From the NCBI GenBank assembly GCA_963717525.1, contig OY970343.1, positions 1,280,001-1,344,000 of the forward strand: a DNA stretch of 64,000 nucleotides, in the 5' to 3' direction. The stretch's first letter is position 1. The number at the start of each line of letters is the position of its first letter. Positions 1 to 64,000 of the stretch are shown piece by piece. This DNA comes from an uncultured Methanoregulaceae archaeon (GTDB lineage Archaea > Halobacteriota > Methanomicrobia > Methanomicrobiales > Methanospirillaceae). The notes beneath the pieces were generated by a model. The model searched no databases. It was not told the DNA's origin and saw only the letters and a program-made list of their open reading frames with translations. Position numbers and translations under genes: made by a program.

Positions 1-1
1 G

Positions 2-838
2 GTGATCGCTCAGGACGCAAGCAAAGTCAGCAGCAATGCGGAGAAAGCATCGCAAGGTGTCGACCAGATTGCAAAAGCCATGCAGGACATGAGCGCAGCA
101 GTCGAGGAAATTACGTCGAGCATGGAATCGGTCTCGACTCTCACCAAGCAGACCAACGACCTCTCCCAATCCGGCGCGGCGCTCGCAGGCAAGGCGGAAA
201 AGGGCATGGCTGAGATCGCTGCTCACACAGGAAAGGTGCATGAGATCGTCTCTGACGTGGAGAAGCAGATGGGCGAGATCTCCAAGATCGTCGTGCTTAT
301 CCGCGAACTGGCCAATCAGACAAACCTGCTGGCGCTCAATGCAGCCATTGAAGCAGCTCGTGCCGGGGATGCAGGACGAGGCTTTGCCGTCGTCGCGACA
401 GAAGTGAAATCGTTGGCACAGGAGTCCCGGAACTCTGCCGAGCGGATCGAGGAAATGATCGCTTCCCTGAAAAAGCGCACGCAAAATGCATCCGCCGCTA
501 TGAACGAAGCGAAGGGGATTGTCGAGCAGGGTTCAAAGATGGTGACCGAGACAATGCAGTCCTTCAACAAGATCGCAGCGGCCGTTGAGAAGGTAGCCGC
601 GAGCGCGACAGAGGTTGCGGCGGCAACCGAAGAACAGGCAGCAACCACACAAGAGATCACGGCAAGTGTCAGTGAAGTTGCAAGCTTGGTGGAGCAGACC
701 GCAAAAGATGCTGGTGATGCAGCGGCAGCAACAGAAGAATCCTCAGCTGCGTTGGATGAGATCACCCGTATGGTAGAAACCGTAAATAAAGTCGCTGTCG
801 AGGCAATGGAAGCAAACAAGAAATTCAGGGTGGATTAA
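2..838 (+). CDS. Methyl-accepting chemotaxis protein, C-terminal signalling domain (5' end outside window)
   Basis: Hairpin-tip signature [34 protein letters not shown]; heptad-rich helices; followed by cheW. Confidence 0.95.
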
Positions 839-853
839 GGAGGGTCGTGTCCA

Positions 854-1393
854 ATGGCGGCGAAAGCAATCGAGCCACGAGATACTCAGGCCCAAAACGC
901 GGAAGATGAGGTCAGGAAACGACAGGGCAGCATCCAGATCGTTGAGTTCATCCTGGGCAAAGAACGCTTTGCCATCGATCTGTTCGATGTCAAGGAAGTC
1001 GTGGAATACACCACGATCACCAAACTTCCCAACGTGCCGGCGTATATAAAGGGGATTATCGATCTCCGTGGAGAGATAACGACTATTATCGATCTCAAGC
1101 ACCGGCTTAACATCACGGATGGCAGCCAGATTGCAGCCGAATCATCCCGGATTATTGTGCTCGACAACAAGATTACCGGTACCAAAATAGGGATCCTTGT
1201 CGATGATGTGACGTCTGTCTCGACCTTTGAAGGAAAGCAGGTGGACTATACCTCTGCATCGGTGAGCAAAGAGGATACAGCGATCATTGGCATCATCAAA
1301 CGAAAGGTGAAGGTCAAGGAGAAGGAGAAAAACGAACTCATCATCTGGATCGATATCAAGCAGCTGCTGGAGGGTATTGATACATCGGCTTGA
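854..1393 (+). CDS. cheW: Chemotaxis coupling protein CheW
   Basis: VEFILG..FAIDL..VKEVV, ITKLPNVPAYIKGIIDLRGEITTIIDL, GILVDDV. Confidence 0.93.
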   Translation: MAAKAIEPRDTQAQNAEDEVRKRQGSIQIVEFILGKERFAIDLFDVKEVVEYTTITKLPNVPAYIKGIIDLRGEITTIIDLKHRLNITDGSQIAAESSRIIVLDNKITGTKIGILVDDVTSVSTFEGKQVDYTSASVSKEDTAIIGIIKRKVKVKEKEKNELIIWIDIKQLLEGIDTSA

Positions 1394-1519
1394 GAGTATA
1401 ATCGACCGGCTTTGTAGTTTGGTTCGGATGTGTCAGAGAAAGTACCTTGGAAAAGATTGAGGGGGGATATCCTCCATTTTACATTCTGGAAGAGTTGGGC
1501 CCTTAAACGTGGTTTGTTT

Positions 1520-1960
1520 ATGATTTCCGTACTCTATGTCGATGACTGGTCGCCGTTGCTGCATATCATCTCCCGTTTTCTGATGGAGAAAGGGGATATT
1601 ATAGTCGAAACATCACTCTCACCCGAAGAGGCGTGCCGAAAAATGGACTTCTTCTCCTTTGATGTCATCATCACTGATTATAATTCCAAGGACTCGGCCG
1701 GTATCGGTCTTCTTCAACAAACCCGGCAGAAAGGAAAAATGACGCCCTTTGTTTTCTTTACCTTAGAGCAAAACCGTGTAATGGAACAAGAAGCCGCACG
1801 GTATGGCCATGTGGCATTTGTGCGAAAAATACAGAACTCCGATTCGAGCTTTGACGAGCTTGAGAAAAAAATCCGGACAACAATTCCGGCACCTCATTCA
1901 GGAAATATAATTCCAAAAAAGGATCCGATCTATCCGATAAGTGGAGAACCATCATCATGA
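1520..1960 (+). CDS. Stand-alone response regulator receiver protein
   Basis: MISVLYVDD start at ATG 1520, DVIITDY, PFVFFT, FVRK. Confidence 0.8.
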   Translation: MISVLYVDDWSPLLHIISRFLMEKGDIIVETSLSPEEACRKMDFFSFDVIITDYNSKDSAGIGLLQQTRQKGKMTPFVFFTLEQNRVMEQEAARYGHVAFVRKIQNSDSSFDELEKKIRTTIPAPHSGNIIPKKDPIYPISGEPSS

Positions 1961-3621
1961 TACCTGTTCTTTATGTTGATGATGAATCAGCCCTGCTCGA
2001 CATAACGAAGCATTATCTGGAGCGCAGCGGAGAGTTCAGAGTAGATACTGCGACCTCTGCCAACGAGGCGATCAGCAAACTCATGGAGCAGGAGCGGTTG
2101 TACGAAGCAATCATCTCCGATTTCCAGATGCCGGAGATGAATGGCATCGAATTTTTAAAGAAAATCAGGACTACCGGAAATACCATTCCTTTTATTATTT
2201 TTACGGGAAAAGGGCGGGAAGAAGTTGTCATCCAGGCATTAAATGAAGGCGCCGACTCGTACATCCAGAAAGGCGGTGAGCCCAAGGCGCAATTTGCCGA
2301 ACTCGCACACAAGATCCGGCAGTCCGTCCAACAGAGAAGGGCGGAAATCAATATCAGGGATCTTGAACGGAGAGAGGGGGACATCATCAACTTCCTGCCG
2401 GATGCAACCTTTGCTATCGACACCCATGGGATTGTGATCGCATGGAACCATGCGATGGTGAAGATGACTGGTATCAGGGCAGCTGAAATTCTTGGGAAAG
2501 GCGACTATGAATATGCACTGCCCTTTTACCATGAGCGCCGTCCCATCCTGATCGATCTCGTACTCCGTGATGACCCTGCAACCACTGTAAAATATGGGAA
2601 TGTCACTAGGAACACAGGGAACCTCATTGCAGAGGTCACTATCCCCCACTTCAATAACGGGGAGGGGGCCTTGCTCTGGTTCGTTGCCTCCCCCCTCTAT
2701 GATACCCGGGGCACCACCGTCGGTGCAATTGAATCGATCCGGGATATCACCGAACGTAAAAAGGCGGAAGAATCCTTAAAAAGTAGCGAGGAACGGTACC
2801 GCACGCTCCTGCAGCGTTCGTTCGATGCGGTCGTGGTTCACCGTAACGGCATCATTACCCTCGCAAACCAGATTGCTGCCACTCTTCTGGGTGTATCGTC
2901 ACCATCAGAACTTGTCGGAAAAAAAGTTCTTGATTTTGTCCATCCCGCATACCGGAATACCGTCACGGAGCGGATAGGAGCGATGACCACCGGTAACGTA
3001 ATGACCGCAGTTGATACTATCGAAGAGAAATTTCTGCGGACCGACGGAGGGGTTATTGATGTCGAAGTAGTCGCCACAGGTTTTTTTGATAAAGGCCAAC
3101 CCTCGATCCTAGTGGTATTCCGGGATATCACCCGGCGCAAGGGATTGATGGAAGCGCTTAAGGAGAGCGAGGAGCGATACAGGAACGTTGTCGAGACCCA
3201 GACCGAGTTTATCTGTCGGTTCAGGCCAGACGGCACCCATATCTTTGTCAACGAGGCATACTGTCGGTATTTCAATAAGACACGGGATGAGATGATCGGG
3301 AATAAGTTCATCCCCAGGATCCCGGAGGAAGAAAAAGCCGGCGTAAAGGAACATTTTGTCTCCCTGACCCGGGAAAATCCTGTTTTGGCGATTGATCACC
3401 GCATCATCATGCCCGACGGCAAGATGCGATGGCAGCGGTGGAACGATCGGGCAATTTTCGATGATAAAGGGATCCTTGTTGAATATCAGTCAGTTGGCCG
3501 GGATATAACCGATGTCAAGGAAGCGGAAGAGGCACTGAGGTTCAAGCATGAGGAACTGATCAGTGCTTATGAGAAATTGACCGCAATGGAAAAAGAACTG
3601 GCTCTACAGAGCCCAAAATGA
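1957..3621 (+). CDS. Receiver + three PAS/PAC sensory protein, no kinase domain
   Basis: VLYVDDE..IISDFQMPEMNGIEFL; PAC ends RDITERK, RDITRRK, RDITDVK. Confidence 0.9.
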   Translation: MIPVLYVDDESALLDITKHYLERSGEFRVDTATSANEAISKLMEQERLYEAIISDFQMPEMNGIEFLKKIRTTGNTIPFIIFTGKGREEVVIQALNEGADSYIQKGGEPKAQFAELAHKIRQSVQQRRAEINIRDLERREGDIINFLPDATFAIDTHGIVIAWNHAMVKMTGIRAAEILGKGDYEYALPFYHERRPILIDLVLRDDPATTVKYGNVTRNTGNLIAEVTIPHFNNGEGALLWFVASPLYDTRGTTVGAIESIRDITERKKAEESLKSSEERYRTLLQRSFDAVVVHRNGIITLANQIAATLLGVSSPSELVGKKVLDFVHPAYRNTVTERIGAMTTGNVMTAVDTIEEKFLRTDGGVIDVEVVATGFFDKGQPSILVVFRDITRRKGLMEALKESEERYRNVVETQTEFICRFRPDGTHIFVNEAYCRYFNKTRDEMIGNKFIPRIPEEEKAGVKEHFVSLTRENPVLAIDHRIIMPDGKMRWQRWNDRAIFDDKGILVEYQSVGRDITDVKEAEEALRFKHEELISAYEKLTAMEKELALQSPK

Positions 3622-3647
3622 AACAACCGGAATAACCAGGTGGTGCG

Positions 3648-4022
3648 ATGAAACAAGAAAACGTTCAATATTTTACAGAAAAGGAAGAAGAGATCGTCAA
3701 TCTCTTGATCGAGATTGGAACGAAAAAAAATGTTGCAAAAGTGCTGGTATTTTTAGATAATATTCCCGAAGCGACATCCCACGCGATAGAGCGCGGGACT
3801 AACCTGCGCCAGCCCGAAGTAAATATAACCATGCATTACCTGATGGATAGGGGCTGGATCAGGAGCCGTGAGAGCAAGGCCGAAAGCCAGGGACGTCCGG
3901 TCAAGATCTACGAATTGGCTAAGCCCGTCGCAGAGATTATGGACAGTTTCGAGAAAGAGAGTGAGGACAGAGCCAATAATCAGCTCAAACTCATAAAGAA
4001 ATTACGGGATTATATTTCCTGA
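3648..4022 (+). CDS. Winged-helix transcriptional regulator (archaeal ArsR-like family)
   Basis: IERGTNLRQPEV, L..RGWI, GRPVKIYELAKP. Confidence 0.8.
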   Translation: MKQENVQYFTEKEEEIVNLLIEIGTKKNVAKVLVFLDNIPEATSHAIERGTNLRQPEVNITMHYLMDRGWIRSRESKAESQGRPVKIYELAKPVAEIMDSFEKESEDRANNQLKLIKKLRDYIS

Positions 4023-4132
4023 TAACATTACACCTGTGATATATTGAACCACCTTGTGACCATATATCGATAAAATCAATTCGTCAGCGAGTCTATCTCA
4101 TTTTACAAAATGTGGGGGTTCCAAAATCTGGT

Positions 4133-5463
4133 ATGTCGCTGCTTTCTCATCAAAAGCAAACCATTTATGATATCGGCATTATCGCAAGTGTCATCGTTGC
4201 CATTATAATCACTTATGTATGTCTCAATAATGGGATCTATGAGGTATTTCCGTACCTTTATCTCATCCCGGTGGTGCTTATTGCATATACCCGTCCGAAA
4301 TTTGGGATTTATGGGACAGTTCTCGTTGGTTGGTTATATTTCGTGCTTGTCTATTTCTGGGAAATCCCGGATTCGCAACTTTTCACTCTGGCCACAATAA
4401 GGTTCTATGTCTTTGTTTCCATCGGTATCCTCATATCAGTCTTCTCCCAGGAATATCGGAAAGGGGAGCAGAAAAACCATACGTTATATAATCATTCTCA
4501 GGCAGGAATTTTCAGCATTAATAAAAAAACCCTTGAAATAACGGATGCCAACCGGAAGTTCGCTCAGATAATCCATTACCAATGTAGCGATCTGATAAAA
4601 AAGAATCTCTCAGATATTATCACCGGTTCCGAAGAGCGGGAATCATTTCTCGCCAACTTACACGATTTTTGCAGGGTAGAGGATATTGAGGTATTCCTGT
4701 CCGCACGGGACGGACCCGGGCGATGGGTACTTATCTCGGCTTCTCATACCGACGAAGAAAATATTGTCTGCACAGTAGTCGATATCACAGATCAGAAAGA
4801 GTCACAACGTGCTCTTATGCTGGCAAACCGGAAACTCCTTTTGCTCTCCAGCATTACACGACATGATATCCTCAACAAGTCATCCGGTATCTATGGATAT
4901 CTTGGTATCCTTCGTATGAAATTCCCGGACCCTGCATTGGCAGATTATATCAGTAAACTGGAAGATACAACAAAGAAGATTCAAGCCCTGATCGCTGAAA
5001 CCCAAGTCTACCAGGATCTGGAACCCAAGAACCCAAGTGGCAGGAACTGGACAAAATCGCAAGGGACGTACAGGTCCCGGCAACTATCGCACTCATCGTA
5101 GATCTTCAGGGAGTCGAAGTATTCGCAGATCCGATGCTCAAAAAAGTGTTCTCAAATTTCCTTGATAATTCACTTCGGCACGGAGAGCGGGTGACCGAAA
5201 TTCGGGTGTCGTCCCAAAAGTCTGGCGAAGATCTGATTGTGGTATGGGAGGACAACGGGGTTGGCATCGCTGCTGAAGAAAAGGAACGAATCTTCGAGTG
5301 GGGATTCGGGAAAAATACCGGACTCGGGATGTTCCTTATCCGGGAGATCCTTTCCCTGACGAGCATCACCATTAAAGAAACCGGGCAGCCAGGTAAAGGA
5401 GTGCAGTTTGAGATAACGGTGCCGGAAGGGCAGTACCGGTTTACAAGGGTGGATCAGAAATAA
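4133..5463 (+). CDS. Membrane PAS histidine kinase, frameshifted at ~5020
   Basis: N-terminal TM helices, PAS, H-box SITRHDILN; HATPase (NFLDNSLRHG, DNGVGI, GFGKNTGLG) is in the next frame; adding one G at 5020-5021 restores YQDLGTQEPKWQ. Confidence 0.85.
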
Positions 5464-5496
5464 AAAACCATCAGGATATTAAGGATAAATAATAAA

Positions 5497-5513
5497 AGTT
5501 CTGTTGAGTTATC
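5497..5513. repeat. Degenerate half-copy of the 80-bp element arm
   Basis: AGTTCTGTTGAGTTATC matches GGTTCTGTCGAGTTATC (6640-6656) at 15/17; sits at the left edge of the AT-rich island. Confidence 0.5.
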
Positions 5514-5640
5514 ATGATTTTTAATTGTTATTAAAAAAAACAATGAATAATTTTTGAGCACTAATATCTCGTTTTATGTAAATAAAAAGAAAAGAGGGCA
5601 ATACCATAATTTCTTTCACTTAATTACGATTAAAGACGGG

Positions 5641-6550
5641 CTATCTGCCACTACTTTTATTTATAATCTGTTCTAGCGTAACAATTGTAATTTTTAATGC
5701 ATATTCAGCATCATCTTTTGCAGGAATACTACCACCATGAGCACCTTTGTTGCTTAAATAAATCCATACACTTTTTATGGATTTTCTATCCGTGTCCGAT
5801 GGAAAAATACTATTCAATGCGTTTTTCCAATCTTCATTTTTACCTACTTGGATACATAATGCCTCAATAGCTGCCCTACATGAAATTACACAATGGCGTA
5901 AGGCATCTGGTCCTCCATTGTGAAGGCGATCAATTGCACCCAGGACAGATTCTTGAACATTCGGGTAGTTTTTCAATTTCTCAGCAACGGATAGGCGATT
6001 ATATATCTCAACTGATTGGGCTGATCGGACTAACTTTGGGCTCGATATACGAAGTAAAGATTTTTCTTTTTTTTCATGCTCCATTATTGTCTTTCGTAAT
6101 GCAAGCTCGAGCGGAATGTCTCTATTCCAGATTAAGTCTTGATTCTGGAGTTCCTGAAGGACTAAAATTAATGTGTTGTAGAAAGAAACTGCACTCTTGA
6201 GTCGTCGCACTCGATTGAATTTTTTTAAAAGATTCGAAGAGTTTCCACCATACGATAGCGTACGGATTTTTATTGACATGTCTTTGACCGAAGATTCACA
6301 TTTTCCGAGGAGTTGATCACCAACGTGGCGCAAAGAGGAATTAACGTTATTTTTTGAGGTATTTAGAATCGATCTTCCTATTTTTCTTGTCAATCCTTTC
6401 GCTCCATATGGGACAACTGTCTGAACCAGCAATTCACCAAATATCGGTGCCTGATGATTATTGATTCCATTTGAGAGCGCTTGTTCTGCTTGGTACTCTG
6501 TATTGGACCGCTTCTTGAATAAGTTGAGAAATTGTATCTTTCGGTGTCAT
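5641..6550 (-). CDS. Hypothetical defence-like protein with C-terminal HEPN/Abi_C-like helical domain; probable ATG at 6550 with a frameshift near 6495
   Basis: C-terminus AIDRL..DALRHCVISCRAAIEALC..YLSNKGAHGG..DDAEYAL; ORF frame stays open upstream to ~6546, one base off ATG 6550. Confidence 0.5.
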
Positions 6551-6639
6551 ATTTCTTCCATGAGAAATAACAATTCCTATCGAACTAATCTACAATGATG
6601 ATAGGATTAGATACCATAGAGTGTCCCTTTACAATATAT

Positions 6640-6719
6640 GGTTCTGTCGAGTTATCGGCAGTTATTAAAGTTTGGTACTCCTGTTTGGGAAACCAAGCTG
6701 CCGACAACTTGACAGAACC
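6640..6719. repeat. 80-bp palindromic element, copy 1 (MITE-like, IS6-type ends)
   Basis: GGTTCTGTCGAGTTATCGGCAG ... CTGCCGACAACTTGACAGAACC, 22-bp arms with 2 mismatches. Confidence 0.85.
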
Positions 6720-6762
6720 TTAAATAACAATTATTAAGTAAACCATTGAAGATTACTCACAT

Positions 6763-9700
6763 ATGAAAACATTAAATGATATAATTGATCTCTTAAAAAC
6801 ACAGAATGTAACTCTTTTTTTAGGTGCTGGAAATTCATTGCGTTTAGGAGGACCATCTGGTAAGGACTTATTAGAGAGAGTGATTCAAAAATTTTCAGAT
6901 TTAGACTTCAGAAATCGATCTAATTTTTTTGATGTCTGTGAGGATATTATCGGATCTGATTCACACTCTCGCGTTGAATTAGAAGATTACATTAAAAAAC
7001 AGTTTATTGGATTAAAGCCTGACGAGTCTATAATTAAATTAATATCTCTCCCTTGGAAGTGCATATTTACTACAAATTATGATTTGGTAATAGAGAGAAT
7101 TCCTGAAAATCGATTGAAAACTCGATCAATTCGTCAAGTTACTGAAGATAATCCACAAATATACCCTGATAGAATAGATATTTTGTATTATATCAAAATA
7201 TTTGGATCTATAGATTGTAAATATAATGAAGAAGGATTTCCTGTTTTATCGAATATTGATAAATCCATCTCCTTTTTAAGGCGAAATGCCTATTATTCAC
7301 ACTTATCCGAATGTCTAAAAAAAGGACCGGTACTCTTCATAGGATATTCCTTTGAAGATGATATTGTTTTTACAATAATGGAAGAACTACTATCTTCAAG
7401 AGGATCGGGATCTTTTCAACATTCGTATGCTTTAACGCCAAACGATATAGATGAGCGTAAAATTAAAAAATTTTCAAGATACGATATTCATCATATCAAA
7501 GGAACGGTTGAAAATTTTGTTTTTCAAGCAGATCTAGGATTAAAAAATTACGATTTTGAATCCCATTTATCTGAAAAAACAGTTCATATTCGTGGGATTC
7601 CTATTGACATTCCTTTAAACATTGAACGACCCTCTCAAGAATATTTAGAATTTTTAAATCTTACATCAATGACATCGAAATATAGCAATATTCGAAAATT
7701 TTTTAGCGGTGAAGACGACTCATACTATCCTTTTGAAAAAGGTTGGGATTTTAAAAGAGAAATCTATGAAATTGATGAACAAACACAATCAGGACTCTGT
7801 CAACTTTACAATGTTCAGACAGGATTTAAAAAGTTTATTTTTAATAATATCGACAGCCCTTCACAAGATGATAATTTGTATGCCATACTGACCGGACCCG
7901 CCGGATGCGGGAAAACAATTATCCTGAAACGATTGGCATACGATTGGTATTCTTACGGAAATCCAGTAATTTTTTTGAAACCTCAAGCATCTCATATAGA
8001 TCGCAAACAATTAGAGGCATTCATTGAATACATTGAATCTGCTTATAAAAAAGTTTCCGGATATTCGAAACCACGACCTCGAACGTTATTGATTTGTGAT
8101 AATGCTTCATCTATATATCGAGATATAATTTCATTATTTTCAGAGATTTCATCAAGAGGAAAAGCCATCAATCTGATCATTTCTGATAGAGAAAATTTAT
8201 TCGCAGGACGAAATTTTTCAGGCTACCCAGTTTATAGAATTCCGGAATCAATCACATCATCAGAATTAACGACTTTTAGAGATTATCTGTATTCAAACAA
8301 ATTAATTGAATCCGACGCCGAATTATTCAACATATACGATAATCCAAAGATAAATCAATCATTTTTTGCTTTAATGTATACTTTAATTGATGAATCAAAA
8401 AGACCGCTAAATACAATTATTCATGATCAATATCAAAAATTAAAAGATTGGCAAAAGGCGGCTTATGAATACACCTGTTTATTCAATAAGTACAGATTGA
8501 ATCTAAATGAAGAAATTCTTGTTAATGCAACAATAAATGAATTTAAAAAATTTCGAGATGAGGTAAAAAAGGGATCTTTAAAATCCATCTTGTTCCCCGT
8601 TGATGAACAATATGAGGAAGTAGATTATAGGGTTCATCATCCGATTATTGCTGAAAGAACTGTGGATTTTGAGTTCGGTGAACCTGGAATTATCGCTCAA
8701 AAAATTACTGAACTAATCAGTAATGTAAATCCGCAGTATCCTCATCAGGTTAATCAAATAGAGAATCTTCTGATTTTTAAAATCGGACCCAACTCTAATG
8801 AGAAGGAAATCCCCATTTCTCTTAAGCGAGACATTTTTGAGGTCGCTAATCAGAGATTAAAATCGAGATCTATCTGTCACCATTATGCACTGCTTGAAAT
8901 TGAGGAGCCAAATGCAAATTATAAACATGCCGAACAACTGTTGAAGGAAGCTCTAGCAATAAATCAATCCAGAGAGAGAGATGAATTAATCTTCACCTCT
9001 TTTGGTAAACTATATGCAAAAATGGGTTATGTTTTTGCAGACAAAGGAAAAAATTCGGATGCCGAAAAATATTACAAAATGGCAGAATTAAATTTTGAAA
9101 GAGGGCGTTCGAAGCATTTTAAAAATCAATATTCATATCATGGTCATATTAGTCTTTTAATCAGAAAAGCAATAAAATCGAGCAATTCACTCGAAAAAAT
9201 TACACATCTTTCAAGGGCATTACAATTATGTGAAGAAGCAATAAATGTTTTAGATCAATCTGAACATATTCGGTTTTTGGAAGAAAAAGGCCGAATCTTT
9301 TCATTATCTAATGATATCGAAAAATTTGATGAAATTGTTGATTTATTGGCAAAAGAATACAAAAGCTCCGCAGGTTACAAACTTAAAGCCAATATTTTAT
9401 ACAGAAAACTTGCAGATTTAGAACGAACTCCCGAAACTTTATCTAAGTATAATGAATTAGACCAGTTAATTGAAACCGGATTGACAATTGAGGCAACCGA
9501 TCCGGAACTATTACGATTAAAGGCCCGTGTTTCGTTAATATTGCACAAGGATGATAAGACGTACTTATTGAAAATATTGAAAACTTGGTATCAACACGCA
9601 CAAGATAATGATCTGTATGTTTTATTCAGATATGGCGTTACACTTTTCGAAAAAGATAGTTATGAAAAGTCAAAACATATTTTTGAGGAACTGGATCAAT

Positions 9701-9966
9701 TATCTGAAGGGTATAAAACTAAAAGCACCCTTAACAAGGTCTATTATATAATGGAAAATGGAACAAATAAAGAGTATTTGGGGAAAATTACTCAAGTATC
9801 CTCAAATGGTAAAACAATTAAAATTAAATGTTCATCACTTCCCAATTTAAAATATGATATTGGTGCATTGTACCCGGAATTTGAACCTATAGTTAATGAT
9901 TATGTAAAATTTAATATCGCATTCAATTTCAGAGGGATTATAGGAAAAAATGTAAAGAAAAACTAA
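6763..9966 (+). CDS. SIR2-like domain + STAND P-loop NTPase + TPR + C-terminal OB/cold-shock-like domain (Avs5-like antiviral protein)
   Basis: LFLGAGNS, FTTNYD, KIFGS, LFIGYSFED; Walker A GPAGCGKT, Walker B LLICDN; HPIIAE; TPR-like helices; C-terminal VKFNIAFNFRG. Confidence 0.8.
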   Translation: MKTLNDIIDLLKTQNVTLFLGAGNSLRLGGPSGKDLLERVIQKFSDLDFRNRSNFFDVCEDIIGSDSHSRVELEDYIKKQFIGLKPDESIIKLISLPWKCIFTTNYDLVIERIPENRLKTRSIRQVTEDNPQIYPDRIDILYYIKIFGSIDCKYNEEGFPVLSNIDKSISFLRRNAYYSHLSECLKKGPVLFIGYSFEDDIVFTIMEELLSSRGSGSFQHSYALTPNDIDERKIKKFSRYDIHHIKGTVENFVFQADLGLKNYDFESHLSEKTVHIRGIPIDIPLNIERPSQEYLEFLNLTSMTSKYSNIRKFFSGEDDSYYPFEKGWDFKREIYEIDEQTQSGLCQLYNVQTGFKKFIFNNIDSPSQDDNLYAILTGPAGCGKTIILKRLAYDWYSYGNPVIFLKPQASHIDRKQLEAFIEYIESAYKKVSGYSKPRPRTLLICDNASSIYRDIISLFSEISSRGKAINLIISDRENLFAGRNFSGYPVYRIPESITSSELTTFRDYLYSNKLIESDAELFNIYDNPKINQSFFALMYTLIDESKRPLNTIIHDQYQKLKDWQKAAYEYTCLFNKYRLNLNEEILVNATINEFKKFRDEVKKGSLKSILFPVDEQYEEVDYRVHHPIIAERTVDFEFGEPGIIAQKITELISNVNPQYPHQVNQIENLLIFKIGPNSNEKEIPISLKRDIFEVANQRLKSRSICHHYALLEIEEPNANYKHAEQLLKEALAINQSRERDELIFTSFGKLYAKMGYVFADKGKNSDAEKYYKMAELNFERGRSKHFKNQYSYHGHISLLIRKAIKSSNSLEKITHLSRALQLCEEAINVLDQSEHIRFLEEKGRIFSLSNDIEKFDEIVDLLAKEYKSSAGYKLKANILYRKLADLERTPETLSKYNELDQLIETGLTIEATDPELLRLKARVSLILHKDDKTYLLKILKTWYQHAQDNDLYVLFRYGVTLFEKDSYEKSKHIFEELDQLSEGYKTKSTLNKVYYIMENGTNKEYLGKITQVSSNGKTIKIKCSSLPNLKYDIGALYPEFEPIVNDYVKFNIAFNFRGIIGKNVKKN

Positions 9967-10021
9967 CAATTCATTTTATTCTTATCCGTTTCATGTCACC
10001 CCATATAATACAAATATTTAC

Positions 10022-10101
10022 GGTTCTGTCAAGTTGTCGGCAGTTTCTGAAATTTGATACTTCGAAGAAAAGTCACTAGCTGCCGAAGACTTGACAGAAC
10101 C
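10022..10101. repeat. 80-bp palindromic element, copy 2
   Basis: GGTTCTGTCAAGTTGTCGGCAG ... CTGCCGAAGACTTGACAGAACC; same length and orientation as copy 1. Confidence 0.85.
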
Positions 10102-10721
10102 CATTGTGCAGAGTGAGATCACTCTTAATGTAAAAATCTGGAATGCTGCTGGTGATTGTCAGAGAATGTATCGTGTTGAGTTTAAATTTTTAGCATATGC
10201 TTAATAGAATTTGCAATATAATACTGCGCGGCAAATATATTATCAAGTATGCACGGCAGTAAAAGAACGAGAGGCCAACGAATCAGAACCTCTGGACTGG
10301 TCCAGATCCCCAGTTTTTTCTGGCGGTTTTTTGGGAGCCGGAAATTCTTTAAAATTTTAAATTTTTGCGTTTTCTTATAATCCCTATTAAAGGAACGACG
10401 TAAAAATCAAATTTAAAAGGATTCCGGCGACTAATGCGGCAGGAAAAATCCAACCCGGGAAACCGGACATCGATGACCGTAAACGCCTTAGGATCCCGGA
10501 AAAATAGATTACTTCCCGCTGTTCCGGAACACCACGATCGCCCCGATGACCGGCACCGCATCGGGCCCGGACCGGGGCGTATTGGCAGGCAGCGGAATTT
10601 TCTTCGCGCTCCAGTATGGGGCCAGAGGAGCCGGGATCTCTCCATTTTAGAGAGAAAGGATTACAAAAATCCAGTGTTCAATCCCGAAAGTATAACCTAT
10701 GTGGGTGATAATCCCTACATC

Positions 10722-11858
10722 ATGAAAGGGTCATATCGGATCGGGCGGATATTCGGCATTCCTATTCTCATCCATTACACGTTCCTGATCGTGATCCCAC
10801 TTTTAGCGTGGATCATAGGGAGCCAGATCTCGCTGACGACAGATACTATCAGAGGGATCTTCCAGGTCCCGATAGATACATCCCTGATCACAGCGGGATT
10901 CATGCCTTGGATCCTCGGAACCGTCGTCGCACTCGGTCTCTTTTTGGGCGTCCTTGTCCACGAAATAGCCCACTGCATCATCGCCCGGCAAAATGGCGTG
11001 AAGATCCAGAGCATCACCCTGCTGATCTTCGGTGGCGTCTCCCAGATGGAAGACGTGGGGGTACCGGATCCGAAAGTCGAGCTCCCGATGGCACTTGCCG
11101 GGCCGCTCACCAGCCTTCTCGTCGGTATAGTTTGCGGGGGTATTGTCTTCTTTATACCCGAAATGACCACAGACACCGCGACTGCCGGCGTCCTCATTCT
11201 TATCTTCGGATATCTCTCATTCCTTAACGTCATCCTCTTCGCATTTAACCTGATTCCTGCCTTCCCCATGGATGGCGGCAGGGTGCTCCGGGCGGAGCTG
11301 GCGAAACGGATGCCACTCCATAAGGCGACCCGGATCGCCGCCAACGTTGGCAAGGCTTTTGCGATTATTTTTGGCATCGTCGGCCTTATATTCTTCAACC
11401 CGTTCCTGATCCTGATTGCCCTTTTTGTCTACATCGGGGCTAGCTCGGAATCTACCATGGACCAGTTCACCTACCTGCTGCATGATGTAACGGTGGGTAC
11501 CACGATGAGTTCTCCGGTGACGGTCGTGGCGCCGACCCTGACGCTTGCAAAGGTGATCGAGATGATGCTGATCAGCAAGCACCTTGGATTCCCGGTCGTA
11601 GAACAGGATAAACTTGTAGGCATGATTACGCTTGTGGATGTGAACCGTATCCCGCAAATCGATCGCGAGACGATGCAGGTCCGCAACATCATGACTCACG
11701 ATCCAATCACCCTCCCGCCATCTGCACCGGTCATGGACGCCTTCAGAATCATGTCGGCCCGAAACATTGGGAGGATTCCGATAGTTCAAGAGGGACGAGT
11801 CGTCGGGATTGTGACCCGAACCGATATCCTGAAAGTGACAGAGCTAAAAAAGATCTAA
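10722..11858 (+). CDS. Site-2 protease (M50) with two CBS domains
   Basis: HEIAH, ALAGP, NLIPAFPMDGGR, C-terminal CBS pair; start MKGSYRIG. Confidence 0.93.
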   Translation: MKGSYRIGRIFGIPILIHYTFLIVIPLLAWIIGSQISLTTDTIRGIFQVPIDTSLITAGFMPWILGTVVALGLFLGVLVHEIAHCIIARQNGVKIQSITLLIFGGVSQMEDVGVPDPKVELPMALAGPLTSLLVGIVCGGIVFFIPEMTTDTATAGVLILIFGYLSFLNVILFAFNLIPAFPMDGGRVLRAELAKRMPLHKATRIAANVGKAFAIIFGIVGLIFFNPFLILIALFVYIGASSESTMDQFTYLLHDVTVGTTMSSPVTVVAPTLTLAKVIEMMLISKHLGFPVVEQDKLVGMITLVDVNRIPQIDRETMQVRNIMTHDPITLPPSAPVMDAFRIMSARNIGRIPIVQEGRVVGIVTRTDILKVTELKKI

Positions 11859-11872
11859 CAAGGGGAAGGCTC

Positions 11873-12349
11873 TTACGAACCGACCAGGATTGGAGTCTGT
11901 ACCTCAGACGCCATTTTCTGCATGGAATGAGGTACCGCAGGGGCGTGATGCGAAGATTCTTTTGGCGGTTCCCATACGGCGTGTTCGGAATGTCCGGTTA
12001 AGATCTGATTCTGCTGTGTAAGTGTTGCAAGGATCTGCCGGTTGACTTCGAGGCTCTCATTGGCGAGTGCGGAGATCTCGCCCAAGATCTTTGTCTGTTC
12101 GGCGATTAAAGCCGCGATATCTTGCGCGGATTTTGTCCCGGCTTCTTTTGTAGTAATGGACAGAGGCCGTTTTTTTGCAAATTCACTCCTGCGTTTCCAG
12201 ATTTTTGAGATACTATCAAGACCTTTTTTGGTATCAGGGAACACCTTGAAGTATCGATCATAAAATTCATGACTATCCTTGCACTGGAGGACGAGGTCGA
12301 TTTCCGCTTCCTCGACCACCTGGTATTTGCGGACGGGGATTTTCTCCAT
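11873..12349 (-). CDS. Hypothetical protein with coiled coil
   Basis: 158-aa ORF with protein-like composition; no motif recognised. Confidence 0.65.
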   Translation of the reverse strand: MEKIPVRKYQVVEEAEIDLVLQCKDSHEFYDRYFKVFPDTKKGLDSISKIWKRRSEFAKKRPLSITTKEAGTKSAQDIAALIAEQTKILGEISALANESLEVNRQILATLTQQNQILTGHSEHAVWEPPKESSHHAPAVPHSMQKMASEVQTPILVGS

Positions 12350-12460
12350 AGCACCGGATCACTCACTGAGGGAGATAAAGGGGCGGCCATGAGGGGGGTG
12401 AAAGTGAAGAGGAGTCAGTAATACGAAGACCTCCCTCTGAAATGTCGAGTTTATTCAACT

Positions 12461-12880
12461 TTATACCCGCAATTGAGACTGTACCGATTGTGAATCCGTT
12501 TTCAGCGGTTCACAAGCATGCGCCATCTTCTGAACAATCAACGCAAGCTGGGATTGTGCTTCTTTGTCATGTGGATTTAACTTCAGGACTTTATCGAGTG
12601 CGCGGAGTGCCTCGGTATCTTTCTTGAGATGCACAAAAGCCAGACTCTTATTGAACAACGCGTTTGTGAATTGTGGATCAATGTCAGTTGCTTGCCCGAA
12701 GGCATTCACTGCATCAATGTATTTTCCTTGTCTGAATTGGATAATGCCGATGTTATTCCAGATGGTGGCGTTATTGTTATCGGTTCGAATAAGTGCCTGA
12801 AATAAGACGAGTGCCTCGTCCAATTGACCCTGTTCGGCGAGTTCGGTTGCCTCATTGAACAGATCGAACGCGTCGGGCAT
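12461..12880 (-). CDS. TPR repeat protein
   Basis: IWNNIGIIQFRQGKY..A..AF..A..DP, ALFNKSLAF..L..ALDKVLKLNP; start taken as MPDAF. Confidence 0.85.
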   Translation of the reverse strand: MPDAFDLFNEATELAEQGQLDEALVLFQALIRTDNNNATIWNNIGIIQFRQGKYIDAVNAFGQATDIDPQFTNALFNKSLAFVHLKKDTEALRALDKVLKLNPHDKEAQSQLALIVQKMAHACEPLKTDSQSVQSQLRV

Positions 12881-13261
12881 AATTATCGTGTCGTAGTGGT
12901 GAAGGGATGAAGGTTGTGGATACGGGGTGGATACCGAAAAAGTCTGGTACGCCCGGAACTGCTCCAGGAGATTGCCTCCCGACTTTCGATGGTAGGTACT
13001 CACACAGGCGTTCGTTCCAGTGGAAATAAAGGGGTATAAAAATATTTTCAATTTGTCGGATTGGCTTAAAAATCCTCAAAAGGATATGAAATCTAAAATG
13101 CGGTGCGATAAAAGGAAATTTTGATGAGTTCTCTTTATCTAAAACACTTATACCACTATAATGAAGATTGGTGCGACGAAGTCCATGAGAAACACTGCGC
13201 TCACTACCTAATTAACACCTCGAACACCTTGCTATATCAACAAAACCAAAAATCCCCCTTT

Positions 13262-13815
13262 TTACAGGATGTTTTCGAGCTTCTGTTCGAGGACGTCAAG
13301 TCCCTTCTTGACGGCTTCAAGATTTTTGCCACCGGTGAGAATAGCTTTCCTGAAGAGAAGATTAACACAACGATCTTGGGATCTTTGATCCGGTATACAA
13401 GCCCGGGGAACTGTTCGGGTTCGTACTCGATATTTTCGACATTGAATGTGACGACTACCTTGTTGAGATTGATGGATTTACCGAGATCGTAGGAACAGAC
13501 CATATTGGTGATCGCAACTTTGGGCACTTTGAGGGTTTCAAAACCCGCCTCATTTAACGATTTGATGAGGGCAGCAAGTCCGTCTGTAAGCGCCTTATTG
13601 CTACGAAGGCCGGTCAGCACTATCTTGCCCGTCGAAAAAATCAGGGATGTAATCCTAGGTTCATCGATACGATATACTGCGCCGGGAAACCGTTTCTTAT
13701 TGAGTTCGCAGTTCTTGACCTTATTTGACAACTCAACAAGATCTATCGAATCGGCGATGACGCCCGACGCAACGATATTCTCAATCTTCAAGGATTCATA
13801 TCTTTTATCAGCCAT
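13262..13815 (-). CDS. tbp: TATA-box binding protein, frameshifted at ~13343
   Basis: IENIVASG, FPGAVYRI, LIFSTGKIVLTG, EYEPEQFPGLVYR; adding one base restores GKLILTGGKNLEAVKKGL..ENIL* with stop at 13262. Confidence 0.93.
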
Positions 13816-13933
13816 CTCTTCCTTCTATGACGTTCTTTGAAGCATAAGACTAATGGACAATCTTTATGACACTGAAAAAACCCGGCAAAGATCCACAAGA
13901 AATTATTTCAGGGCCCTTGGAGGATTAAGGATT

Positions 13934-14962
13934 ATGGAAAACAAGGCCCCCGTAAGATTGTCCCACCCCGGTGATCGCGAAATCACGTGAACGATCACGC
14001 TTGAAGAGCACTATGCCAGCCCGGCATTCCTGGACGGCCCGGGACGAAACCTCAGGGAACAGCCCGGGATGACCGGGCGTTTCGGGTATGGGAACCCTGC
14101 CGAAGATTTGTTGGATCTCGGTGAGAAGAGAATCGCTGAAATGGATGCCGCAGGTATCGACGTGCAGGTATTGTCGCTGACCGACCCCTCCGTGCAGCAA
14201 CTTGATGCGGACGCGGCCGTAGATCTGGCCCGTGAAGCGAACGACTATCTTGCGGACGCGGTCAGGCTATATCCGCAGCGGTTCGCGGGATTTGCCACGC
14301 TCCCAACTGCTGCTCCCGACATTGCTGCCGATGAGCTGGAGCGCATGGTCAAAGAACATGGCTTCAAAGGAGGATGGATCAATGGACACACCCGGGGCTG
14401 CTACCTCGATGACAAATTCTTCTGGCCTATCTTAGAGCGTGCTGATGCGCTCAAAGTTCCCCTCTGCATTCATCCGACACCCCCACCGGCGCCGGTGATT
14501 GAAACGTACTATTCGGGCTTCTCACCAGAGGTAACATTCGGCTTATCCCGGCACGGGTGGGGCTGGCATATCGAGACTGCGGTCCATGTCCTCCGTCTCA
14601 TCCTCGGTGGAGCGTTCGACCGGTTCCCGGATCTCCAGATTGTTATCGGCCACTTGGGAGAGGCTCTTCCCTTTATGATGCCCCGGCTCGACAAAGGTCT
14701 GTCCACGAACGTAACGAAGCTTGAGCATCCTGTGGCAGACTACCTCCGGGAGAATGTGTACTATTCGTTCAGTGGTTTCAACTTTACCCAGACCTTCCTC
14801 AACCTGTATCTTCAGGTCGGGGCCGACCGGATCATGTTCTCTGCCGACTACCCGTATAGTTCCATGGCGGAAGCACGCACCTTCCTCGAAAACCTCCCGG
14901 TGAGCCGTGCGGATAAGAACAGGATAGCGCACGGAAACGCGGAACGCCTCCTGCGGCTCTGA
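13934..14962 (+). pseudogene. Amidohydrolase_2 family (aromatic acid decarboxylase-like) with in-frame TGA at 13988
   Basis: ITLEEHY motif lies upstream of the annotated ORF start and directly after an in-frame TGA; IHPT, GHLGE, FSADYPY. Confidence 0.75.
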
Positions 14963-15072
14963 TACCTTCCCGAAGAGTACGTAAAAAGAGGTGGTTTTCC
15001 TTTTGGGAAAGTCCGGGAGGAACAGGCATTCCGCCAATGATGCACTTCCTGCCGGCAAAACCGGAATCTTTT

Positions 15073-15486
15073 TTAGCGCTTCCAGATTTCCAGGCTCGAC
15101 ATATTCTTCCCGTGATACGCAATCTCGCCTGCGGTAAACACGATCACGACAAAATCCGGATTCTCCGGCGTTTTGAAGTGCTGTTCGAGCATCGGGTTCC
15201 AGTACTTCTTTTTCGTTGCAATATCTTCGTGGACTTTGCCCTTTGCCTTGATCTCGACATACGGGTCGGAATATTCCTTTCCCGACCAGATGGCAAGAGC
15301 CGTGTCAGGGTTTTTCTTCAGCTGTTCGACCTTTTTCGAGGATTTCATCGTCGCCCCGACGAGGGTCATGTCAGGTAAGCCGGCAAGCACCATGAACCGG
15401 ACTGCCGGGAGCTTACCGTCCAGTGTTGCAACCGCTGCAACATGAGGACCATTGATAACTTCCATGATCTGCTCTTTGAGTGGCAT
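15073..15486 (-). CDS. Pyridoxamine 5'-phosphate oxidase-like / general stress protein 26 family
   Basis: VATLDGKLPAVRFM, T.KSSKKVEQLKKNP, YVEIKAKG, KYWNP. Confidence 0.85.
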   Translation of the reverse strand: MPLKEQIMEVINGPHVAAVATLDGKLPAVRFMVLAGLPDMTLVGATMKSSKKVEQLKKNPDTALAIWSGKEYSDPYVEIKAKGKVHEDIATKKKYWNPMLEQHFKTPENPDFVVIVFTAGEIAYHGKNMSSLEIWKR

Positions 15487-15720
15487 GGAAGCCATTCTCA
15501 TCCATGATCGTATAAATGTACGGATTGGGGAAATTGAGATACGGTCTATCATGGCCAGTCTCATACCAAACCGGTTGCGATATGATTAGGCACTGACGCG
15601 TCTGCGTGACGTTTGAATAGTCAACGTTAATGGGGTCACGCCATTATCGTTTTTCCATAAGCCCATTAACGCAACAGCAACCGCAGATGCAACAGAATCA
15701 TCGATACTTATATATCAAAT

Positions 15721-15738
15721 TAGTTGCTCAGTCAACCA
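15721..15738. promoter_or_regulatory. Putative MarR operator directly downstream of a TATA-like box
   Basis: TAGTTG-CTCAGT-CAACCA after TTATATAT (15708-15715); same GTTG-N6-CAAC core as 17991-18004. Confidence 0.5.
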
Positions 15739-15801
15739 TGTCCAATCTCTTCCTTTCTAAAAGTTAGTTCAACGAGGGAAATCCCAAAACAAAATGGAGG
15801 C

Positions 15802-16488
15802 ATGAAGAAAATGAAAATTATCGGAATTAATGGGAGTCCCAGAAAAAAAGTGAGTACTACCCTGAAATTAATGCAGGCCGTGCTTGACGGGGCTAAAGAA
15901 GCGGGAGCAAAAACGGAAGTCATCGATATCTGTAAACTGAACATCAATTTCTGTACCGGTTGTTTATCCTGTTTTGAAACCGGGGAGTGCGTCTATGACG
16001 ATGATGTCGCATCTCTCATCGAAAAAATGAAGATGGCTGATGGCATTGTCCTGGGATCGCCAGTGTATATCGACAGCGTAACCGCACAGCTCAAACGCTG
16101 GATTGACCGGTCTGCCAACTCATATCACTGCATGACACTTCTTGGTCTTGGAAAATATGGCTGTGCAGTCTCCACGTCGGGAGGATTCAAAGAACAGGAA
16201 GTCGTTGAGTACCTGAACCATGTAATAACCGATTTCGGGGTTGTCCCTATCGGCGGTGTGGGAGTTGCAATGGCCAAAGGGCCGGAAGCATTTGCTGACG
16301 CAATGAGCAAAGCGCATGACCTTGGTCGGGACCTTGTCCTTGCAATAAAAAAGGAGAAACGGTTCCCTGAAGGTGAAGCCCGGGTCCAGGAACGGAAGGA
16401 ATTGTTCAAAAATCTGGTCAATTCAAACAAGGATATATGGCAGTTCCAGTACCAGTTCTGGAAGGAGAGAGGAGAGACTAAACCATGA
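15802..16488 (+). CDS. Iron-sulfur flavoprotein / NADPH-dependent FMN reductase family
   Basis: GINGSPRK, CTGCLSC..GEC..DD, LGSPVY; GGAGG RBS. Confidence 0.9.
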   Translation: MKKMKIIGINGSPRKKVSTTLKLMQAVLDGAKEAGAKTEVIDICKLNINFCTGCLSCFETGECVYDDDVASLIEKMKMADGIVLGSPVYIDSVTAQLKRWIDRSANSYHCMTLLGLGKYGCAVSTSGGFKEQEVVEYLNHVITDFGVVPIGGVGVAMAKGPEAFADAMSKAHDLGRDLVLAIKKEKRFPEGEARVQERKELFKNLVNSNKDIWQFQYQFWKERGETKP

Positions 16489-16616
16489 GGATAATGTCGA
16501 CGTCTCTCTTCGGGCAGGTCATGTGCGGAGGAGATCGCCCGGAGACGGGTGGGGCATGCGCCCCCTCTTGAATTTCAATAAGGAACAGGTAATCTTGCAC
16601 GTACTTATAAGGTGAT

Positions 16617-17396
16617 ATGAAAATGGCACCAATATCATTTAGAGAAATCGGACAGCAACTTGCGACAGCATTCCGGATGAAGACCCGCCCCCTTGCAGTG
16701 TACGGCTCTGATGTCCTGCCGCCGGGTATTCCCCGGCTGGCTGAGGTGAACCGCTGTTTTGCGGTCTCATTGTACCGGATGGCAAGCGATACGAAAGTGT
16801 CAGCGATTTATCTCAGTGCTGACACCAGCGAAGGCTGCTGTCCCGGTGGGCTCTTCCATGTGGGATACATTCCGGTGCCCGATGAGATCAAGTATTTTGT
16901 ATCGACCGGAAGGAAAGACGTTCGCGGCGGAGCTGCGGAGTACCTGAAGGCAAGCCCGGAGCTGATCGATCGCTGCTCGGTGGCGGCAGGGCCAATCCAC
17001 CCGCCGGGGAAATACCTTGTTGTACAGGCGTGCGACGCCCTTCCCGATCCCATGCCCGCCGTCAGGTCCCTCTGCTGCTTTGGCACCGGCGAGCAGATCC
17101 GGAACATGGCGGCCCTCATCCACTTTGACCGGGACGATCCGTTCTCACCGGTGATTGTTCCCGGGGGATCTGCCTGTTCGACCTATATCACGTTCCCGGC
17201 AAGCCTTGCGGAGAACACGCCGCATGACACTGCGTTTATGGGCCCGGAGGACCCGACACAGAACCATTCCCTTCCCCCGGAAATGATGGCGCTGGGGATT
17301 CCTGCGGATATGGCCGTCAGGATGGTAAAAAACCTGGATTCGTCATTTATCGTGAAACGACCGCAGGTAGCGTTCCCCCGTCACCTAGAAAAATGA
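16617..17396 (+). CDS. DUF169 family protein
   Basis: MKTRPLAVY, CCPGG, YFVSTG, GSACS, GPEDP. Confidence 0.65.
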   Translation: MKMAPISFREIGQQLATAFRMKTRPLAVYGSDVLPPGIPRLAEVNRCFAVSLYRMASDTKVSAIYLSADTSEGCCPGGLFHVGYIPVPDEIKYFVSTGRKDVRGGAAEYLKASPELIDRCSVAAGPIHPPGKYLVVQACDALPDPMPAVRSLCCFGTGEQIRNMAALIHFDRDDPFSPVIVPGGSACSTYITFPASLAENTPHDTAFMGPEDPTQNHSLPPEMMALGIPADMAVRMVKNLDSSFIVKRPQVAFPRHLEK

Positions 17397-17436
17397 TCTT
17401 GCAAAACCGGGGATTATTCCGGGGAGGAACTTTTTT

Positions 17437-17910
17437 TCATTTCATAAGTTCGGTGATAATCGTCGTATCCTCCAGTTCCATCGCATGCATCACATTGGCA
17501 ACAATCTTTCTCGTAAGTTCTTTCAGTACCAGACTCTCAATTTCGGTGAATCCAGAGATGAGGATCGAGTTCCATTCCTGAGATAACTGAGTGATAGCGG
17601 GTTCGATCTCCCTCCCTTTTGGTGTCAGGAAGATCCGGTTCGCCCGGCCATCCGTTTTATCCTGAATGCGGGATACATATCCTTCCCGCTCAAGTTTGTC
17701 CATTGCACGGGCAATCGTTGCTTTGTTAAAAAGAAGCCTCTTTGCAATTGTCTCCTGGTTCAATCCATCTTCACGGTAGAGCAGCTTCAGAAATGGGAAC
17801 TGTCCGTAGCTCAGATTGTACGGTTTGAGCCGTTGCGAGTAAAAAGCAGACTGGGCCCGCAACAGATAGGAAACGACTCCTCCGAGATGGTAATCCTGCA
17901 TACGATACAC
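17437..17910 (-). CDS. MarR family transcriptional regulator
   Basis: LSYGQFPFL..L, QETIA..L..NKATIARA..KLE..GYV.R..D..DGR..IFLTPKG. Confidence 0.93.
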   Translation of the reverse strand: MYRMQDYHLGGVVSYLLRAQSAFYSQRLKPYNLSYGQFPFLKLLYREDGLNQETIAKRLLFNKATIARAMDKLEREGYVSRIQDKTDGRANRIFLTPKGREIEPAITQLSQEWNSILISGFTEIESLVLKELTRKIVANVMHAMELEDTTIITELMK

Positions 17911-17989
17911 CTTGATCTCTTCAAAACCATAAACCCTGCTGTGTAAAATGTTTCATCAATCGAAACTCAGGGGAGTCTTAATATACCAT

Positions 17990-18005
17990 AGTTGAGTATG
18001 CAACT
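17990..18005. promoter_or_regulatory. Putative MarR autoregulatory operator
   Basis: AGTTG-AGTATG-CAACT inverted repeat upstream of the MarR gene. Confidence 0.55.
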
Positions 18006-18178
18006 GTTTATACCATAACTTAAGGAAATAGGATAGGATAATTGAGCGGTCGGTGACCGATATTTCACCGCATTAAAAATTCCTTGCCCCGTTAATTTAT
18101 CACAACCAGCAATTCACACACCCGACAGGGGCACATACCTTAGATTGAGAGAAAACAAGAAGAATGGAGGAAAAATCA

Positions 18179-19632
18179 ATGCCAGAAGTCTGTATAGGAT
18201 TTGAAGTGCACCAGCCATACCGGCTGAACCGGCACTTTTCGCCTAATCCAAAGAAGAAGAATAAAGATCAGTATGACTATATTTCGATGAGTTGAATCGG
18301 GAAGTGCTGGAACGGGTATCTGAAAAGTGTTACGTGCCGGCCACGAAGATCATTCTGGAAAAACTGGACGAAGGGTTTCATTGTTCATTTTCCTTTTCCG
18401 GGACGCTTATCGAGCAGCTGGAGAAGTGGCAACCGGATGTCCTGGCTCTCTTTGACCAGGTTGCCCGTCACCGGAATTCCGAGTTGCTCGGGCAGACTTA
18501 CTACCACAGCATTGCCGGCTGCTTTGGTGACAAATCGGAATTTATCGAGCAAGCTGGGATGCATACCGACCTGATGTATGACCTTTTCAAGATCCGACCC
18601 ACAGTCTTTGAAAATACCGAGTTCACGTTCAATAACCAGATCGCCAGTTGTGTAAAAGATATGGGCTATGCTGGCATATTCACCGAGGGTGTGGAACGGA
18701 TACTCGACTGGCGCAGCCCGCACCATATCTACACCTGTAATGATTTGCCCGTTCTGCTCCGCGATTTTCAGCTTTCCGATGATATCGCGTTCCGGTTTGG
18801 CAACCAGGGCTGGAACAAGTACCCGCTGACTGCGGATACCTATGCTGACTGGATTCGCGGCACATCCGGGGATCTCGTCAATCTCTTTCTGGATTATGAG
18901 ACTTTCGGGGAACACTTCTGGAAAGAGACCGGGATCCTTAATTTCCTCTCCTACCTTCCCACAGAGCTGGAGAAACGGGGAATCCGGACTACCCTGCCCA
19001 CGGAAGCACTGGAGAGTTACCCTCCGGTTGGTACGATCGATGTCAAGGATACCATCTCTTGGGCTGATATCGAGAAGGACGCGTCCGCATGGATGGGCAA
19101 CGAGCGGCAGCACACGGCATACTCCGCGATCCAGAAAGCGGCGGCCTTTGCAAAGGACAAAGAAATCTGGCGGTATCTCCAGACAAGCGACCATTTCTAT
19201 TATATGGCCTCCAAGTACGGGACCTCTGGCGAAGTACACAACTACTTCAGCCATCACGAAGCCGAGGATGCGTTCCGGACGTACATGGCGATCCTTGCCG
19301 ATTTTGAGGAACGTAACATACGGGCGGCGAAGAACAAAAAATCGGCAAAGACCCTCCGGACACTGACACCGGAAGAGGCGTTTCACTTTGCATCTCCCTC
19401 CGGCCATGTCGGGTATGCAGCATACAGTCTCGACCAGTTCTGTGACCTGCTCCGGGTGGTACCCGCCGACTCGATAACGTACCACCAGGAACGGGGGGAT
19501 ATCGCCCACTGGATTGAACATACGCTTTTCGACCAGAAACTGGCCGCGGACGTTACCGGCCTCATGGACCGTCAGGAACTGATCACCCTGATCGATGAGC
19601 GGAGGCAACTGTTATGGAGTCGATTACAGTAG
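18179..19632 (+). CDS. Glycoside hydrolase family 57 (alpha-amylase-like) with C-terminal extra domain, frameshifted at ~18277
   Basis: MPEVCIGFEVHQPYRL at ATG 18179 after GGAGG; QTYYHS, NTE, SDDIAFRF, DYETFGEH, LQTSDHFYYM. Confidence 0.9.
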
Positions 19633-19651
19633 CGTTCTTCTGCGAGAGATC

Positions 19652-20467
19652 ATGATCATACAGCACAGCAGTTCCGGCCCGATAACAGGATATCCCGGCC
19701 CTGTCCACTGGGAAGGTCCCCTGCCCGTACCTGATATACGGGATGTGAGGGAGCTGGCGGGCGCTCTTGCTGTGCCGGGTTGTTCCGTTAACGGGCCTGT
19801 TTATTACATGTACCGGGATGTGGCCCGTTCACCCGAAGACCGCCAGTGGCTTCATGAGCGGAAGATCCGCTTCGATATCACCGTCATCCCGCCACGGGAT
19901 CTTTGTGGGGAGTGTGTGAAGACCAAAGGGCACTATCACCCGGCAAATCCCACCGGTACCGGTTACCCGGAGATCTATGAGGTGCTGGAGGGCGAGGCGC
20001 ACTACCTGATCCAGACCCGGGACTGTGCGGATGTGGTGATGATCGCCGCCACTGCTGGGGAGATCGTTGTGGTGCCCCCGGGATACGGCCACGTCACGAT
20101 CAATCCTTCCCGCACGGCCGTTCTCCAGATGGCAAACCTTGTCTCGTCTGCATTCCAAAGCGAGTTCCAGGCCTACGAGGATCTCCGCGGAGCGGTCTTT
20201 TACGAGATGACAACAGGGGCGTTTGTAAAAAATCTGCGTTACCCACAAAAATCCCGGTTGAGGCTCGTTAAAGCCGGCCACATTGCCGGCGTGAAAGATA
20301 CGGTCAGCGACCCCCTCTATGATCTTGTGGAAAAGCGGGCGGCGATCCTTGGCTTTCTCAACTACCCTGAAGAATACCAGGCACTCTTTTCCAGGATCTA
20401 CCCGGAAGGTACGATGGCATCCTCCGGTGATTACAACCTGAACCGGGTGAACATACATGCTGATTAA
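19652..20467 (+). CDS. Cupin-type archaeal glucose-6-phosphate isomerase
   Basis: YYMYRD, RFDITVIPP, KTKGHYH, YPEIYEVLEG, PPGYGHVTINP; start uncertain. Confidence 0.85.
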   Translation: MIIQHSSSGPITGYPGPVHWEGPLPVPDIRDVRELAGALAVPGCSVNGPVYYMYRDVARSPEDRQWLHERKIRFDITVIPPRDLCGECVKTKGHYHPANPTGTGYPEIYEVLEGEAHYLIQTRDCADVVMIAATAGEIVVVPPGYGHVTINPSRTAVLQMANLVSSAFQSEFQAYEDLRGAVFYEMTTGAFVKNLRYPQKSRLRLVKAGHIAGVKDTVSDPLYDLVEKRAAILGFLNYPEEYQALFSRIYPEGTMASSGDYNLNRVNIHAD

Positions 20468-21926
20468 AACGACACGCAGCCTTTGCCCGACCTGCTACTC
20501 CGTCATTGATGCGAAAATTGTCGAAGAAGATGATACTATCTGGCTCGATCGGACTTGTCCGTCACACGGGAATTTTCGGCACTTGTACTGGTCGGATGCC
20601 CGTATGTATCACCGGTTCGACAAGTACGATGCAGTAGGAAACGGGATCGCCAATCCCCAGAACCCCGGTGCGCCAGCCAACAGTTGTCCGACAGCCTGCG
20701 GTTTGTGCAACAACCACCATTCCCAGACGCTTCTTGCAAATATCGATCTGACCAATCGCTGCAACCTCGACTGCGACTTCTGCTTTGCCAATGCCCGGGC
20801 CTGCGGTTTTGTCTACGAGCCCGAATTTGATGATGTCGTTCGGATGCTACAGGTACTGCGGGACGAGAAGCCTGTCCCGGCTCCTGCGGTACAATTCTCC
20901 GGTGGTGAACCCACGATGAGGGAGGACCTGCCGGATATTATCCGGAAGGCTAAGGCGATGGGGTTCCCCCAGGTGCAGATCGCAACAAATGGTGTCAAAC
21001 TGGCAAAAAAGCCGAATTTTGCCCGCGAACTCAAGGATGCCGGCCTCGATACGGTCTACCTCCATTTTGATGGGGTGACCACTGAGACGAATCCCTTCCT
21101 TGCTACCCACAAAAAGACGCTTGAGAACCTCAGGAAAGCCGGGCTCGGAACTGTGCTTGTGCCGACGGTTATCCGGGGACGGAATGATCATCAGCTGGGG
21201 GATATCATCCGGTTTGCCATTGAGAATATCGCTTTCGTGCGAGGGGTGAACTTCCAGCCGATCGCATTTACCGGCGCTGCCAGCGATGAAGACCTCCAGA
21301 ATGCCAGGATCACTATTCCCGATGTCCTCGCCCGGGTCGAGAGCCAGATGGACGGGATTCTCAAAAAGGACGACTTCTACCCGGTCCCGTGCGTCCTTCC
21401 ATTCTCGGATCTCGTGGAGGCCTATACGGGCAGGCCGCAGGTAAGATTTACCGCCCACCAGCACTGCGGGGCAGCAACGTATGTTTTCGTGCAGAAAGAG
21501 GGGGTGGTCCCGATCACCCGCATGGTCGATGTGGAGAGTTTCTTTGAATCGATAGAGTACATGGCCGGGACCCTCCGGAAAGGCGGCACCATAAACAAGT
21601 ACAAGGCGCTTCTCGCAGGGGTCAAAGGCCTGCACAGTTCCGTGAAGAAAGGGGAGCAGGGCAATACCGCGGAGTTCTGGAAGCTGATTGGCAAGACCCT
21701 GATAGGCCAGAATTTCGACGCGCTCCGGGAGTTCCACTGGAACGCACTTTTCATAGGAGTCATGCACTTTATGGACAGGTACAATTACGATATCGAGCGG
21801 GTCCAGCGCTGCTGCATCCATTACGCAACCCCTGACGGGAAACTGATCCCCTTCTGCACCTATAACAGTGGCCCGGTATACCGGGAGCAGGTCTGGAAGA
21901 AGTTTGCTAGGAAGCCGGATACGTAA
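20457..21926 (+). CDS. tes: Tetraether lipid synthase (GDGT-MAS, MJ0619 family radical SAM)
   Basis: N-terminal CPTC..CPSHG, CPTACGLC..H, CNLDCDFC, C-terminal HQHCG and CCIHYATPDGKLIPFC. Confidence 0.88.
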   Translation: MLIKTTRSLCPTCYSVIDAKIVEEDDTIWLDRTCPSHGNFRHLYWSDARMYHRFDKYDAVGNGIANPQNPGAPANSCPTACGLCNNHHSQTLLANIDLTNRCNLDCDFCFANARACGFVYEPEFDDVVRMLQVLRDEKPVPAPAVQFSGGEPTMREDLPDIIRKAKAMGFPQVQIATNGVKLAKKPNFARELKDAGLDTVYLHFDGVTTETNPFLATHKKTLENLRKAGLGTVLVPTVIRGRNDHQLGDIIRFAIENIAFVRGVNFQPIAFTGAASDEDLQNARITIPDVLARVESQMDGILKKDDFYPVPCVLPFSDLVEAYTGRPQVRFTAHQHCGAATYVFVQKEGVVPITRMVDVESFFESIEYMAGTLRKGGTINKYKALLAGVKGLHSSVKKGEQGNTAEFWKLIGKTLIGQNFDALREFHWNALFIGVMHFMDRYNYDIERVQRCCIHYATPDGKLIPFCTYNSGPVYREQVWKKFARKPDT

Positions 21927-22235
21927 GATTATGATTGCCGTTCTCGATGTTAATGATAAATTGATTTCTGTGGCGTTAACAGGACTTAATGAATACTTAA
22001 TATCGTCGTAACTCATCAATGTTGACAATATAATTGTCTCGAAGTCGCACCAGAACCTGTCACATGATTTCGGGATGGGATGGTGCTGTTGCGTTTAAGG
22101 TTGGTGACAAATAGTTTACCTCGTTAAAATATTCAAATCAACCGCCAGTGCAACAGCACCCATGTAACGAACCAAAACTGTATATATCCTCTTGGGCGAT
22201 TACCAACTATCGAATGTCGATGGAGTGAATGAGAT

Positions 22236-24198
22236 ATGGCACAAGAAGAACCAAAGCCGGTGCTGGTCCGGGAACGGCTTGATGTCTGCGAGCTGGACCG
22301 GGCCCGGATGTCCCTGATGAACCCTGCACTCATTGAGCAGAAGAAACAGGAGCGTACGATCGACGAGAATGCAAAGCCCCTCCTCGAGATGGCGATGAAA
22401 GAGGGCCTCGAGACAGTCTGGGACCGGCACGAGATGCAGCAGCCACCCTGTAAGTACTGCGAGGCGGGGACCTCCTGCATGAGATGTACGATGGGGCCGT
22501 GCCGGATTATCCCGCCCCACCGCATCCGCGGCGTCTGCGGAGCTGATGTCGACCTTATCGTCGCCCGCAACCTGCTTGACACGATCGCGACCGGTTCGGC
22601 GGCCCATTCCGATCACGGCCGTGACATCGTCGAGACGCTGTATCTCGTAGGGATGGGAAAGGCCAAAGACTACGGCATCGCCGATCCGGACAAACTGCGT
22701 GTGCTCGCAAAAGAGTACGGCATCGAACTCGAAAGCAAAAGCAATGAGAAACTTGCCGCCGAACTCGGCCGCGCCATGCTCGAAGAGTACGGCATGGTGA
22801 AAAACACCCTCCAACTTCTCAACCGGGCTCCGAAAGCGACCCGGGAGATCTGGGACAAACTCGGGATCTCCCCGAGGGGGATCGACCGCGAGGTGGTGGA
22901 TTGTATGCACCGGATCCAGATGGGAGTCGGTGCGGATTATGTCAACATCCTGCTGCAGGGCCTGCGCTGCAGCCTCTCGGACGGCTGGGGAGGGTCGATG
23001 CTTGGCACCGATGTCTCGGATGTCCTCTTCGGGACGCCGACCATTAAGGAATCGAAGGTGAACCTTGCGGTACTTAAGGCTGACCACGTCAACATTGCTG
23101 TCCACGGCCACAACCCGGTCCTCTCCGAGATGGTGGTAAAAGCAGTCTCTGATCCCGAACTCGTGGCGCTTGCAAAGAAGAACGGCGCAAAAGGCATCAA
23201 CCTGGTCGGGCTCTGCTGCACGGGCAGTGAGCTTCTGATGAGAAAGGGCATCCCGATGTCCGGCAACCACTTCAACCAGGAACTGGTCATCATGACCGGG
23301 GCGCTCGAGGCGATGATCGTTGATTACCAGTGCATCTTCCCCTCGCTGCCGAGGACCGCCAGCTGCTTCCACACACTGATCATCTCGACCAGTGCCAAGG
23401 CAAAAATACCGGGATCGTACTACTTCGATTTCAGCGCGGACAAGGGTCTTGTGACCGCAAAGGCAATCGTCAGGATGGCTGTCGAGAACTTCAAGAACCG
23501 CAACCACATGCGGGTGTTGATCCCGGGTAAGCCAGTTCCACTCATGTCAGGATTCTCTAACGAAGCAATCAAAAAGGCGCTGGGTGGGTCATTCAAACCC
23601 CTTATCGATGTCATCGCTGCCGGTAAGATCAGAGGTGCAGTCGGTATTGTCGGGTGCAACAACCCGCACGTGAAACATGACTATGGCCATGTGACCCTGT
23701 CAAAGGCACTGATTAAAAAGAACATCCTCTGTGTCGAGACCGGGTGTGCAGCGATCGCCTCGGGAAAGGCCGGGCTTCTCATGCCGTCTGCCGCCGCCCT
23801 TGCGGGCGACGATCTGCGGGCAGTCTGCGAATCGTTAAAGATCCCGCCCGTGCTCCACATGGGTTCCTGCGTGGACAACTCCCGTATCCTCGTGCTCGCG
23901 GCCGAACTGGGCAATGCGCTCAACGTCCCGATCCACAAGCTGCCCATCGCCGGCGCAGCACCGGAATGGTCACTCGCAGAAGGCGGTCTCGATCGGCACC
24001 TACTTCGTTGCGTCGGGCGTTTATACCGTGCTCGGCGTGATGCCGCATATCTCCGGCAGCCCGGCCGTGGTCTCGCTCCTGACCGACGGCCTCAAGGGTG
24101 CGGTGAACGCAAACTTTGCCGTTGAGCCCGACCCGGTCAAGGCGGCCATGCTGATCGAGAACCATATCGAAAAGAAGCGTGTCGAGCTCGGGATATGA
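22236..24198 (+). CDS. cooS: Anaerobic Ni,Fe CO dehydrogenase catalytic subunit, frameshifted at ~23971
   Basis: B-cluster CMRCTMGPC..GVCG; C-cluster ligands in HGHNP, GLCCTG, DYQC, VGCNN, TGCA, GSCVDN; removing one C restores PEWYSQKA. Confidence 0.93.
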
Positions 24199-25081
24199 GC
24201 AGATATGGAGAGCCACGCGGTGCACCGGTAGCCGGCAACGGCAATTTTTTCTCTGAAGGCAAGAATGGAATACGGATCGTAATTACTGGGAAAGGCGGGG
24301 TCGGCAAGACCACCATCACCGCCCTTCTCGCCCACCTGTTTGCACAGCAAGGGTTCCGTGTGCTTGCCATAGACGGCGATCCCCAGCAGAATCTCGCGGT
24401 TACCTTGGGCATCCCGCCACCGGTGGCAGAGCTAATTGTCCCGGTCTCCAAAAGTGTGGAGTACCTGCGCGAAAAGACCGGCGCGGCCCGGACATCTCCC
24501 CGGGCGGGCTTCTTACCCTCAATCCGGATGTGAGTGACGTGGTTGACCGGTTCTCCATTCCTGTGGTGGATAACCTGCGGCTCCTTGTCATGGGAGGGAT
24601 CAGGCAGGCCGGTTCTGGCTGCCTCTGCCCCGAGTATACTCTTCTTACCGCAATCCTCCGGCATATGCATACCCTCAAAGACGAAGTGATTCTTCTGGAT
24701 ACTCCGGCGGGTCTTGAGCATTTTGGCAGAGCGGTCGCGGACGGGTTTTCCTGCGCAGTTATAATGGCAGATCCTACCTATAATGCCCTTTCTGTAGCAC
24801 GGGAATCTGCTGCGCTGGCGCGACAACTGGGAATCGGGCATATCATTCTTGTCGTGAATCGTGTTGGCAAACCGGAGGAACGAGACAAAGCACGTGAACG
24901 GGCAGGACGTCTCGACGAATTCTCCCGGGTGATGCTGCTTTCCTTTGATCCTGGCGTAATCGCTGCGGAACCTGAAATATGCCCACTCCTTTCGACCGAA
25001 TCGGATTTCATGCGTGAAATCAAATCCTTGGTAGTAACCATTACCCATCCTTCCGAAGTCCGCTCGCCAGATTTCTCGTGA
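24195..25081 (+). CDS. cooC: CO dehydrogenase nickel-insertion ATPase CooC, frameshifted at ~24486
   Basis: GKGGVGKTT, IDGDPQQNL, GSGCLCPE, LDTPAGLEHFGR. Confidence 0.9.
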
Positions 25082-25259
25082 GGGTACCACCTCAGGTTCT
25101 GTTGCGTTGGCGATTGATCGGTATTATGCCGAGGTGAAAAACCGATTGCAGACCCGGAACCCTGATTTCCCCCAATCGTGGAATGGCTGGCCAACATGTG
25201 GTATGCACTATCGTACCTATACAAACCTATAATTCCCCTTTCTCCTCTTAAACTCCCGT

Positions 25260-25865
25260 ATGCTAAAGATAATCGGGATTCTAGGGAGCCCGCTTCCTGA
25301 CGGCAATACAGCTCTGTTGCTCGATAAGGCCCTTGAGGGAGCAAAGGCAGCTGGTTGTGAAGTCGAGCTTATCGATGTAATTACTCTAGATATCCAGAGC
25401 TGTCAGGAGATTTATTATTGCAAGGATCATAACACCTGCATCTTAAATGATGATATGATCCCGATCTATCCGAAGGTTGCGGCACTGGACAGCCTGATCC
25501 TCGCCACACCTATCATGACAATGGGTATCCCGGGGCATCTCAAGTCGTTCATCGACCGGTTCCAGGTCTTTTATATGGCCAAATACTTCCGGAACGAGCC
25601 GCTTGTCTCTCCGGATCTGAAAAAGAGAAGAAAGAGCCTCTTCATCAGCATTTCCGGGATGGATATCCCCGGGGTGTTCAATGGAGCAAAACAGACGATA
25701 AAGGCGTTTTTTGACATTATTGATAGCCCCTACCATGACGAACTCCTCATCAGCGGTATGGATCAGATCAAAGACATAACGACGCGGCCGGATCTCCTCA
25801 ATAATGCTTATGCGAAGGGATTTGCCCTTGGGGCGTCGTTAATGGAATCGAGGCAGCCCGACTAA
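25260..25865 (+). CDS. Flavodoxin-like / NADPH-dependent FMN reductase
   Basis: GILGSP..GNTA.LL, CQEIYYC..C..DDM, LATPI. Confidence 0.85.
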   Translation: MLKIIGILGSPLPDGNTALLLDKALEGAKAAGCEVELIDVITLDIQSCQEIYYCKDHNTCILNDDMIPIYPKVAALDSLILATPIMTMGIPGHLKSFIDRFQVFYMAKYFRNEPLVSPDLKKRRKSLFISISGMDIPGVFNGAKQTIKAFFDIIDSPYHDELLISGMDQIKDITTRPDLLNNAYAKGFALGASLMESRQPD

Positions 25866-25882
25866 TCCGCCATTGTTACGAG

Positions 25883-26023
25883 GGTCCCATCATATTCCTC
25901 ACTGCATATCTAAATAAAGAAAAAATTGATGAGGCAAAGAGTATTTCACCCTCTGACTTTCTTAACAAGCCGTATCTGGAACATGATCTCCTTGCGGTAG
26001 TTGAGAAAGCATTTTTCAGGTAG
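25883..26023 (+). pseudogene. C-terminal half of a receiver domain
   Basis: Manual translation PIIFLTAY..IDEAKSISPSDFLNKPY..DL..VEKAF*, no start or N-terminal half. Confidence 0.7.
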
Positions 26024-26223
26024 TTCTTCATTATGGCAATATTCTATCGATTCCTCCCCGGTTTTCTCACTACGATTTTCCGGAACCGAAAAACCTTGAA
26101 TTTTGTATTTTACATCGTTCCTTTAATAGCAATTAAATGAAACAGAAAAATTTTTTCGCTTTATATCAATAAAATATGGATTTTATTAATGCCGAATGTC
26201 GAATCTTCAGTGTTTTTAGGAGT

Positions 26224-26695
26224 TTACTTTGCATTCGAGAACCGGTATGTACCTTCTGGAATCATCATCTCAAACCGCGCTCCATTCTCAGATTCGCCGG
26301 TTTCCCTGATGGTGATACCGGTGATTGCAAGAATCTCCCTTGCGAGGAATAACCCGTATCCTGTATTCTTTCCGAATCCTCTGGTGAAGATCTGATCTTT
26401 ATCCTGCTCGGGAATACCAATCCCATCGTCTTCAAAGACAAGAATTAGTTCTTTTTCTGTCTGCCGGTATGATACACGAATCCGGGTGACATGTTCACCA
26501 TGGCGGAGTGCATTTTCAATGAGATTGAAAAAGACTTTTTCGATGAGGAGGTCAGCATAAATCTCCAGATTTTCCGTATTGACTTCAATAGATACGGTCT
26601 CGGCATTTACCGTTGCAAATACTGACGAGATACTATTTTTTACATTATTCCATTGGGGCGGCTGTACGCCAACATTTTGGTAAATACGGGTGAAA
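26224..26695 (-). pseudogene. 5'-truncated histidine kinase (HATPase part only)
   Basis: Manual translation FTRIYQNVGVQPPQW..IYADLLIEKVFFNLIENALRHG..EDDGIGI..GFGKNTGYGLFL; no start codon or H-box. Confidence 0.85.
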
Positions 26696-26922
26696 GTACC
26701 GTCTCCCAGGTTCTGGTACGTTTTCGAGACTCGTTAAATACTGGGCTGGTGTTGAATTCGATGGAGTTATTTTCTTGAGTCACGATAACGCACCAGAACC
26801 GGTGAGGGTCGGCTTGGCGGACAAAAGAAAGGGGGACTCTTCCCCGATTCTTCACTAAAACAGCGCCGCCCGTATCTCGATTCTGTAAGAAAAAGGTTGA
26901 AGGGGTGCTGGGGGGTGGGGAT

Positions 26923-27780
26923 TTAGTAGGGCGGGGATTCATTCACGCCAAGGAAATTGAGCGTGGTCTCTCCATATTCAACGGGTGCGTACCCCGAGCC
27001 GATATGCGGGAGATCCTTGAACTCCACAAGCCATGACCCGTTGATCTGGCCTGCAATCTGGTGCGTCACGTTCGGGGGCGTGAGGATATCATCGGTACCA
27101 ACCGCAAGCATCACGCTCTTGTTGATCCCCGAGAGCTGGTCCCAGGTGCCGTTCCACGCAAGGTTTGCCTCGGCCTCTTTTTTCACCCCTGCAGATGCAG
27201 TGGGATCGAGAGCCGTTGCTTCGATCACTGCGTAGAGCACTCTGGTGTCGGGTATCCGTATGCTATAGGTGACAGATTCAAGCATCAGCTTCCGGACCCG
27301 CTCAGGATGATCGATTACCAGCTGCTGGCCAATCGAGGACCCCATCGAGGCCCCGTACACGTTCATGCTCGAATACCCAAGGGCCGGCATCAGGGCAGCC
27401 GCATCGTCCGAGTATTGGGATATTTCAGGTGTTGCATTCGTATCGCTGCTGTACCCCATGCCCCGGTTGTCGTAGATGTATACATGGTACTGCGAGGCGA
27501 GGATTCCAAGGAAGGTCCCGTTCCACATGGTATCCATAGTGGCATTGAATCCGCATATCATCAGGAGCGGCTCACCGGATCCAAACTCACGGTACCCAAG
27601 CCGCACCCCGTTAACATCGGCGTACTGGACGGGAATGGAGGTAACATTTATTGCAGGGGCCGTATTGACCGCCGGGGCCGCTGCTGGTGTGCTGGTCGTC
27701 GTGCTGCTCGTGCATCCGGTAACGAGAAGGATGGACAAAAGGACGGCAGCCGCGAGGAGGGTGGAGATCAGTTTCTTCAT
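26923..27780 (-). CDS. Alpha/beta hydrolase lipoprotein
   Basis: Lipobox LVTGC; DNRGMG, nucleophile GASMG, GTDD, H in LPHIG. Confidence 0.88.
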   Translation of the reverse strand: MKKLISTLLAAAVLLSILLVTGCTSSTTTSTPAAAPAVNTAPAINVTSIPVQYADVNGVRLGYREFGSGEPLLMICGFNATMDTMWNGTFLGILASQYHVYIYDNRGMGYSSDTNATPEISQYSDDAAALMPALGYSSMNVYGASMGSSIGQQLVIDHPERVRKLMLESVTYSIRIPDTRVLYAVIEATALDPTASAGVKKEAEANLAWNGTWDQLSGINKSVMLAVGTDDILTPPNVTHQIAGQINGSWLVEFKDLPHIGSGYAPVEYGETTLNFLGVNESPPY

Positions 27781-27937
27781 AAAAACACCGCCCGATCAAT
27801 GGAGAGGGGATAGTTCATAGTCGGAGTGCAGAGATATGAACATTCTTATTTCGCGGTCTTTGTGCGTTCCCGGCCGGATGCGTGCAGAAGATATCCTTCG
27901 GATATATTATATCGCGGCCCGTGGACATTCTGGATCA

Positions 27938-29005
27938 ATGAATGCCAGAACACAGTTCCTTCTTGCTTTTGCGGTCATGTTCGCGGTACTCGCCATTGTT
28001 GCCGCAGGCTGTACCGGAACAGCACCCTCATCCGGGCAGGGCAGCACCGGGACAGCGGCGAACGTGTCATCAGGAAACACGGGTATCCACACGATCTTTG
28101 TCGAGCCCAATGACGGCCGGGCGCTGATTCTCAAAACGATTAACGGTGCGCAAAAGACCATCACGCTCACCATCTACCAGCTCGATGACCCGGAGATCGT
28201 CGCCGCGTTGGCAGCAGCGCAAGGAAGGGGCGTCTCGGTACGGATCATCTACAACAATGCCTCGTTTGCGGCTGAAAACGTCACGAACCCGAACAACTAT
28301 GCGATCGCAAACCTTACCCCGCTCGGGGTTCAAATGATGCCTGGTTCTCCCGCATTTGTCCTCACCCACCAGAAGACGCTCACTGCAGACGGATCGGTCT
28401 CGATCATCATGACGCTCAACCTGGACCCGGCATTTTTTGGAACTACGCGGGATTTCGGGATTATAACCAATGACCCGGCAGAAGTACAGGAGATTGGGAA
28501 GGTGTTCGAAGCCGACTGGAATTACCAGAACGTGACGCCGACCCAGCCATCGCTCGTCTGGAGCCCGGTCAATGCGCGGGAAAAGATCCTCGGCCTGATT
28601 AACGGTTCTACAAAGACACTCGACGTCTATAATGACGCAATAACCGACCCTCAGGTGATCGCGGCACTCAGCGATGCAGCCAGGCGGGGGGTTGCCGTAC
28701 GGGTGCTTGCTGCCTATAATGTGGGCAGCAACGGGACGAACGTGAATGCACCGGCCCTTGCCACCCTCACTGCCAGCGGTGCCCAGGCAAAATCGATTGC
28801 GTCGCCATACATCCATGCCAAGGTGGCGGTTGCCGATTACGGGACACCCCGTCAGGTCGCGTACGTGGGGTCGGCATATTTTGCTGCGGAATCCCTGGAC
28901 CAGAGCCGCAACCTGGGGATCCTTGTGACGGAGCAACCGATCCTCGACCGGATTGAACTGGAATTCAACCAGGACTGGCAGGTTCCCGCCGTCCCGGAAC
29001 CTTAA
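27938..29005 (+). CDS. Phospholipase D superfamily lipoprotein
   Basis: Lipobox VAAGC; two HKD motifs HQKTLTAD and HAKVAVAD. Confidence 0.88.
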   Translation: MNARTQFLLAFAVMFAVLAIVAAGCTGTAPSSGQGSTGTAANVSSGNTGIHTIFVEPNDGRALILKTINGAQKTITLTIYQLDDPEIVAALAAAQGRGVSVRIIYNNASFAAENVTNPNNYAIANLTPLGVQMMPGSPAFVLTHQKTLTADGSVSIIMTLNLDPAFFGTTRDFGIITNDPAEVQEIGKVFEADWNYQNVTPTQPSLVWSPVNAREKILGLINGSTKTLDVYNDAITDPQVIAALSDAARRGVAVRVLAAYNVGSNGTNVNAPALATLTASGAQAKSIASPYIHAKVAVADYGTPRQVAYVGSAYFAAESLDQSRNLGILVTEQPILDRIELEFNQDWQVPAVPEP

Positions 29006-29162
29006 ACAGGTAAGGGTATCCGGGGCCGGGATATCCCTCTTTCTTTTACGCCACCGGCCCTGTATGCTGCCGGTGCCTGTGTGCCCGGGCCGTGTCGTCA
29101 TCCGTTGCGGTCCGGTGTCGCGCCCGCCCTTTCCCTGATGGCAGGGTACGTGCAGTGAACCG

Positions 29163-30699
29163 TTACGGGCCTCTCACGGACGGGGTGATATTGATATCGA
29201 GATACTGTCCCTGTGCCCGCGTGTAGTTCGGCCAGGTGATATCCATTCCTCCGTTCGGGTTCCCCGTCTTTGCAAAACGGGTCCAGAGATCCACGACATT
29301 GTCGGCCACGGCCGGATCCGTGCTCACCCCGGGGATCCCGAAGAGCAGGACGAGCTCGCTGCCATGGAATGCTCCCTCTGGCTGCCCGGGAATGATGTAC
29401 CAGTACCGGGTACATGTACGTGTCCGGGCTGATGTCGCTCATCGAGCCTGCCGCAAACTTCACCGAGTCGATGAAATCCCCGTTCTCCATGATCTGGGCA
29501 AGCTGGAGCTGGACTTGTGCTGTGGAATTGGCCGGGTACCGTGCGAAGACCGCGCCGGCACCGCTGCCGAACCGGCTCGCAAGGAAGGACCGGTATTCCG
29601 CAACGCTCATGTTGGCATCCGCAGAGAGCGTTGTCCCATCATTGGCATTATTCCCTGCCATCAGGGGGACCGCCGCCTCCTGGTGATTGAGGTACAGGTT
29701 GTCCAGGGTGTCCGGGAGGACCCACCCGTCAACGTTGGGCTCGAACATGACGGTATGGGTACTCCAGAACTCTGACGGGGACGACGGCGTTGCAGTGATG
29801 AGGGCATCGGGGCTGAGGTTTCTCATGCAGGCAATGGCATCCAGGCCGGAGCACCCGAGGCTTTGGGCATACCCAACGCCGAACTGTTCGGCATAATCCT
29901 TCGGATGGGTGGCGTTGATGATCGCCCCGTTGGCCCAGAATGGACCGCTCTCCACGATTGCCTGGGAAAACAGCCCCCTGCTCCCGGGAGAGACCAGATG
30001 GATGTAGACGCTCTCGGTCCCGGCGGACTGGCCAAAGATCGTTACCCGCGAGGGATCCCCGCCAAACGCGACGATGTTGTCCTGTACCCATTTCAGGGCT
30101 GCCTGCTGGTCGAGGATCCCGTAATTGCCCGAGGCATTATGCGGCGATTCACGGTCCAGATCCGGGTGGGCCAGAAAGCCCAGCGCCCCGAGCCGGTAGT
30201 TCGTGGTGACGACAATGACCCCTTTCTCTGCAAGGGTGGTCCCGTTGTACATGGGCATGGAGCCTTCAACGCCCGTAAATCCCCCGCCGTAGAAGAAGAC
30301 CATGACCGGCAGCCTGGCGCTCGCGTTCTGTGTCGGGGTCCAGACATTGAGGTACAGGCAGTCCTCGCTCATGTTCAGCGCGGGGACTCCCGGCAGGGAA
30401 GGCTCTGAGCCTTTTTGCGCCTGGGGGCAGGTTGCCCCGTATTCTGTTACCGCCTTCACGCCTTCCCAAGGTGTAACCGGGGCTGGGGGTCGCCAGCGGA
30501 GGTCCCCGACCGGCGGGGCTGCGAATGGGATCCCGAGATATACCTGAATGCCGCTTTGGTTTATTCCCGATACGAAGCCGGCATCGGTCTTTACGATCGT
30601 TGAGTCCTGCACTTGTTGCGTACAACCGGAAATCAATACCAGTCCGGCAACAATAAGGCAAGCTGCCAGAATATACCCCGCACGATGAATCCCTTGCAT
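29163..30699 (-). CDS. Type-B carboxylesterase lipoprotein, frameshifted at ~29409
   Basis: Lipobox LISGC; GIPFAAPPVGDLRW, SEDCLYLNVW, GGGF, GQSAG; removing one base restores FHGSEL..WTRFAKTGNPN..QYLDIN. Confidence 0.9.
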
Positions 30700-30890
30700 A
30701 CGAAACCTTGCCACCCTCCGTAACCAGAACGTATCAAACCGTATTCCGGCCTGATAACAAAGGACCTGCACATGCCGGCGTCAGCCGATTCTCGGTCTTT
30801 ACGGTATGGGGAGTATCATGCTGCCGGCGTTTAACTTTTCGGATCTGACTCGGCACATCACACGATTACTACAGTTGACATCCTGATGTC

Positions 30891-31235
30891 ATGAATTCCA
30901 GACCGCAGCTCGTTCTCACCGGTGCGGTCATGGTCGCGATCCTTACCGTTGTCGCCGCAGGCTGTACCGGGACGGCGCCCACCCCGGTCCAAGGCAGTAC
31001 GGCGACAACCGCGAACGTGTCATCGGGAAATCCGGACATCCATACGATCTTTGTCGAATCCAATGACGGCCGTGTGCTGGTTCTCAGAACGATCGCCAGT
31101 GCACAAAAAACCATCACTCTCACCATCTACCATCTCGACGACCCGGAGATTGTCGCCGCCTTGGCCACAGCATACCCGGGCGGGGGCCAGTACCTCGATA
31201 TCAACGATGCCCCGACGGTGATGAGCGGGTATTAA
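30891..31235 (+). pseudogene. Chimeric remnant: PLD-paralogue N-terminus fused to a carboxylesterase-like C-terminal tail
   Basis: First ~94 aa parallel the 27938 PLD; last ~20 aa (GQYLDIN.. P.V) parallel the esterase end. Confidence 0.75.
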
Positions 31236-31315
31236 GGCCGCACTTTTTTGGCAGGGGTCAGATATAATCCCTGCCGGCGCGAATGAATGTATGAACAACA
31301 AGGAGCTGAAGCCAT

Positions 31316-31870
31316 ATGCAGGACCATGAGCAGAAAAACACCTGCGCATCTGTGCCGTTCCGGACAATTGCCCATATCTATGACCCGGATGACCCGTCGC
31401 CAGAGGACAGCCGCGAGCTTTCGGACCGGGCCGAAAAAGCGATCTTCCTTACGGTGCTGGAAGGACAAAAAGGAGCGCATAAAGCGCTGTGTAGCCATCT
31501 TGAGATTCTTCTCCCGGCACCCGACCTGGCACCCGACCGTCTGGCCGCGATCACCAGAGCGATCCGGTCCCATTTCCAGCGCCGGGCGGATGAGGTGAAA
31601 CGGGACATGAAACTGACACAAAAGGTCGGGCTCCGGCAGTTCCGGCTTACCCTTGCCGTATGGATTCCCTCATTTGCCGGTATTGCCGTCTGTTCCCAGT
31701 TCAAGGGGAACCCGGTAAGCGAGGTTGTTGAGAATGTCTTGGTGATCCTGTGCTGGGTGACCCTCTGGCAGCCGTTCCAGGTGCTGGTCTTTGACCGGTG
31801 GACGCAGGCGGAAACCGCAAAGGTGTACCGGAAGATCGCGGAGATGGAGATCGGGGTCCGGGCAGCCTGA
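31316..31870 (+). CDS. Hypothetical membrane protein (two C-terminal TM helices)
   Basis: IYDPDDPSP..RELS..AE, LVILCWVTLWQP. Confidence 0.75.
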   Translation: MQDHEQKNTCASVPFRTIAHIYDPDDPSPEDSRELSDRAEKAIFLTVLEGQKGAHKALCSHLEILLPAPDLAPDRLAAITRAIRSHFQRRADEVKRDMKLTQKVGLRQFRLTLAVWIPSFAGIAVCSQFKGNPVSEVVENVLVILCWVTLWQPFQVLVFDRWTQAETAKVYRKIAEMEIGVRAA

Positions 31871-32330
31871 TTCTGCCGGCTGAAAAAAATAAGGCTCTGG
31901 TTTTTTAGCGTTAGCGAAAACAAAAAATACCATGATCGCGCCAGAATCGCTATCCGGCGGGGTGGTAAAAAGTCACGACAACGCGGAAGGCCTAAGCCTG
32001 TGAACGCGAATGATCCCCTGCGATATCGCACCGACGATCCATCCGTTCGATCCGGTTTCCCGGTTTCGTTTCCGGCCAATCTGGAACCCCTCTGTTTTCT
32101 AGGCTTCCTTTAGGATTCCCGTTTATTTTCCCGTTTATTTCGTTTTATACGAGTAAAAGGAAAGGAAAAAGTTGCAACATTTTCTAAGTGAAAAACCGGA
32201 AAATCCGGATCCGGGATCCGGACCGGACCCGGATCGCCGGACCGCCGGATCACAAAAAATATTGCCGCACACAACGAAAATAAAATCAGCAGAAAAATTA
32301 AAAGGACTATCAGGAGGGGAATGAGAAATT

Positions 32331-32840
32331 ATGGATCCTAAAGAACAATTTTTACCGTTCTTTCTCTGGGATGGCGATGAAAATCCCACAACGTTAATAG
32401 AGAATATTCTCCCGCTAGCATCGAAATTCTCAAACGCTCCTGAAAAGAAATTAAAAGAAATGATTTCAACAGAGGTGTTGACCGTCGTCAAGAGGAAATA
32501 TGCAAATTTTGAATTCGAGACAACATTCGATGAGAATGGAATTTTTCATTTGAAACGCGATAATTACGATTGTTTGCCCACGTTGTCGACAGGAGACCGG
32601 ATTGTTCTTTGGCTGTCTCTTCTGGCTGGATTAAGAAAATCTACAAAATGTCAGCTGCCGCTCATCCTGGACAGTCCATTTTCCCATCTCGATATTTTGC
32701 ACAGAACTTCTCTCATAGACTTCCTCAAGGATACCCTACAGGGTGAGCAGGTAATCTGCATCGGCTCTGAATTGGAATTCGAGTCAGTGATGGATATCTT
32801 AACGCCTATCACAAACAGCCATTATCGTCTGGGAAATTAA
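32331..32840 (+). CDS. Isolated C-terminal half of an SMC/Rad50/DndD-like ABC ATPase
   Basis: Signature LSTGD, Walker B/D-loop LPLILDSPFSHLD..HR, QVI; no Walker A. Confidence 0.7.
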   Translation: MDPKEQFLPFFLWDGDENPTTLIENILPLASKFSNAPEKKLKEMISTEVLTVVKRKYANFEFETTFDENGIFHLKRDNYDCLPTLSTGDRIVLWLSLLAGLRKSTKCQLPLILDSPFSHLDILHRTSLIDFLKDTLQGEQVICIGSELEFESVMDILTPITNSHYRLGN

Positions 32841-32898
32841 TGAGTTGCCTCTCTCTAAAAGGCCTCACTAATCATAGTGCGTTTTTCAGAAATATATG

Positions 32899-34434
32899 TT
32901 ATCTCATATTGATTCGGATAGTGTTTTCCTGCATCTCAAGCAAGGGATTATCGAATTTCAATACTTCTTCTGCCCATTCGTTAATATCGTCAAATGTCGA
33001 AGTTAGGCTGATTGCCCCCAGGTTACATTGTATGAGGATTTTCGTAAAATTTTCTGTAGATATCTCTGTTAATCCTTCAATATTTTTTAAAACGGGATAA
33101 TACCTTGAATCAAGACGATTCAAAGTATCCAGCGGGAATTGTAGATCATATCCTTGATTTTGGTTAACCGCAGGTTTTTCTGTCAGCTGAGAACTGGTTA
33201 ATTCGGTTTCATCAGAAGAAACACCATCTTTCGAACCGAGTATTGTATCCATTTTGTCTTTGTTTTTATTGTGTTTTATCCGTTTTTCTTCGATCTCTAC
33301 CAAATTTAACGAAATATAAGTTGGATCAGGATGTAATGTCTCTTCGCTCTCTTGAGTGATGGAGAAATCAATATCCTTTATTGAGGATGCTGTATTGTCA
33401 GGCCCAACACTCGGGAATTTAACGAGAGATTCACCCGTGAGAGAACGATCATTATCCGGTTCTTGATCCGTTGTTGTATCAACAAAGGGAATAGATATTT
33501 GATTTGGTAAATTATCTTTATCGAAATCGTCGTTATTCTGAACGGACTCTTGATCTTTGAGAGGTTTTACGTCTTCAAAAAAATCGTCCAATTTTTTTAG
33601 AGACTTTGCGGCATCACTGTAATCAATAAGATCAGAATCTTGTATCTGCTCATTAGGAATTGATTCATCTTGTAACGGAATGCTCTCTCCACGGTTTGAA
33701 GGACCTGATTTTATTATTAGGACTGGATGCGGCCGAACCAATGTTCTCGCTACTTCTTCCGGTGTTGTTTTCATTGCTGAAACAGAACGATTTGTAGGAG
33801 TTTCATAAGGTATTTTTGAGGATACATTCTGTTCTTTTTTGATGAGCACGTTTGGTACGACGTTCACCCTTGTGAAAGGTGGGTTCGATGGCTTTTCTGT
33901 AGGCTCTGATTGTGTGGACTTCCGGTTGTCGATAGTTTTTTGTTGGTTTTGAGTGTCGATCAATACGGGTGAAATTTCATTTTTTATTTTTGCACCGCAA
34001 TGAGGACAATATTTTGCAGTGTCGTCAGTAATCAGCATGTAACATTTTGAACACCGAATTGGGTTTTCACTTCTAATTGTTTTTTTATAAGCGGAATGCA
34101 TACGGGCACTAATAATAAGAAAATAAATGAATGAGATCAGGGTGAGTATGCCAAAAAAACTGAATATGCATTTTATCAAGCATAACTGATAATTTATATT
34201 TCTTGGATCTTTTCTTTCATAATTGAGGAAAATGCCGTCCAAAATCAGATTTATCAACAAAATGAGTCCTAATAACATCGCAATAGGACTATGATAATTT
34301 GGAGAATCAATCTCAAAAAATAAAGAGAGAAACGCCAATCCAAATAAACCGGATATAACGATATCCAATCCGATAACGCAGTGGAAAATTATCGAATACC
34401 TGAAAGATAGATACTGGGTTTTGGCCCCATCCAT
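32899..34434 (-). CDS. Membrane protein with zinc ribbon, acidic disordered linker and C-terminal TerB-C-like domain
   Basis: Three N-terminal TM segments; CSKC..YCPHCG; C-terminal FDDINEWAEEVL..DNPLLE. Confidence 0.6.
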   Translation of the reverse strand: MDGAKTQYLSFRYSIIFHCVIGLDIVISGLFGLAFLSLFFEIDSPNYHSPIAMLLGLILLINLILDGIFLNYERKDPRNINYQLCLIKCIFSFFGILTLISFIYFLIISARMHSAYKKTIRSENPIRCSKCYMLITDDTAKYCPHCGAKIKNEISPVLIDTQNQQKTIDNRKSTQSEPTEKPSNPPFTRVNVVPNVLIKKEQNVSSKIPYETPTNRSVSAMKTTPEEVARTLVRPHPVLIIKSGPSNRGESIPLQDESIPNEQIQDSDLIDYSDAAKSLKKLDDFFEDVKPLKDQESVQNNDDFDKDNLPNQISIPFVDTTTDQEPDNDRSLTGESLVKFPSVGPDNTASSIKDIDFSITQESEETLHPDPTYISLNLVEIEEKRIKHNKNKDKMDTILGSKDGVSSDETELTSSQLTEKPAVNQNQGYDLQFPLDTLNRLDSRYYPVLKNIEGLTEISTENFTKILIQCNLGAISLTSTFDDINEWAEEVLKFDNPLLEMQENTIRINMR

Positions 34435-34623
34435 GTTGAAGAATATATTGTGGGGGGACGTTATATTTTCCCTAGGTCTGATATCGATCTAACAATGATG
34501 AAAATACGGCAAATTGTTTTTGAAAAACGCTCAAAATCCGGATTTTTGTAAGAAGGGTCAGGCCGGGATCCGGATCGAAAATTCAGATGTGAGTCTGGAA
34601 TGAGTGTGAGGAGTAATAGGCGT

Positions 34624-35225
34624 TTATATCCCGCGCCTCTTCCGGGCTCGATAGAGGGTCATTACAGGGACATTGAAATGCTGTGCGATGTCTTCCCAGT
34701 TATCCCCCGCTGCTCTCATCTGTTCAACCACTGCAAAGTCTATATCCGCGCGGGGACGGCCAAGAGTCTTTCCCTCATCACGCGCGCGGTCCAGTCCCAA
34801 TTTTGTTCTCTCGACAAGGTTATCCCGCTCCCGCTGTGCAACCCAGGAGAGGACCATTAAGAGGAGCTGCCGGATGTTCTTATCTTCCGAGTGAGTAAAG
34901 GCCTCGTTTGGTGACAGACTCCATACAAGAACGCCAAGACCTTCGATCTCCTCTATGATGTTGATAGTCTCCAGAGTCGTACGGCCGAGGCGGGAGATCT
35001 CATACACATAGAGGTATTTTACCGTCTCCCTGTGCTCTTGGATAAATGATAACAGACGGGAAAAGGCGGGTCTCTCATGGGGCTTCTTGGTCCCGGAGAC
35101 ACCCTTGTCTATAAAGATACAGTCCCGCACCACACCGGCTTTGATAGCTCCCGGCACTGGTTATCCGGGTCCTGTTCCATCGTTGAAACCCGGACATATC
35201 CAACTTTCTCACATTTGAATGACAT
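34624..35225 (-). CDS. Serine recombinase (resolvase/invertase), frameshifted at ~35146
   Basis: Manual translation from ATG 35225: KVGYVRVSTMEQ..NQ; then DKGVSG..RPAF, ISRLGR, ER..GL..AR..G..LGRP, C-terminal HTH. Confidence 0.92.
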
Positions 35226-35250
35226 AACAATAACCTATTAACTTAATTGC

Positions 35251-35280
35251 ATATAACAATATCGTTCTTTTTTGTTATAT
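35251..35280. promoter_or_regulatory. Inverted repeat upstream of resolvase (candidate res subsite)
   Basis: ATATAACAA-N12-TTGTTATAT; extra ATAACAAT half-site at 35224. Confidence 0.5.
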
Positions 35281-35536
35281 CTCCCCTTAGCAGTACATTA
35301 GAATTTATTACGAAATATTTTGTTTTGAGATAAATTATTCAAGAAAATTTTCATAATTGTGTGTACGTAAGGGTAGGCCAGCACCTCGGTGGGGAGCCTC
35401 CCTTGCCCACATAGTTTAGACACTAATATAAAAATATTCTGTTTTGTTCGCGGTCAATCCACTACATGAAAGGTTAGTAATGCGTGACGGTTCGTAAAGT
35501 TAGAAAATGAATCTACTCTGACCTTGTAAGATATTG

Positions 35537-36016
35537 TTACCCGGATAAATTACTTTTTATCACTTTCTTAAATTCTTCTAACTTCATTGTCTCTGGTTTA
35601 GAAAAACCCGCGTCTTGTAATTTTGATGGAATCCGGTACTTAATCAGGTTCTTATCTGAAGTTAAAAAATAGTTATCAGAATATGCAATTGCATAAGCCA
35701 GATGTGTCCGATCTGTGGGTTCACGAATCATCCGTGTATCAATCTCATCTTCTCCCATCTGAAAGCAGAGGATACGCACACCATCATTAGGAAAATGAAC
35801 CGCGATGTTCCAATCATCAAGGAAGCCGTTTAATGCAAAAATATAATCCATTCCGTTTTCTTTTTCGTGCATCTGGGTAAACGCTTCACCCAAAACCGAA
35901 ATCGATGTACAAATATTATAACCAGCGTTTAACGCATGTTCCAAAGTTGTTTTTAGCTGCGGTTTCTCAAAACACTGAAAAAAAATAGGTGTATCTAAAA
36001 AGAGGGAGTGATTCAT
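35537..36016 (-). CDS. PIN-domain (VapC-like) ribonuclease toxin
   Basis: LFLDT, SVLGE, DRTHLAYA, FLTSDKNL. Confidence 0.8.
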   Translation of the reverse strand: MNHSLFLDTPIFFQCFEKPQLKTTLEHALNAGYNICTSISVLGEAFTQMHEKENGMDYIFALNGFLDDWNIAVHFPNDGVRILCFQMGEDEIDTRMIREPTDRTHLAYAIAYSDNYFLTSDKNLIKYRIPSKLQDAGFSKPETMKLEEFKKVIKSNLSG

Positions 36017-36171
36017 GCGAGGATCGCTTTAAGACGTTTCATCATAGCACGGTATTCATCTTCACCAATGGCAGATGATATCTTTCCCTTGGTCACCGAG
36101 CCCCCATAGGGAAGCATCCCACGTTGGTAAGGTTTACCAATTACTTCATCCGGATTGAACTTTTTAGTCAT
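36013..36171 (-). CDS. 52-aa putative antitoxin
   Basis: GGAGG RBS before MTKKFNPDEVIGKPY; its stop overlaps the PIN start (ATGA). Confidence 0.6.
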   Translation of the reverse strand: MTKKFNPDEVIGKPYQRGMLPYGGSVTKGKISSAIGEDEYRAMMKRLKAILA

Positions 36172-36348
36172 ATCCAGCCTCCACCCTTCGTTCTGAATAT
36201 CATGTATGCACATACATGATATTAAATCCTCACATGTTTCATGACACATTTCGTTCCATAGCGTCGATGAAAACTTGATATCATTATACTATCTCTTTCG
36301 TTTTTAAGCTTAGAAAAGTATCTATTCAGAGGATTAATGATCCTGGTT

Positions 36349-36486
36349 TCAAAGTCCCCTCAAAGCCACGGGTAACACTCAAAGTACTCCCACTTTTTAG
36401 AGATATACCTCTCGTATATATTTTGTATTTGTTCTTTTATTTTCTATTAGACTGATTTGAGAAAAAAAAGGAGGAGTACTTGGAGT
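36349..36486. other. Putative replication origin of the element
   Basis: 22-bp imperfect IR (36377-36398 / 36465-36486) around an AT-rich core, three TCAAAG direct repeats, directly 3' of the helicase gene. Confidence 0.55.
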
Positions 36487-36498
36487 CAGAAAAGAATG

Positions 36499-38232
36499 TT
36501 AAATCAGGCTTTCCGGCTCTGGTTTTACCTCGTTGAAATTTCCATTCCAAGAGTAAGGGCCCTGGTAAACGGGGATGTTGCACTTCCTGTCACCAATTCG
36601 TAAAGAGGTCTTAGTAGGGGTGAGCTTGTATGCTTGCAGGTCCCGGGTAAATTTGTTTAGTGAGGGCATCCTTTTTCTCGGATCTATATGTTCGAGATCA
36701 CAAAACTTTTGGTACTGTTCAAAGAATTTCTTACGGTCGAACATGCAGATGTCGGATGCCCTAGCATTCTCTGTCATCTTATCTTTGATGAACTGGCAGA
36801 GCGGATCCGCTGCCATGCTCCAACGTTCCATCACCCCTTCCGCATCCCTGTTTATGGTAAGCTTACCCTTTTTCCTGATGGATCCGATTGCCTCGATTAC
36901 GAGGTTCAGGAAGCTCGTGTACATCTGATTAGTGAACATCCGGGCCGTGAAGGTATCATCTACTTCGTAAGAGTATGGAAAACGGACATACTCCCATCGT
37001 TCCCAAAATGCAGGGTCATACTTCACGTCATCGGGATATTTCGGCGGATGATTACAGGTGAATACGTGCGGACAGGTTATAGTACCCTTGTAGGACTGTC
37101 GGCCCTTCCGTTCGATATTATGACGGCAGGACCCGGTAAACGTTTTGAACTTCCCCACATTTTTCAGCGGTATCTCCGAGAGGTCATCGTAGATATTGAG
37201 TATCTTACCTTCGAGGTCCCCGGCCACAAAACGATCTTCGCATATTGATTGGAGAGAGCGGGCGGATATTTGATCATTCCCGAAAAACCCGGTTAAAAAC
37301 TCAATGTACGTACTCTTGCCGGCGTTTGGTTCGCCTTGGGCGATATAGTTCTTCTTGTAAGTCGTCTGGAGCTGTGCCTGGAGGATTGCCTGTGCTGCGA
37401 TCTGAATCAAGAGCGGAACATCTTCGGGCTCTACCCACGAAAGCAGAAGGTTCCGAGCCGCATCTCCCTTGATACTGGCGTCATAGGTAACGGGAATACG
37501 ATAGGTGAATAGGTGCTGCGGTCCAGGCGGCAGGAGTTTGCCGGCTCTGGTCTTATCATCGAGTTTCAGGATACCATTTTCTAACGGGATAAGATCCTTT
37601 ACCTGATTAAATGGGTACTCGCACTGGGGATTTGTGGCAAGAAGATAAGCGAGGATATCCCGGATGTCTCGTGTGATACTACACTTTGCCCCGGTCACTT
37701 CAATGATGATGCGGATCGCCTGCTCCAAATCTCCCGCATTTTCCCGATAAATGCCGCTTTCTTTGTCGTAAACAAAGAGTGTTTTGTTAAAGCTCATCGT
37801 GTTAAATTGCTCGTGCAGGTGTATTGCTATCGCTGGATGCTCAAGTACGACCGTGCCCCTACTGCTTGTCCTGGTGAAACTGTCTAAAAGTGCGTGCTGC
37901 CGCTGTGCCTCCCGGTCCCGCTGCATGATCTCATATCGCTCGCGGACCTTCGGATCTTGTGCTGCCTGAGTAAGAGTCTCTCGGAGGGTATCCGTGTTCA
38001 TCAAGTCGAACCCTTTTGGCAGGCGCTGGAGTTTATCAAGTGCGGCGCATAGTGCCGGGTGGTCCATGCTGGCGATCTTCGCATCAGGATAATCTGGGTG
38101 CTGCCATACTGCCGGGGCTGGTGCCAGTTGCTCGGCTGCGGGTTCTGAGATGGATCGGTTCATGGTGGCGATCAGAAATTCTTGGGTCTTTGCGTCTACG
38201 AGTGCTGCCCTGGTTGGTACGGTTTCAATCAA
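36499..38232 (-). CDS. P4/D5-family superfamily 3 helicase (Rep)
   Basis: D5_N-like LIPLENGIL..FTYRIPVTYD; Walker A GEPNAGKST; Walker B NIYDDL; FTCN; C-terminal wHTH-like region. Confidence 0.9.
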   Translation of the reverse strand: MIETVPTRAALVDAKTQEFLIATMNRSISEPAAEQLAPAPAVWQHPDYPDAKIASMDHPALCAALDKLQRLPKGFDLMNTDTLRETLTQAAQDPKVRERYEIMQRDREAQRQHALLDSFTRTSSRGTVVLEHPAIAIHLHEQFNTMSFNKTLFVYDKESGIYRENAGDLEQAIRIIIEVTGAKCSITRDIRDILAYLLATNPQCEYPFNQVKDLIPLENGILKLDDKTRAGKLLPPGPQHLFTYRIPVTYDASIKGDAARNLLLSWVEPEDVPLLIQIAAQAILQAQLQTTYKKNYIAQGEPNAGKSTYIEFLTGFFGNDQISARSLQSICEDRFVAGDLEGKILNIYDDLSEIPLKNVGKFKTFTGSCRHNIERKGRQSYKGTITCPHVFTCNHPPKYPDDVKYDPAFWERWEYVRFPYSYEVDDTFTARMFTNQMYTSFLNLVIEAIGSIRKKGKLTINRDAEGVMERWSMAADPLCQFIKDKMTENARASDICMFDRKKFFEQYQKFCDLEHIDPRKRMPSLNKFTRDLQAYKLTPTKTSLRIGDRKCNIPVYQGPYSWNGNFNEVKPEPESLI

Positions 38233-38250
38233 TCCAGCGCACCCCCACCT

Positions 38251-38430
38251 TTATCCCTCATTAAAATTGTCTATCAGTCTCCATCTGCCATCTTTGAGAC
38301 ATGCGACAGCAACCAGATAATGAAGTGGGCTGGTTGCTTTCAGGTGCTCCAGAGTCTCCTGGTCGATGGTGAAGCCCGGGATGGGCCGGGGTTGCGGCAA
38401 GGTTGAAGTACCGGAACAAAGAGAGCTCAT
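38251..38430 (-). CDS. 59-aa hypothetical protein not in the ORF track
   Basis: MSSLCSG..FTIDQETLEHLKATSPLHYLVAVACLKDGRWRLIDNFNEG*; ATGA overlap with the upstream gene; ends 18 bp before rep. Confidence 0.6.
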   Translation of the reverse strand: MSSLCSGTSTLPQPRPIPGFTIDQETLEHLKATSPLHYLVAVACLKDGRWRLIDNFNEG

Positions 38431-38660
38431 ACGTCCACCTGCTTGTCAGTGCTGGATAGGGATGTCGGGGCCTTGGTGTTGGTAGCATTATCGGCCCCTG
38501 CATTGCCTTCTTTCATTTTCCTTTCAAGTGCCAAGCGTAATTCCTTCGATAACGAAATTTCCTGTTCTTTTGCGAAATCTCGAAGATGACGAGGTATGGT
38601 CACATTTGTATGAATTAATTCCTCGCCATCTGATCGAATTGTCAGTGTTACCATTTTCAC
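38427..38660 (-). CDS. Small ribbon-helix-helix DNA-binding protein
   Basis: TNVTIPRHLRDFAKEQEISLSKELRLALE pattern. Confidence 0.75.
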   Translation of the reverse strand: MKMVTLTIRSDGEELIHTNVTIPRHLRDFAKEQEISLSKELRLALERKMKEGNAGADNATNTKAPTSLSSTDKQVDV

Positions 38661-38744
38661 TTCCTGTGGCGTGATTCACACCACAGTTATGTATATCGGT
38701 TCTGGGGTCAACATCCCTTTTAAATACAATTCAAATGTGACATT

Positions 38745-39440
38745 ATGCCTCCAACAAAAGGGCTTGCCGGAAGGAAAGCAAAATTTCTGGTAAAAAAAGG
38801 ACAATTGACTCCTCTCCGAGAATCAAAGCCTCTCAGAATAGAGCTTTATAAGATGTACCTTGAAGCACGGATTGGAAAAGGGAGAGAAGAGCTACCCACT
38901 ATTTTAAAATTCATAATTGAAAGAGGGAAAGAATCCCCAGATGGATGGGTTCCATATCCTGAAATTTTGACGCATATGAAAGAAGAGAAGTTTGACTTGT
39001 CTCGGTCTAGAATGAACCAAATCATGATAGATCTGGAAAAGCATAGGATTACAATCAGACAGAAGAGGAAAAACCTAGTTTTTTACAAAATTTCAGGAGA
39101 GGCATTGACTCCAGTTTTAACAGATTATGGAGTTAGAATAGAATATTTACGTCTAAAAAGGGCGAACAACGAACTCTCAAATAAACTAGTAATTGCAGAG
39201 TCTATCCTCAGTGAACACGATTTAATGGATAATTACGAATCTGAACTTCAAAGAATACATGATGAAAATGAGAGAAAGAAAGCGCGCCGGAGACGAATGA
39301 GCAAAGATGAAATTTTAAGGGATATTTTACAGTTAACTCCAGATGAAATGACTATTAGAAATAAATCTATTGAATCTAGTCAAGCGGTAATTCTGTTAGA
39401 TGATCTGAAAAAATTAAAACAGACTAAAAATGATAGTTAG
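38745..39440 (+). CDS. Putative winged-helix regulator with coiled coil, divergent from the rep operon
   Basis: ILKFI..EIL..LSRSRMNQIM.DLEK..I..FYKI. Confidence 0.6.
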   Translation: MPPTKGLAGRKAKFLVKKGQLTPLRESKPLRIELYKMYLEARIGKGREELPTILKFIIERGKESPDGWVPYPEILTHMKEEKFDLSRSRMNQIMIDLEKHRITIRQKRKNLVFYKISGEALTPVLTDYGVRIEYLRLKRANNELSNKLVIAESILSEHDLMDNYESELQRIHDENERKKARRRRMSKDEILRDILQLTPDEMTIRNKSIESSQAVILLDDLKKLKQTKNDS

Positions 39441-40681
39441 GCTTGATTTTTTGCCTGCACCTGTAAAAGTTCCATTTTAAACTTATCGAGTATGGCCTGA
39501 TATTCCGGCTGAAGTTCTGCCTGCTCTTTCGATTTTTTTACCTTATCCATTGCTTCTTCGGTTAGCTCAAGGCCACAATTTCCACAGAACGACAAGGTTG
39601 GACCATTGACTGTGAAACACCGGGGGCATTGTCGGGGTTCCAACGCTTCAGACTTCTTCTTTTTATCAGGTGCAATGACCCCATTCATACGGGCTATCTC
39701 ATTTTCGGTGTCAGTGTCGGTGAGATGGGCATACGTTGCAAATTGCTTTGTGATGATGTTGCCCCACATCATTTTCTTAATAATGCTCTCGCTGCATCCC
39801 TGTTGGATGAGATGAGTTATCCGCGAATGACGGAAGATATGTGGCGTTATATGCTTCTCTATTCCCGCTCTATGAGCTATCTTCGATAATTGTTTTGCTA
39901 CTCCCCGGTACTGGAGTGATTGATGCTTCCCGTTTGTCAAAAAAACAAACCCTTCATCGGTGATCTCACCGGGGTAATCGTTCTTCCATTGTGCAAGGTA
40001 TGACCGGGCCATGACAAGGGGGATAAAACGGGGCCTCTCCGTCTTGTCATTGACATTTATTACAACATTCCAGTCAGTAAATTTTACTTGTTTCCAGGTA
40101 AGTTTGCCGAGCTCGCCAACGCGGAATCCGCCTTCATACAGACAGGCAATTAGGGCACGGTCCCGGGATATCTGACATGCTTGAATCATTGCCTTGATCT
40201 GATCCTCGCTAAGGATCTGTTCAGCTGTCTTGGTCATAGTATCGTACCCGGGGGTATGAATTTTGGACAGTTTCTTTTCATCAATGGTCGAGTAGTGGTT
40301 CTCTACAAGCCACAGATGAAACCGTTTTAGAAAGCGGATAAAATCCCCTATAGTGTTTTTCTTGTACCGGAGTGAGCCATCAGGATTTTTTGCATTTTTA
40401 ATAGTATCTATAGCTGAATAGACATCAGATATGGTGTTTGTACGGTAAGGACCTACAAACTCCCTCAGTTGGGTGAGAACTACATGCAGTTTAAACGCCC
40501 GGCTGTTGCTGATCTGGGATATTGCTCTTGCTTCCGCGACAAATTCACGGATGAGCGCGGCGTCATCTTCCGTGATCATTCCACTCTTGATCTTTTTTTC
40601 AAGAGTGTTGTTCGAGTATTCCACGTACTTTGCATCACTAGCATGGAAACGTGATGTTTGGATGGTGCTGGTAGCTGCCAT
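39437..40681 (-). CDS. Tyrosine recombinase/integrase with C-terminal zinc ribbon
   Basis: RDRALI..LYEGGFRVGEL, DKT, PHIFRHSRIT, catalytic Tyr in ATYAH; CPRC..CGNC. Confidence 0.93.
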   Translation of the reverse strand: MAATSTIQTSRFHASDAKYVEYSNNTLEKKIKSGMITEDDAALIREFVAEARAISQISNSRAFKLHVVLTQLREFVGPYRTNTISDVYSAIDTIKNAKNPDGSLRYKKNTIGDFIRFLKRFHLWLVENHYSTIDEKKLSKIHTPGYDTMTKTAEQILSEDQIKAMIQACQISRDRALIACLYEGGFRVGELGKLTWKQVKFTDWNVVINVNDKTERPRFIPLVMARSYLAQWKNDYPGEITDEGFVFLTNGKHQSLQYRGVAKQLSKIAHRAGIEKHITPHIFRHSRITHLIQQGCSESIIKKMMWGNIITKQFATYAHLTDTDTENEIARMNGVIAPDKKKKSEALEPRQCPRCFTVNGPTLSFCGNCGLELTEEAMDKVKKSKEQAELQPEYQAILDKFKMELLQVQAKNQA

Positions 40682-41000
40682 AACAGTGAATCAGCATCAA
40701 AAGTATATAAAGAAACTGCTTGGAATGTAACCTTATATGTATGTGTCGGGCTGGGGCATGAAATCCTTATTTTGTATCCTGATTTTGATGTACGGGACAC
40801 TGTGCTCATATTTTCCAAGGTATTCCGGGGATGGAAACGTTGAGATTTGGTCCCCACTACAGGATTTTTTTCGGACGGGCATATTTTTATGCAAGGCGAC
40901 TACCCATGGATGGGGTGCCCGCTCTCCGGTGCATGATAAGCGATTCTTAAAATGTAAAAAAAAAGGAACTATCCATTAAAAGGATAAAATCCCCGGAACC

Positions 41001-41426
41001 TCAACTGACAGGAGAATATACCAGGGTCGGGTATGCGGCATTGTAAGCCGTATTTGAAGTGGCATCAAGCACCCAGGTCACAGGAGCAGACTGACCTTTA
41101 ATCGTTACGGTGTACTTGCCGCCACCGATATTCTGCCATGTTCCGGATCTCATTACCTGACTACCCCCATTCAGGTACCCGGTGAAACTTCCGTCAGCGC
41201 CAAAGACAACCTGGGCACTGTTACCGCTGGCACCGGTAATTGACCATTTGCCGACAATAGGATCCTGCGATGCAGCCGCTGCCGGCGTTGAAACCTGTGT
41301 TGTGGTCGCAGCCGCCCCCGCACCGGCCGGGGCACTGGTAGTTGTCGTGCTGCTGGTGCATCCAGCCACAAGAATCAGAGCGAGACAAACAATGACAAGA
41401 AAGACAAGGGCATTTCTCTTCGACAT
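41001..41426 (-). CDS. Small secreted lipoprotein with beta-rich domain
   Basis: Lipobox LVAGC; DPIVGKW..F.ADGSF..GTW. Confidence 0.75.
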   Translation of the reverse strand: MSKRNALVFLVIVCLALILVAGCTSSTTTTSAPAGAGAAATTTQVSTPAAAASQDPIVGKWSITGASGNSAQVVFGADGSFTGYLNGGSQVMRSGTWQNIGGGKYTVTIKGQSAPVTWVLDATSNTAYNAAYPTLVYSPVS

Positions 41427-41639
41427 ATGACGGGATAGATCATTTTCCGCAATAACCGTTTCTGTTTTCACCTGATGTTCAGAGCGTTGCGCGGAACCCG
41501 TTCCGATCATACCCTTCCCCCACCGGCATAACGGCAGCGGGGGTACTTTCAGCTATCCTGCAGAGAAGAATGCCGGAACCTATAATTGTTCTCACGCCGG
41601 TACCTGTATATCGCGTTTACCTGTTGTCAAGTGTTTTTT

Positions 41640-43634
41640 ATGGATCTCATGATTGCCCTTGTCTGTGTGGTTGTCCTGACCATCGCCCTCCTGTTCATCG
41701 GCCAGCGATTCAGGTTGCCCAGTGTCGTGAGTTTCCTTATAATCGGGATGCTGGTCGGCCCGTTCGGCTTTGCGATTATCACCGACCAGTCACTCATCAA
41801 TACAATTGGTGAAATTGGCATCGTCCTTTTGCTCTTTACCATCGGCCTTGAATTCTCGTTCCAGACATTACTCCGATCGTGGCGTGCGGTCATTATCGGG
41901 GGTACAGTGCAGATCTGCACGACGATTGTCGCAATTACCCTGATCACTCTCGCATTCCAGATGCCTTTTAACGAGGCCCTGATCTTCGGCTTTGTTGTCT
42001 CCCTCTCAAGTACCGCCATCGTGATGAAGGTACTCCAGGAAAAAGGTGAGGTGGATACGATCCAGGGCAGGACATTGTTTGGGATCCTGATCTTCCAGGA
42101 CCTGGCAATCATACCGATGATGCTCGTTCTGCCCCTCCTCTCCGGGAGCGGGGGAGGCCTGGATCTTTCCACCCTGCCCTACCAGATCCTGAAGATCGCC
42201 CTGATCATTCTTGTTATCATCGTTCTCGGGTACTGGGTCATTCCGCGGCTGCTTTTTAATGTGGCAAAAGAGCGGAGCCGTGAACTCTTCCTGGTTACAA
42301 TAGCCGGGATCTGCGTCATTATCGCGTGGCTGACAAGCGAGGCCGGACTGTCGTTTACGCTGGGAGCATTCATTGGTGGCCTGATCATCGGTGAATCGGA
42401 TTACAATATCGATGCACTGGGCCACATAATCCCGTTCCGCGATGTCTTTGCGGCCATATTCTTCCTCTCGATTGGGATGCTCCTGAATACAGCAACGGTA
42501 CTTGACAATTTTGGCTTTGTTGCCCTGATTATCCTGAGTATTTTCTGCGTCAAGATCCTGACCGGTGCCTTCTCTACGGCGGTGCTTGGGATGCCAACCC
42601 GGGTCTGCGTCTTCTGCGGCCTCGCGCTTGCCCAGATCGGGGAATTCTCGTTCGTGCTCGCGAAAAGCGGCCTCGATGCAGGGGTTATACAGACACCTGC
42701 TTACCAGCTCTTCCTTGCCGGCGCTATCGTCACGATGGCGCTTACTCCATTTACCATGGGTGCATCACCGAAGGTTGTCGATCTGCTCTACCGGCTGTTC
42801 CCGAAAAGGTTTGTGCGGGCAAATCTCATTACAGCGGATGAGACCGCAACCGGGGAGGAACTCTCAAACCACATCATCATCGCAGGATACGGGATCACCG
42901 GAAAGAGCGTGGCACGGGCAGCAACTCTTGCCGGCATCCCCTATATGGTCATCGAGCTCAATCCCGAGATCATCCGGCAGGAGCGATCCCAGTACCGGCC
43001 CAACTTTATTTTCGGGGATGCCGTGCAGGAGGAGGTGCTCGAACATGCGGGCATCCGTCATGCACGCACGCTGGTGGTGGCAGTCTCCGAGGAAGAGGCA
43101 ATCCCCCGTATTATCCATACAGCCCGGCAGCTTGCTCCCGATGTGCATATCCTTGCACGGACCAGGCACGTCAGGAATGCCCAGCACCTCCTCGATCTCG
43201 GGGCAGACGAGGTCATCTCCGAAGAATTTGAATCGGCCCTCGAGATCTTCACCCGGGCCCTGAAACGCTACGAGATCCCGGACGAGGAGGTTGCAAGGAT
43301 CATACAACGGGCTAAACGCATAGGCGCCGCCCTTTTTACCCGGTGCACCGACCCGACCCAGCACCAGAAGATCCAGAATTTCGAGACGCTTTTCAGGGCG
43401 ACCCATATCCACACCGTACGGGTGGAGGCCGGATCGGAAGCGGAACGAAAGACCATCGGCGAGCTGGCCTTAAAAGATCGGTTTGGCATCAGGGAGTTCG
43501 GTTTCCGACGAGGAACGATGCGCTTTACCGAGCCTGACCCGGCCCTGCGTCTTGAAGCAGGAGATACACTGGTCTTCTTTATTACTGACGAGAAGGCAGG
43601 AAAGATCATCCCGCTCTTTTCGGCAGGGAAATAA
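41640..43634 (+). CDS. Kef-type CPA2 K+/H+ antiporter with TrkA-N and TrkA-C domains
   Basis: GEIGIVLLLFTIGLEFS, SSTAIV, FQDL, AQIGEFSF, IIAGYG, FGDA. Confidence 0.93.
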   Translation: MDLMIALVCVVVLTIALLFIGQRFRLPSVVSFLIIGMLVGPFGFAIITDQSLINTIGEIGIVLLLFTIGLEFSFQTLLRSWRAVIIGGTVQICTTIVAITLITLAFQMPFNEALIFGFVVSLSSTAIVMKVLQEKGEVDTIQGRTLFGILIFQDLAIIPMMLVLPLLSGSGGGLDLSTLPYQILKIALIILVIIVLGYWVIPRLLFNVAKERSRELFLVTIAGICVIIAWLTSEAGLSFTLGAFIGGLIIGESDYNIDALGHIIPFRDVFAAIFFLSIGMLLNTATVLDNFGFVALIILSIFCVKILTGAFSTAVLGMPTRVCVFCGLALAQIGEFSFVLAKSGLDAGVIQTPAYQLFLAGAIVTMALTPFTMGASPKVVDLLYRLFPKRFVRANLITADETATGEELSNHIIIAGYGITGKSVARAATLAGIPYMVIELNPEIIRQERSQYRPNFIFGDAVQEEVLEHAGIRHARTLVVAVSEEEAIPRIIHTARQLAPDVHILARTRHVRNAQHLLDLGADEVISEEFESALEIFTRALKRYEIPDEEVARIIQRAKRIGAALFTRCTDPTQHQKIQNFETLFRATHIHTVRVEAGSEAERKTIGELALKDRFGIREFGFRRGTMRFTEPDPALRLEAGDTLVFFITDEKAGKIIPLFSAGK

Positions 43635-43817
43635 TACCCCGGAACCGTGAGTTCACCGGGACGCAGGACACCATCTTTTCCCCTGACAGGGTGGCCCGGG
43701 CAGATGGCCCGGTGCTTTATGGTGAAAATGTGAGACCGGGAACCGGGACTATTCTTTTATGTGACCTTTCTTCCTACGGAGAGGTATAAAAATCACGACA
43801 GCAAGAACACTATTCAT

Positions 43818-44498
43818 ATGCGCCCCTCGGTTGTTGTCAACGTGGCGATGAGTGCGGACGGGAAACTGTCGACCCGCGAGCGTCGGCAGGTAAAAATTTC
43901 CGGCAACGAAGATTTTGCCCGGGTTGACAGGCTCAAGGCCGGCTGTGATGCAGTGATGGTAGGGATAGGAACGGTGCTTGCCGATGACCCCTCGCTCACG
44001 GTAAAGAGCCCGGAGTACAAAGCCGAACGGCAACGCAGCGGGCGGCCGGAGCACCCGGTCCGGGTCGTCATTGACAGCGGGGGGCGGACCCCCCCAAACG
44101 CCGCGATTCTTACCAAAGGGGACGGGGTGCGTGTCGTGGCCGTATCGGAACAGGCCGATCCTGCGCGGGTGAGCGTGCTCCGGACAAAGGCAACCGTCAT
44201 TGTTGCTGGGGAGACGGAGGTGGACCTTGTCCGCGTGCTCAACGAACTCGGTGCGATGGGCATCCGACACCTGATGGTGGAAGGTGGGGGTACGCTGATC
44301 GCCGGGTTGGTCCGGGCCGGCCTTGTCGATGAGATTTACACCTATATCGGGAGTATTGTCATTGGTGGGAAAGACGCACCGACACTTGCAGACGGCCCGG
44401 GCTGGATACGGGAGGCCGATTTTGCCCGGCTCACGCTAGCAGATGTTGCCCGTATGGATGACGGCATTCTTCTCCACTGGACGGTAAAGCGTGTGTAA
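43818..44498 (+). CDS. 2,5-diamino-6-(ribosylamino)-4(3H)-pyrimidinone 5'-phosphate reductase (archaeal Rib7/RibD C-terminal type)
   Basis: AMSADGK, DAVMVGIGTVLADDPSLT, LMVEGGGTL, GGKDAPT. Confidence 0.92.
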   Translation: MRPSVVVNVAMSADGKLSTRERRQVKISGNEDFARVDRLKAGCDAVMVGIGTVLADDPSLTVKSPEYKAERQRSGRPEHPVRVVIDSGGRTPPNAAILTKGDGVRVVAVSEQADPARVSVLRTKATVIVAGETEVDLVRVLNELGAMGIRHLMVEGGGTLIAGLVRAGLVDEIYTYIGSIVIGGKDAPTLADGPGWIREADFARLTLADVARMDDGILLHWTVKRV

Positions 44499-44605
44499 CC
44501 ATGCTGTACCGAACGTTTCCTTTTCCCTTCCTTTTTTTCCAGCCTCGTGCTGGAGATATTTTCCCCGGATGCCAAGGCTCATCAGCCGGCATCGGGAAAT
44601 GATCT

Positions 44606-45310
44606 GATACGTATATCGCGATCATCGTCCTTGCCGCCGTGTGGCTTGTGCTCTACCTGTACTACCGGAAGGAGTGGGCAGCCACCTTTGTCTGCAAGAC
44701 CGGTCCGGAAACCCAGCCGGATCCCGCCCTCACCCGGCTCGTCTGGTGTTCGCTCGTGATTCTCATCGGCCTTGCGGTCGCCAACATCGCCGCCTCGCTT
44801 ATCACCGGCGCGATCGTTATCCCCCTGCCACTGATCGGGCTTGCCGCCGCGCTCCCCATCCTTGTCTTGTCATCGCAGAGGCTTCCTGTACTCCGGTCCA
44901 TCGACTGGTGCACACTCGTCTTTTTTGCCGCGATGTTTGTCCTGATGGCTGCCGTCTGGCAGACCGGCTTTTTCCAGTCTCTTGCCGGTGTCACGGGGGT
45001 AACCGCAGTCCCGGCGATCCTCGGAACCAGCGTCATCATCAGCCAGTTCATCTCGAACGTCCCCTTTGTCGCTCTCTTCCAGCCGCTCATCCTGCAGGCC
45101 GGGGGAGGGACGGCCCGGCTCATGGCACTCGCCGCCGGGAGCACGATCGCCGGTAACCTCACGATTCTCGGCGCGGCAAGCAACGTGATTATCATCCAGC
45201 AGGCCGAGGCCCGGGGGGAGACCCTGACCTTTACCGAGTTTGCGAAAGTCGGGGTGCCGCTGACGCTCATCCAGATTGGGATCTACGCGGTATTCCTCGG
45301 GGTGGTGTAG
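44606..45310 (+). pseudogene. Truncated ArsB/NhaD/CitM-type anion transporter
   Basis: IDW.TLVFFAAMFV, SQFISNVP, STIAGNLTILGAASNVII; only about half of a typical member and no clean start. Confidence 0.7.
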
Positions 45311-45764
45311 GAAAAGGGGGATGATTTCCCAGTAGCAGGAAACAAAGCCAGGCCGGGGAGTACCACTTTTCAGGAATTACCCGATTCCATCCAAGGTTAG
45401 ATAATTTTTTTCGGGGATTATCAACAATCAGCCCCCAATATGGTGAAAAATGTATATTTTTTGTCTGTAGAAAAGCGTTTTCGGCTGTCCTTGTTGCCCC
45501 TCTCTTGCGCCAATGCGTCCCCCGAGGGAGACGGGGCGCTATTAGCGATGGCACCAGAACAGATAATACAGCACTATCGCAAGGGGGGGTGCCCATTCGG
45601 CGGCGGAACCAATCGCTACCGGGGGCATAGGGACATCAGCCTCCATAATCAAAACGTACGGACAATAACTCAGGATCTAGAGGAAGAGGATACCACTCGC
45701 TCATGATAATAACACAAATAATATCAGAAAAAGTATAGGGATTTATGCCGTTTTCCGGGGAAGA

Positions 45765-46142
45765 TCACACTTTGTTCGATACATCTCCCTTCATGATGTA
45801 CTTCACGAGCAGGAAAATCACCAGTGCAATGATAATGAAATTGATCAGGGCACCGGCAAAGTCACCGGGCATGAACTTGACCGGCCCTATCTGAAGTACC
45901 GTGGACTGCCAGTCCCCGCCGGGGATAAGAACCCCGACAAAGGGCATGATAATGTCCTTTACCAGTGCGGTGACCAGGGTCGATGCTGCCGAGCCGATGA
46001 CAAATGCAACGGCAAGCCCGATGACCTGGTACTTCTTTAAGAAGTCCATGAATTCTTCACTGAACCCCTGAACCCCCTTGCTCATGTTCATGACGCCTGC
46101 CTTGAGCTCCTTTTCTGCGACTTCAGGTTTCTTGATGTCCAT
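45765..46142 (-). CDS. mscL: Large-conductance mechanosensitive channel family protein
   Basis: EFMDFL..VIGLAVAFVIG..LV.ALV.DIIMP, GDF..ALINFIII. Confidence 0.88.
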   Translation of the reverse strand: MDIKKPEVAEKELKAGVMNMSKGVQGFSEEFMDFLKKYQVIGLAVAFVIGSAASTLVTALVKDIIMPFVGVLIPGGDWQSTVLQIGPVKFMPGDFAGALINFIIIALVIFLLVKYIMKGDVSNKV

Positions 46143-46363
46143 CGTGTATCACCAGCGAGATGTAATCATCCCTGATGGTTGATGGTTTTTACTCACTATT
46201 AATATAATTCCTTTTTTTCAGGAGAACTCATATGAGCCACGCAACACGGGATTTGCCCATAATTATGGAAAGATTTGTCTATGGGCCTGGTTCTTGTGGG
46301 TATCACAATACCGCATATGACCGGAAAACCCATACGCCATTTGAAGATTGTTACAAAAAAAGT

Positions 46364-47470
46364 TCAGAGCTGGACCAGCTCGTAATCGCGGGTGCCCATG
46401 CCGAGCTCTTCTGCATACCGTAGCTGCCGGGGGCCGTCTGTGTTCGGCCGCATCCCGGCAAACTTGTCCTCGCCCGGGTGGCGGTGCCGGGCAAGGAACG
46501 ATTCCGCAAACCCCTGCTGCTGGTTGACGAGGTCGCAGGCCGCTGCATCGATCGCCACCGGGTCCTTTGACGCGAGGATGCCGATATCCGGGACGATCGA
46601 AGCATCACTCCACGGCACACAGTCGCAGTCCGGCGTGATCCGGGTGAGGAAACTGATATAACCGACCTTGCCGGCCTTTCCCAGCACAGCCCCGTACGCG
46701 TACTCGATCAGCCGTTCGGTGAAGAGCGGGATCTCGGTCTCCCAGTCTATATCGATCGCATGCGACGGGCAGACCGTCATGCACTCGAAGCAGCCGATGC
46801 AAAGGTTTTTGTCGATACTGGATTTCTCACCGACAAGCGTGATTGCCGACTTCGGGCATACCTCGACGCATTTCCCGCACCCGGTACAGTGGTCGCGGAT
46901 CGAGAACGGTTTTGCCTGGTGCTGCGCCCGTTTTCCCTGCGGGGGTGCACAGCCCATCGCGAGGTTCTTGAGCGCCCCGCCAAAACCGGCCACCTCGTGA
47001 CCCTTGAAATGGGTCATCACGATCATGCTGTCCGCAGCCATAATATCGCCGGCGATCGTGACCGTCTTGAAATGTTTTTTATCGATCGCAACGTGAGCGA
47101 CGTTTTTCCCGCAGAGGCCGTCGGCGATAATCACCGGCGCTCCGACCACCGCGTAGTCGAAACCGTGGTGCACCGCTGTCGTAATATGGTCGACCGCATT
47201 CGAACGGCTGCCGAGGTAGAGGGTGTTCGTGTCCGTCACAAAGGGCAGGGCGCCTGCCGCTTTTATCTTTTCCACCACCTGCCGGACATAGACCGGGCTG
47301 ATGTAGGAGTCATTACCCTGCTCCCCGAAATGGAGTTTTATCGCTGTGCGGTCCCGTTCGTGGATACAGGACGCAAAATCCGCAGCCTCAAAGAGCCGCC
47401 GGACCTTCATTTCGGTGCTCTCCCCGGGCGATCGTGCCCGTGAGCTGGCAAACCAGACGGTGCTTTTCAT
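46364..47470 (-). CDS. DUF362 family Fe-S protein with 2x[4Fe-4S] ferredoxin domain
   Basis: AIKLHFGE.GN, DTNTLY, HFKGH, GGALKNLAMGC, CTGCGKC..CP, CIGCFEC..CP, CDC. Confidence 0.88.
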   Translation of the reverse strand: MKSTVWFASSRARSPGESTEMKVRRLFEAADFASCIHERDRTAIKLHFGEQGNDSYISPVYVRQVVEKIKAAGALPFVTDTNTLYLGSRSNAVDHITTAVHHGFDYAVVGAPVIIADGLCGKNVAHVAIDKKHFKTVTIAGDIMAADSMIVMTHFKGHEVAGFGGALKNLAMGCAPPQGKRAQHQAKPFSIRDHCTGCGKCVEVCPKSAITLVGEKSSIDKNLCIGCFECMTVCPSHAIDIDWETEIPLFTERLIEYAYGAVLGKAGKVGYISFLTRITPDCDCVPWSDASIVPDIGILASKDPVAIDAAACDLVNQQQGFAESFLARHRHPGEDKFAGMRPNTDGPRQLRYAEELGMGTRDYELVQL

Positions 47471-47527
47471 TTCCGGATCATCCCCGGAGGATCATTGTCG
47501 CGGCGCCTATCTAAAGTTCGTGCCCGG

Positions 47528-48904
47528 TCAGACCATGGTATCGAGGTTGCGCTTCCGGCTGCGGTCCTTATTGTACCGCTTGAGATCCCGCGCCCGCTCG
47601 AAGTACTGGCGTGACAGGTCGTCCCGGCCCATCTCCTGCACACAGACGGCCATGTTGTTCCAGGCATCGGCATTCGACGGGTTCTTCTCCAGCAGCTTGT
47701 TGTAGGTTTCCGCCGCGGCAGACAGGATCTTGTCATCATTGCTGAGAATCCCCATTTTCTGGAGCGTTACACCACAGGTGTAGAGGATCTCCTCATCGGC
47801 CGGCGCAAGTTCAAGCGCTTTGGTGATGGACTCGAGTGCTTCCTCGTTTCTTTCCAGTGCCCGGAGGCAGACGCCCCGGTCGTGCCATGCAAAGGCATGC
47901 GAGGGATCGATCGCGAGCGCCCGGTCAAAGGCAGCGATCGCGTCCTCGAACTTCCCTTCCCGGTAATAGAGCCGGAGACCTTCCTGGTAGTGCGACTTCG
48001 ATTTGCCCAGCAGGCGGTCGAACATCTTTCCCTGGCCGGAGGGAGCCCTCGGTTTTTCCGGCTTTTCCGCTGCATCGGACTCCTGCCGGAGCAGAAGATC
48101 GGTCCCCACGGTATGGGTGATGTCGCGGACGGCCCCGATGATACCGACAAAGATCCCGCGCCCGTCATACAGGGGGGTCGCCTTCATCCAGAGGACCCGT
48201 TCGCTGCTACCGGTGCCCGGCGCCTTTGTCCACGCGGTGATTGCTCCCTCTTCCCGGGCGATAACCGAATAATTATTTTTCGTGATGACCTTAGGGTCCT
48301 CAAAGACCATGTCCACAAGGAGTGGCACCTTGCGGCCGAAGAAGGGGATCGCGTACTCGTGGTCTTTTTTCCCGACCATGTCAGCAGCCGCAACCCCGGA
48401 AAGGGTCACCATGCCGTTGTTCCACGCGATCACCGCCCCGTCACGGTCGATCGCAAAAGCCGGCTCAGAAAAGAAGTGCACGGCATCGTTTAGGATTTTC
48501 TGGGAGGTCCCGATCCCCCTGCCGACTATTTTTCCTTCGACAGCCCGCCGGATCATATGCACCATCTCCCGGAGCTGCGGCTGGATATCCTCGCCTTTTT
48601 TCAGGTAAAAGTTCGCGCCGTTGTTGAGCGCCTCGATGGCAGCATGCTCCCGTCCCACTCCGGTAAAGATGATGACCGGCGTCGCGTCGCCTTTTGACCG
48701 GAGGATCTTCAAAAACTCGATCCCGTTAATCTCCGGCATATCATAATCGACAATGATCGCATCGAAGGTCTGGTCGTTCAAAACGGTAAGGGATTCTTTG
48801 GCCGATAGGGAGGTATGGACCTTCATATCGCCGAACCGCTCCAGAAACAACCGGGTGACGCTGAGCACTTCTTCCTCATCGTCAATGATAAGCACTGAGA
48901 GCAT
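47528..48904 (-). CDS. Receiver-PAS-TPR protein
   Basis: VLIIDDE..DYDMPEING; PAS/PAC RDIT; C-terminal TPRs. Confidence 0.88.
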   Translation of the reverse strand: MLSVLIIDDEEEVLSVTRLFLERFGDMKVHTSLSAKESLTVLNDQTFDAIIVDYDMPEINGIEFLKILRSKGDATPVIIFTGVGREHAAIEALNNGANFYLKKGEDIQPQLREMVHMIRRAVEGKIVGRGIGTSQKILNDAVHFFSEPAFAIDRDGAVIAWNNGMVTLSGVAAADMVGKKDHEYAIPFFGRKVPLLVDMVFEDPKVITKNNYSVIAREEGAITAWTKAPGTGSSERVLWMKATPLYDGRGIFVGIIGAVRDITHTVGTDLLLRQESDAAEKPEKPRAPSGQGKMFDRLLGKSKSHYQEGLRLYYREGKFEDAIAAFDRALAIDPSHAFAWHDRGVCLRALERNEEALESITKALELAPADEEILYTCGVTLQKMGILSNDDKILSAAAETYNKLLEKNPSNADAWNNMAVCVQEMGRDDLSRQYFERARDLKRYNKDRSRKRNLDTMV

Positions 48905-48956
48905 TTCAGACCGTTATTCCGTCATTTGACGGCAAAAGATAAAAAAGAATGTATCG

Positions 48957-49445
48957 TTATTTTCGCTTTGAGAGCTCGTGATCGAGGCACAGGAGGTGCC
49001 CGGGAATATCCCCGACGGTCTTGATTTTATCGACGATCAGGGCAGCATTCGCCTCCTCCTCGACCTGTTCCTTGACAAACCACTGGAGCATCTCGAAGGT
49101 CGCATGGTCCTTTTCTTTGATAGCAAGATCGACGAGGTTGTTTATCATGCCGGTCACCTTCTGCTCGTGCGCATATACCTCGTCAAAGATCTTGCCGGCC
49201 GAGGTCCATTTTGCCCTGGGGGCCTCGATGGCATCAAGGGCAACCTTCCCCTGCCGTGCAATGATGTACTCGTAGAGTTTCATGGCATGAGCTCGCTCCT
49301 CGCCCGATTGGACCATCATCCAGTCCGCAAACCCCTTGAGGTTCACAGACTCAAACCAGGCAGACATCCCCAGGTAGAGATACGAAGAATAGAGTTCGCG
49401 GTTGACCTGCCGGTTCAGTGCTTCTTCCATGGTTTTTGATAACAT
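48957..49445 (-). CDS. ftn: Non-haem ferritin
   Basis: ELYSSYLY, EERAHA, HEQKVT, LQWFVKEQVEEE. Confidence 0.95.
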   Translation of the reverse strand: MLSKTMEEALNRQVNRELYSSYLYLGMSAWFESVNLKGFADWMMVQSGEERAHAMKLYEYIIARQGKVALDAIEAPRAKWTSAGKIFDEVYAHEQKVTGMINNLVDLAIKEKDHATFEMLQWFVKEQVEEEANAALIVDKIKTVGDIPGHLLCLDHELSKRK

Positions 49446-49685
49446 ACGAAAACCTCCCTGTATGCGCTTGAGATTGGTTTGTTTTTTAATAAGGGTATCG
49501 CAGGTGACAACAATCCGGTGACAATGCGGGCATGATTTACGATCTTTCCTGGGTTATCGTATAAAAAAGTCCGGACAATCGGCTGGGGGAAGTGGTATTC
49601 CGATAAACCCCACGAGGCAATCTCATCATGGAGAACTCAAGGGCCGGGATACCGTGCCAGCCCGGTGCCGGTTGCCACCCCGCCC

Positions 49686-50144
49686 TTATTTCCCGACGCG
49701 GTTTTTCTCCTCCCTGATATCGAGGAGGATCTCCAGTTCGAGCGATTTTGCATAGGCTATTTCCGCTTCCTCGCTCTTTCCGGTCTCTTCAAGGCAGATC
49801 CCCTTGATATACCATGCGGAAGCATCATTTCCGTTGAGGGTGACCGCCCGGGTCGCAGCCGCTAGGGCCGGTACATACTGCCCGAGATGGTACAGTGCAA
49901 GCCCCTTCCTTGACCAGGCATCGGCATGGTTCGGGTTGAGCGCAAGCGCCTGGTTGCAGTCGGCGATCGCTTCCGCGAACCGCTCCATCTCGATCTTTGC
50001 CGCTGCCCTCTGGCTCCACCCTTCGGCATTCCCGGGTTCGAGCCGGATTGCCTGGTCATACAGGGCAAGGGCTTCCCGGTATTTGGTCTGCCGGACATAG
50101 TGTTCGGCCCTTTTCAAGAGGCGGGGCACTTCACTGACCGGCAC
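49686..50144 (-). CDS. TPR repeat protein
   Basis: Repeated A..YD.AI.L.P....W..KG pattern. Confidence 0.85.
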   Translation of the reverse strand: MPVSEVPRLLKRAEHYVRQTKYREALALYDQAIRLEPGNAEGWSQRAAAKIEMERFAEAIADCNQALALNPNHADAWSRKGLALYHLGQYVPALAAATRAVTLNGNDASAWYIKGICLEETGKSEEAEIAYAKSLELEILLDIREEKNRVGK

Positions 50145-50198
50145 GATACTGCACCTCCCGGGCTTTTTTCCGGGGTTGTTTGCGGAGGTTTATCATAA

Positions 50199-51197
50199 CT
50201 ACGAATCTTCAATCAGGTCGCCAAAGATCTTTTTTAAGGCTGCTTTCTCATACGTGGCTGCCTGTTCCTGTGCGGCAAGCAGGTGTTGGGGATTCTCCCA
50301 TATAAACCAGTCCTTCATCGTCATATAGGCGAGCAGCGCGTTTGTCAGGTTGACCCCGACCTGGTAGAGGCTGGCATAATATTCGAGGGTAGACTCCGCG
50401 TTCCAGTCCACGGACAGGTGCTTTTCCATGATCGTGAGCATGACATCGCCAAAGACCTTGGACTGGTACCAGGCCGTATGCGTCCAGCGGGTCGTGAGCA
50501 TCTCTTTTACTTCGAGATGGTCGAATTTTTTCATCTGGGGGATGTTGACCACCGGCATGAGCTTGTCAGACGGGAGGGTTTTTGCGAGGTAGAGGTCCCT
50601 AGCGTAGAACATGGATTTGTCCAGGACAAAGTACCTCCGGGGGACGATATCCATCATATCCGTCATCTCGTCCATGTCCTGCTTGCCGTCTTTTAAAAGG
50701 ATATAGAGCTGGGTCTTCCGGAGCTGCTCCATGCGGTGGTAGATCCGGGCGTTGACGATCGGGTTCCAGGGGAGTTCGTTGAGGTCCTCGTGGAACTGTC
50801 GGTACAGGATGAAGAGCATCTCAATGAGTTTTTTGACCGGGAGTTTTTTTTCCTTCTTTGCCTCGTCCTTGAGCGCATCGAGATAGACCTGGCGCATGCC
50901 GCTGTAGACCGAATCCGGCGTATACGAGAGGATACGGTAACCGGATTTCTTTGCTGCCGCACCTTTGATGAGCAGGTGGGTGCACTGTTTTGCAATGACA
51001 AAATCCTTTAACAGGCCGATGTAGTTTGCGGGAAAAAGGATGATGTTCTTGTCGACGTTGTAGGTATAGACATCGAGGAGCGTCCCGCCCGGGGGGGCCT
51101 CGGGTTTTCGCAGCAGGGTGATCTCGGTGTCGAGTATCCGCTCGGTCTCGCTGATGAACCGGCGGATGGGCTTAGTGAGGGGCATGTTGGTCTTCAT
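50199..51197 (-). CDS. Hypothetical protein
   Basis: 332-aa ORF with host-like codon usage; no intact motif recognised. Confidence 0.8.
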   Translation of the reverse strand: MKTNMPLTKPIRRFISETERILDTEITLLRKPEAPPGGTLLDVYTYNVDKNIILFPANYIGLLKDFVIAKQCTHLLIKGAAAKKSGYRILSYTPDSVYSGMRQVYLDALKDEAKKEKKLPVKKLIEMLFILYRQFHEDLNELPWNPIVNARIYHRMEQLRKTQLYILLKDGKQDMDEMTDMMDIVPRRYFVLDKSMFYARDLYLAKTLPSDKLMPVVNIPQMKKFDHLEVKEMLTTRWTHTAWYQSKVFGDVMLTIMEKHLSVDWNAESTLEYYASLYQVGVNLTNALLAYMTMKDWFIWENPQHLLAAQEQAATYEKAALKKIFGDLIEDS

Positions 51198-51345
51198 GGC
51201 CCTTCACCTGACCCCGCCTGCAACGACCCCGCAGATTCGTACGTGCTCCCGCCTCTGACGGGTAGTTTTTACTTTAGACAGGGAAAAACGTTAGGATTAT
51301 GCTCAAGCTCCGGATGCCGGCGTGCATGCAGCCCCGGGGTTGTTT

Positions 51346-51948
51346 TTAGTTTTTCTTCCGCGGCCGGGCGAGCGTGTGCAGAAAACCGGTGAACGGGTTG
51401 AGTTTCCGGGGCTTAAAGACACCCTGGTTGACGTACCGCACATCTTCGATGGAGAAGAAGGCCCCGGGGTTGGTCTGCTCGATGTACCGGGTGATCCGCG
51501 GGACATCGTCGCGGTTGACAAGGGAGATGATCATCGTGACACCGCCCCGGGCACCCTTCGCGTCGAGACAGGTCGTCCCGTACTGCTCGGACTGCAAAAA
51601 TTCCGCGATCCCGGCGCTCGTTTCACCGGTGGTGATGATGCGCATGATCACCATGCCAATCGAGAGCCGTTCCTCGATCACCAGCCCCACGTAGGTCCCA
51701 AGGGCAAATCCGAAGGCATAGGCAATGAAGTTTGCCGGGTTTGAGAGGTTACTCATCACGCCCACGATGGCAAGCAGCCAGATGATGATCTCGAAAAACG
51801 CAATAACCGGGGCAAGGTACTTGATCCCCTTGGAGAGAAAGACGATCCGGAGTGTTTCCATGCAGACGTTTGCGATCTGCGCACAGAAGATCAGGGCCGG
51901 CAGGAGGATCCAGTTATAGAGACCGGGACTGATGATAAAAAACGCCAT
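51346..51948 (-). CDS. UPF0316/DUF2179 family membrane protein
   Basis: TLRIVF..KG..LA..AFFE..IW, AYAFGFALGTYVG, PGAFFSIEDVR. Confidence 0.85.
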   Translation of the reverse strand: MAFFIISPGLYNWILLPALIFCAQIANVCMETLRIVFLSKGIKYLAPVIAFFEIIIWLLAIVGVMSNLSNPANFIAYAFGFALGTYVGLVIEERLSIGMVIMRIITTGETSAGIAEFLQSEQYGTTCLDAKGARGGVTMIISLVNRDDVPRITRYIEQTNPGAFFSIEDVRYVNQGVFKPRKLNPFTGFLHTLARPRKKN

Positions 51949-52117
51949 ACATGCACCCCGGGTCGCGTTCTCCCGTGCCCATGCCGGTACCACCGACAGG
52001 TAAAAACGTTGCCGCGGTTTGTATATCAAGGTTATTCAAAAACCGGGAAAAATACGGGAAAAATGAATAGATACAGGTAATCGCGCGGATGTGTGCACCC
52101 GGTTTCCCTTTTCACCT

Positions 52118-52258
52118 TCACGCGTACTTCGCGGGGTCGGCATCGAATTTCTTCTTGCAGCCCGGGGCGCAGAAATAGTATTTCTTCCCCTTGTACTCGC
52201 TCGTGAACTTCGCCGTCTTTTCATCGACGGTCATTCCGCAGATCGGGTCGATCGCCAT
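52118..52258 (-). CDS. YHS domain protein (46 aa; not in ORF track)
   Basis: MAIDPICGMTVDEKTAKFTSEYKGKKYYFCAPGCKKKFDADPAKYA*, directly after copA. Confidence 0.92.
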   Translation of the reverse strand: MAIDPICGMTVDEKTAKFTSEYKGKKYYFCAPGCKKKFDADPAKYA

Positions 52259-52264
52259 AGTTCT

Positions 52265-54703
52265 TCACCTAGGATCCTTCTTTTTTGCTTCCGGTATATA
52301 CCCTTTGAGAAGGAGCGAAAGGGTCACAACGGTGACGGAACTGGCGGCCATCGCAAGGGCGGCGAGCTCGGGGCGGAACATATAGCCAAAGAACGGGTAG
52401 AGGACGCCGGCACCCACCGGGATAAGGGCTGCGTTGTAGGCAAAGGCCCAGAAGATGTTCATCCGTATCCTCCCCATCACTTTTTTAGAGAGTTCTATCG
52501 CCGCAACCGCATCAAGAAGATCATCCCGCACAAGGACGATCTCCCCGCTCTCGATGGCGACGTCGGTCCCGCTGCCGATTGCTATCCCGACATCAGCCTG
52601 CGCAAGCGCCGGGGCGTCGTTGATCCCGTCGCCGACAAATGCCACGACCTCCCCTTTCCCCTGCAGGGCTTTTACTTCCGCCGCCTTCTGGTCCGGAAGG
52701 ACTTCGGCGACCACCCGGTCAATTCCGAGCGTCCGTGCGATGGCCTCTGCCGTCCTCCTGTTGTCGCCGGTCACCATGACGGTGGCAATCCCGTGGCCCT
52801 TAAAGCGGCGGACTGCTTCCGCGCTTGTCTCTTTGACGGTATCTGCGATCGCGATCACCCCGGCAAGCCCGCCTCCCGAAGCAACCAGGACAACAGTCTT
52901 CCCGTCCTGCTCGAAGGCGCCGATCCGGGCATCGAGGCCGGCCGGGAGCGCGACGCCGTGGTCCTGCATGAGCGCACGGTTTCCCACGAGAACCTGCTCG
53001 CCCAGCACCTCCGCGACGACACCCTTGCCCGCGAGGGTATCAAACTTTTCTGCCGTTTCAGGAATAACATGCCTTTTTTCTGCGGCCCGGACAACGGCCT
53101 GCGCCAGCGGGTGGGCGGAATTCTTCTCAACGGCCGCGGCAAGGGCAAGGAGCGTCTCTTCCGTGACGCCGGCGGCAACGAGATCGGTCACCTCCGGTCT
53201 CCCCTTCGTGAGCGTACCGGTCTTGTCGAAGATCACGGTCGTCACCTTCTCCGCGGTCTCCAGCGCCTCGCCGTTCCGTACCAGGATCCCCAGTTCCGCC
53301 CCCCGGCCGACTCCCACGGTCACCGCCGTTGGCGTGGCAAGGCCAAGCGCACACGGGCAGGCGATCACGAGAACCGATATAAGGGCCGTGAGTGCAAGGA
53401 GGAGCGTTGCGTTGAGCACGAAATACCACACGATGAAGGCCGACGCGGCGATGATGAGAACCGCCGGGATAAAGTACGTGACCGCCACGTCAGCGATGCG
53501 CTGCACAGGCGGTTTTGACCCCTGTGCCTCCTCCACGAGCCGGATGATCTGCGCAAGCACTGTGTCCCGGCCGATCTTTGCAGCCTTCACCGAGAGGACG
53601 CCATTTGTGCTGATCGTCCCCCCCACCACCCGGCTCCCCTTCGCCTTCAGGGGCGGGACCGGTTCGCCGGTGATCATCGCCTCGTCCACGTAGCTCTCGC
53701 CCGCCACCACCTCCCCATCGACCGGGATCCTGCTGCCGGGCTTAACCACGACAATATCACCGACCGCAAGATCCCCGACCGCCACCTCGACCTCCTTTCC
53801 CCCGCGGATGACGGTCGCGGTCTTTGCCTGCAGGCCGGCCAGTTTCTTTATCGCGTCCGAGGTCCTGCCCTTTGCCCGGGCCTCAAGATACCGGCCAAGC
53901 ATCAAAAACGCCGCGAGCATGATCGCGGTGTCGTAGAACATGTACTCGCTGGTGAGCACGACCGAGAACGTGCCCATCACGCTTGCGACAAACGCGACGC
54001 CGGTGCCCATCGCGTACATGACATCCATGGAGAGTGTTTTGTTCCTGAGCGACCCCCATGCTGCCCGGAATATGGGGTAGGCGACCCAGGCGAAGACCGG
54101 CGTGGAGACCACGAGCATCCCGTAGGCGAGCTCCTGCATGGGGATCCCGAGCGGCACCCACATAAGGACCATGAGCGGAATGCTGACCGCAAAACCGATG
54201 GAAAACCGCATCAGCTTGTCGTGGAGGTCGGCCTCCCGGGCGGCCTTTTCCACCTCATCGCTCATCTCCCCGGCGATGCCGAGATACTGGTACCCTGCGT
54301 CCCCGATCGCCCGCTTCATGTCCGCGACCGCCGAGAGGGATGGGTTGTAGGTGACGTAGGCCTGCTCGTTTCCGAGGTTGACGTTCGCGCTCACGACCCC
54401 GGGCAGCGCCCGGAGCGCGGCCTCGATGGTCTGGACACAGGTGGCGCACATCATGCCGCCGACCCGGATCACCACCTCCCGGTTGGCCACTTCGTAACCT
54501 GCGCCGCGCACTGCCTGTTCGAGATCCCTGATGGATACCTTTGACGGATCGAACTCCACCCGGGCGGTGTCGGTCCCGAAATTCACCTGGGCCTTTGAAA
54601 CGTCTTTTACGTTTGAAAGCGCTTCTTCCACCGTGGCCGCACAGGTGGCGCAGTGCATCCCGGTAATTCTGAGTTCCGCGTTTTTCTTCTCCGGTTCCGG
54701 CAC
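52265..54703 (-). CDS. copA: Cu(I)-translocating P1B-type ATPase with two HMA domains
   Basis: GMHCATC, MMCATC, TGEP, ACPCALGLATP, DKTGT, HP, GDGINDAP, YN, MAASS. Confidence 0.95.
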   Translation of the reverse strand: MPEPEKKNAELRITGMHCATCAATVEEALSNVKDVSKAQVNFGTDTARVEFDPSKVSIRDLEQAVRGAGYEVANREVVIRVGGMMCATCVQTIEAALRALPGVVSANVNLGNEQAYVTYNPSLSAVADMKRAIGDAGYQYLGIAGEMSDEVEKAAREADLHDKLMRFSIGFAVSIPLMVLMWVPLGIPMQELAYGMLVVSTPVFAWVAYPIFRAAWGSLRNKTLSMDVMYAMGTGVAFVASVMGTFSVVLTSEYMFYDTAIMLAAFLMLGRYLEARAKGRTSDAIKKLAGLQAKTATVIRGGKEVEVAVGDLAVGDIVVVKPGSRIPVDGEVVAGESYVDEAMITGEPVPPLKAKGSRVVGGTISTNGVLSVKAAKIGRDTVLAQIIRLVEEAQGSKPPVQRIADVAVTYFIPAVLIIAASAFIVWYFVLNATLLLALTALISVLVIACPCALGLATPTAVTVGVGRGAELGILVRNGEALETAEKVTTVIFDKTGTLTKGRPEVTDLVAAGVTEETLLALAAAVEKNSAHPLAQAVVRAAEKRHVIPETAEKFDTLAGKGVVAEVLGEQVLVGNRALMQDHGVALPAGLDARIGAFEQDGKTVVLVASGGGLAGVIAIADTVKETSAEAVRRFKGHGIATVMVTGDNRRTAEAIARTLGIDRVVAEVLPDQKAAEVKALQGKGEVVAFVGDGINDAPALAQADVGIAIGSGTDVAIESGEIVLVRDDLLDAVAAIELSKKVMGRIRMNIFWAFAYNAALIPVGAGVLYPFFGYMFRPELAALAMAASSVTVVTLSLLLKGYIPEAKKKDPR

Positions 54704-54853
54704 AGGTCAACCCCCCCGCACAGCGGGTTTCCTCCCCTGCATCTCTCTTTTTGTGTCCATATAACGGTTATGAAGAGGACACCAGGGAACATGTGGAATA
54801 TTTATTGCGCGGCACGCTAACATGCAGGACTGAGTACGGATACTGGAGATACC

Positions 54854-55078
54854 ATGAAGGTGACCATCGACCGGATGCAGTGCGTGAGCTGTGGTTCGTG
54901 CTGGGACTCGTGCCCGGCGCTCTTTGTGCAGAATGAAAAGGACTCATTTTCCCAGATTGTTCCCGAGTACCAGGAGAAAGGAGATCTGGCGGCAAGCATC
55001 GAGCTTCCCGAAAGCATCACCTGCGCACGCGATGCTGCCGATCTCTGTCCTGCGTCGATCATCACGATACTCGAGTAA
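54854..55078 (+). CDS. Single-cluster ferredoxin
   Basis: CVSCGSCWDSCP and C-terminal CP. Confidence 0.9.
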   Translation: MKVTIDRMQCVSCGSCWDSCPALFVQNEKDSFSQIVPEYQEKGDLAASIELPESITCARDAADLCPASIITILE

Positions 55079-55122
55079 TACCAGGGGCACCCGGGACATT
55101 CACAAGGAGAGACACAGGATAT

Positions 55123-56769
55123 ATGAGCCACCAGGACGCCATTCTCGAAGCAATCCGGTTTTCCGCGGATTGCCTGCTCAAAGAACCGCTCCATGGCTCG
55201 ATCTGGACAAACGAGGTCCTGGCTGTCCTCGGGCACCTGGGGCATGCAACCGGCGCAGTCCGTGTCTGTGTATTCCAGGACCAGCCCTGTCCCCATCATG
55301 ACGAAAAATTTTGTATCAGCCTGAAATCCGAGTGGGCACGTCCTTTGGCCCAGCCCTGGACAGGTTCCCCTGCCGCACATACCATCCCGTTCAGCCGGTT
55401 GTACCCGGAGGCGTTCTGTGATCTTTTGGATGGCAGGCCGGCCTGCCTGGCGGCTGGCAGGCCGCCCCTCCTGTTCGGCAGGCAGACCGGAAAAACCCGC
55501 CACTCTCCCGTAGTGAACATTCCCATACTGGTGGACAACCGCTTGTGGGGGCTCCTTTCCCTCGAACAGGACCGAAAAGACCAGGCCTGGCCGGAGATCG
55601 AGATCGATGCCCTCAGGACGATCGCGGATATCCTTGGTTCAGCGATCCATCACCAGATGATGGTCGAGTTCTATCAGGCACCGGTAGAACGTTCCATCGT
55701 CGGGATCTTCCTGCTGCAGGACCAGCGCATAATGTTTCTCAACCCCCGGTTTGCCAGGATATTCGGGTATGTACGGGACGATCTCACCAACAGACCATTC
55801 CTGGAACAGCTCGTCGCACCGGAAGACCGGGACCTTGTCAGGGGGCATTTGTTGCAGAAAAAAGATGACCCTGATAAGCCCGGGTATTTCACCTTCCATG
55901 GCATAAAAAAGGACGGGACGCGGATCATCCTTGAACTCTCCTGCATGCGGGGGGCCTTCCGGGAACAGCCGGCAATTATTGGTACCGTCATGGATATTAC
56001 GAAAAGAACGCAGGCCGAAGCGGCCCTGGTTACCGGGTATGTGGGAACGGTTGTGGATATCGATAACCGTAAAGAATACGAAAAGACACTTAAGGCATCG
56101 CTCGACGAAAAATCCATCCTGATCATGGAGATCCACCACCGGGTGAAGAACAACCTCCAGATCATCTCCGGGATGATCCGGCTCCAGGCACGGCAGATCA
56201 CCAACAAGCAGGCACTGGATGCACTCCACGAATGCGAGACACGGGTGATCACCATGGCACTCGTGCACGAAAGCCTGTACCAGTCAGATAACCTGGCAAA
56301 TATCAACGCACGACGACATATCACCAACCTTGCCAATACCCTTGTGATGTCGGATGACCACGAAGCACATATCGATCTGGATCTCGACGTGGAGGATATG
56401 ACCCTGGATGTAAATATGGCCATCCCTGCCAGCCTCATCATCAACGAACTGGTGATAAATGCCCTCAAACACGCGTTTGTGGGACGCACCCACGGGAGGA
56501 TCCGGATCAGCCTCCACCATGAATCAGGTACGATACTCTCGCTCATGGTCAGCGACGATGGAGCAGGTTTGCCACCGGGCATGAATATTGCCGAGACCAA
56601 AAGCCTTGGGCTCAAGCTGGTCACGAGGCTGGTACGGGATCAGCTCAAGGGAGATGTGACAATCCGGTCGGACAAGGGCACGTCGTTCCTGATGCGGTTC
56701 CCGGAGGTAACGGCTGCACCCGCAGCGGTCCAGAAGAGCGCAGGACCTGGTGAGCACAATGCCGGATAA
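55123..56769 (+). CDS. GAF-PAS HisKA_2-type histidine kinase
   Basis: EIHHRVKNNLQ, MALVHE, NELVINALKHAF, SDDGAG, SLGL. Confidence 0.92.
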   Translation: MSHQDAILEAIRFSADCLLKEPLHGSIWTNEVLAVLGHLGHATGAVRVCVFQDQPCPHHDEKFCISLKSEWARPLAQPWTGSPAAHTIPFSRLYPEAFCDLLDGRPACLAAGRPPLLFGRQTGKTRHSPVVNIPILVDNRLWGLLSLEQDRKDQAWPEIEIDALRTIADILGSAIHHQMMVEFYQAPVERSIVGIFLLQDQRIMFLNPRFARIFGYVRDDLTNRPFLEQLVAPEDRDLVRGHLLQKKDDPDKPGYFTFHGIKKDGTRIILELSCMRGAFREQPAIIGTVMDITKRTQAEAALVTGYVGTVVDIDNRKEYEKTLKASLDEKSILIMEIHHRVKNNLQIISGMIRLQARQITNKQALDALHECETRVITMALVHESLYQSDNLANINARRHITNLANTLVMSDDHEAHIDLDLDVEDMTLDVNMAIPASLIINELVINALKHAFVGRTHGRIRISLHHESGTILSLMVSDDGAGLPPGMNIAETKSLGLKLVTRLVRDQLKGDVTIRSDKGTSFLMRFPEVTAAPAAVQKSAGPGEHNAG

Positions 56770-57743
56770 ACGGATTCTGATTGTTGAAGATGAGACCATC
56801 GTGGCAATGACGATCGAGGACGCCCTCCAGGAGATGGGATACTCCGTCGTTGGCACGGTCTCTACGGCAGAGGATGCCATAAAAATGGCCGGAGATGCCC
56901 GTCCCGACCTGATCCTGATGGATATCAGGATCCAGGGTGAAAAAGACGGGATTGCCGCCGCAGAGGAGATCACGGCGCAGTACCACATCCCGATCATCTA
57001 CCTCACGGCGCACGCGGATGAGAAGACCTTCAAACGGGCGATGAAAACCCAGCCATACGGCTATCTCATCAAGCCGTTCCGGGACCGGGAACTCCATTCC
57101 ACGATCGAGATAGCCCTGTACAAGCACCGGCTGCTGCAGCAGAGGGATGAGACTGAGCAGGTTGCAGCAGATGAGGGATCTTCCCCGGTCACTGCCCCGG
57201 TCCCGGACGAAAGACTGCACTATCCCCGGGCAATTGAGAAAAAGATCCTTGATATGATCGATCTCCCGGTCTTTGCTCTCAACCGGGAGATGCACCTTGT
57301 GTATTTCAATACCGCGCTCGAACGGCTCTTCGAAAAGTTGGGCTATCTCACCTCACGAAGAGACCAGTCTATCTTTGAGGTTGCATCCCTTTCATTTCTG
57401 GGTAACCCCCGGGATTACCGGGCGGTTCTTGAGTCCCGGCGGATGAAGCAGTCAGAAAAGACGATCATCGTTGATGATCGCCGGGCGACCTATTCCGTGA
57501 TTCGTATGCCCATCATCGAGGGAGACACGGCCCGTTACGTAGCGGTGATCCTCCGCGACGTGTCACGTGAGCTGGGCAGCGAACAGAAACTTGGCGAGAT
57601 ACAGGAGAGCTGACGAGAAAATGCTCGCGCAGCTGGCGGAGATTACCCGGATTACCGGCGATGACAAGGATCCAAAAATGCAGAAGATTGCGGGGATCAT
57701 CAGCGAGATCGTCATCACTATGGCAAAGATGAATCCCCGGTAG
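56750..57743 (+). CDS. Receiver-PAS protein; probable frameshift at ~57612 extends it to 57743
   Basis: ILIVEDE, LMDI, YLTAH, YLIKPF; a protein-like frame EKMLAQLAEI..MAKMNPR* continues after the apparent TGA. Confidence 0.8.
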
Positions 57744-57825
57744 CCCACGGGCACGTAAGCGGGGCCGGGAGTCATAAAAACGGTACGACCGGTGCCGGGT
57801 AAGCCCGGCCATCGGGTTGCGGGAC

Positions 57826-58161
57826 TTATTCCCGTATCATCGTGAGGATCATCTTAAAGCGTTCGTGCGCGAAGACCGCGTGCGGCTTGTCCGCCGGCAG
57901 GATTATCATCTCCCCGGCTCCGACCGTAAACGGTGTTCCCGCGATCTGTACCTCAGCCGTGCCATCGGTCACCATGAGCACCGCATCGTAAGGAGCGGTG
58001 TGTTCGGAGAGTCCTTCTCCGGCATCAAAGGAAAAACCGGTGATCGTGCCGGCTTTTTTAAAAACGATCATCCGGCTCGCTACCGTGCCGGGCTGGTACT
58101 CGACAAGGTTGTTGGCACAAAGGACTTTTTCTTTGAGGTCTTCTCGTCCGCTCCCGGTCAT
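57826..58161 (-). CDS. Cupin domain protein
   Basis: YQPGTVASR, FDAGEGLSEHTAP, PADKPHA. Confidence 0.88.
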   Translation of the reverse strand: MTGSGREDLKEKVLCANNLVEYQPGTVASRMIVFKKAGTITGFSFDAGEGLSEHTAPYDAVLMVTDGTAEVQIAGTPFTVGAGEMIILPADKPHAVFAHERFKMILTMIRE

Positions 58162-58363
58162 GACAGGTCCCTGCACAGGGTATTTTCCTGCACCCTGATA
58201 TCAGTGCCGGTCCTTGAGTAAGGTCTTGTGTTTGCTGATCCTCTATCGCGTGCAAAAAAGATCCGGGGACTTCAGGCACCCGGAGAGAAAAAGAACGCAC
58301 TATCCCGTACTGGTCATGATCTGCGGGCCACCACAAAATAAAAGGGAGCACCTGCCCCAGGGG

Positions 58364-58612
58364 TTAGAGGGACGCAGGTGGATTCACGATGGCCCGGGGA
58401 GCCCGGATCTCCCGTATGATCAGGTAGAGGAGATCGGTGAGGTACCCGAAGAAGGGGAGGATCCCCAATATGGTCCAGACGGGTGCGAGCATCTTCTGTT
58501 CTTTTGCGTCCCGGTAGATCAGGAACACGAGGAGTAGCTGGATGACCCAGAGCCCGATCATCATGATCGGCCCGGCAAACGAATGCGTGTGATACATCAT
58601 GTACGGTGGCAT
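58364..58612 (-). CDS. Small membrane protein
   Basis: Two hydrophobic segments around IYRDAK. Confidence 0.7.
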   Translation of the reverse strand: MPPYMMYHTHSFAGPIMMIGLWVIQLLLVFLIYRDAKEQKMLAPVWTILGILPFFGYLTDLLYLIIREIRAPRAIVNPPASL

Positions 58613-58812
58613 TGTAAAGTATACGTTACCTGATATTATATGTTTTCAGGTGCTGACAGCGTATAGAATTTTTTAGTATCGGGCGGATTCTTTGTTTTGA
58701 AGCACTATACACGTTTTTTTGCATGCTCTCTTCCCCCCGGACCGGGTAACTACGACTCCTGCCACAATTGTTTTCCCTGTACAAGGACACAGGAGGTATG
58801 AGGAAAGGAAAC

Positions 58813-59421
58813 ATGATAGACTGGAAAAAAATCCCACATCTCCCCGTGATACTGATCATCATCGTGCTCCTTTCGGCCGGATGTACCGGCAACCTGCCTG
58901 CTGGAAATATCACGGGGCAGCCGGCCGTCTCCCCGGTCGCCATCACCACGAGCCCGGCACTACCCCCCGTTACTGAGGTCCCCACCTCTCTGACCCTGCC
59001 TCCGGCGACAACTCCGGAGGTTACTACTCCGGTAACCATACCGGTCGCCACGCTGACCACAAAACCCATACCTCCTCCCACGATATCATCTATCTACATC
59101 GACGGTGCCAGTGTTTACGTCTACCCGCTCTCCTTTGACAGCACAGGTTTTCCCACGAAAGGAAATATCACCGTATCCGGAGTGATCGAGTCCCTCTCCT
59201 TCTATCCCTTAAAAGTCGTTATGAGAGCACAGGTATATGATCCCTTATCCCCGGATGTTCCGAAAGCCACGGCTTTCGATACGGTAACAATCACCCCTCA
59301 CGGTGTTTCGGGTTTTAATCTCGAGATGGATGACTTTGTTTTTAACACCCGGCCTGATTATGCGACACTCCAGGACACCTATAACCTGACGGTTATGAAT
59401 GTCTCGGTGGCATCACCATAA
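58813..59421 (+). CDS. Hypothetical lipoprotein with Pro/Thr-rich linker
   Basis: Lipobox LSAGC, PT-rich stretch, beta-rich C-terminus. Confidence 0.75.
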   Translation: MIDWKKIPHLPVILIIIVLLSAGCTGNLPAGNITGQPAVSPVAITTSPALPPVTEVPTSLTLPPATTPEVTTPVTIPVATLTTKPIPPPTISSIYIDGASVYVYPLSFDSTGFPTKGNITVSGVIESLSFYPLKVVMRAQVYDPLSPDVPKATAFDTVTITPHGVSGFNLEMDDFVFNTRPDYATLQDTYNLTVMNVSVASP

Positions 59422-59570
59422 ACGGGGGAAAAGATCCCCCGGGATGAATACCGGTTTTTCCCGGTGACTTCTATCCCTGGCTGAAGGGAGGAATATACCC
59501 CACAAAGGGAACGGGGGCGATATTCCAAAAGTGCCGGTCTCATCACCGGTGATCGTCTGAACTGGACCCC

Positions 59571-60374
59571 TCACAGTACCTGCGAGGAGATCATCAGCAG
59601 GGCCATGCAGATGAGCAGTACCCCGAAGATACGCCGGACCTGGAGCTCGTTTGTGCGGGTAGCGACAACTGTACCAAGACATGCCCCGAGTGCCGCACCG
59701 ATACCATAGACAATCAGAAAAGGCAGGGAGATCTGGCCGAGCGCGGCATACGAGATTGAACCGGCAAGTGCGAGGGCAATGATGGTGAACATGGACGTCG
59801 CAATCGCGTAGTGCATGGGAACCCCGATGGTGGCAAGTGCAGGTACAAAAATAGTTCCGCCGCTCGTTCCGGTGAGGCCCCCCAGAAGGCCGCCAACCGC
59901 ACCCCACACGAGGAGATGCGAGTACGGGACGAGGGTGACCGGCTGGGTCTCGTGTGAAGGGACGGTTGCCGAGAGCATGAACGAGGGGCCAAACCGGATC
60001 TCCGGGAAGAACCGGAATGCCGGGATCAGCATCTCGAATGAGATCAGGAATAGGACGACCGAGAAGATCCCCACAAGGATACGGGCGTCGACATAATGGG
60101 TGATGACCGAGCCGATGACAGAGAAGAGAACCGATGGCGGGATCATGATAAGGGCAATTTTATACAGTATTTTGCCCTGACGGTGATACCAGAACGAAGC
60201 AGTGAACGATGTGAAGACTATCACGGCAAGGCTTGTGCCCATCGCCGTTTTGACATCAAGGTTGAAGAGGAAGTTGAGTGTCGGTACGAATAAGAAACCG
60301 CCACCGAGGCCTATGACCGCAGATACAATGCCACAGCCCAGCGCGATAATAAATGCGACAAGGTATTCAAACAC
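59571..60374 (-). CDS. TauE/SafE (TSUP) family transporter
   Basis: GLGGG..VP, AMGTSL, GTSGG..VP, AIATS. Confidence 0.88.
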   Translation of the reverse strand: MFEYLVAFIIALGCGIVSAVIGLGGGFLFVPTLNFLFNLDVKTAMGTSLAVIVFTSFTASFWYHRQGKILYKIALIMIPPSVLFSVIGSVITHYVDARILVGIFSVVLFLISFEMLIPAFRFFPEIRFGPSFMLSATVPSHETQPVTLVPYSHLLVWGAVGGLLGGLTGTSGGTIFVPALATIGVPMHYAIATSMFTIIALALAGSISYAALGQISLPFLIVYGIGAALGACLGTVVATRTNELQVRRIFGVLLICMALLMISSQVL

Positions 60375-60567
60375 CGGAAATCCCTCTGAAGGGATATGAA
60401 CGCACTACTATAATATTCCCGGGTTTTACAGGCTCCGGATAAAATCCATAAAAAACCGGTTACTTCACATGACAGGGAATAATTCCTGTTTGCCATACCA
60501 TCGTAAAAATCCATATTTTTCCGGATTTTCAAAAAAACATCCGGTTACCCTGCCAGCACTCACCCTC

Positions 60568-61778
60568 TTATCTCAGTTCTTTAATCCGTACCATCGCGAT
60601 GATGCCGGCAACCGAAGGCAGTGCGGTACTTGCGAGCGCTCCCTGCCAGCCGATCACCGGCACGAGGCTTTCGGTGACCAGAGGGGCCGAAAGGGCGGCA
60701 AGCCCGACCATCAGGTTCAGGATGCCGGATGCAGGCCCGGCATGTTCCGGGCCGACAATCTCCCGGGGCGAGGCAAAGACCGCTGCCGGCGCCAACCCCC
60801 ACACGATCCCGAGCACGATAAAAAAGAGTGCCCAGGGCAGGAGACCCGGACCAAGGAAGAACATCACCGGGCAGAAGAGGAGCCCCGCCGCCATAGACAC
60901 GAGGATAAAGGTTCTCCGGGTGCCGGACCTGTCCGACACTATCCCGGTGACCGGGGCTGCCCAGATGATCATCGAGACAGGGAGGATCGCAAGCGCTGAC
61001 GCCGTGAACAGGTTGAACCCCAGGACCGTCGTGAAATAGGCGGGTGCAAGCGAGGTTACCCCAAGCAGGTAGTAGTTGAGCGCGAACCATGCGACCGCGA
61101 CGAGCCACACCCCGCGGTCGAGAAACGCGGACACGATGCAGTCGTGGGAGAGGCAGACTGACCGTTCTTCAGCAAAATACCCGTTGGGCCGCGATCCGTC
61201 GTCAGCGGGTTGTTTTGTGAGGAGCGCCCATATGACAAGGGACGCGATCGCAAAAAGGAGAGAGAACCAGAGGACCGATATCCAGCCGTACGAAGCAATG
61301 AGGACCGGGGCGAGCACGAAGATGAGCAGCCCCGAGACGGGGAGTGTTATCGACCAGATACCTGTTGCAAGGCCCATCTCATCCTTGCGGAACCAGACAG
61401 AGAGGGCACCCACCGGCCACGTGAATGCCATCCCAAAGCCCAGCCCCGCGATGAACCGGCCGACGAAGATCCCCCAGAACGTCGGGAACCCCATGGTGAC
61501 AAGAGCGCCAAGCGTGATCGTTCCGAGGCAGGCGATCCCCGCATTTTTCCAGCCGAGCCGGGGGAAAGGATTGCAAACGGGATCGCCATGACCGAGATCC
61601 CGATACCAAAACTGGTCATTGCGGCGAACCCGATACCGGAGAGGGATACGCCCAGAAAAGCGGTCAGGGAGGGGAAGAGCGGCGGCATTACAAAGAGTGC
61701 GATCGGCCCGACCATGCCTGCGACGAATGCGGCAAAGAGGATTGCCCAACGATACCGGTAATTCCCGTTCTCCGTCAC
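60568..61778 (-). CDS. MFS transporter, frameshifted at ~61566
   Basis: N-terminus YRWAILF in the 61778 frame; GRFIAGLG, WF...E.G.A.G, G..SDRSG.RR in the 60568 frame. Confidence 0.85.
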
Positions 61779-62036
61779 AGGTACACCCCGTAATGCAAGA
61801 CCATGGTCATTGGGAATATTTGGCAGTTTCGCCGATCCGGGTCACTTCCCGGGACAGGAGATAATTCCTGTCCATCATACCATCGTGAAAATCCATGGTT
61901 GCCCGGATTGTCTCCACGAAGATCCAGCCTGTTACCCAAACTGCCTGAGTGAAACCGGGTTAATGCCTGTCGCTCACCGGATGCGGCGAAACCGGATTAC
62001 ACCTATCGGAACCTTACCGGCACCGGAAAGCTGGTG

Positions 62037-63597
62037 TTATTTTCTCCGTAAAGTAACCAATGCGATAAAAAGGACCAGAGGCGGGATAAGGATGACAGAT
62101 GTTTCACTCGGCGTCAGGGATGTTATGGATATGACGCTGGACGTTGTGGGAGCGACGGTCACTTTCTGTGGCGCAACGGAGACCAGCGCGAACATGGAAA
62201 GTCCCCCGGGCGATTCACCGGTAAAGACCATATTGAAAGAGTTATCCAGACCGGAAAATTTTGTATCGAGCAGCTGCAGATGTCCCGTCATCTGCCAGCC
62301 GGAAGATCTTCACACCGGAGATCCCTCCGTGGTTCAGGACCCATGACGGCGCAATGTCCATAGTAACAACCGATTGGCCAATATAGGCCTTATCTCCAAG
62401 GTCCGTCTTTTCCACCTGCGCGGTATAGGCGACAGCATCCAACCGGTATCCCTTGTCATTGACGGTACTTTCCATTAGGGTCATAGTATGGGTATCCGGT
62501 TGTTCGAAAAGAGAGAACCCGATTGCGGCATCACCAGGAGGCATATTGTTCATTTCGGAATGGAATGTTGCAGAAACCAGACCTTTTCCGGCAAACTGCG
62601 CGGTAACGGGATAACTTTGCATTGAAATTGATGTGATTCCTGCAGAAATTTGTCCGTTATTCACTACCGGGGCCGATTGCGTTGTAACGGTGATGACCAC
62701 CGGACCCTTCTCCAACGATATGGCATTATTTTGTTGTGAGATTTTCTCTCCTGAACGTTGGGCTTCCTGCACGTTGATGGTAATCTGATTGCTGTTACCA
62801 GCAGAACTGACTGTTGAACCCTGGACACCTACCGCAACAAAATAGGATCCCCCGTTTTGAGTTCCTGTCTGAGCCTGTCCCCGATTCCCGCCGGAGTAGC
62901 CTCCCTGGTTGTTACCTCCTTGGTTGTTGCCTCCCTGGTTGTTGCCTCCCTGGTTGTTGCCTCCCTGGTTGTTGCCTCCCTGGTTGTTGCCTCCCTGGTT
63001 GTTGCCTCCCTGGTTGTTACCGCCCTGATTGTTGCCTCCCTGATTGTTGCCTCCCTGATTGTTGCCTCCCTGATTGTTGCCTCCCTGATTGTTGCCTCCC
63101 TGATTGTTGCCTCCCTGATTGTTGCCTCCCTGATTGTTGCCTCCCTGATTGTTGCCTCCCTGATTGTTGCCTCCCTGATTGTTACCGCCTCCGTGGCCAC
63201 CACCTCCGGACCCACCACCTCCGGACCCACCACCTCCGGACCCACCACCTCCGGACCCACCACCTCCGGACCCGCCACCTCCGGACCCACCACCTCCGGA
63301 CCCACCACCTCCGGATCCACCGCCCCCGGATCCGCCGCCGCCATGGCCACCACCTCCGTGGCCACCGCCACCACGTGCCAATAAATCCGTGGTGGATGCA
63401 GAAGAATCAGGAACAGCCATCGGGAACTGGGATACCGCGTCTCCAAAACGGATATCCGGTGTTCCTGCTCTTACTGAACCCATCGGTGAGAACGATGACG
63501 TAAGCACTCCACCATGTGCCGTCATCTGCATGGCACTCAGAACAACAATGAACACCAGAATTTTTCTGATGTTTGTGTACAGATTGGATCCAGACAT
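62037..63597 (-). CDS. Secreted surface protein with Gly/Ser and Gly/Asn/Gln repeats, PGF-pre-PGF-like domain and C-terminal anchor; frameshifted at ~62277
   Basis: Signal-like N-terminus; SWV..HGG...VKIFRL.DDGT; shifted frame LLDTKF.G.D....F..ESP.GLS.FAL, TM + RRK tail. Confidence 0.8.
62899..63189 (-). repeat. 15-bp tandem repeat encoding about 19 x GGNNQ
   Basis: Units CCTCCCTGATTGTTG / CCTCCCTGGTTGTTG on + strand. Confidence 0.95.
63193..63372 (-). repeat. 15-bp tandem repeat encoding about 12 x GGGG(S/H)
   Basis: Units CCACCACCTCCGGAC on + strand. Confidence 0.95.
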
Positions 63598-64000
63598 TCG
63601 AATCCTTTCCAGATACTTGTTCTCTTAAATCAAATTTTTGATATTATTATGGACCTTTTACAACCTCATTTTAAAAAATACGCGGTTGAGGGTAGGTTCT
63701 GCTATTGTAGTATGGAATAATAAATTTTTCGCACAAGTATTATTGAAAGATCACCACCCTGACAAAATCGTGTGCGAGAAACCCACCGTTTTTCCCTTGA
63801 AAAGGAATGGATATGCTTTTCAGATCCGGGATAAAAATGAAAACCCGGTTGCTATCTTATTTTTTCCCCAAGCCGTAATATTTCCGCAGGAATTCGCGGA
63901 TCTTTTCAGATTCAATGTATCCCTGGTCGAGTTTGCGGACAATCTCATTTATCATTGTCGCCAGCCGGATGAACTTTTCTTTATGGACATCCTCCATCAG

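Follow-up and report, generated by a model that had tools for sequence, protein, structure and literature searches.

Palindromic miniatures with IS6-like ends as probable splice points in the accessory islands of a methanogen

Results

A defence-like gene between two 80-bp elements

The window, a 64,000-nucleotide stretch of the genome of an uncultured Methanoregulaceae archaeon (contig OY970343.1), holds a low-GC gene closely bracketed by two miniature elements, here called E1 and E2, together with several related features:

5566..5593, + strand: dif-like 11-6-11 site with a class B spacer, from a separate site family
5641..6432, - strand: low-GC ORF of 263 aa for which no family was found; outside the E1/E2 pair, inside the candidate dif-like module
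6640..6719, + strand: miniature element E1, 80 bp, TCAAG arm type, with one predicted transposase site per end
6763..9966, + strand: SIR2-STAND(-TPR) gene, 1067 aa, 31% GC
10022..10101, + strand: miniature element E2, 80 bp, TCAAG arm type
10272..10290, - strand: single half-end, degenerate, from the IS6-like family to which E1 and E2 belong, visible in the sequence
10370..10397, + strand: dif-like 11-6-11 site with a class A spacer and extended arms on both sides
22082..22160, + strand: third full element of the window, 79 bp, TTGCR arm type
25095..25142, - strand: truncated element bordering a 1-kb segment of which the genome has a second copy (97%) at another site

The gene between E1 and E2, which lies in a region of roughly 50% GC, encodes a protein matching the Pfam families SIR2_2 and nSTAND_NTPase5 over cut-off and the ThsA-type SIR2 of PADLOC, and its Atlas neighbours are bacterial SIR2-STAND-TPR proteins. 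Domain matches and neighbours together give the SIR2, STAND and TPR architecture of an Avs-type defence protein; an N-terminal SIR2, a STAND NTPase and a TPR-like region are likewise described, in excerpts of the literature, for Avs5-type antiviral proteins (PMC11897194, PMC12931631, PMC12680541). Judged from its sequence, the gene is likely to be Avs-like, antiviral and foreign. The protein is not an Avs9, as it has no AlbA_2 match. A search of 200 further genomes from the family gave no homologue, no close structure was found for the protein, and the search for homologues in context gave a single bacterial match (27%) with no element beside it. For the neighbouring 263-aa ORF there is a weak lead to AbiJ-like proteins, with a score of 0.88 and to be read as a lead only.

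The earlier note on this DNA described the pair from the letters alone, and on re-measurement its coordinates and sequence features all hold: both elements are exactly 80 bp long, one ends 43 bp ahead of the ATG and the other begins 55 bp beyond the stop codon of one ORF, the 22-bp inner arms are perfectly complementary in reverse, and no target-site duplication is present at the pair. The shared orientation is equally real for E1 and E2, but it is not a rule of the family, in which same-type neighbours are direct in 6 cases and inverted in 9, a further 19 neighbour pairs being of unlike types. E1 and E2 are identical at 57 of 80 positions over their whole length and at 17 of 36 over the 36-bp cores. 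The closest relatives of E1 are 79% identical within the genome and 81% elsewhere, those of E2 88% and 95% (the latter in genome G086), and the first 20 bases of E2 match both ends of a full transposon of another genome (L098 in G071; 20/20). E1 and E2 belong to different sub-lineages, so that the pair was not created by one event. A special significance of the identical inner arms was rejected, since the same sequence is a common arm of the sub-family, found in 6 of 240 arms. An Rfam search with the elements gave no match.

The flanking genes each match relatives separately, synteny revealed no empty site, and the region is a mosaic. Among the contigs of four of 14 sequencing runs, one at 65x covers positions 1500-10653 unbroken. 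Neither an excised circle, an empty site nor a variant joint was seen in these contigs, which drop rare forms; two joints (10055-6682 and 10101-11666) look like further copies of the element or a paralogue of the locus and not like circles.

A family of miniatures clustered in accessory islands

A strict search for palindromes of 78-81 bp found 22 in the genome, whereas three shuffled versions gave 0 each, so the pair is not a product of chance. A profile search of the genome gave 41 matches at E < 0.1, about 35 of them full length, and the lengths of the family are 77-81 bp plus a type of 90-92 bp. A model search located miniatures in 51 of the 108 genomes of the genus. Miniatures are present in 11 of 141 genomes of the order, all but one of these in the same family, and of four pattern matches in viral contigs none scores as an element. 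Within the genome the copies are clustered in accessory islands: 31 of the 35 full copies have a neighbouring element within 5 kb (4.9 at random). Across the genus, arrays pack as many as 11 full elements into 20 kb (L022).

Both arms belong to one of four types in 96 of the 103 elements of 77-81 bp, and the length (78-81 bp) and an A/T-tract core are common to all four types. The elements are short and non-coding, have terminal inverted repeats and an autonomous partner with the same ends, as MITEs do. Near-identical copies, the mark of within-genome bursts, are not observed: for 27 elements the nearest in-genome copy is 64-89% identical, no in-genome pair is closer than 89%, and for most copies the closest relative is in another genome. 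The two halves of an element are inherited together (rho 0.45-0.8); with no clear recombinant among them, an origin of the elements as hybrids by crossover at the centre was rejected. The idea that they are excision footprints at the inner repeats was also discarded, as their cores are by eye unlike transposon ends and no duplication is present.

Full transposons with the same ends insert upstream of TATA boxes

The earlier note considered mobilisation in trans and a transposase with the same ends, and the IS6-type ends and a cognate transposase acting in trans are both supported. A genome-wide search found two PF13610 genes, both outside the window, and others occur across the genus. Each of the two lies within a 4-6 kb element with miniature-like tips and a perfect 8-bp duplication. 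The transposase combines SWIM, zinc ribbon and DDE domains in 378-409 aa; PF13610 is over cut-off, NF033587 is the best model (scores 113.6 and 123.6 against a cut-off of 125), and relatives of the transposase are labelled Methanoregula sp. Taken together with the TBP paralogue of the window, whose reading frame is apparently frameshifted at its end, the transposase received a score close to zero, which speaks neither for nor against an association of the two. Miniatures are found in 21 of the 23 genus genomes with the transposase versus 30 of the 85 without it, counts in which kin are not independent.

From 22 loci, 24 full transposons were delimited in 21. They are 2.6-11 kb long, carry cargo genes and two tandem sites per end, and 21 of the 24 have a perfect 8-bp target duplication. 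Their end types correspond type by type to the arm types of the miniatures, and the transposases of the four types are only around 37-40% alike. The source genome (87% complete) has nothing but relics of the clade of transposases with ends matching E1 and E2. The cargo is rich in defence genes: PADLOC matches 19 of its 86 ORFs, and these are spread over 10 of the 24 elements.

Insertion of the full transposons takes place 13 bp upstream of TATA boxes, in most cases those of heat-shock genes: at 20 of 21 loci a TATA-like octamer starts 14 bases out from the tip on one side, the flank for this test having been chosen by A/T content. Besides cdc48, which was identified otherwise, the targets are presumably, from their sequences, genes for the thermosome, grpE, hsp20 and an ArsR-type regulator. 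The target promoters often have a motif resembling the HSR1 operator, given in an excerpt of its description as CTAAC-N5-GTTAG (PMC9133787), and elements stack on the same 8-mer target. Outside the genus, an element with an 8-bp duplication was found at 10 of 15 loci, with the same TATA offset in 10 of 10.

Miniatures lie at one-sided joints without target duplications

None of 119 short elements has a target duplication, the distribution of matches being that of random pairing. Among 36 miniatures with a sibling at least 90% identical at another site there are again no duplications, with at most 4 of 8 bases matching, and age therefore does not explain their absence. No empty allele emerged from 114 in-silico empty-site queries. 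The scattered single copies, each with its own duplication, by which the earlier note would have recognised ordinary MITEs are not what is seen either.

Of 281 flanks surveyed, 56 had a close homologue, and 13 of these homologues start at the element tip and lie in DNA that does not score as an element. In all 13 informative flanks the partner continues into DNA unlike the other flank of the element, that is, the joints are one-sided. The shuffling of genes at element borders proposed earlier is upheld by changes of flank and of gene order. At L062 and L063 the same element keeps its right flank but has a different left neighbour in each; the genes of C1:1692-1705 kb are reordered at elements when L070 is compared with G000; the order of core-gene blocks changes at elements in L037, L044 and L060; and L039 is a tandem of element, tetR, element and tetR. 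One gene lying exactly between two elements has a 96% copy elsewhere, the similarity beginning and ending at the element tips.

A TATA core at the exact offset of the parents is found at 17 of 289 element ends, versus 2.5 at other offsets; these ends are only about 6% of the total, two of the 17 repeat one site, and the match at E1 is weak. At the heat-shock promoter of a cdc48 gene, one miniature occupies the very base used by full transposons. This shared site and the excess at the parental offset tie the miniatures to the enzyme of the parents. At the clpB promoter of the source genome, a 79-mer cuts off a full-type end and a PDC-S31-like gene; defence cargo might in this way come to remain between ends.

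Genes beside the miniatures

The 51 inter-element segments of up to 4.5 kb hold one ORF in 24 cases, two to five in 21 and none in six. The gene bracketing and the fixed length described in the earlier note are both supported. Stop codons lie nearer to elements than the background does (median 52 vs 109 bp) and start codons do not (115 vs 105), as expected if surviving joints spare genes and promoters. Only 9 of 284 element ends seem to cut a gene, some of these being artefacts of the start call. Polarity relative to genes is random (16:17, 7:9, 6:5 and 2:1). The defence enrichment suspected between copies is not supported: among 150 neighbour genes scanned of 177, called by a simple longest-ORF script that admits some false ORFs, 13 had PADLOC matches and about five were judged real defence genes, a count made without a random-gene background. 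The same defence gene family adjoins elements in two genomes.

A second family of sites in the same islands

About 30 dif-like 11-6-11 sites (46 strand matches > 16 bits; 0 in a shuffle) occupy the same islands, 16 of the 30 within 5 kb of miniatures. Two of them, at 5566 and 10370, bound a 4.8-kb segment of 33% GC that holds the 263-aa ORF, E1, the SIR2-STAND gene and E2.

Discussion

The miniatures are non-coding members of a family of IS6-like (SWIM/zinc-ribbon/DDE) cargo transposons, and our results make it probable that they act as splice points. The transposase, supplied in trans, would join one miniature end to new DNA, giving deletions, duplications, inversions and captures instead of clean insertions, either by IS6-type copy-in or by a pairing of ends from two copies, which would have the same products. 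According to excerpts of PMC7986276, intramolecular copy-in of IS6 elements yields deletions, inversions and the loss of flanking repeats, and that of IS26 yields arrays without target duplications. For this transposon family copy-in is not established, since the clean duplications of the parents suggest simple insertion. A 79-bp copy may be too short to resolve cointegrates into simple insertions, so that no clean insertions would arise, and selection would keep the joints that spare whole genes, leaving tight bracketing. Genes of every kind are likely to have been shuffled and captured in this way, and the SIR2-STAND gene would have ended between two independently arrived copies, a passenger and not the purpose.

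Several observations count against this proposal. The contigs show no circle, empty site or variant joint, and neighbouring copies lack the identity and direct orientation of IS26 arrays. The transposase clade with ends matching E1 and E2 survives only as relics in the source genome, and an element remnant is present in at least 3 of the 13 seemingly element-free partners. Moreover, a fresh inversion or cointegrate should leave a partner 8-mer, and this was not found: partner 8-mers beside any other end in the genome gave one match (1.2 expected), and the sole identical pair (G088) gave none.

That the miniatures are ordinary MITEs, single insertions whose duplications were lost later by recombination or deletion in unstable islands and whose bracketing is a by-product of survival between genes, strikes us as improbable. 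They do have the size, the non-coding sequence, the terminal repeats and the cognate transposase, a second recombination system occupies the same islands (16 of the 30 dif-like sites are no more than 5 kb away), and MITE duplications fade with age, as an excerpt of PMC10969869 states; however, the full transposons of the same genomes retain their duplications, whereas the miniatures match as random pairs do (0 of 119), lack duplications even in young copies (0 of 36) and have no empty allele. We give just as little credence to a dedicated cassette system, in which the 79-mers would be maintained recombination sites and the transposase would exchange gene-plus-site units in a targeted way, as an analogue of IS26 translocatable units or of integrons. 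A length of 78-81 bp fixed across four arm types despite transposases so dissimilar, the common A/T-tract core, the arrays of up to 11 full elements per 20 kb, the nearness of stop codons and the defence gene family met beside elements in two genomes all fit such a system, but the elements have no polarity to genes and mix types and orientations, their halves are inherited together, the joints lead mostly to ordinary DNA and not to another element, and targeted exchange by IS26 requires identity at the reacting end (excerpts of PMC7885326). The earlier suggestion of a defence-biased cassette system like integrons or pdif modules finds no support, in view of the same random polarity and orientation and of the roughly five plausibly defensive genes among 150 neighbours, and neither does that of a MITE-composite transposon, in view of the divergence of E1 and E2 and the lack of a duplication outside them.

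An arrangement in two tiers is somewhat less remote, though still doubtful: promoter-homing DDE transposons would import defence cargo, and their 79-bp single-site derivatives would be kept as capture sites of fixed geometry at which the same transposase splices genes into shuffled arrays. If true, captured genes would often keep their promoter, because the cut lies 13 bp upstream of the TATA box, and the system would be integron-like while run by a transposase and not a tyrosine recombinase. The origin of the SIR2-STAND gene is a partly separate matter. It may have arrived as part of a module of a tyrosine recombinase, delimited by the sites at 5566 and 10370, and the miniatures would have joined or trimmed this module later; such an origin is compatible with their action as splice points, and we consider it a serious possibility, if slightly on the less probable side. 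Both low-GC genes are inside the 4.8-kb segment. Inverted class B sites enclose three further low-GC segments, among them one with a TIR-STAND gene and no IS6-end element, and a thiC module with an A site at one boundary and a B site at the other is duplicated at 97%. On the other hand, the spacers of the two bounding sites are unlike, neither a further copy nor an empty site of the module turned up, and the recombinase was not identified among the 9 PF00589 matches in the genome.

The miniatures resemble several known systems, and differ from each of them. (i) The parents share with the IS6/IS26 family, as excerpted accounts describe it, the GG..CTGT tips, an apparently IS6-like DDE domain, the 8-bp duplication of autonomous elements and the existence of non-coding derivatives. 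They depart from its norm of about 800 bp, a transposase of 220-250 aa and no passengers, having a 378-409 aa transposase with SWIM and zinc ribbon, several cargo genes, two tandem sites per end and a fixed insertion point upstream of TATA boxes. The derivatives here are only 79 or 92 bp long and never have a duplication, whereas the two MITEs listed for that family in the excerpts are of 227 and 336 bp (PMC7986276, PMC6807381). (ii) IS26 arrays, pseudo-compound transposons and translocatable units likewise alternate element, gene and element without duplications, with adjacent rearrangements and, here, one tandem repeat (excerpts of PMC7986276 and PMC7885326). Tip joints without duplication, by which pseudo-compound transposons are recognised, are seen at the miniatures too; but IS26 copies are identical and directly oriented, and the miniatures are non-autonomous, diverged and in either orientation. 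(iii) In MITE-flanked composites (the Acinetobacter integron MITEs; IR148 with mcr-5) a gene between two MITEs is also mobilised in trans, yet the flanking copies are identical in the cases excerpted from PMC10969869, whereas E1 and E2 agree at 57 of 80 positions and have no outer duplication. (iv) The E1/E2 type of element does not have the 28-bp 11-6-11 layout of pdif, for which the separate family of 28-bp dif-like sites is the look-alike. Integron attC arrays and pdif modules are short palindromes that punctuate single accessory genes, and the miniatures are alike in that, but they have no fixed orientation or polarity and their ends are those of DDE transposons. (v) The yeast element Ty3 is guided by TBP and TFIIIB. 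Ty3, which integrates at Pol III promoters (excerpt of bioRxiv 10.1101/2021.07.27.453949), inserts like the parents within a short stretch at a set distance upstream of promoters; the parents differ in being archaeal DNA transposons at the promoters of protein genes, mostly heat-shock genes. Neither the miniatures nor the TATA targeting were found in the literature searched (subscription papers mostly outside its scope; ISfinder not covered). The miniatures, then, are MITE-like derivatives of IS6-like, promoter-homing cargo transposons that behave neither as typical MITEs nor as attC sites, pdif sites or IS26 composites, and that most likely work like IS26 joints.

One transposase family thus apparently has two outcomes, clean promoter-targeted insertion for full transposons and rearrangement or capture for the 79-bp elements, and the split in duplications between them is absolute (21/24 vs 0/119). 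The 79-bp substrate is a minimal probe of end pairing by IS6-like transposases, and an enzyme inserting DNA at a constant spacing from archaeal TATA boxes, while leaving these intact, would be of use in genetics. For the biology of this common soil and wetland methanogen genus, the miniatures represent a testable candidate for the engine of its mosaic accessory islands.

Targets and cargo of the parent transposons

The parent transposons, whose ends match the arms of the miniature elements, have their insertion points 13 bp upstream of TATA boxes, in most cases at heat-shock genes (loci L020, L021, L083-L102 and L104-L116), and they stack at a shared 8-mer. Their cargo includes restriction-modification, dGTPase, SoFic and further defence genes. 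The clpB promoter of the source genome carries a full-type transposon end, then a PDC-S31-like gene, truncated by a 79-mer; a 62% homologue lies between elements in locus L063.

L009:16961-17946 (G000 C1:520.5-521.4 kb): clpB promoter locus

Elsewhere, in genome G110 (L034:7746-8193), two elements lie immediately upstream of a DEDDh gene and an apparent type I-E cas operon. Similar tips also occur on other palindromes: a separate family of 73-74 bp, with four near-identical copies, is present in G108 (C4 and C5), and a different palindrome in a viral contig (L080:5001-5079), with the same tips as the elements, gave no score with the element profile.

A second family of sites

Also identified were about 30 dif-like 11-6-11 sites, which form one family and fall into two classes by their spacers; one strict pattern detected such sites in 11 of the 108 genomes of the genus.

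Window 5566-5593, 10370-10397, 26116-26143, 32137-32164: dif-like sites
G000 C1:121-152 kb and 1105-1156 kb: dif-like sites elsewhere in the genome
G000 C1:152325-154726 and 1271502-1273907: integrase and small regulator segment, two copies (99%)

The duplicated integrase segment starts at a class A site.

Window 10434-15600 is a mosaic whose segments (an M50 peptidase end, TPR and TBP paralogues, and an amidohydrolase) have ~91-93% duplicates elsewhere in the genome; the TBP paralogue (13237-13815) appears to contain a frameshift at the 3' end.

A literature search on archaeal pdif-style module systems found nothing. Defence-like modules of low GC content (TIR-STAND, DUF4062) are bounded by dif-like sites, as is a thiC module that has a 97% duplicate, and tyrosine integrases adjoin class A sites. 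This family resembles a pdif-style module system, here in an archaeon.

Follow-up and report, generated by a model that had tools for sequence, protein, structure and literature searches.

The right two-thirds of a satellite-like integrative element, inserted at a tRNA-Phe gene, equipped with Shango-type cargo and likely riding in the particles of tailed archaeal viruses, were identified in the 64,000-nucleotide stretch of methanogen DNA analyzed in this study (hereafter, the window); this reading is given a probability of roughly 0.5. In its native form, the element is 12.2 kb long rather than about 9 kb (31900-40900), as proposed in the earlier note, and its edges differ accordingly. That note had suggested a helper-dependent satellite or a cryptic plasmid. 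A small, mobile, satellite-like element was indeed found, and a cryptic plasmid or defence island stays a strong alternative, since the element features no packaging or interference gene, its attP circle was not seen, and no terminase or portal was detected in the host.

The boundaries were defined by comparison with empty sites in related genomes, as had been recommended, which placed the att site at tRNA-Phe. The sequence past the right end matches what follows tRNA-Phe in empty-site relatives, and in 8 out of 14 relative loci, tRNA-Phe lies no more than about 0.8 kb from the right-flank genes (the 169-aa gene, kef or a kef paralogue). The attR core CGGGCTGGGGCAT (40747-40759, + strand) represents the last 13 bp (3' end) of tRNA-Phe, and this 13-mer occurs twice in total in the 2.29 Mb genome. 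The intact tRNA-Phe gene with attL lies outside the window, 53.5 kb to the left of attR (genome positions 1267133-1267208, + strand), and the target was identified solely via relatives; within the window, ARAGORN predicted no tRNA, and no Rfam match was obtained across 30-42.5 kb. Where the earlier note had missed a tRNA target or att repeat and suspected an atypical or eroded target, a clean 13-bp tRNA-Phe repeat was found instead. Furthermore, a 10-mer just after the tRNA-Phe gene (genome positions 1267218-1267227) recurs as its exact inverse, GAATGTAACC, at 40723-40732 (+ strand). These inverted arms are predicted to be the integrase sites of attP, and the 13-bp core of a related element (G369) is flanked by similar arms. 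The G+C content of the element region amounts to 38-50%, compared to 54.5% for the genome. Two candidate features were rejected: the repeat at about 32050-32290 lies inside a second, nested element and is not the left end, and palindromes of about 80 bp were judged not to be integron attC sites, because their GTT/AAC boxes are wrongly ordered.

The integrase, the series of RHH gene, small ORF and SF3 helicase, the toxin-antitoxin pair and the resolvase named previously were all recovered. The tyrosine integrase (414 aa; 39437-40681, - strand; Pfam Phage_integrase, E 7.7e-25) faces inward; its alignment comprises the catalytic residues R, K, HxxR and Y and, at the C-terminus, a CxxC..CxxC Zn ribbon. 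Divergent from it, a 231-aa ORF (38745-39440, + strand) is weakly predicted to be a wHTH regulator. It has no family match in Pfam or PHROGs, its leads in Atlas are weak and ArsR-like (TM by query <0.4), and a 56% identical homologue occupies the same position in G032. The divergent ORF of the earlier note was recovered. The RHH-like regulator (77 aa; 38427-38660, - strand; Pfam CcdA-like, E 7e-4; 44-77% homologues) is followed by a conserved 59-aa ORF (38251-38430, - strand), a candidate excision or regulatory factor, to which relatives have 49-88% identical counterparts in the same position. Next, a D5-like SF3 helicase/initiator of 577 aa is encoded (36499-38232, - strand; DUF5906, E 1e-16; D5_N), on which Pfam recognized no primase domain, as noted before. 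Its only solved relative is PriRep5 of SaPI5 (7OLA/7OM0; E 4e-8 alone, 4e-32 as a profile). A PIN-domain gene (35537-36016, - strand; Pfam PIN, E 1.2e-4) and the 78-aa ORF upstream of and overlapping it (36013-36249, - strand) are predicted to form the toxin-antitoxin pair, and the same pair adjoins a related integrase in G096. The resolvase, a small serine recombinase (34624-35226, - strand; about 200 aa after frame mending), appears truncated, probably because of a 1-base assembly error near 35145: an extra base was present there in 4 out of 4 sequencing runs compared, and the copy in G113 encodes 200 aa. In line with the earlier note, Pfam and PHROGs matched no capsid, terminase or T4SS gene among the element ORFs; likewise, they matched no TerS, capsid-morphogenesis/-modifying or other interference gene, and no VirB4, relaxase or coupling protein. 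The element also contains AT-rich non-coding stretches.

Directly after the helicase stop codon, an inverted repeat, AAGTACTCC ... GGAGTACTT, surrounds an AT-rich spacer (36377-36486) and is predicted to be the replication origin. This region is identical at 80 out of 122 positions in G084, compared to 46 out of 127 for adjacent non-coding DNA, a conservation that supports the putative origin proposed before. Inverted repeats were detected in the same position in 8 out of 10 relatives checked (weakly in G008 and G034) and were not found in G006 and G369. SaPI origins are described as following rep immediately, their AT-rich core being flanked by opposed iterons (PMC9371898). The element is predicted to replicate from such a SaPI-like combination of helicase and origin.

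Neither of the two cargo genes suggested earlier retained its original interpretation: the SMC/DndD-like fragment belongs to the nested element, and a split Shango-like operon starts with the 511-aa gene. This sngA-like gene (32899-34434, - strand) encodes a protein with a predicted membrane N-terminus, a Zn ribbon, an acidic linker and a TerB_C-like tail (weak TerB_C in Pfam), without the TerB_N/TerB core of canonical SngA, to which its alignment is confined to the C-terminal ~80 aa. The PADLOC SngA model matched neither this protein nor its two closest homologues, as against five out of five congener SngAs (E 1.8e-23 or better); an HMM of the genes upstream of sngB at 19 loci matched it with E 4.6e-13. 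Both sngB (genome positions 1270192-1271487, - strand; PADLOC SngB, E 3.8e-142) and sngC (1268016-1270175, - strand; PADLOC SngC, E 3.1e-221) lie outside the window. The SngA-position gene is followed by a spacing of 29 nt, compared to 23-28 nt in six congeners. In G113 and L128-L130, the operon is contiguous, with the sngA-like gene directly upstream of sngB, whereas it is split by 41.4 kb in the genome studied (G000), where it is therefore predicted to be disabled. The variant SngA-SngB-SngC system would be expected to act against viruses; such a defence is not assured, because the canonical SngA core is lacking.

The intruder (G000:C1:1271502-1312892, + strand; positions 1-32892 of the window, starting 8,498 bp to its left) sits in a 9-bp site between the sngA-like gene and sngB/sngC. 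It is bounded by the direct repeat TTTCAGAAA, with the right copy forming the intruder/host junction (32884-32892, + strand) and the left copy at genome positions 1271502-1271510. With 41 occurrences in the genome, this repeat is not significant alone; it counts because the single-copy, empty form occurs in G113, L129 and L130 and in runs X1, X10, X11 and X12. Split and unsplit junctions are both present in run X1, i.e., the insertion is polymorphic. The leading gene of the nested element encodes a second tyrosine recombinase (genome positions 1271596-1272935) and shows two 1-nt insertions compared to an intact 445-aa copy at 153295-154632. The cargo of this nested element includes chemotaxis/signalling, TBP, CO dehydrogenase-family, GH57, SIR2-STAND and esterase genes; none of 31 proteins from this cargo matched VirB4, a relaxase or a coupling protein at E 1e-8. 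Its right end contains a dispersed non-coding repeat (32048-32290; also present at genome positions 525793 and 1132837 as well as in several congeners) and, as its last ORF, the 169-aa SMC/DndD-like C-terminal fragment (32331-32840, + strand). An 89% identical copy of the latter lies at the right end of a second nested element. In G130, which has a 79%-identical recombinase, no right end of the nested element was detected near that gene. As part of the satellite-family reading given below, and with the same tentative joint standing, the intruder may represent a cargo transposon of 35-41 kb, with a tyrosine recombinase as its leading gene, that knocks out the defence operon.

An unsplit copy of the 12-kb element was detected at tRNA-Phe in a second species (G113:C1:1086887-1099069; 12,183 bp). 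It differs from that in G000 at two positions in 12,183 bp, at both of which the reads agree with G113, and a flanking gene is 69-81% identical between the two species. A near-identical element next to a divergent flank indicates very recent transfer between species. In run X12, the element (1 difference over 2,813 nt) shares a contig with a kef gene of only ~87% identity. Fixation and synteny across the genus, which the earlier note had set against its proposal, were not observed: the helicase is present in 10 out of 107 other genus genomes, and empty sites were seen. Element contigs of runs X10, X11 and X12 begin within the tRNA; no attP junction was found at the left end in contigs of four runs, and contigs drop rare forms. 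For run X10, the contig depth is ~39-42 over the element and 4-7 on G000-type flanks, which is not claimed as replication, as contig depth differs from copy number; the start of this contig in tRNA sequence fits integration in another, more abundant host.

The link to viruses emerges from the relatives. In midpoint-rooted FastTree phylogenies, the integrase falls into a clade with the TerL-bearing G343, G008 and G369 (support 0.92), and the helicase is sister to that of the tape-measure-bearing G084 (1.0), followed by the TerL-bearing G340 (0.92). Related elements carry TerS, split TerL and/or tape-measure-like genes, TerS-like ORFs being among those found. The att-bounded TerL elements measure 9.7, 12.4 and 14.0 kb; that of G338 (12.4 kb) uses the same tRNA-Phe 3' end. 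A TerL-N query matched 33 out of 228 family genomes, mostly in small elements where inspected. The other objection raised beforehand, homologues always being part of larger proviruses or ICEs, does not hold, as relatives are mostly small and att-bounded. No capsid or portal emerged from scans of 53 and 83 proteins of TerL/tape-measure elements, a search that a divergent portal or capsid could escape because PHROGs missed the large ORF after TerL in the control virus L199. That many relatives feature TerS/TerL or tape-measure-like genes, while no capsid was detected in them, strengthens the satellite reading. Alternatively, the element could be what is left of a head-tailed provirus, now inert, with its virion module lost and host defence genes gained; relatives retain TerS/TerL and tape-measure-like genes, and the similar TerS+TerL-encoding NitKor-E1 was interpreted as a relic in the account given (PMC6563490). 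Such an origin is very improbable here: att, arms and ORFs are intact, the compact layout recurs across several genera with different integrases, unlike ragged decay, and the recent interspecies transfer already largely refutes it for this element.

The nearest integrase relatives (52-61%) carry Gabija, Druantia, OLD or nearby RM/Shedu genes, and no TerL was found in the stretches examined. The relatives closest in integrase, RHH and 59-aa genes thus combine defence cargo with no TerL seen, as expected if the element were a cryptic integrative plasmid or defence island, analogous to a cargo-type tycheposon, that spreads without a specific helper by membrane vesicles, natural transformation or occasional generalised transduction; modules for packaging and for defence would be swapped within the family, the present lineage having left satellite life. 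We consider this a realistic possibility, albeit one well short of even odds. It agrees with the lack of a packaging gene in the element, with the PIN pair and resolvase as plasmid-maintenance genes, with the lack of viral-contig matches, and with the description of cargo tycheposons as not found in the phage fraction and of tycheposon hallmark genes as enriched in vesicles (10.1101/2020.12.28.424599). However, the nearest helicase relatives have tape-measure-like or terminase genes, origin and layout are PICI-like, and the intact 12-kb jump between divergent hosts, about 77% alike in flanking genes, fits protected packaging, though not uniquely.

Concerning a helper for the proposed satellite, portal genes in 9 out of 228 family genomes demonstrate that head-tailed proviruses exist in the family. 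One provirus resides in G113 (integrase, TerS, TerL, portal and adaptor), where a block of low-GC genes interrupts it; the element shares no DNA with it beyond 16-21-nt matches. In G000, which is 87% complete, no TerL (PF03237), portal (PF04860) or VirB4 (PF03135) was found. The helicase, the integrase and the G084 tape-measure-like gene yielded no locus in IMG/VR. The G369 TerL yielded 237 relatives, of which 80 were kept, and several of 11 inspected featured full virus-like gene blocks. A crude k-mer scan revealed no CRISPR array in G000, and a family-wide DNA search, with two candidates scored per genome, gave no spacer-like match among the matches listed. A conjugative helper might instead act on an unrecognised oriT in a non-coding gap (e.g., 35230-35530). 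The precise att, small size, interspecies transfer and AT-rich non-coding stretches would suit such a mobilisable element, which we nevertheless regard as unlikely: no relaxase or coupling protein was matched in the element, relatives carry virus-packaging rather than conjugation genes, and VirB4 was found neither in G000 nor in G113, by a single profile (PF03135) that divergent archaeal VirB4 may escape.

Under the satellite reading, the integrase would excise the element to a 12,170-bp circle, the SF3 helicase would start replication at the origin with host primase, the PIN pair and resolvase would stabilise the element, and a helper's packaging machinery would transfer it. With no TerS in the G000 copy, packaging would depend on a helper-recognised signal or high copy number, and the intruder must leave the 53.5-kb composite before small-genome packaging could work. 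More broadly, and as a proposal that falls somewhat short of an even chance, these elements may constitute an undescribed PICI-like satellite family on head-tailed methanogen viruses, sharing a tRNA-targeting integrase, an RHH switch, the helicase and a SaPI-like origin. Its exchangeable late module would, within the same joint estimate, take one of two forms, packaging genes without a capsid (TerS, split TerL, tape-measure-like protein) or cargo directed against viruses (Shango variant, Gabija, Druantia), with a defence-type member moving between species now. No publication on the element family or the nested element was found in the literature searched, which covered few subscription papers; supplementary provirus tables could list such elements. 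If such a family exists, satellite biology would extend to methane producers of peat, soil and sediment; even when read cautiously, the data provide a rare and clean example of a 12-kb defence element that passed from one species to another without change. The exact att, the empty site, the split and unsplit alleles and the nested intruder make excision, transfer route and defence testable by a few PCR junctions, and the integrase-att and helicase-origin pairs, both compact, might serve as genetic tools in this methanogen group.

Compared to known systems, the element lacks the capsid, portal and TerL genes of head-tailed proviruses and the VirB4, relaxase and coupling protein of ICEs and IMEs. 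With SNJ2, whose integrase family is described as restricted to Halobacteria (PMC8371274), the 13-bp tRNA 3' att is shared in length only. The likeness to Shango as described (10.1101/2022.05.11.491447) comprises strong SngB and SngC matches and a SngA-position gene at the usual spacing, whereas the SngA-position protein combines a TerB_C-like tail with a new membrane/Zn-ribbon N-terminus.

Archaeal satellites as of a 2025 preprint (10.1101/2025.02.15.638363) comprised pSSVx, pSSVi and the proposed SRCEs, which parasitise spindle-shaped viruses; a 2026 preprint (10.64898/2026.08.12.739948) adds NMV2S, a 3.8-kb Asgard circle. They resemble the element as plasmid-like replicons thought to borrow virus particles, but none is tRNA-integrated in a methanogen in the descriptions given. 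The Mpal_2033/arCOG07809 elements, with integrase and prim-pol/helicase, were proposed to be integrated satellites (PMC4158269). They are likewise small, capsid-less and integrative and occur in the same host group, Methanomicrobia, but have a superfamily I helicase and fusellovirus-like ORFs per that description. Archaeal cryptic integrated elements (CIEs) such as NitKor-E1 (PMC6563490) are described with an integrase, a short att, an SF3-helicase replicon, a TA pair and no capsid or conjugation genes; an integrase with att and no virion or conjugation genes were found here too. NitKor-E1 encodes TerS+TerL without other viral genes, like the sister elements of ours, but was a single case, whereas a TerL-N query here matched 33 out of 228 family genomes and one family member moved very recently.

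The tycheposons (10.1101/2020.12.28.424599) are described with a tRNA target, an inward tyrosine integrase, a small replication module, a serine recombinase and a division into packaging-gene and cargo types sharing integration and replication genes. The element, likened to them by layout, has the inward integrase at a tRNA, the small replication module and cargo. Tycheposons belong to another domain (Prochlorococcus), their cargo concerns nutrient uptake rather than defence, and the packaging types of the present family go beyond TerS or capsid in encoding TerL and tape-measure-like proteins. With PICIs and SaPIs, the element shares a size of ~10-12 kb, an integrase at one end with an att site, divergent regulators, no virion genes, a PriRep5-homologous SF3 helicase with a predicted inverted-repeat/AT-rich origin right behind it, as described for SaPIs (PMC9371898), and defence cargo. 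The PICI/P4-like layout recognized in the earlier note was supported, the element being small, integrative, site-specific and PICI-like in its order, with no virion or conjugation genes. It differs from PICIs in its RHH and wHTH-like regulators, with no AlpA, MerR or Stl homologue matched by Pfam or PHROGs, in its archaeal host, and in having no primase domain, TerS or capsid-morphogenesis gene; moreover, its relatives carry TerL and tape-measure-like genes, typically absent from PICIs, and tail genes are 'forbidden' in the SatelliteFinder model as described (PMC10085698). The element works like a PICI or tycheposon, yet falls outside PICI membership.

The tRNA-Phe gene of the source genome G000, a single contig of 2.29 Mb (87% complete), lies at genome positions 1267133-1267208, 12.8 kb to the left of the window, and its final 13 nt are repeated at window positions 40747-40759, no third occurrence being found on either genome strand. 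The window corresponds to G000:C1:1280001-1344000, and gene content and kinship suggest a Methanoregula-like methanogen as the host. The sequence beyond 40759 aligns with the DNA downstream of the tRNA in two relatives (G015 and G020), and the 10-bp arm following tRNA-Phe is the exact inverse of the arm preceding attR; inverted arms of a similar kind were found in the elements of the relatives G369 and G348. Because of the repeat, the flank alignment and the inverse arms, the two ends, 53.5 kb apart, are assigned, on sequence grounds, to one element. An earlier note, which described a satellite-like element at 31900-40900, had seen neither a tRNA target nor an att repeat; the empty-site comparison that it proposed now defines both. 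Around the right-flank genes, 14 loci of relatives were fetched; 12 of these contain tRNA-Phe, eight of them within ~0.8 kb of those genes.

The 53.5-kb separation is explained by a nested element inserted between two genes of a Shango-type defence operon. The genes sngC and sngB adjoin tRNA-Phe (PADLOC E 3e-221 and 4e-142), and the tail of the 511-aa ORF matches a profile built from sngB-upstream genes at 19 further loci (E 4.6e-13 in a search of 18 proteins of the window). The gap between the 511-aa gene and sngB amounts to 41,382 bp and is marked by a 9-bp direct repeat. The single-copy form of this site, in which 29 nt separate the sngA-like gene from the following sngB, was read directly in two fetched contigs (L129 and L130) and three sequencing runs (X10, X11 and X12), while run X1 contained both the empty and the filled site. 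Since the DNA at 31900-32883 is the end of the nested insert, the left boundary of the earlier note has to be moved; of its two cargo genes, the 511-aa ORF (sngA-like) is native and the 169-aa SMC-like fragment belongs to the insert.

Otherwise, the gene inventory of that interval was confirmed: ORFs are present for the integrase (39437-40681), a divergent 231-aa protein, an RHH-like protein, a 59-aa protein, a D5/SF3 helicase, a PIN pair and a resolvase, and no capsid, terminase or conjugation families were matched among these ORFs, as had been noted. Its G+C content is 38-50%, compared to 54.5% for the genome. The resolvase lacks its N-terminus in the window; since all four runs show an extra base and the relative G113 has a 200-aa version whose Resolvase domain is complete, a one-base assembly error in G000 is the likely cause. 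Single-base indels relative to the covering runs at 29408, 31882 and 35145 suggest long-read assembly errors, and apparent frameshifts (esterase, resolvase and perhaps the nested recombinase) should therefore be treated with caution. SngB and SngC are canonical. The PADLOC SngA model matched five out of five congener SngAs, but neither the SngA-position protein of the 12-kb element nor its two close homologues; this protein aligns with SngA only over the last ~80 residues. The operon is read as a variant of Shango in which the SngA-position protein has another N-terminus, with a predicted defence function, Shango itself being reported as a demonstrated defence system (10.1101/2022.05.11.491447).

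The nested element (G000:C1:1271502-1312892, 41.4 kb, ending at window position 32892) is headed by a second tyrosine recombinase, has the SMC-like fragment at its other end and carries cargo for signalling, metabolism and defence; a scan of 31 of its 39 ORFs at E 1e-8 revealed no transfer genes, three further ORFs having been scanned in other searches. A second element (G000:C1:120361-154726, 34.4 kb) also begins with this 2.4-kb left end, recombinase included (99.2% identical), and its right end is near-identical, too; most of the cargo differs and little of the interior is common to both. A separate 9-bp repeat borders each of them (TTTCAGAAA and TTTCAAAAA), away from tRNAs. They resemble giant cargo transposons led by a tyrosine recombinase, such as Starships; no description of the nested element was found in the literature searched. 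Relatives of the recombinase were found in 29 out of 108 genomes of the genus, and G000 also contains a lone right end (~510800) and a third related recombinase (1101572). Within the nested element, a low-GC gene at window positions 6763-9966 (1067 aa, SIR2 and STAND NTPase) is likely a stand-alone defence gene, and cargo blocks at window positions 11666-15644, 18166-19643 and 22171-26142, which hold an additional TBP and a gene of the CO dehydrogenase family, match other regions of the same chromosome at 82-97% identity. Palindromes of ~80 bp (window positions 6634-6719, 10016-10101, 21968-22057, 22082-22160 and 26707-26800), dispersed in G000 in several families and clustered in flexible regions, end in GGTTCTG...CAGAACC, resembling IS6-family inverted repeats; one pair brackets the SIR2-STAND gene. 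Possibly, they are MITEs aiding the gathering of cargo.

In G113, a different species representative, the unsplit 12-kb element resides at tRNA-Phe (12,183 bp core to core) and differs from the G000 copy by one substitution and one inserted base; since the reads match the G113 state at both positions, these are probably errors in G000. The flanks are far less similar (69-81% for the gene left of the tRNA, 76% for kef). A contig of run X12, which unlike several of the other runs is not marked as a possible source of G000, joins the element, with one difference over 2,813 nt, to a kef gene only ~87% like that of G000. Among 228 family genomes, near-identical copies were found in G000 and G113 only. 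By this comparison the element has changed species very recently; its anatomy and recent mobility are matters of observation, and inert decay fits worse and is very improbable.

How the element moves is less certain. The helicase retains Walker A and B motifs, its sole solved relative being SaPI5 PriRep5, and its stop codon is directly followed by an inverted repeat around an AT-rich spacer. This region is identical to that of G084 at 80 of 122 positions (neighbouring DNA, 46 of 127), and of ten relatives examined, eight have inverted repeats at the same position, two of these being weak. The origin plan of SaPIs, as given in PMC9371898, has the same arrangement, and the origin postulated earlier is thus a good candidate. 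We infer that the element would most likely be excised at the 13-bp core, replicate from its own helicase and origin, depend on the PIN pair and resolvase for its maintenance, and ride in particles of a tailed virus, bringing its defence genes to a new host; this course is given a probability of about 0.5.

The packaging step is suggested by relatives. The helicase was found in 24 and a TerL ATPase match in 33 of the 228 family genomes. Most of the 20 stretches fetched around 18 of the TerL matches contain a small block of integrase, small ORFs, primase/helicase, a TerS-like ORF, a two-gene TerL and sometimes a tape-measure-like gene; att-bounded examples measure 14.0 kb (G369), 12.4 kb (G338, same tRNA-Phe 3' end) and 9.7 kb (G343). 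PHROGs matched TerL, tape-measure (five elements) and one neck protein; capsid and portal found no match in a scan of 53 proteins and in one of 83 of 128 listed ORFs, from which some shadow ORFs, the integrases and the TerL halves had been left out. In control viruses capsids and portals were matched, but the large ORF that follows TerL in one of them was not, so that this absence is not proven. For one TerS-like ORF, the closest proteins are hypothetical ones of Uroviricota (0.97-0.98). This TerL-type family (L168 of G369, L181 of G338, L191 of G343, L180, L183, L184, L185, L188, L193, L195, L178-L179, L019 and L159; roughly 8-14 kb) often has TerL split into ATPase and nuclease genes, sometimes a neck gene, and no capsid/portal match. 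Four small tRNA-adjacent islands (L018, L164, L167 and L169) carry the related SF3 helicase, but no integrase was detected close by, and two of the four have att repeats of 28-30 bp as well as defence genes; these islands are possible non-autonomous members. In midpoint-rooted FastTree trees, the integrase groups with G343, G008 and G369 (0.92) and the helicase with G084 (1.0) and G340 (0.92). The closest integrases (52-61%), found later and absent from the tree, lie beside Gabija, Druantia, OLD, Shedu or RM genes, with no TerL in the fetched DNA, which speaks against a satellite and for the main rival, helper-independent spread via vesicles, uptake or generalised transduction, a credible though less probable route. 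A satellite family comprising the element and its relatives is proposed only tentatively, at somewhat below even chances. G000 also encodes three paralogous integrases (56297-57463, 311678-312790 and 1437005-1438027), two beside tRNA-Thr and tRNA-Asp and one with internal stops.

Neither TerL (PF03237), portal (PF04860) nor VirB4 (PF03135) was found in G000; conjugative mobilisation fits worse than particle transport and is improbable. Portals occur in nine of the 228 family genomes. G113, the species carrying the unsplit element, harbors a head-tailed provirus (G113:C1:2069255-2108000, L293-L295) interrupted by a low-GC gene block. Its genes include an integrase from the same broad family as well as TerS, TerL, portal and adaptor; PHROGs gave no match for a major capsid, and the provirus has no DNA in common with the element. 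The circle-junction and virome checks proposed earlier were negative, with no attP junction in the contigs of four runs and no IMG/VR locus for helicase or integrase.

Compared to known systems, the 12-kb element would work in a manner like that of PICIs and tycheposons; however, following the definition as worded in PMC10085698, it falls outside the PICIs on TerS, capsid morphogenesis and regulator homology. A description of its family was not found in the literature searched. Small satellites in Methanomicrobia were proposed earlier, as outlined in PMC4158269, and NitKor-E1, with TerS and TerL and without capsid (PMC6563490), is the published precedent. Archaeal cryptic integrated elements are loosely defined, and the 12-kb element fits that definition.
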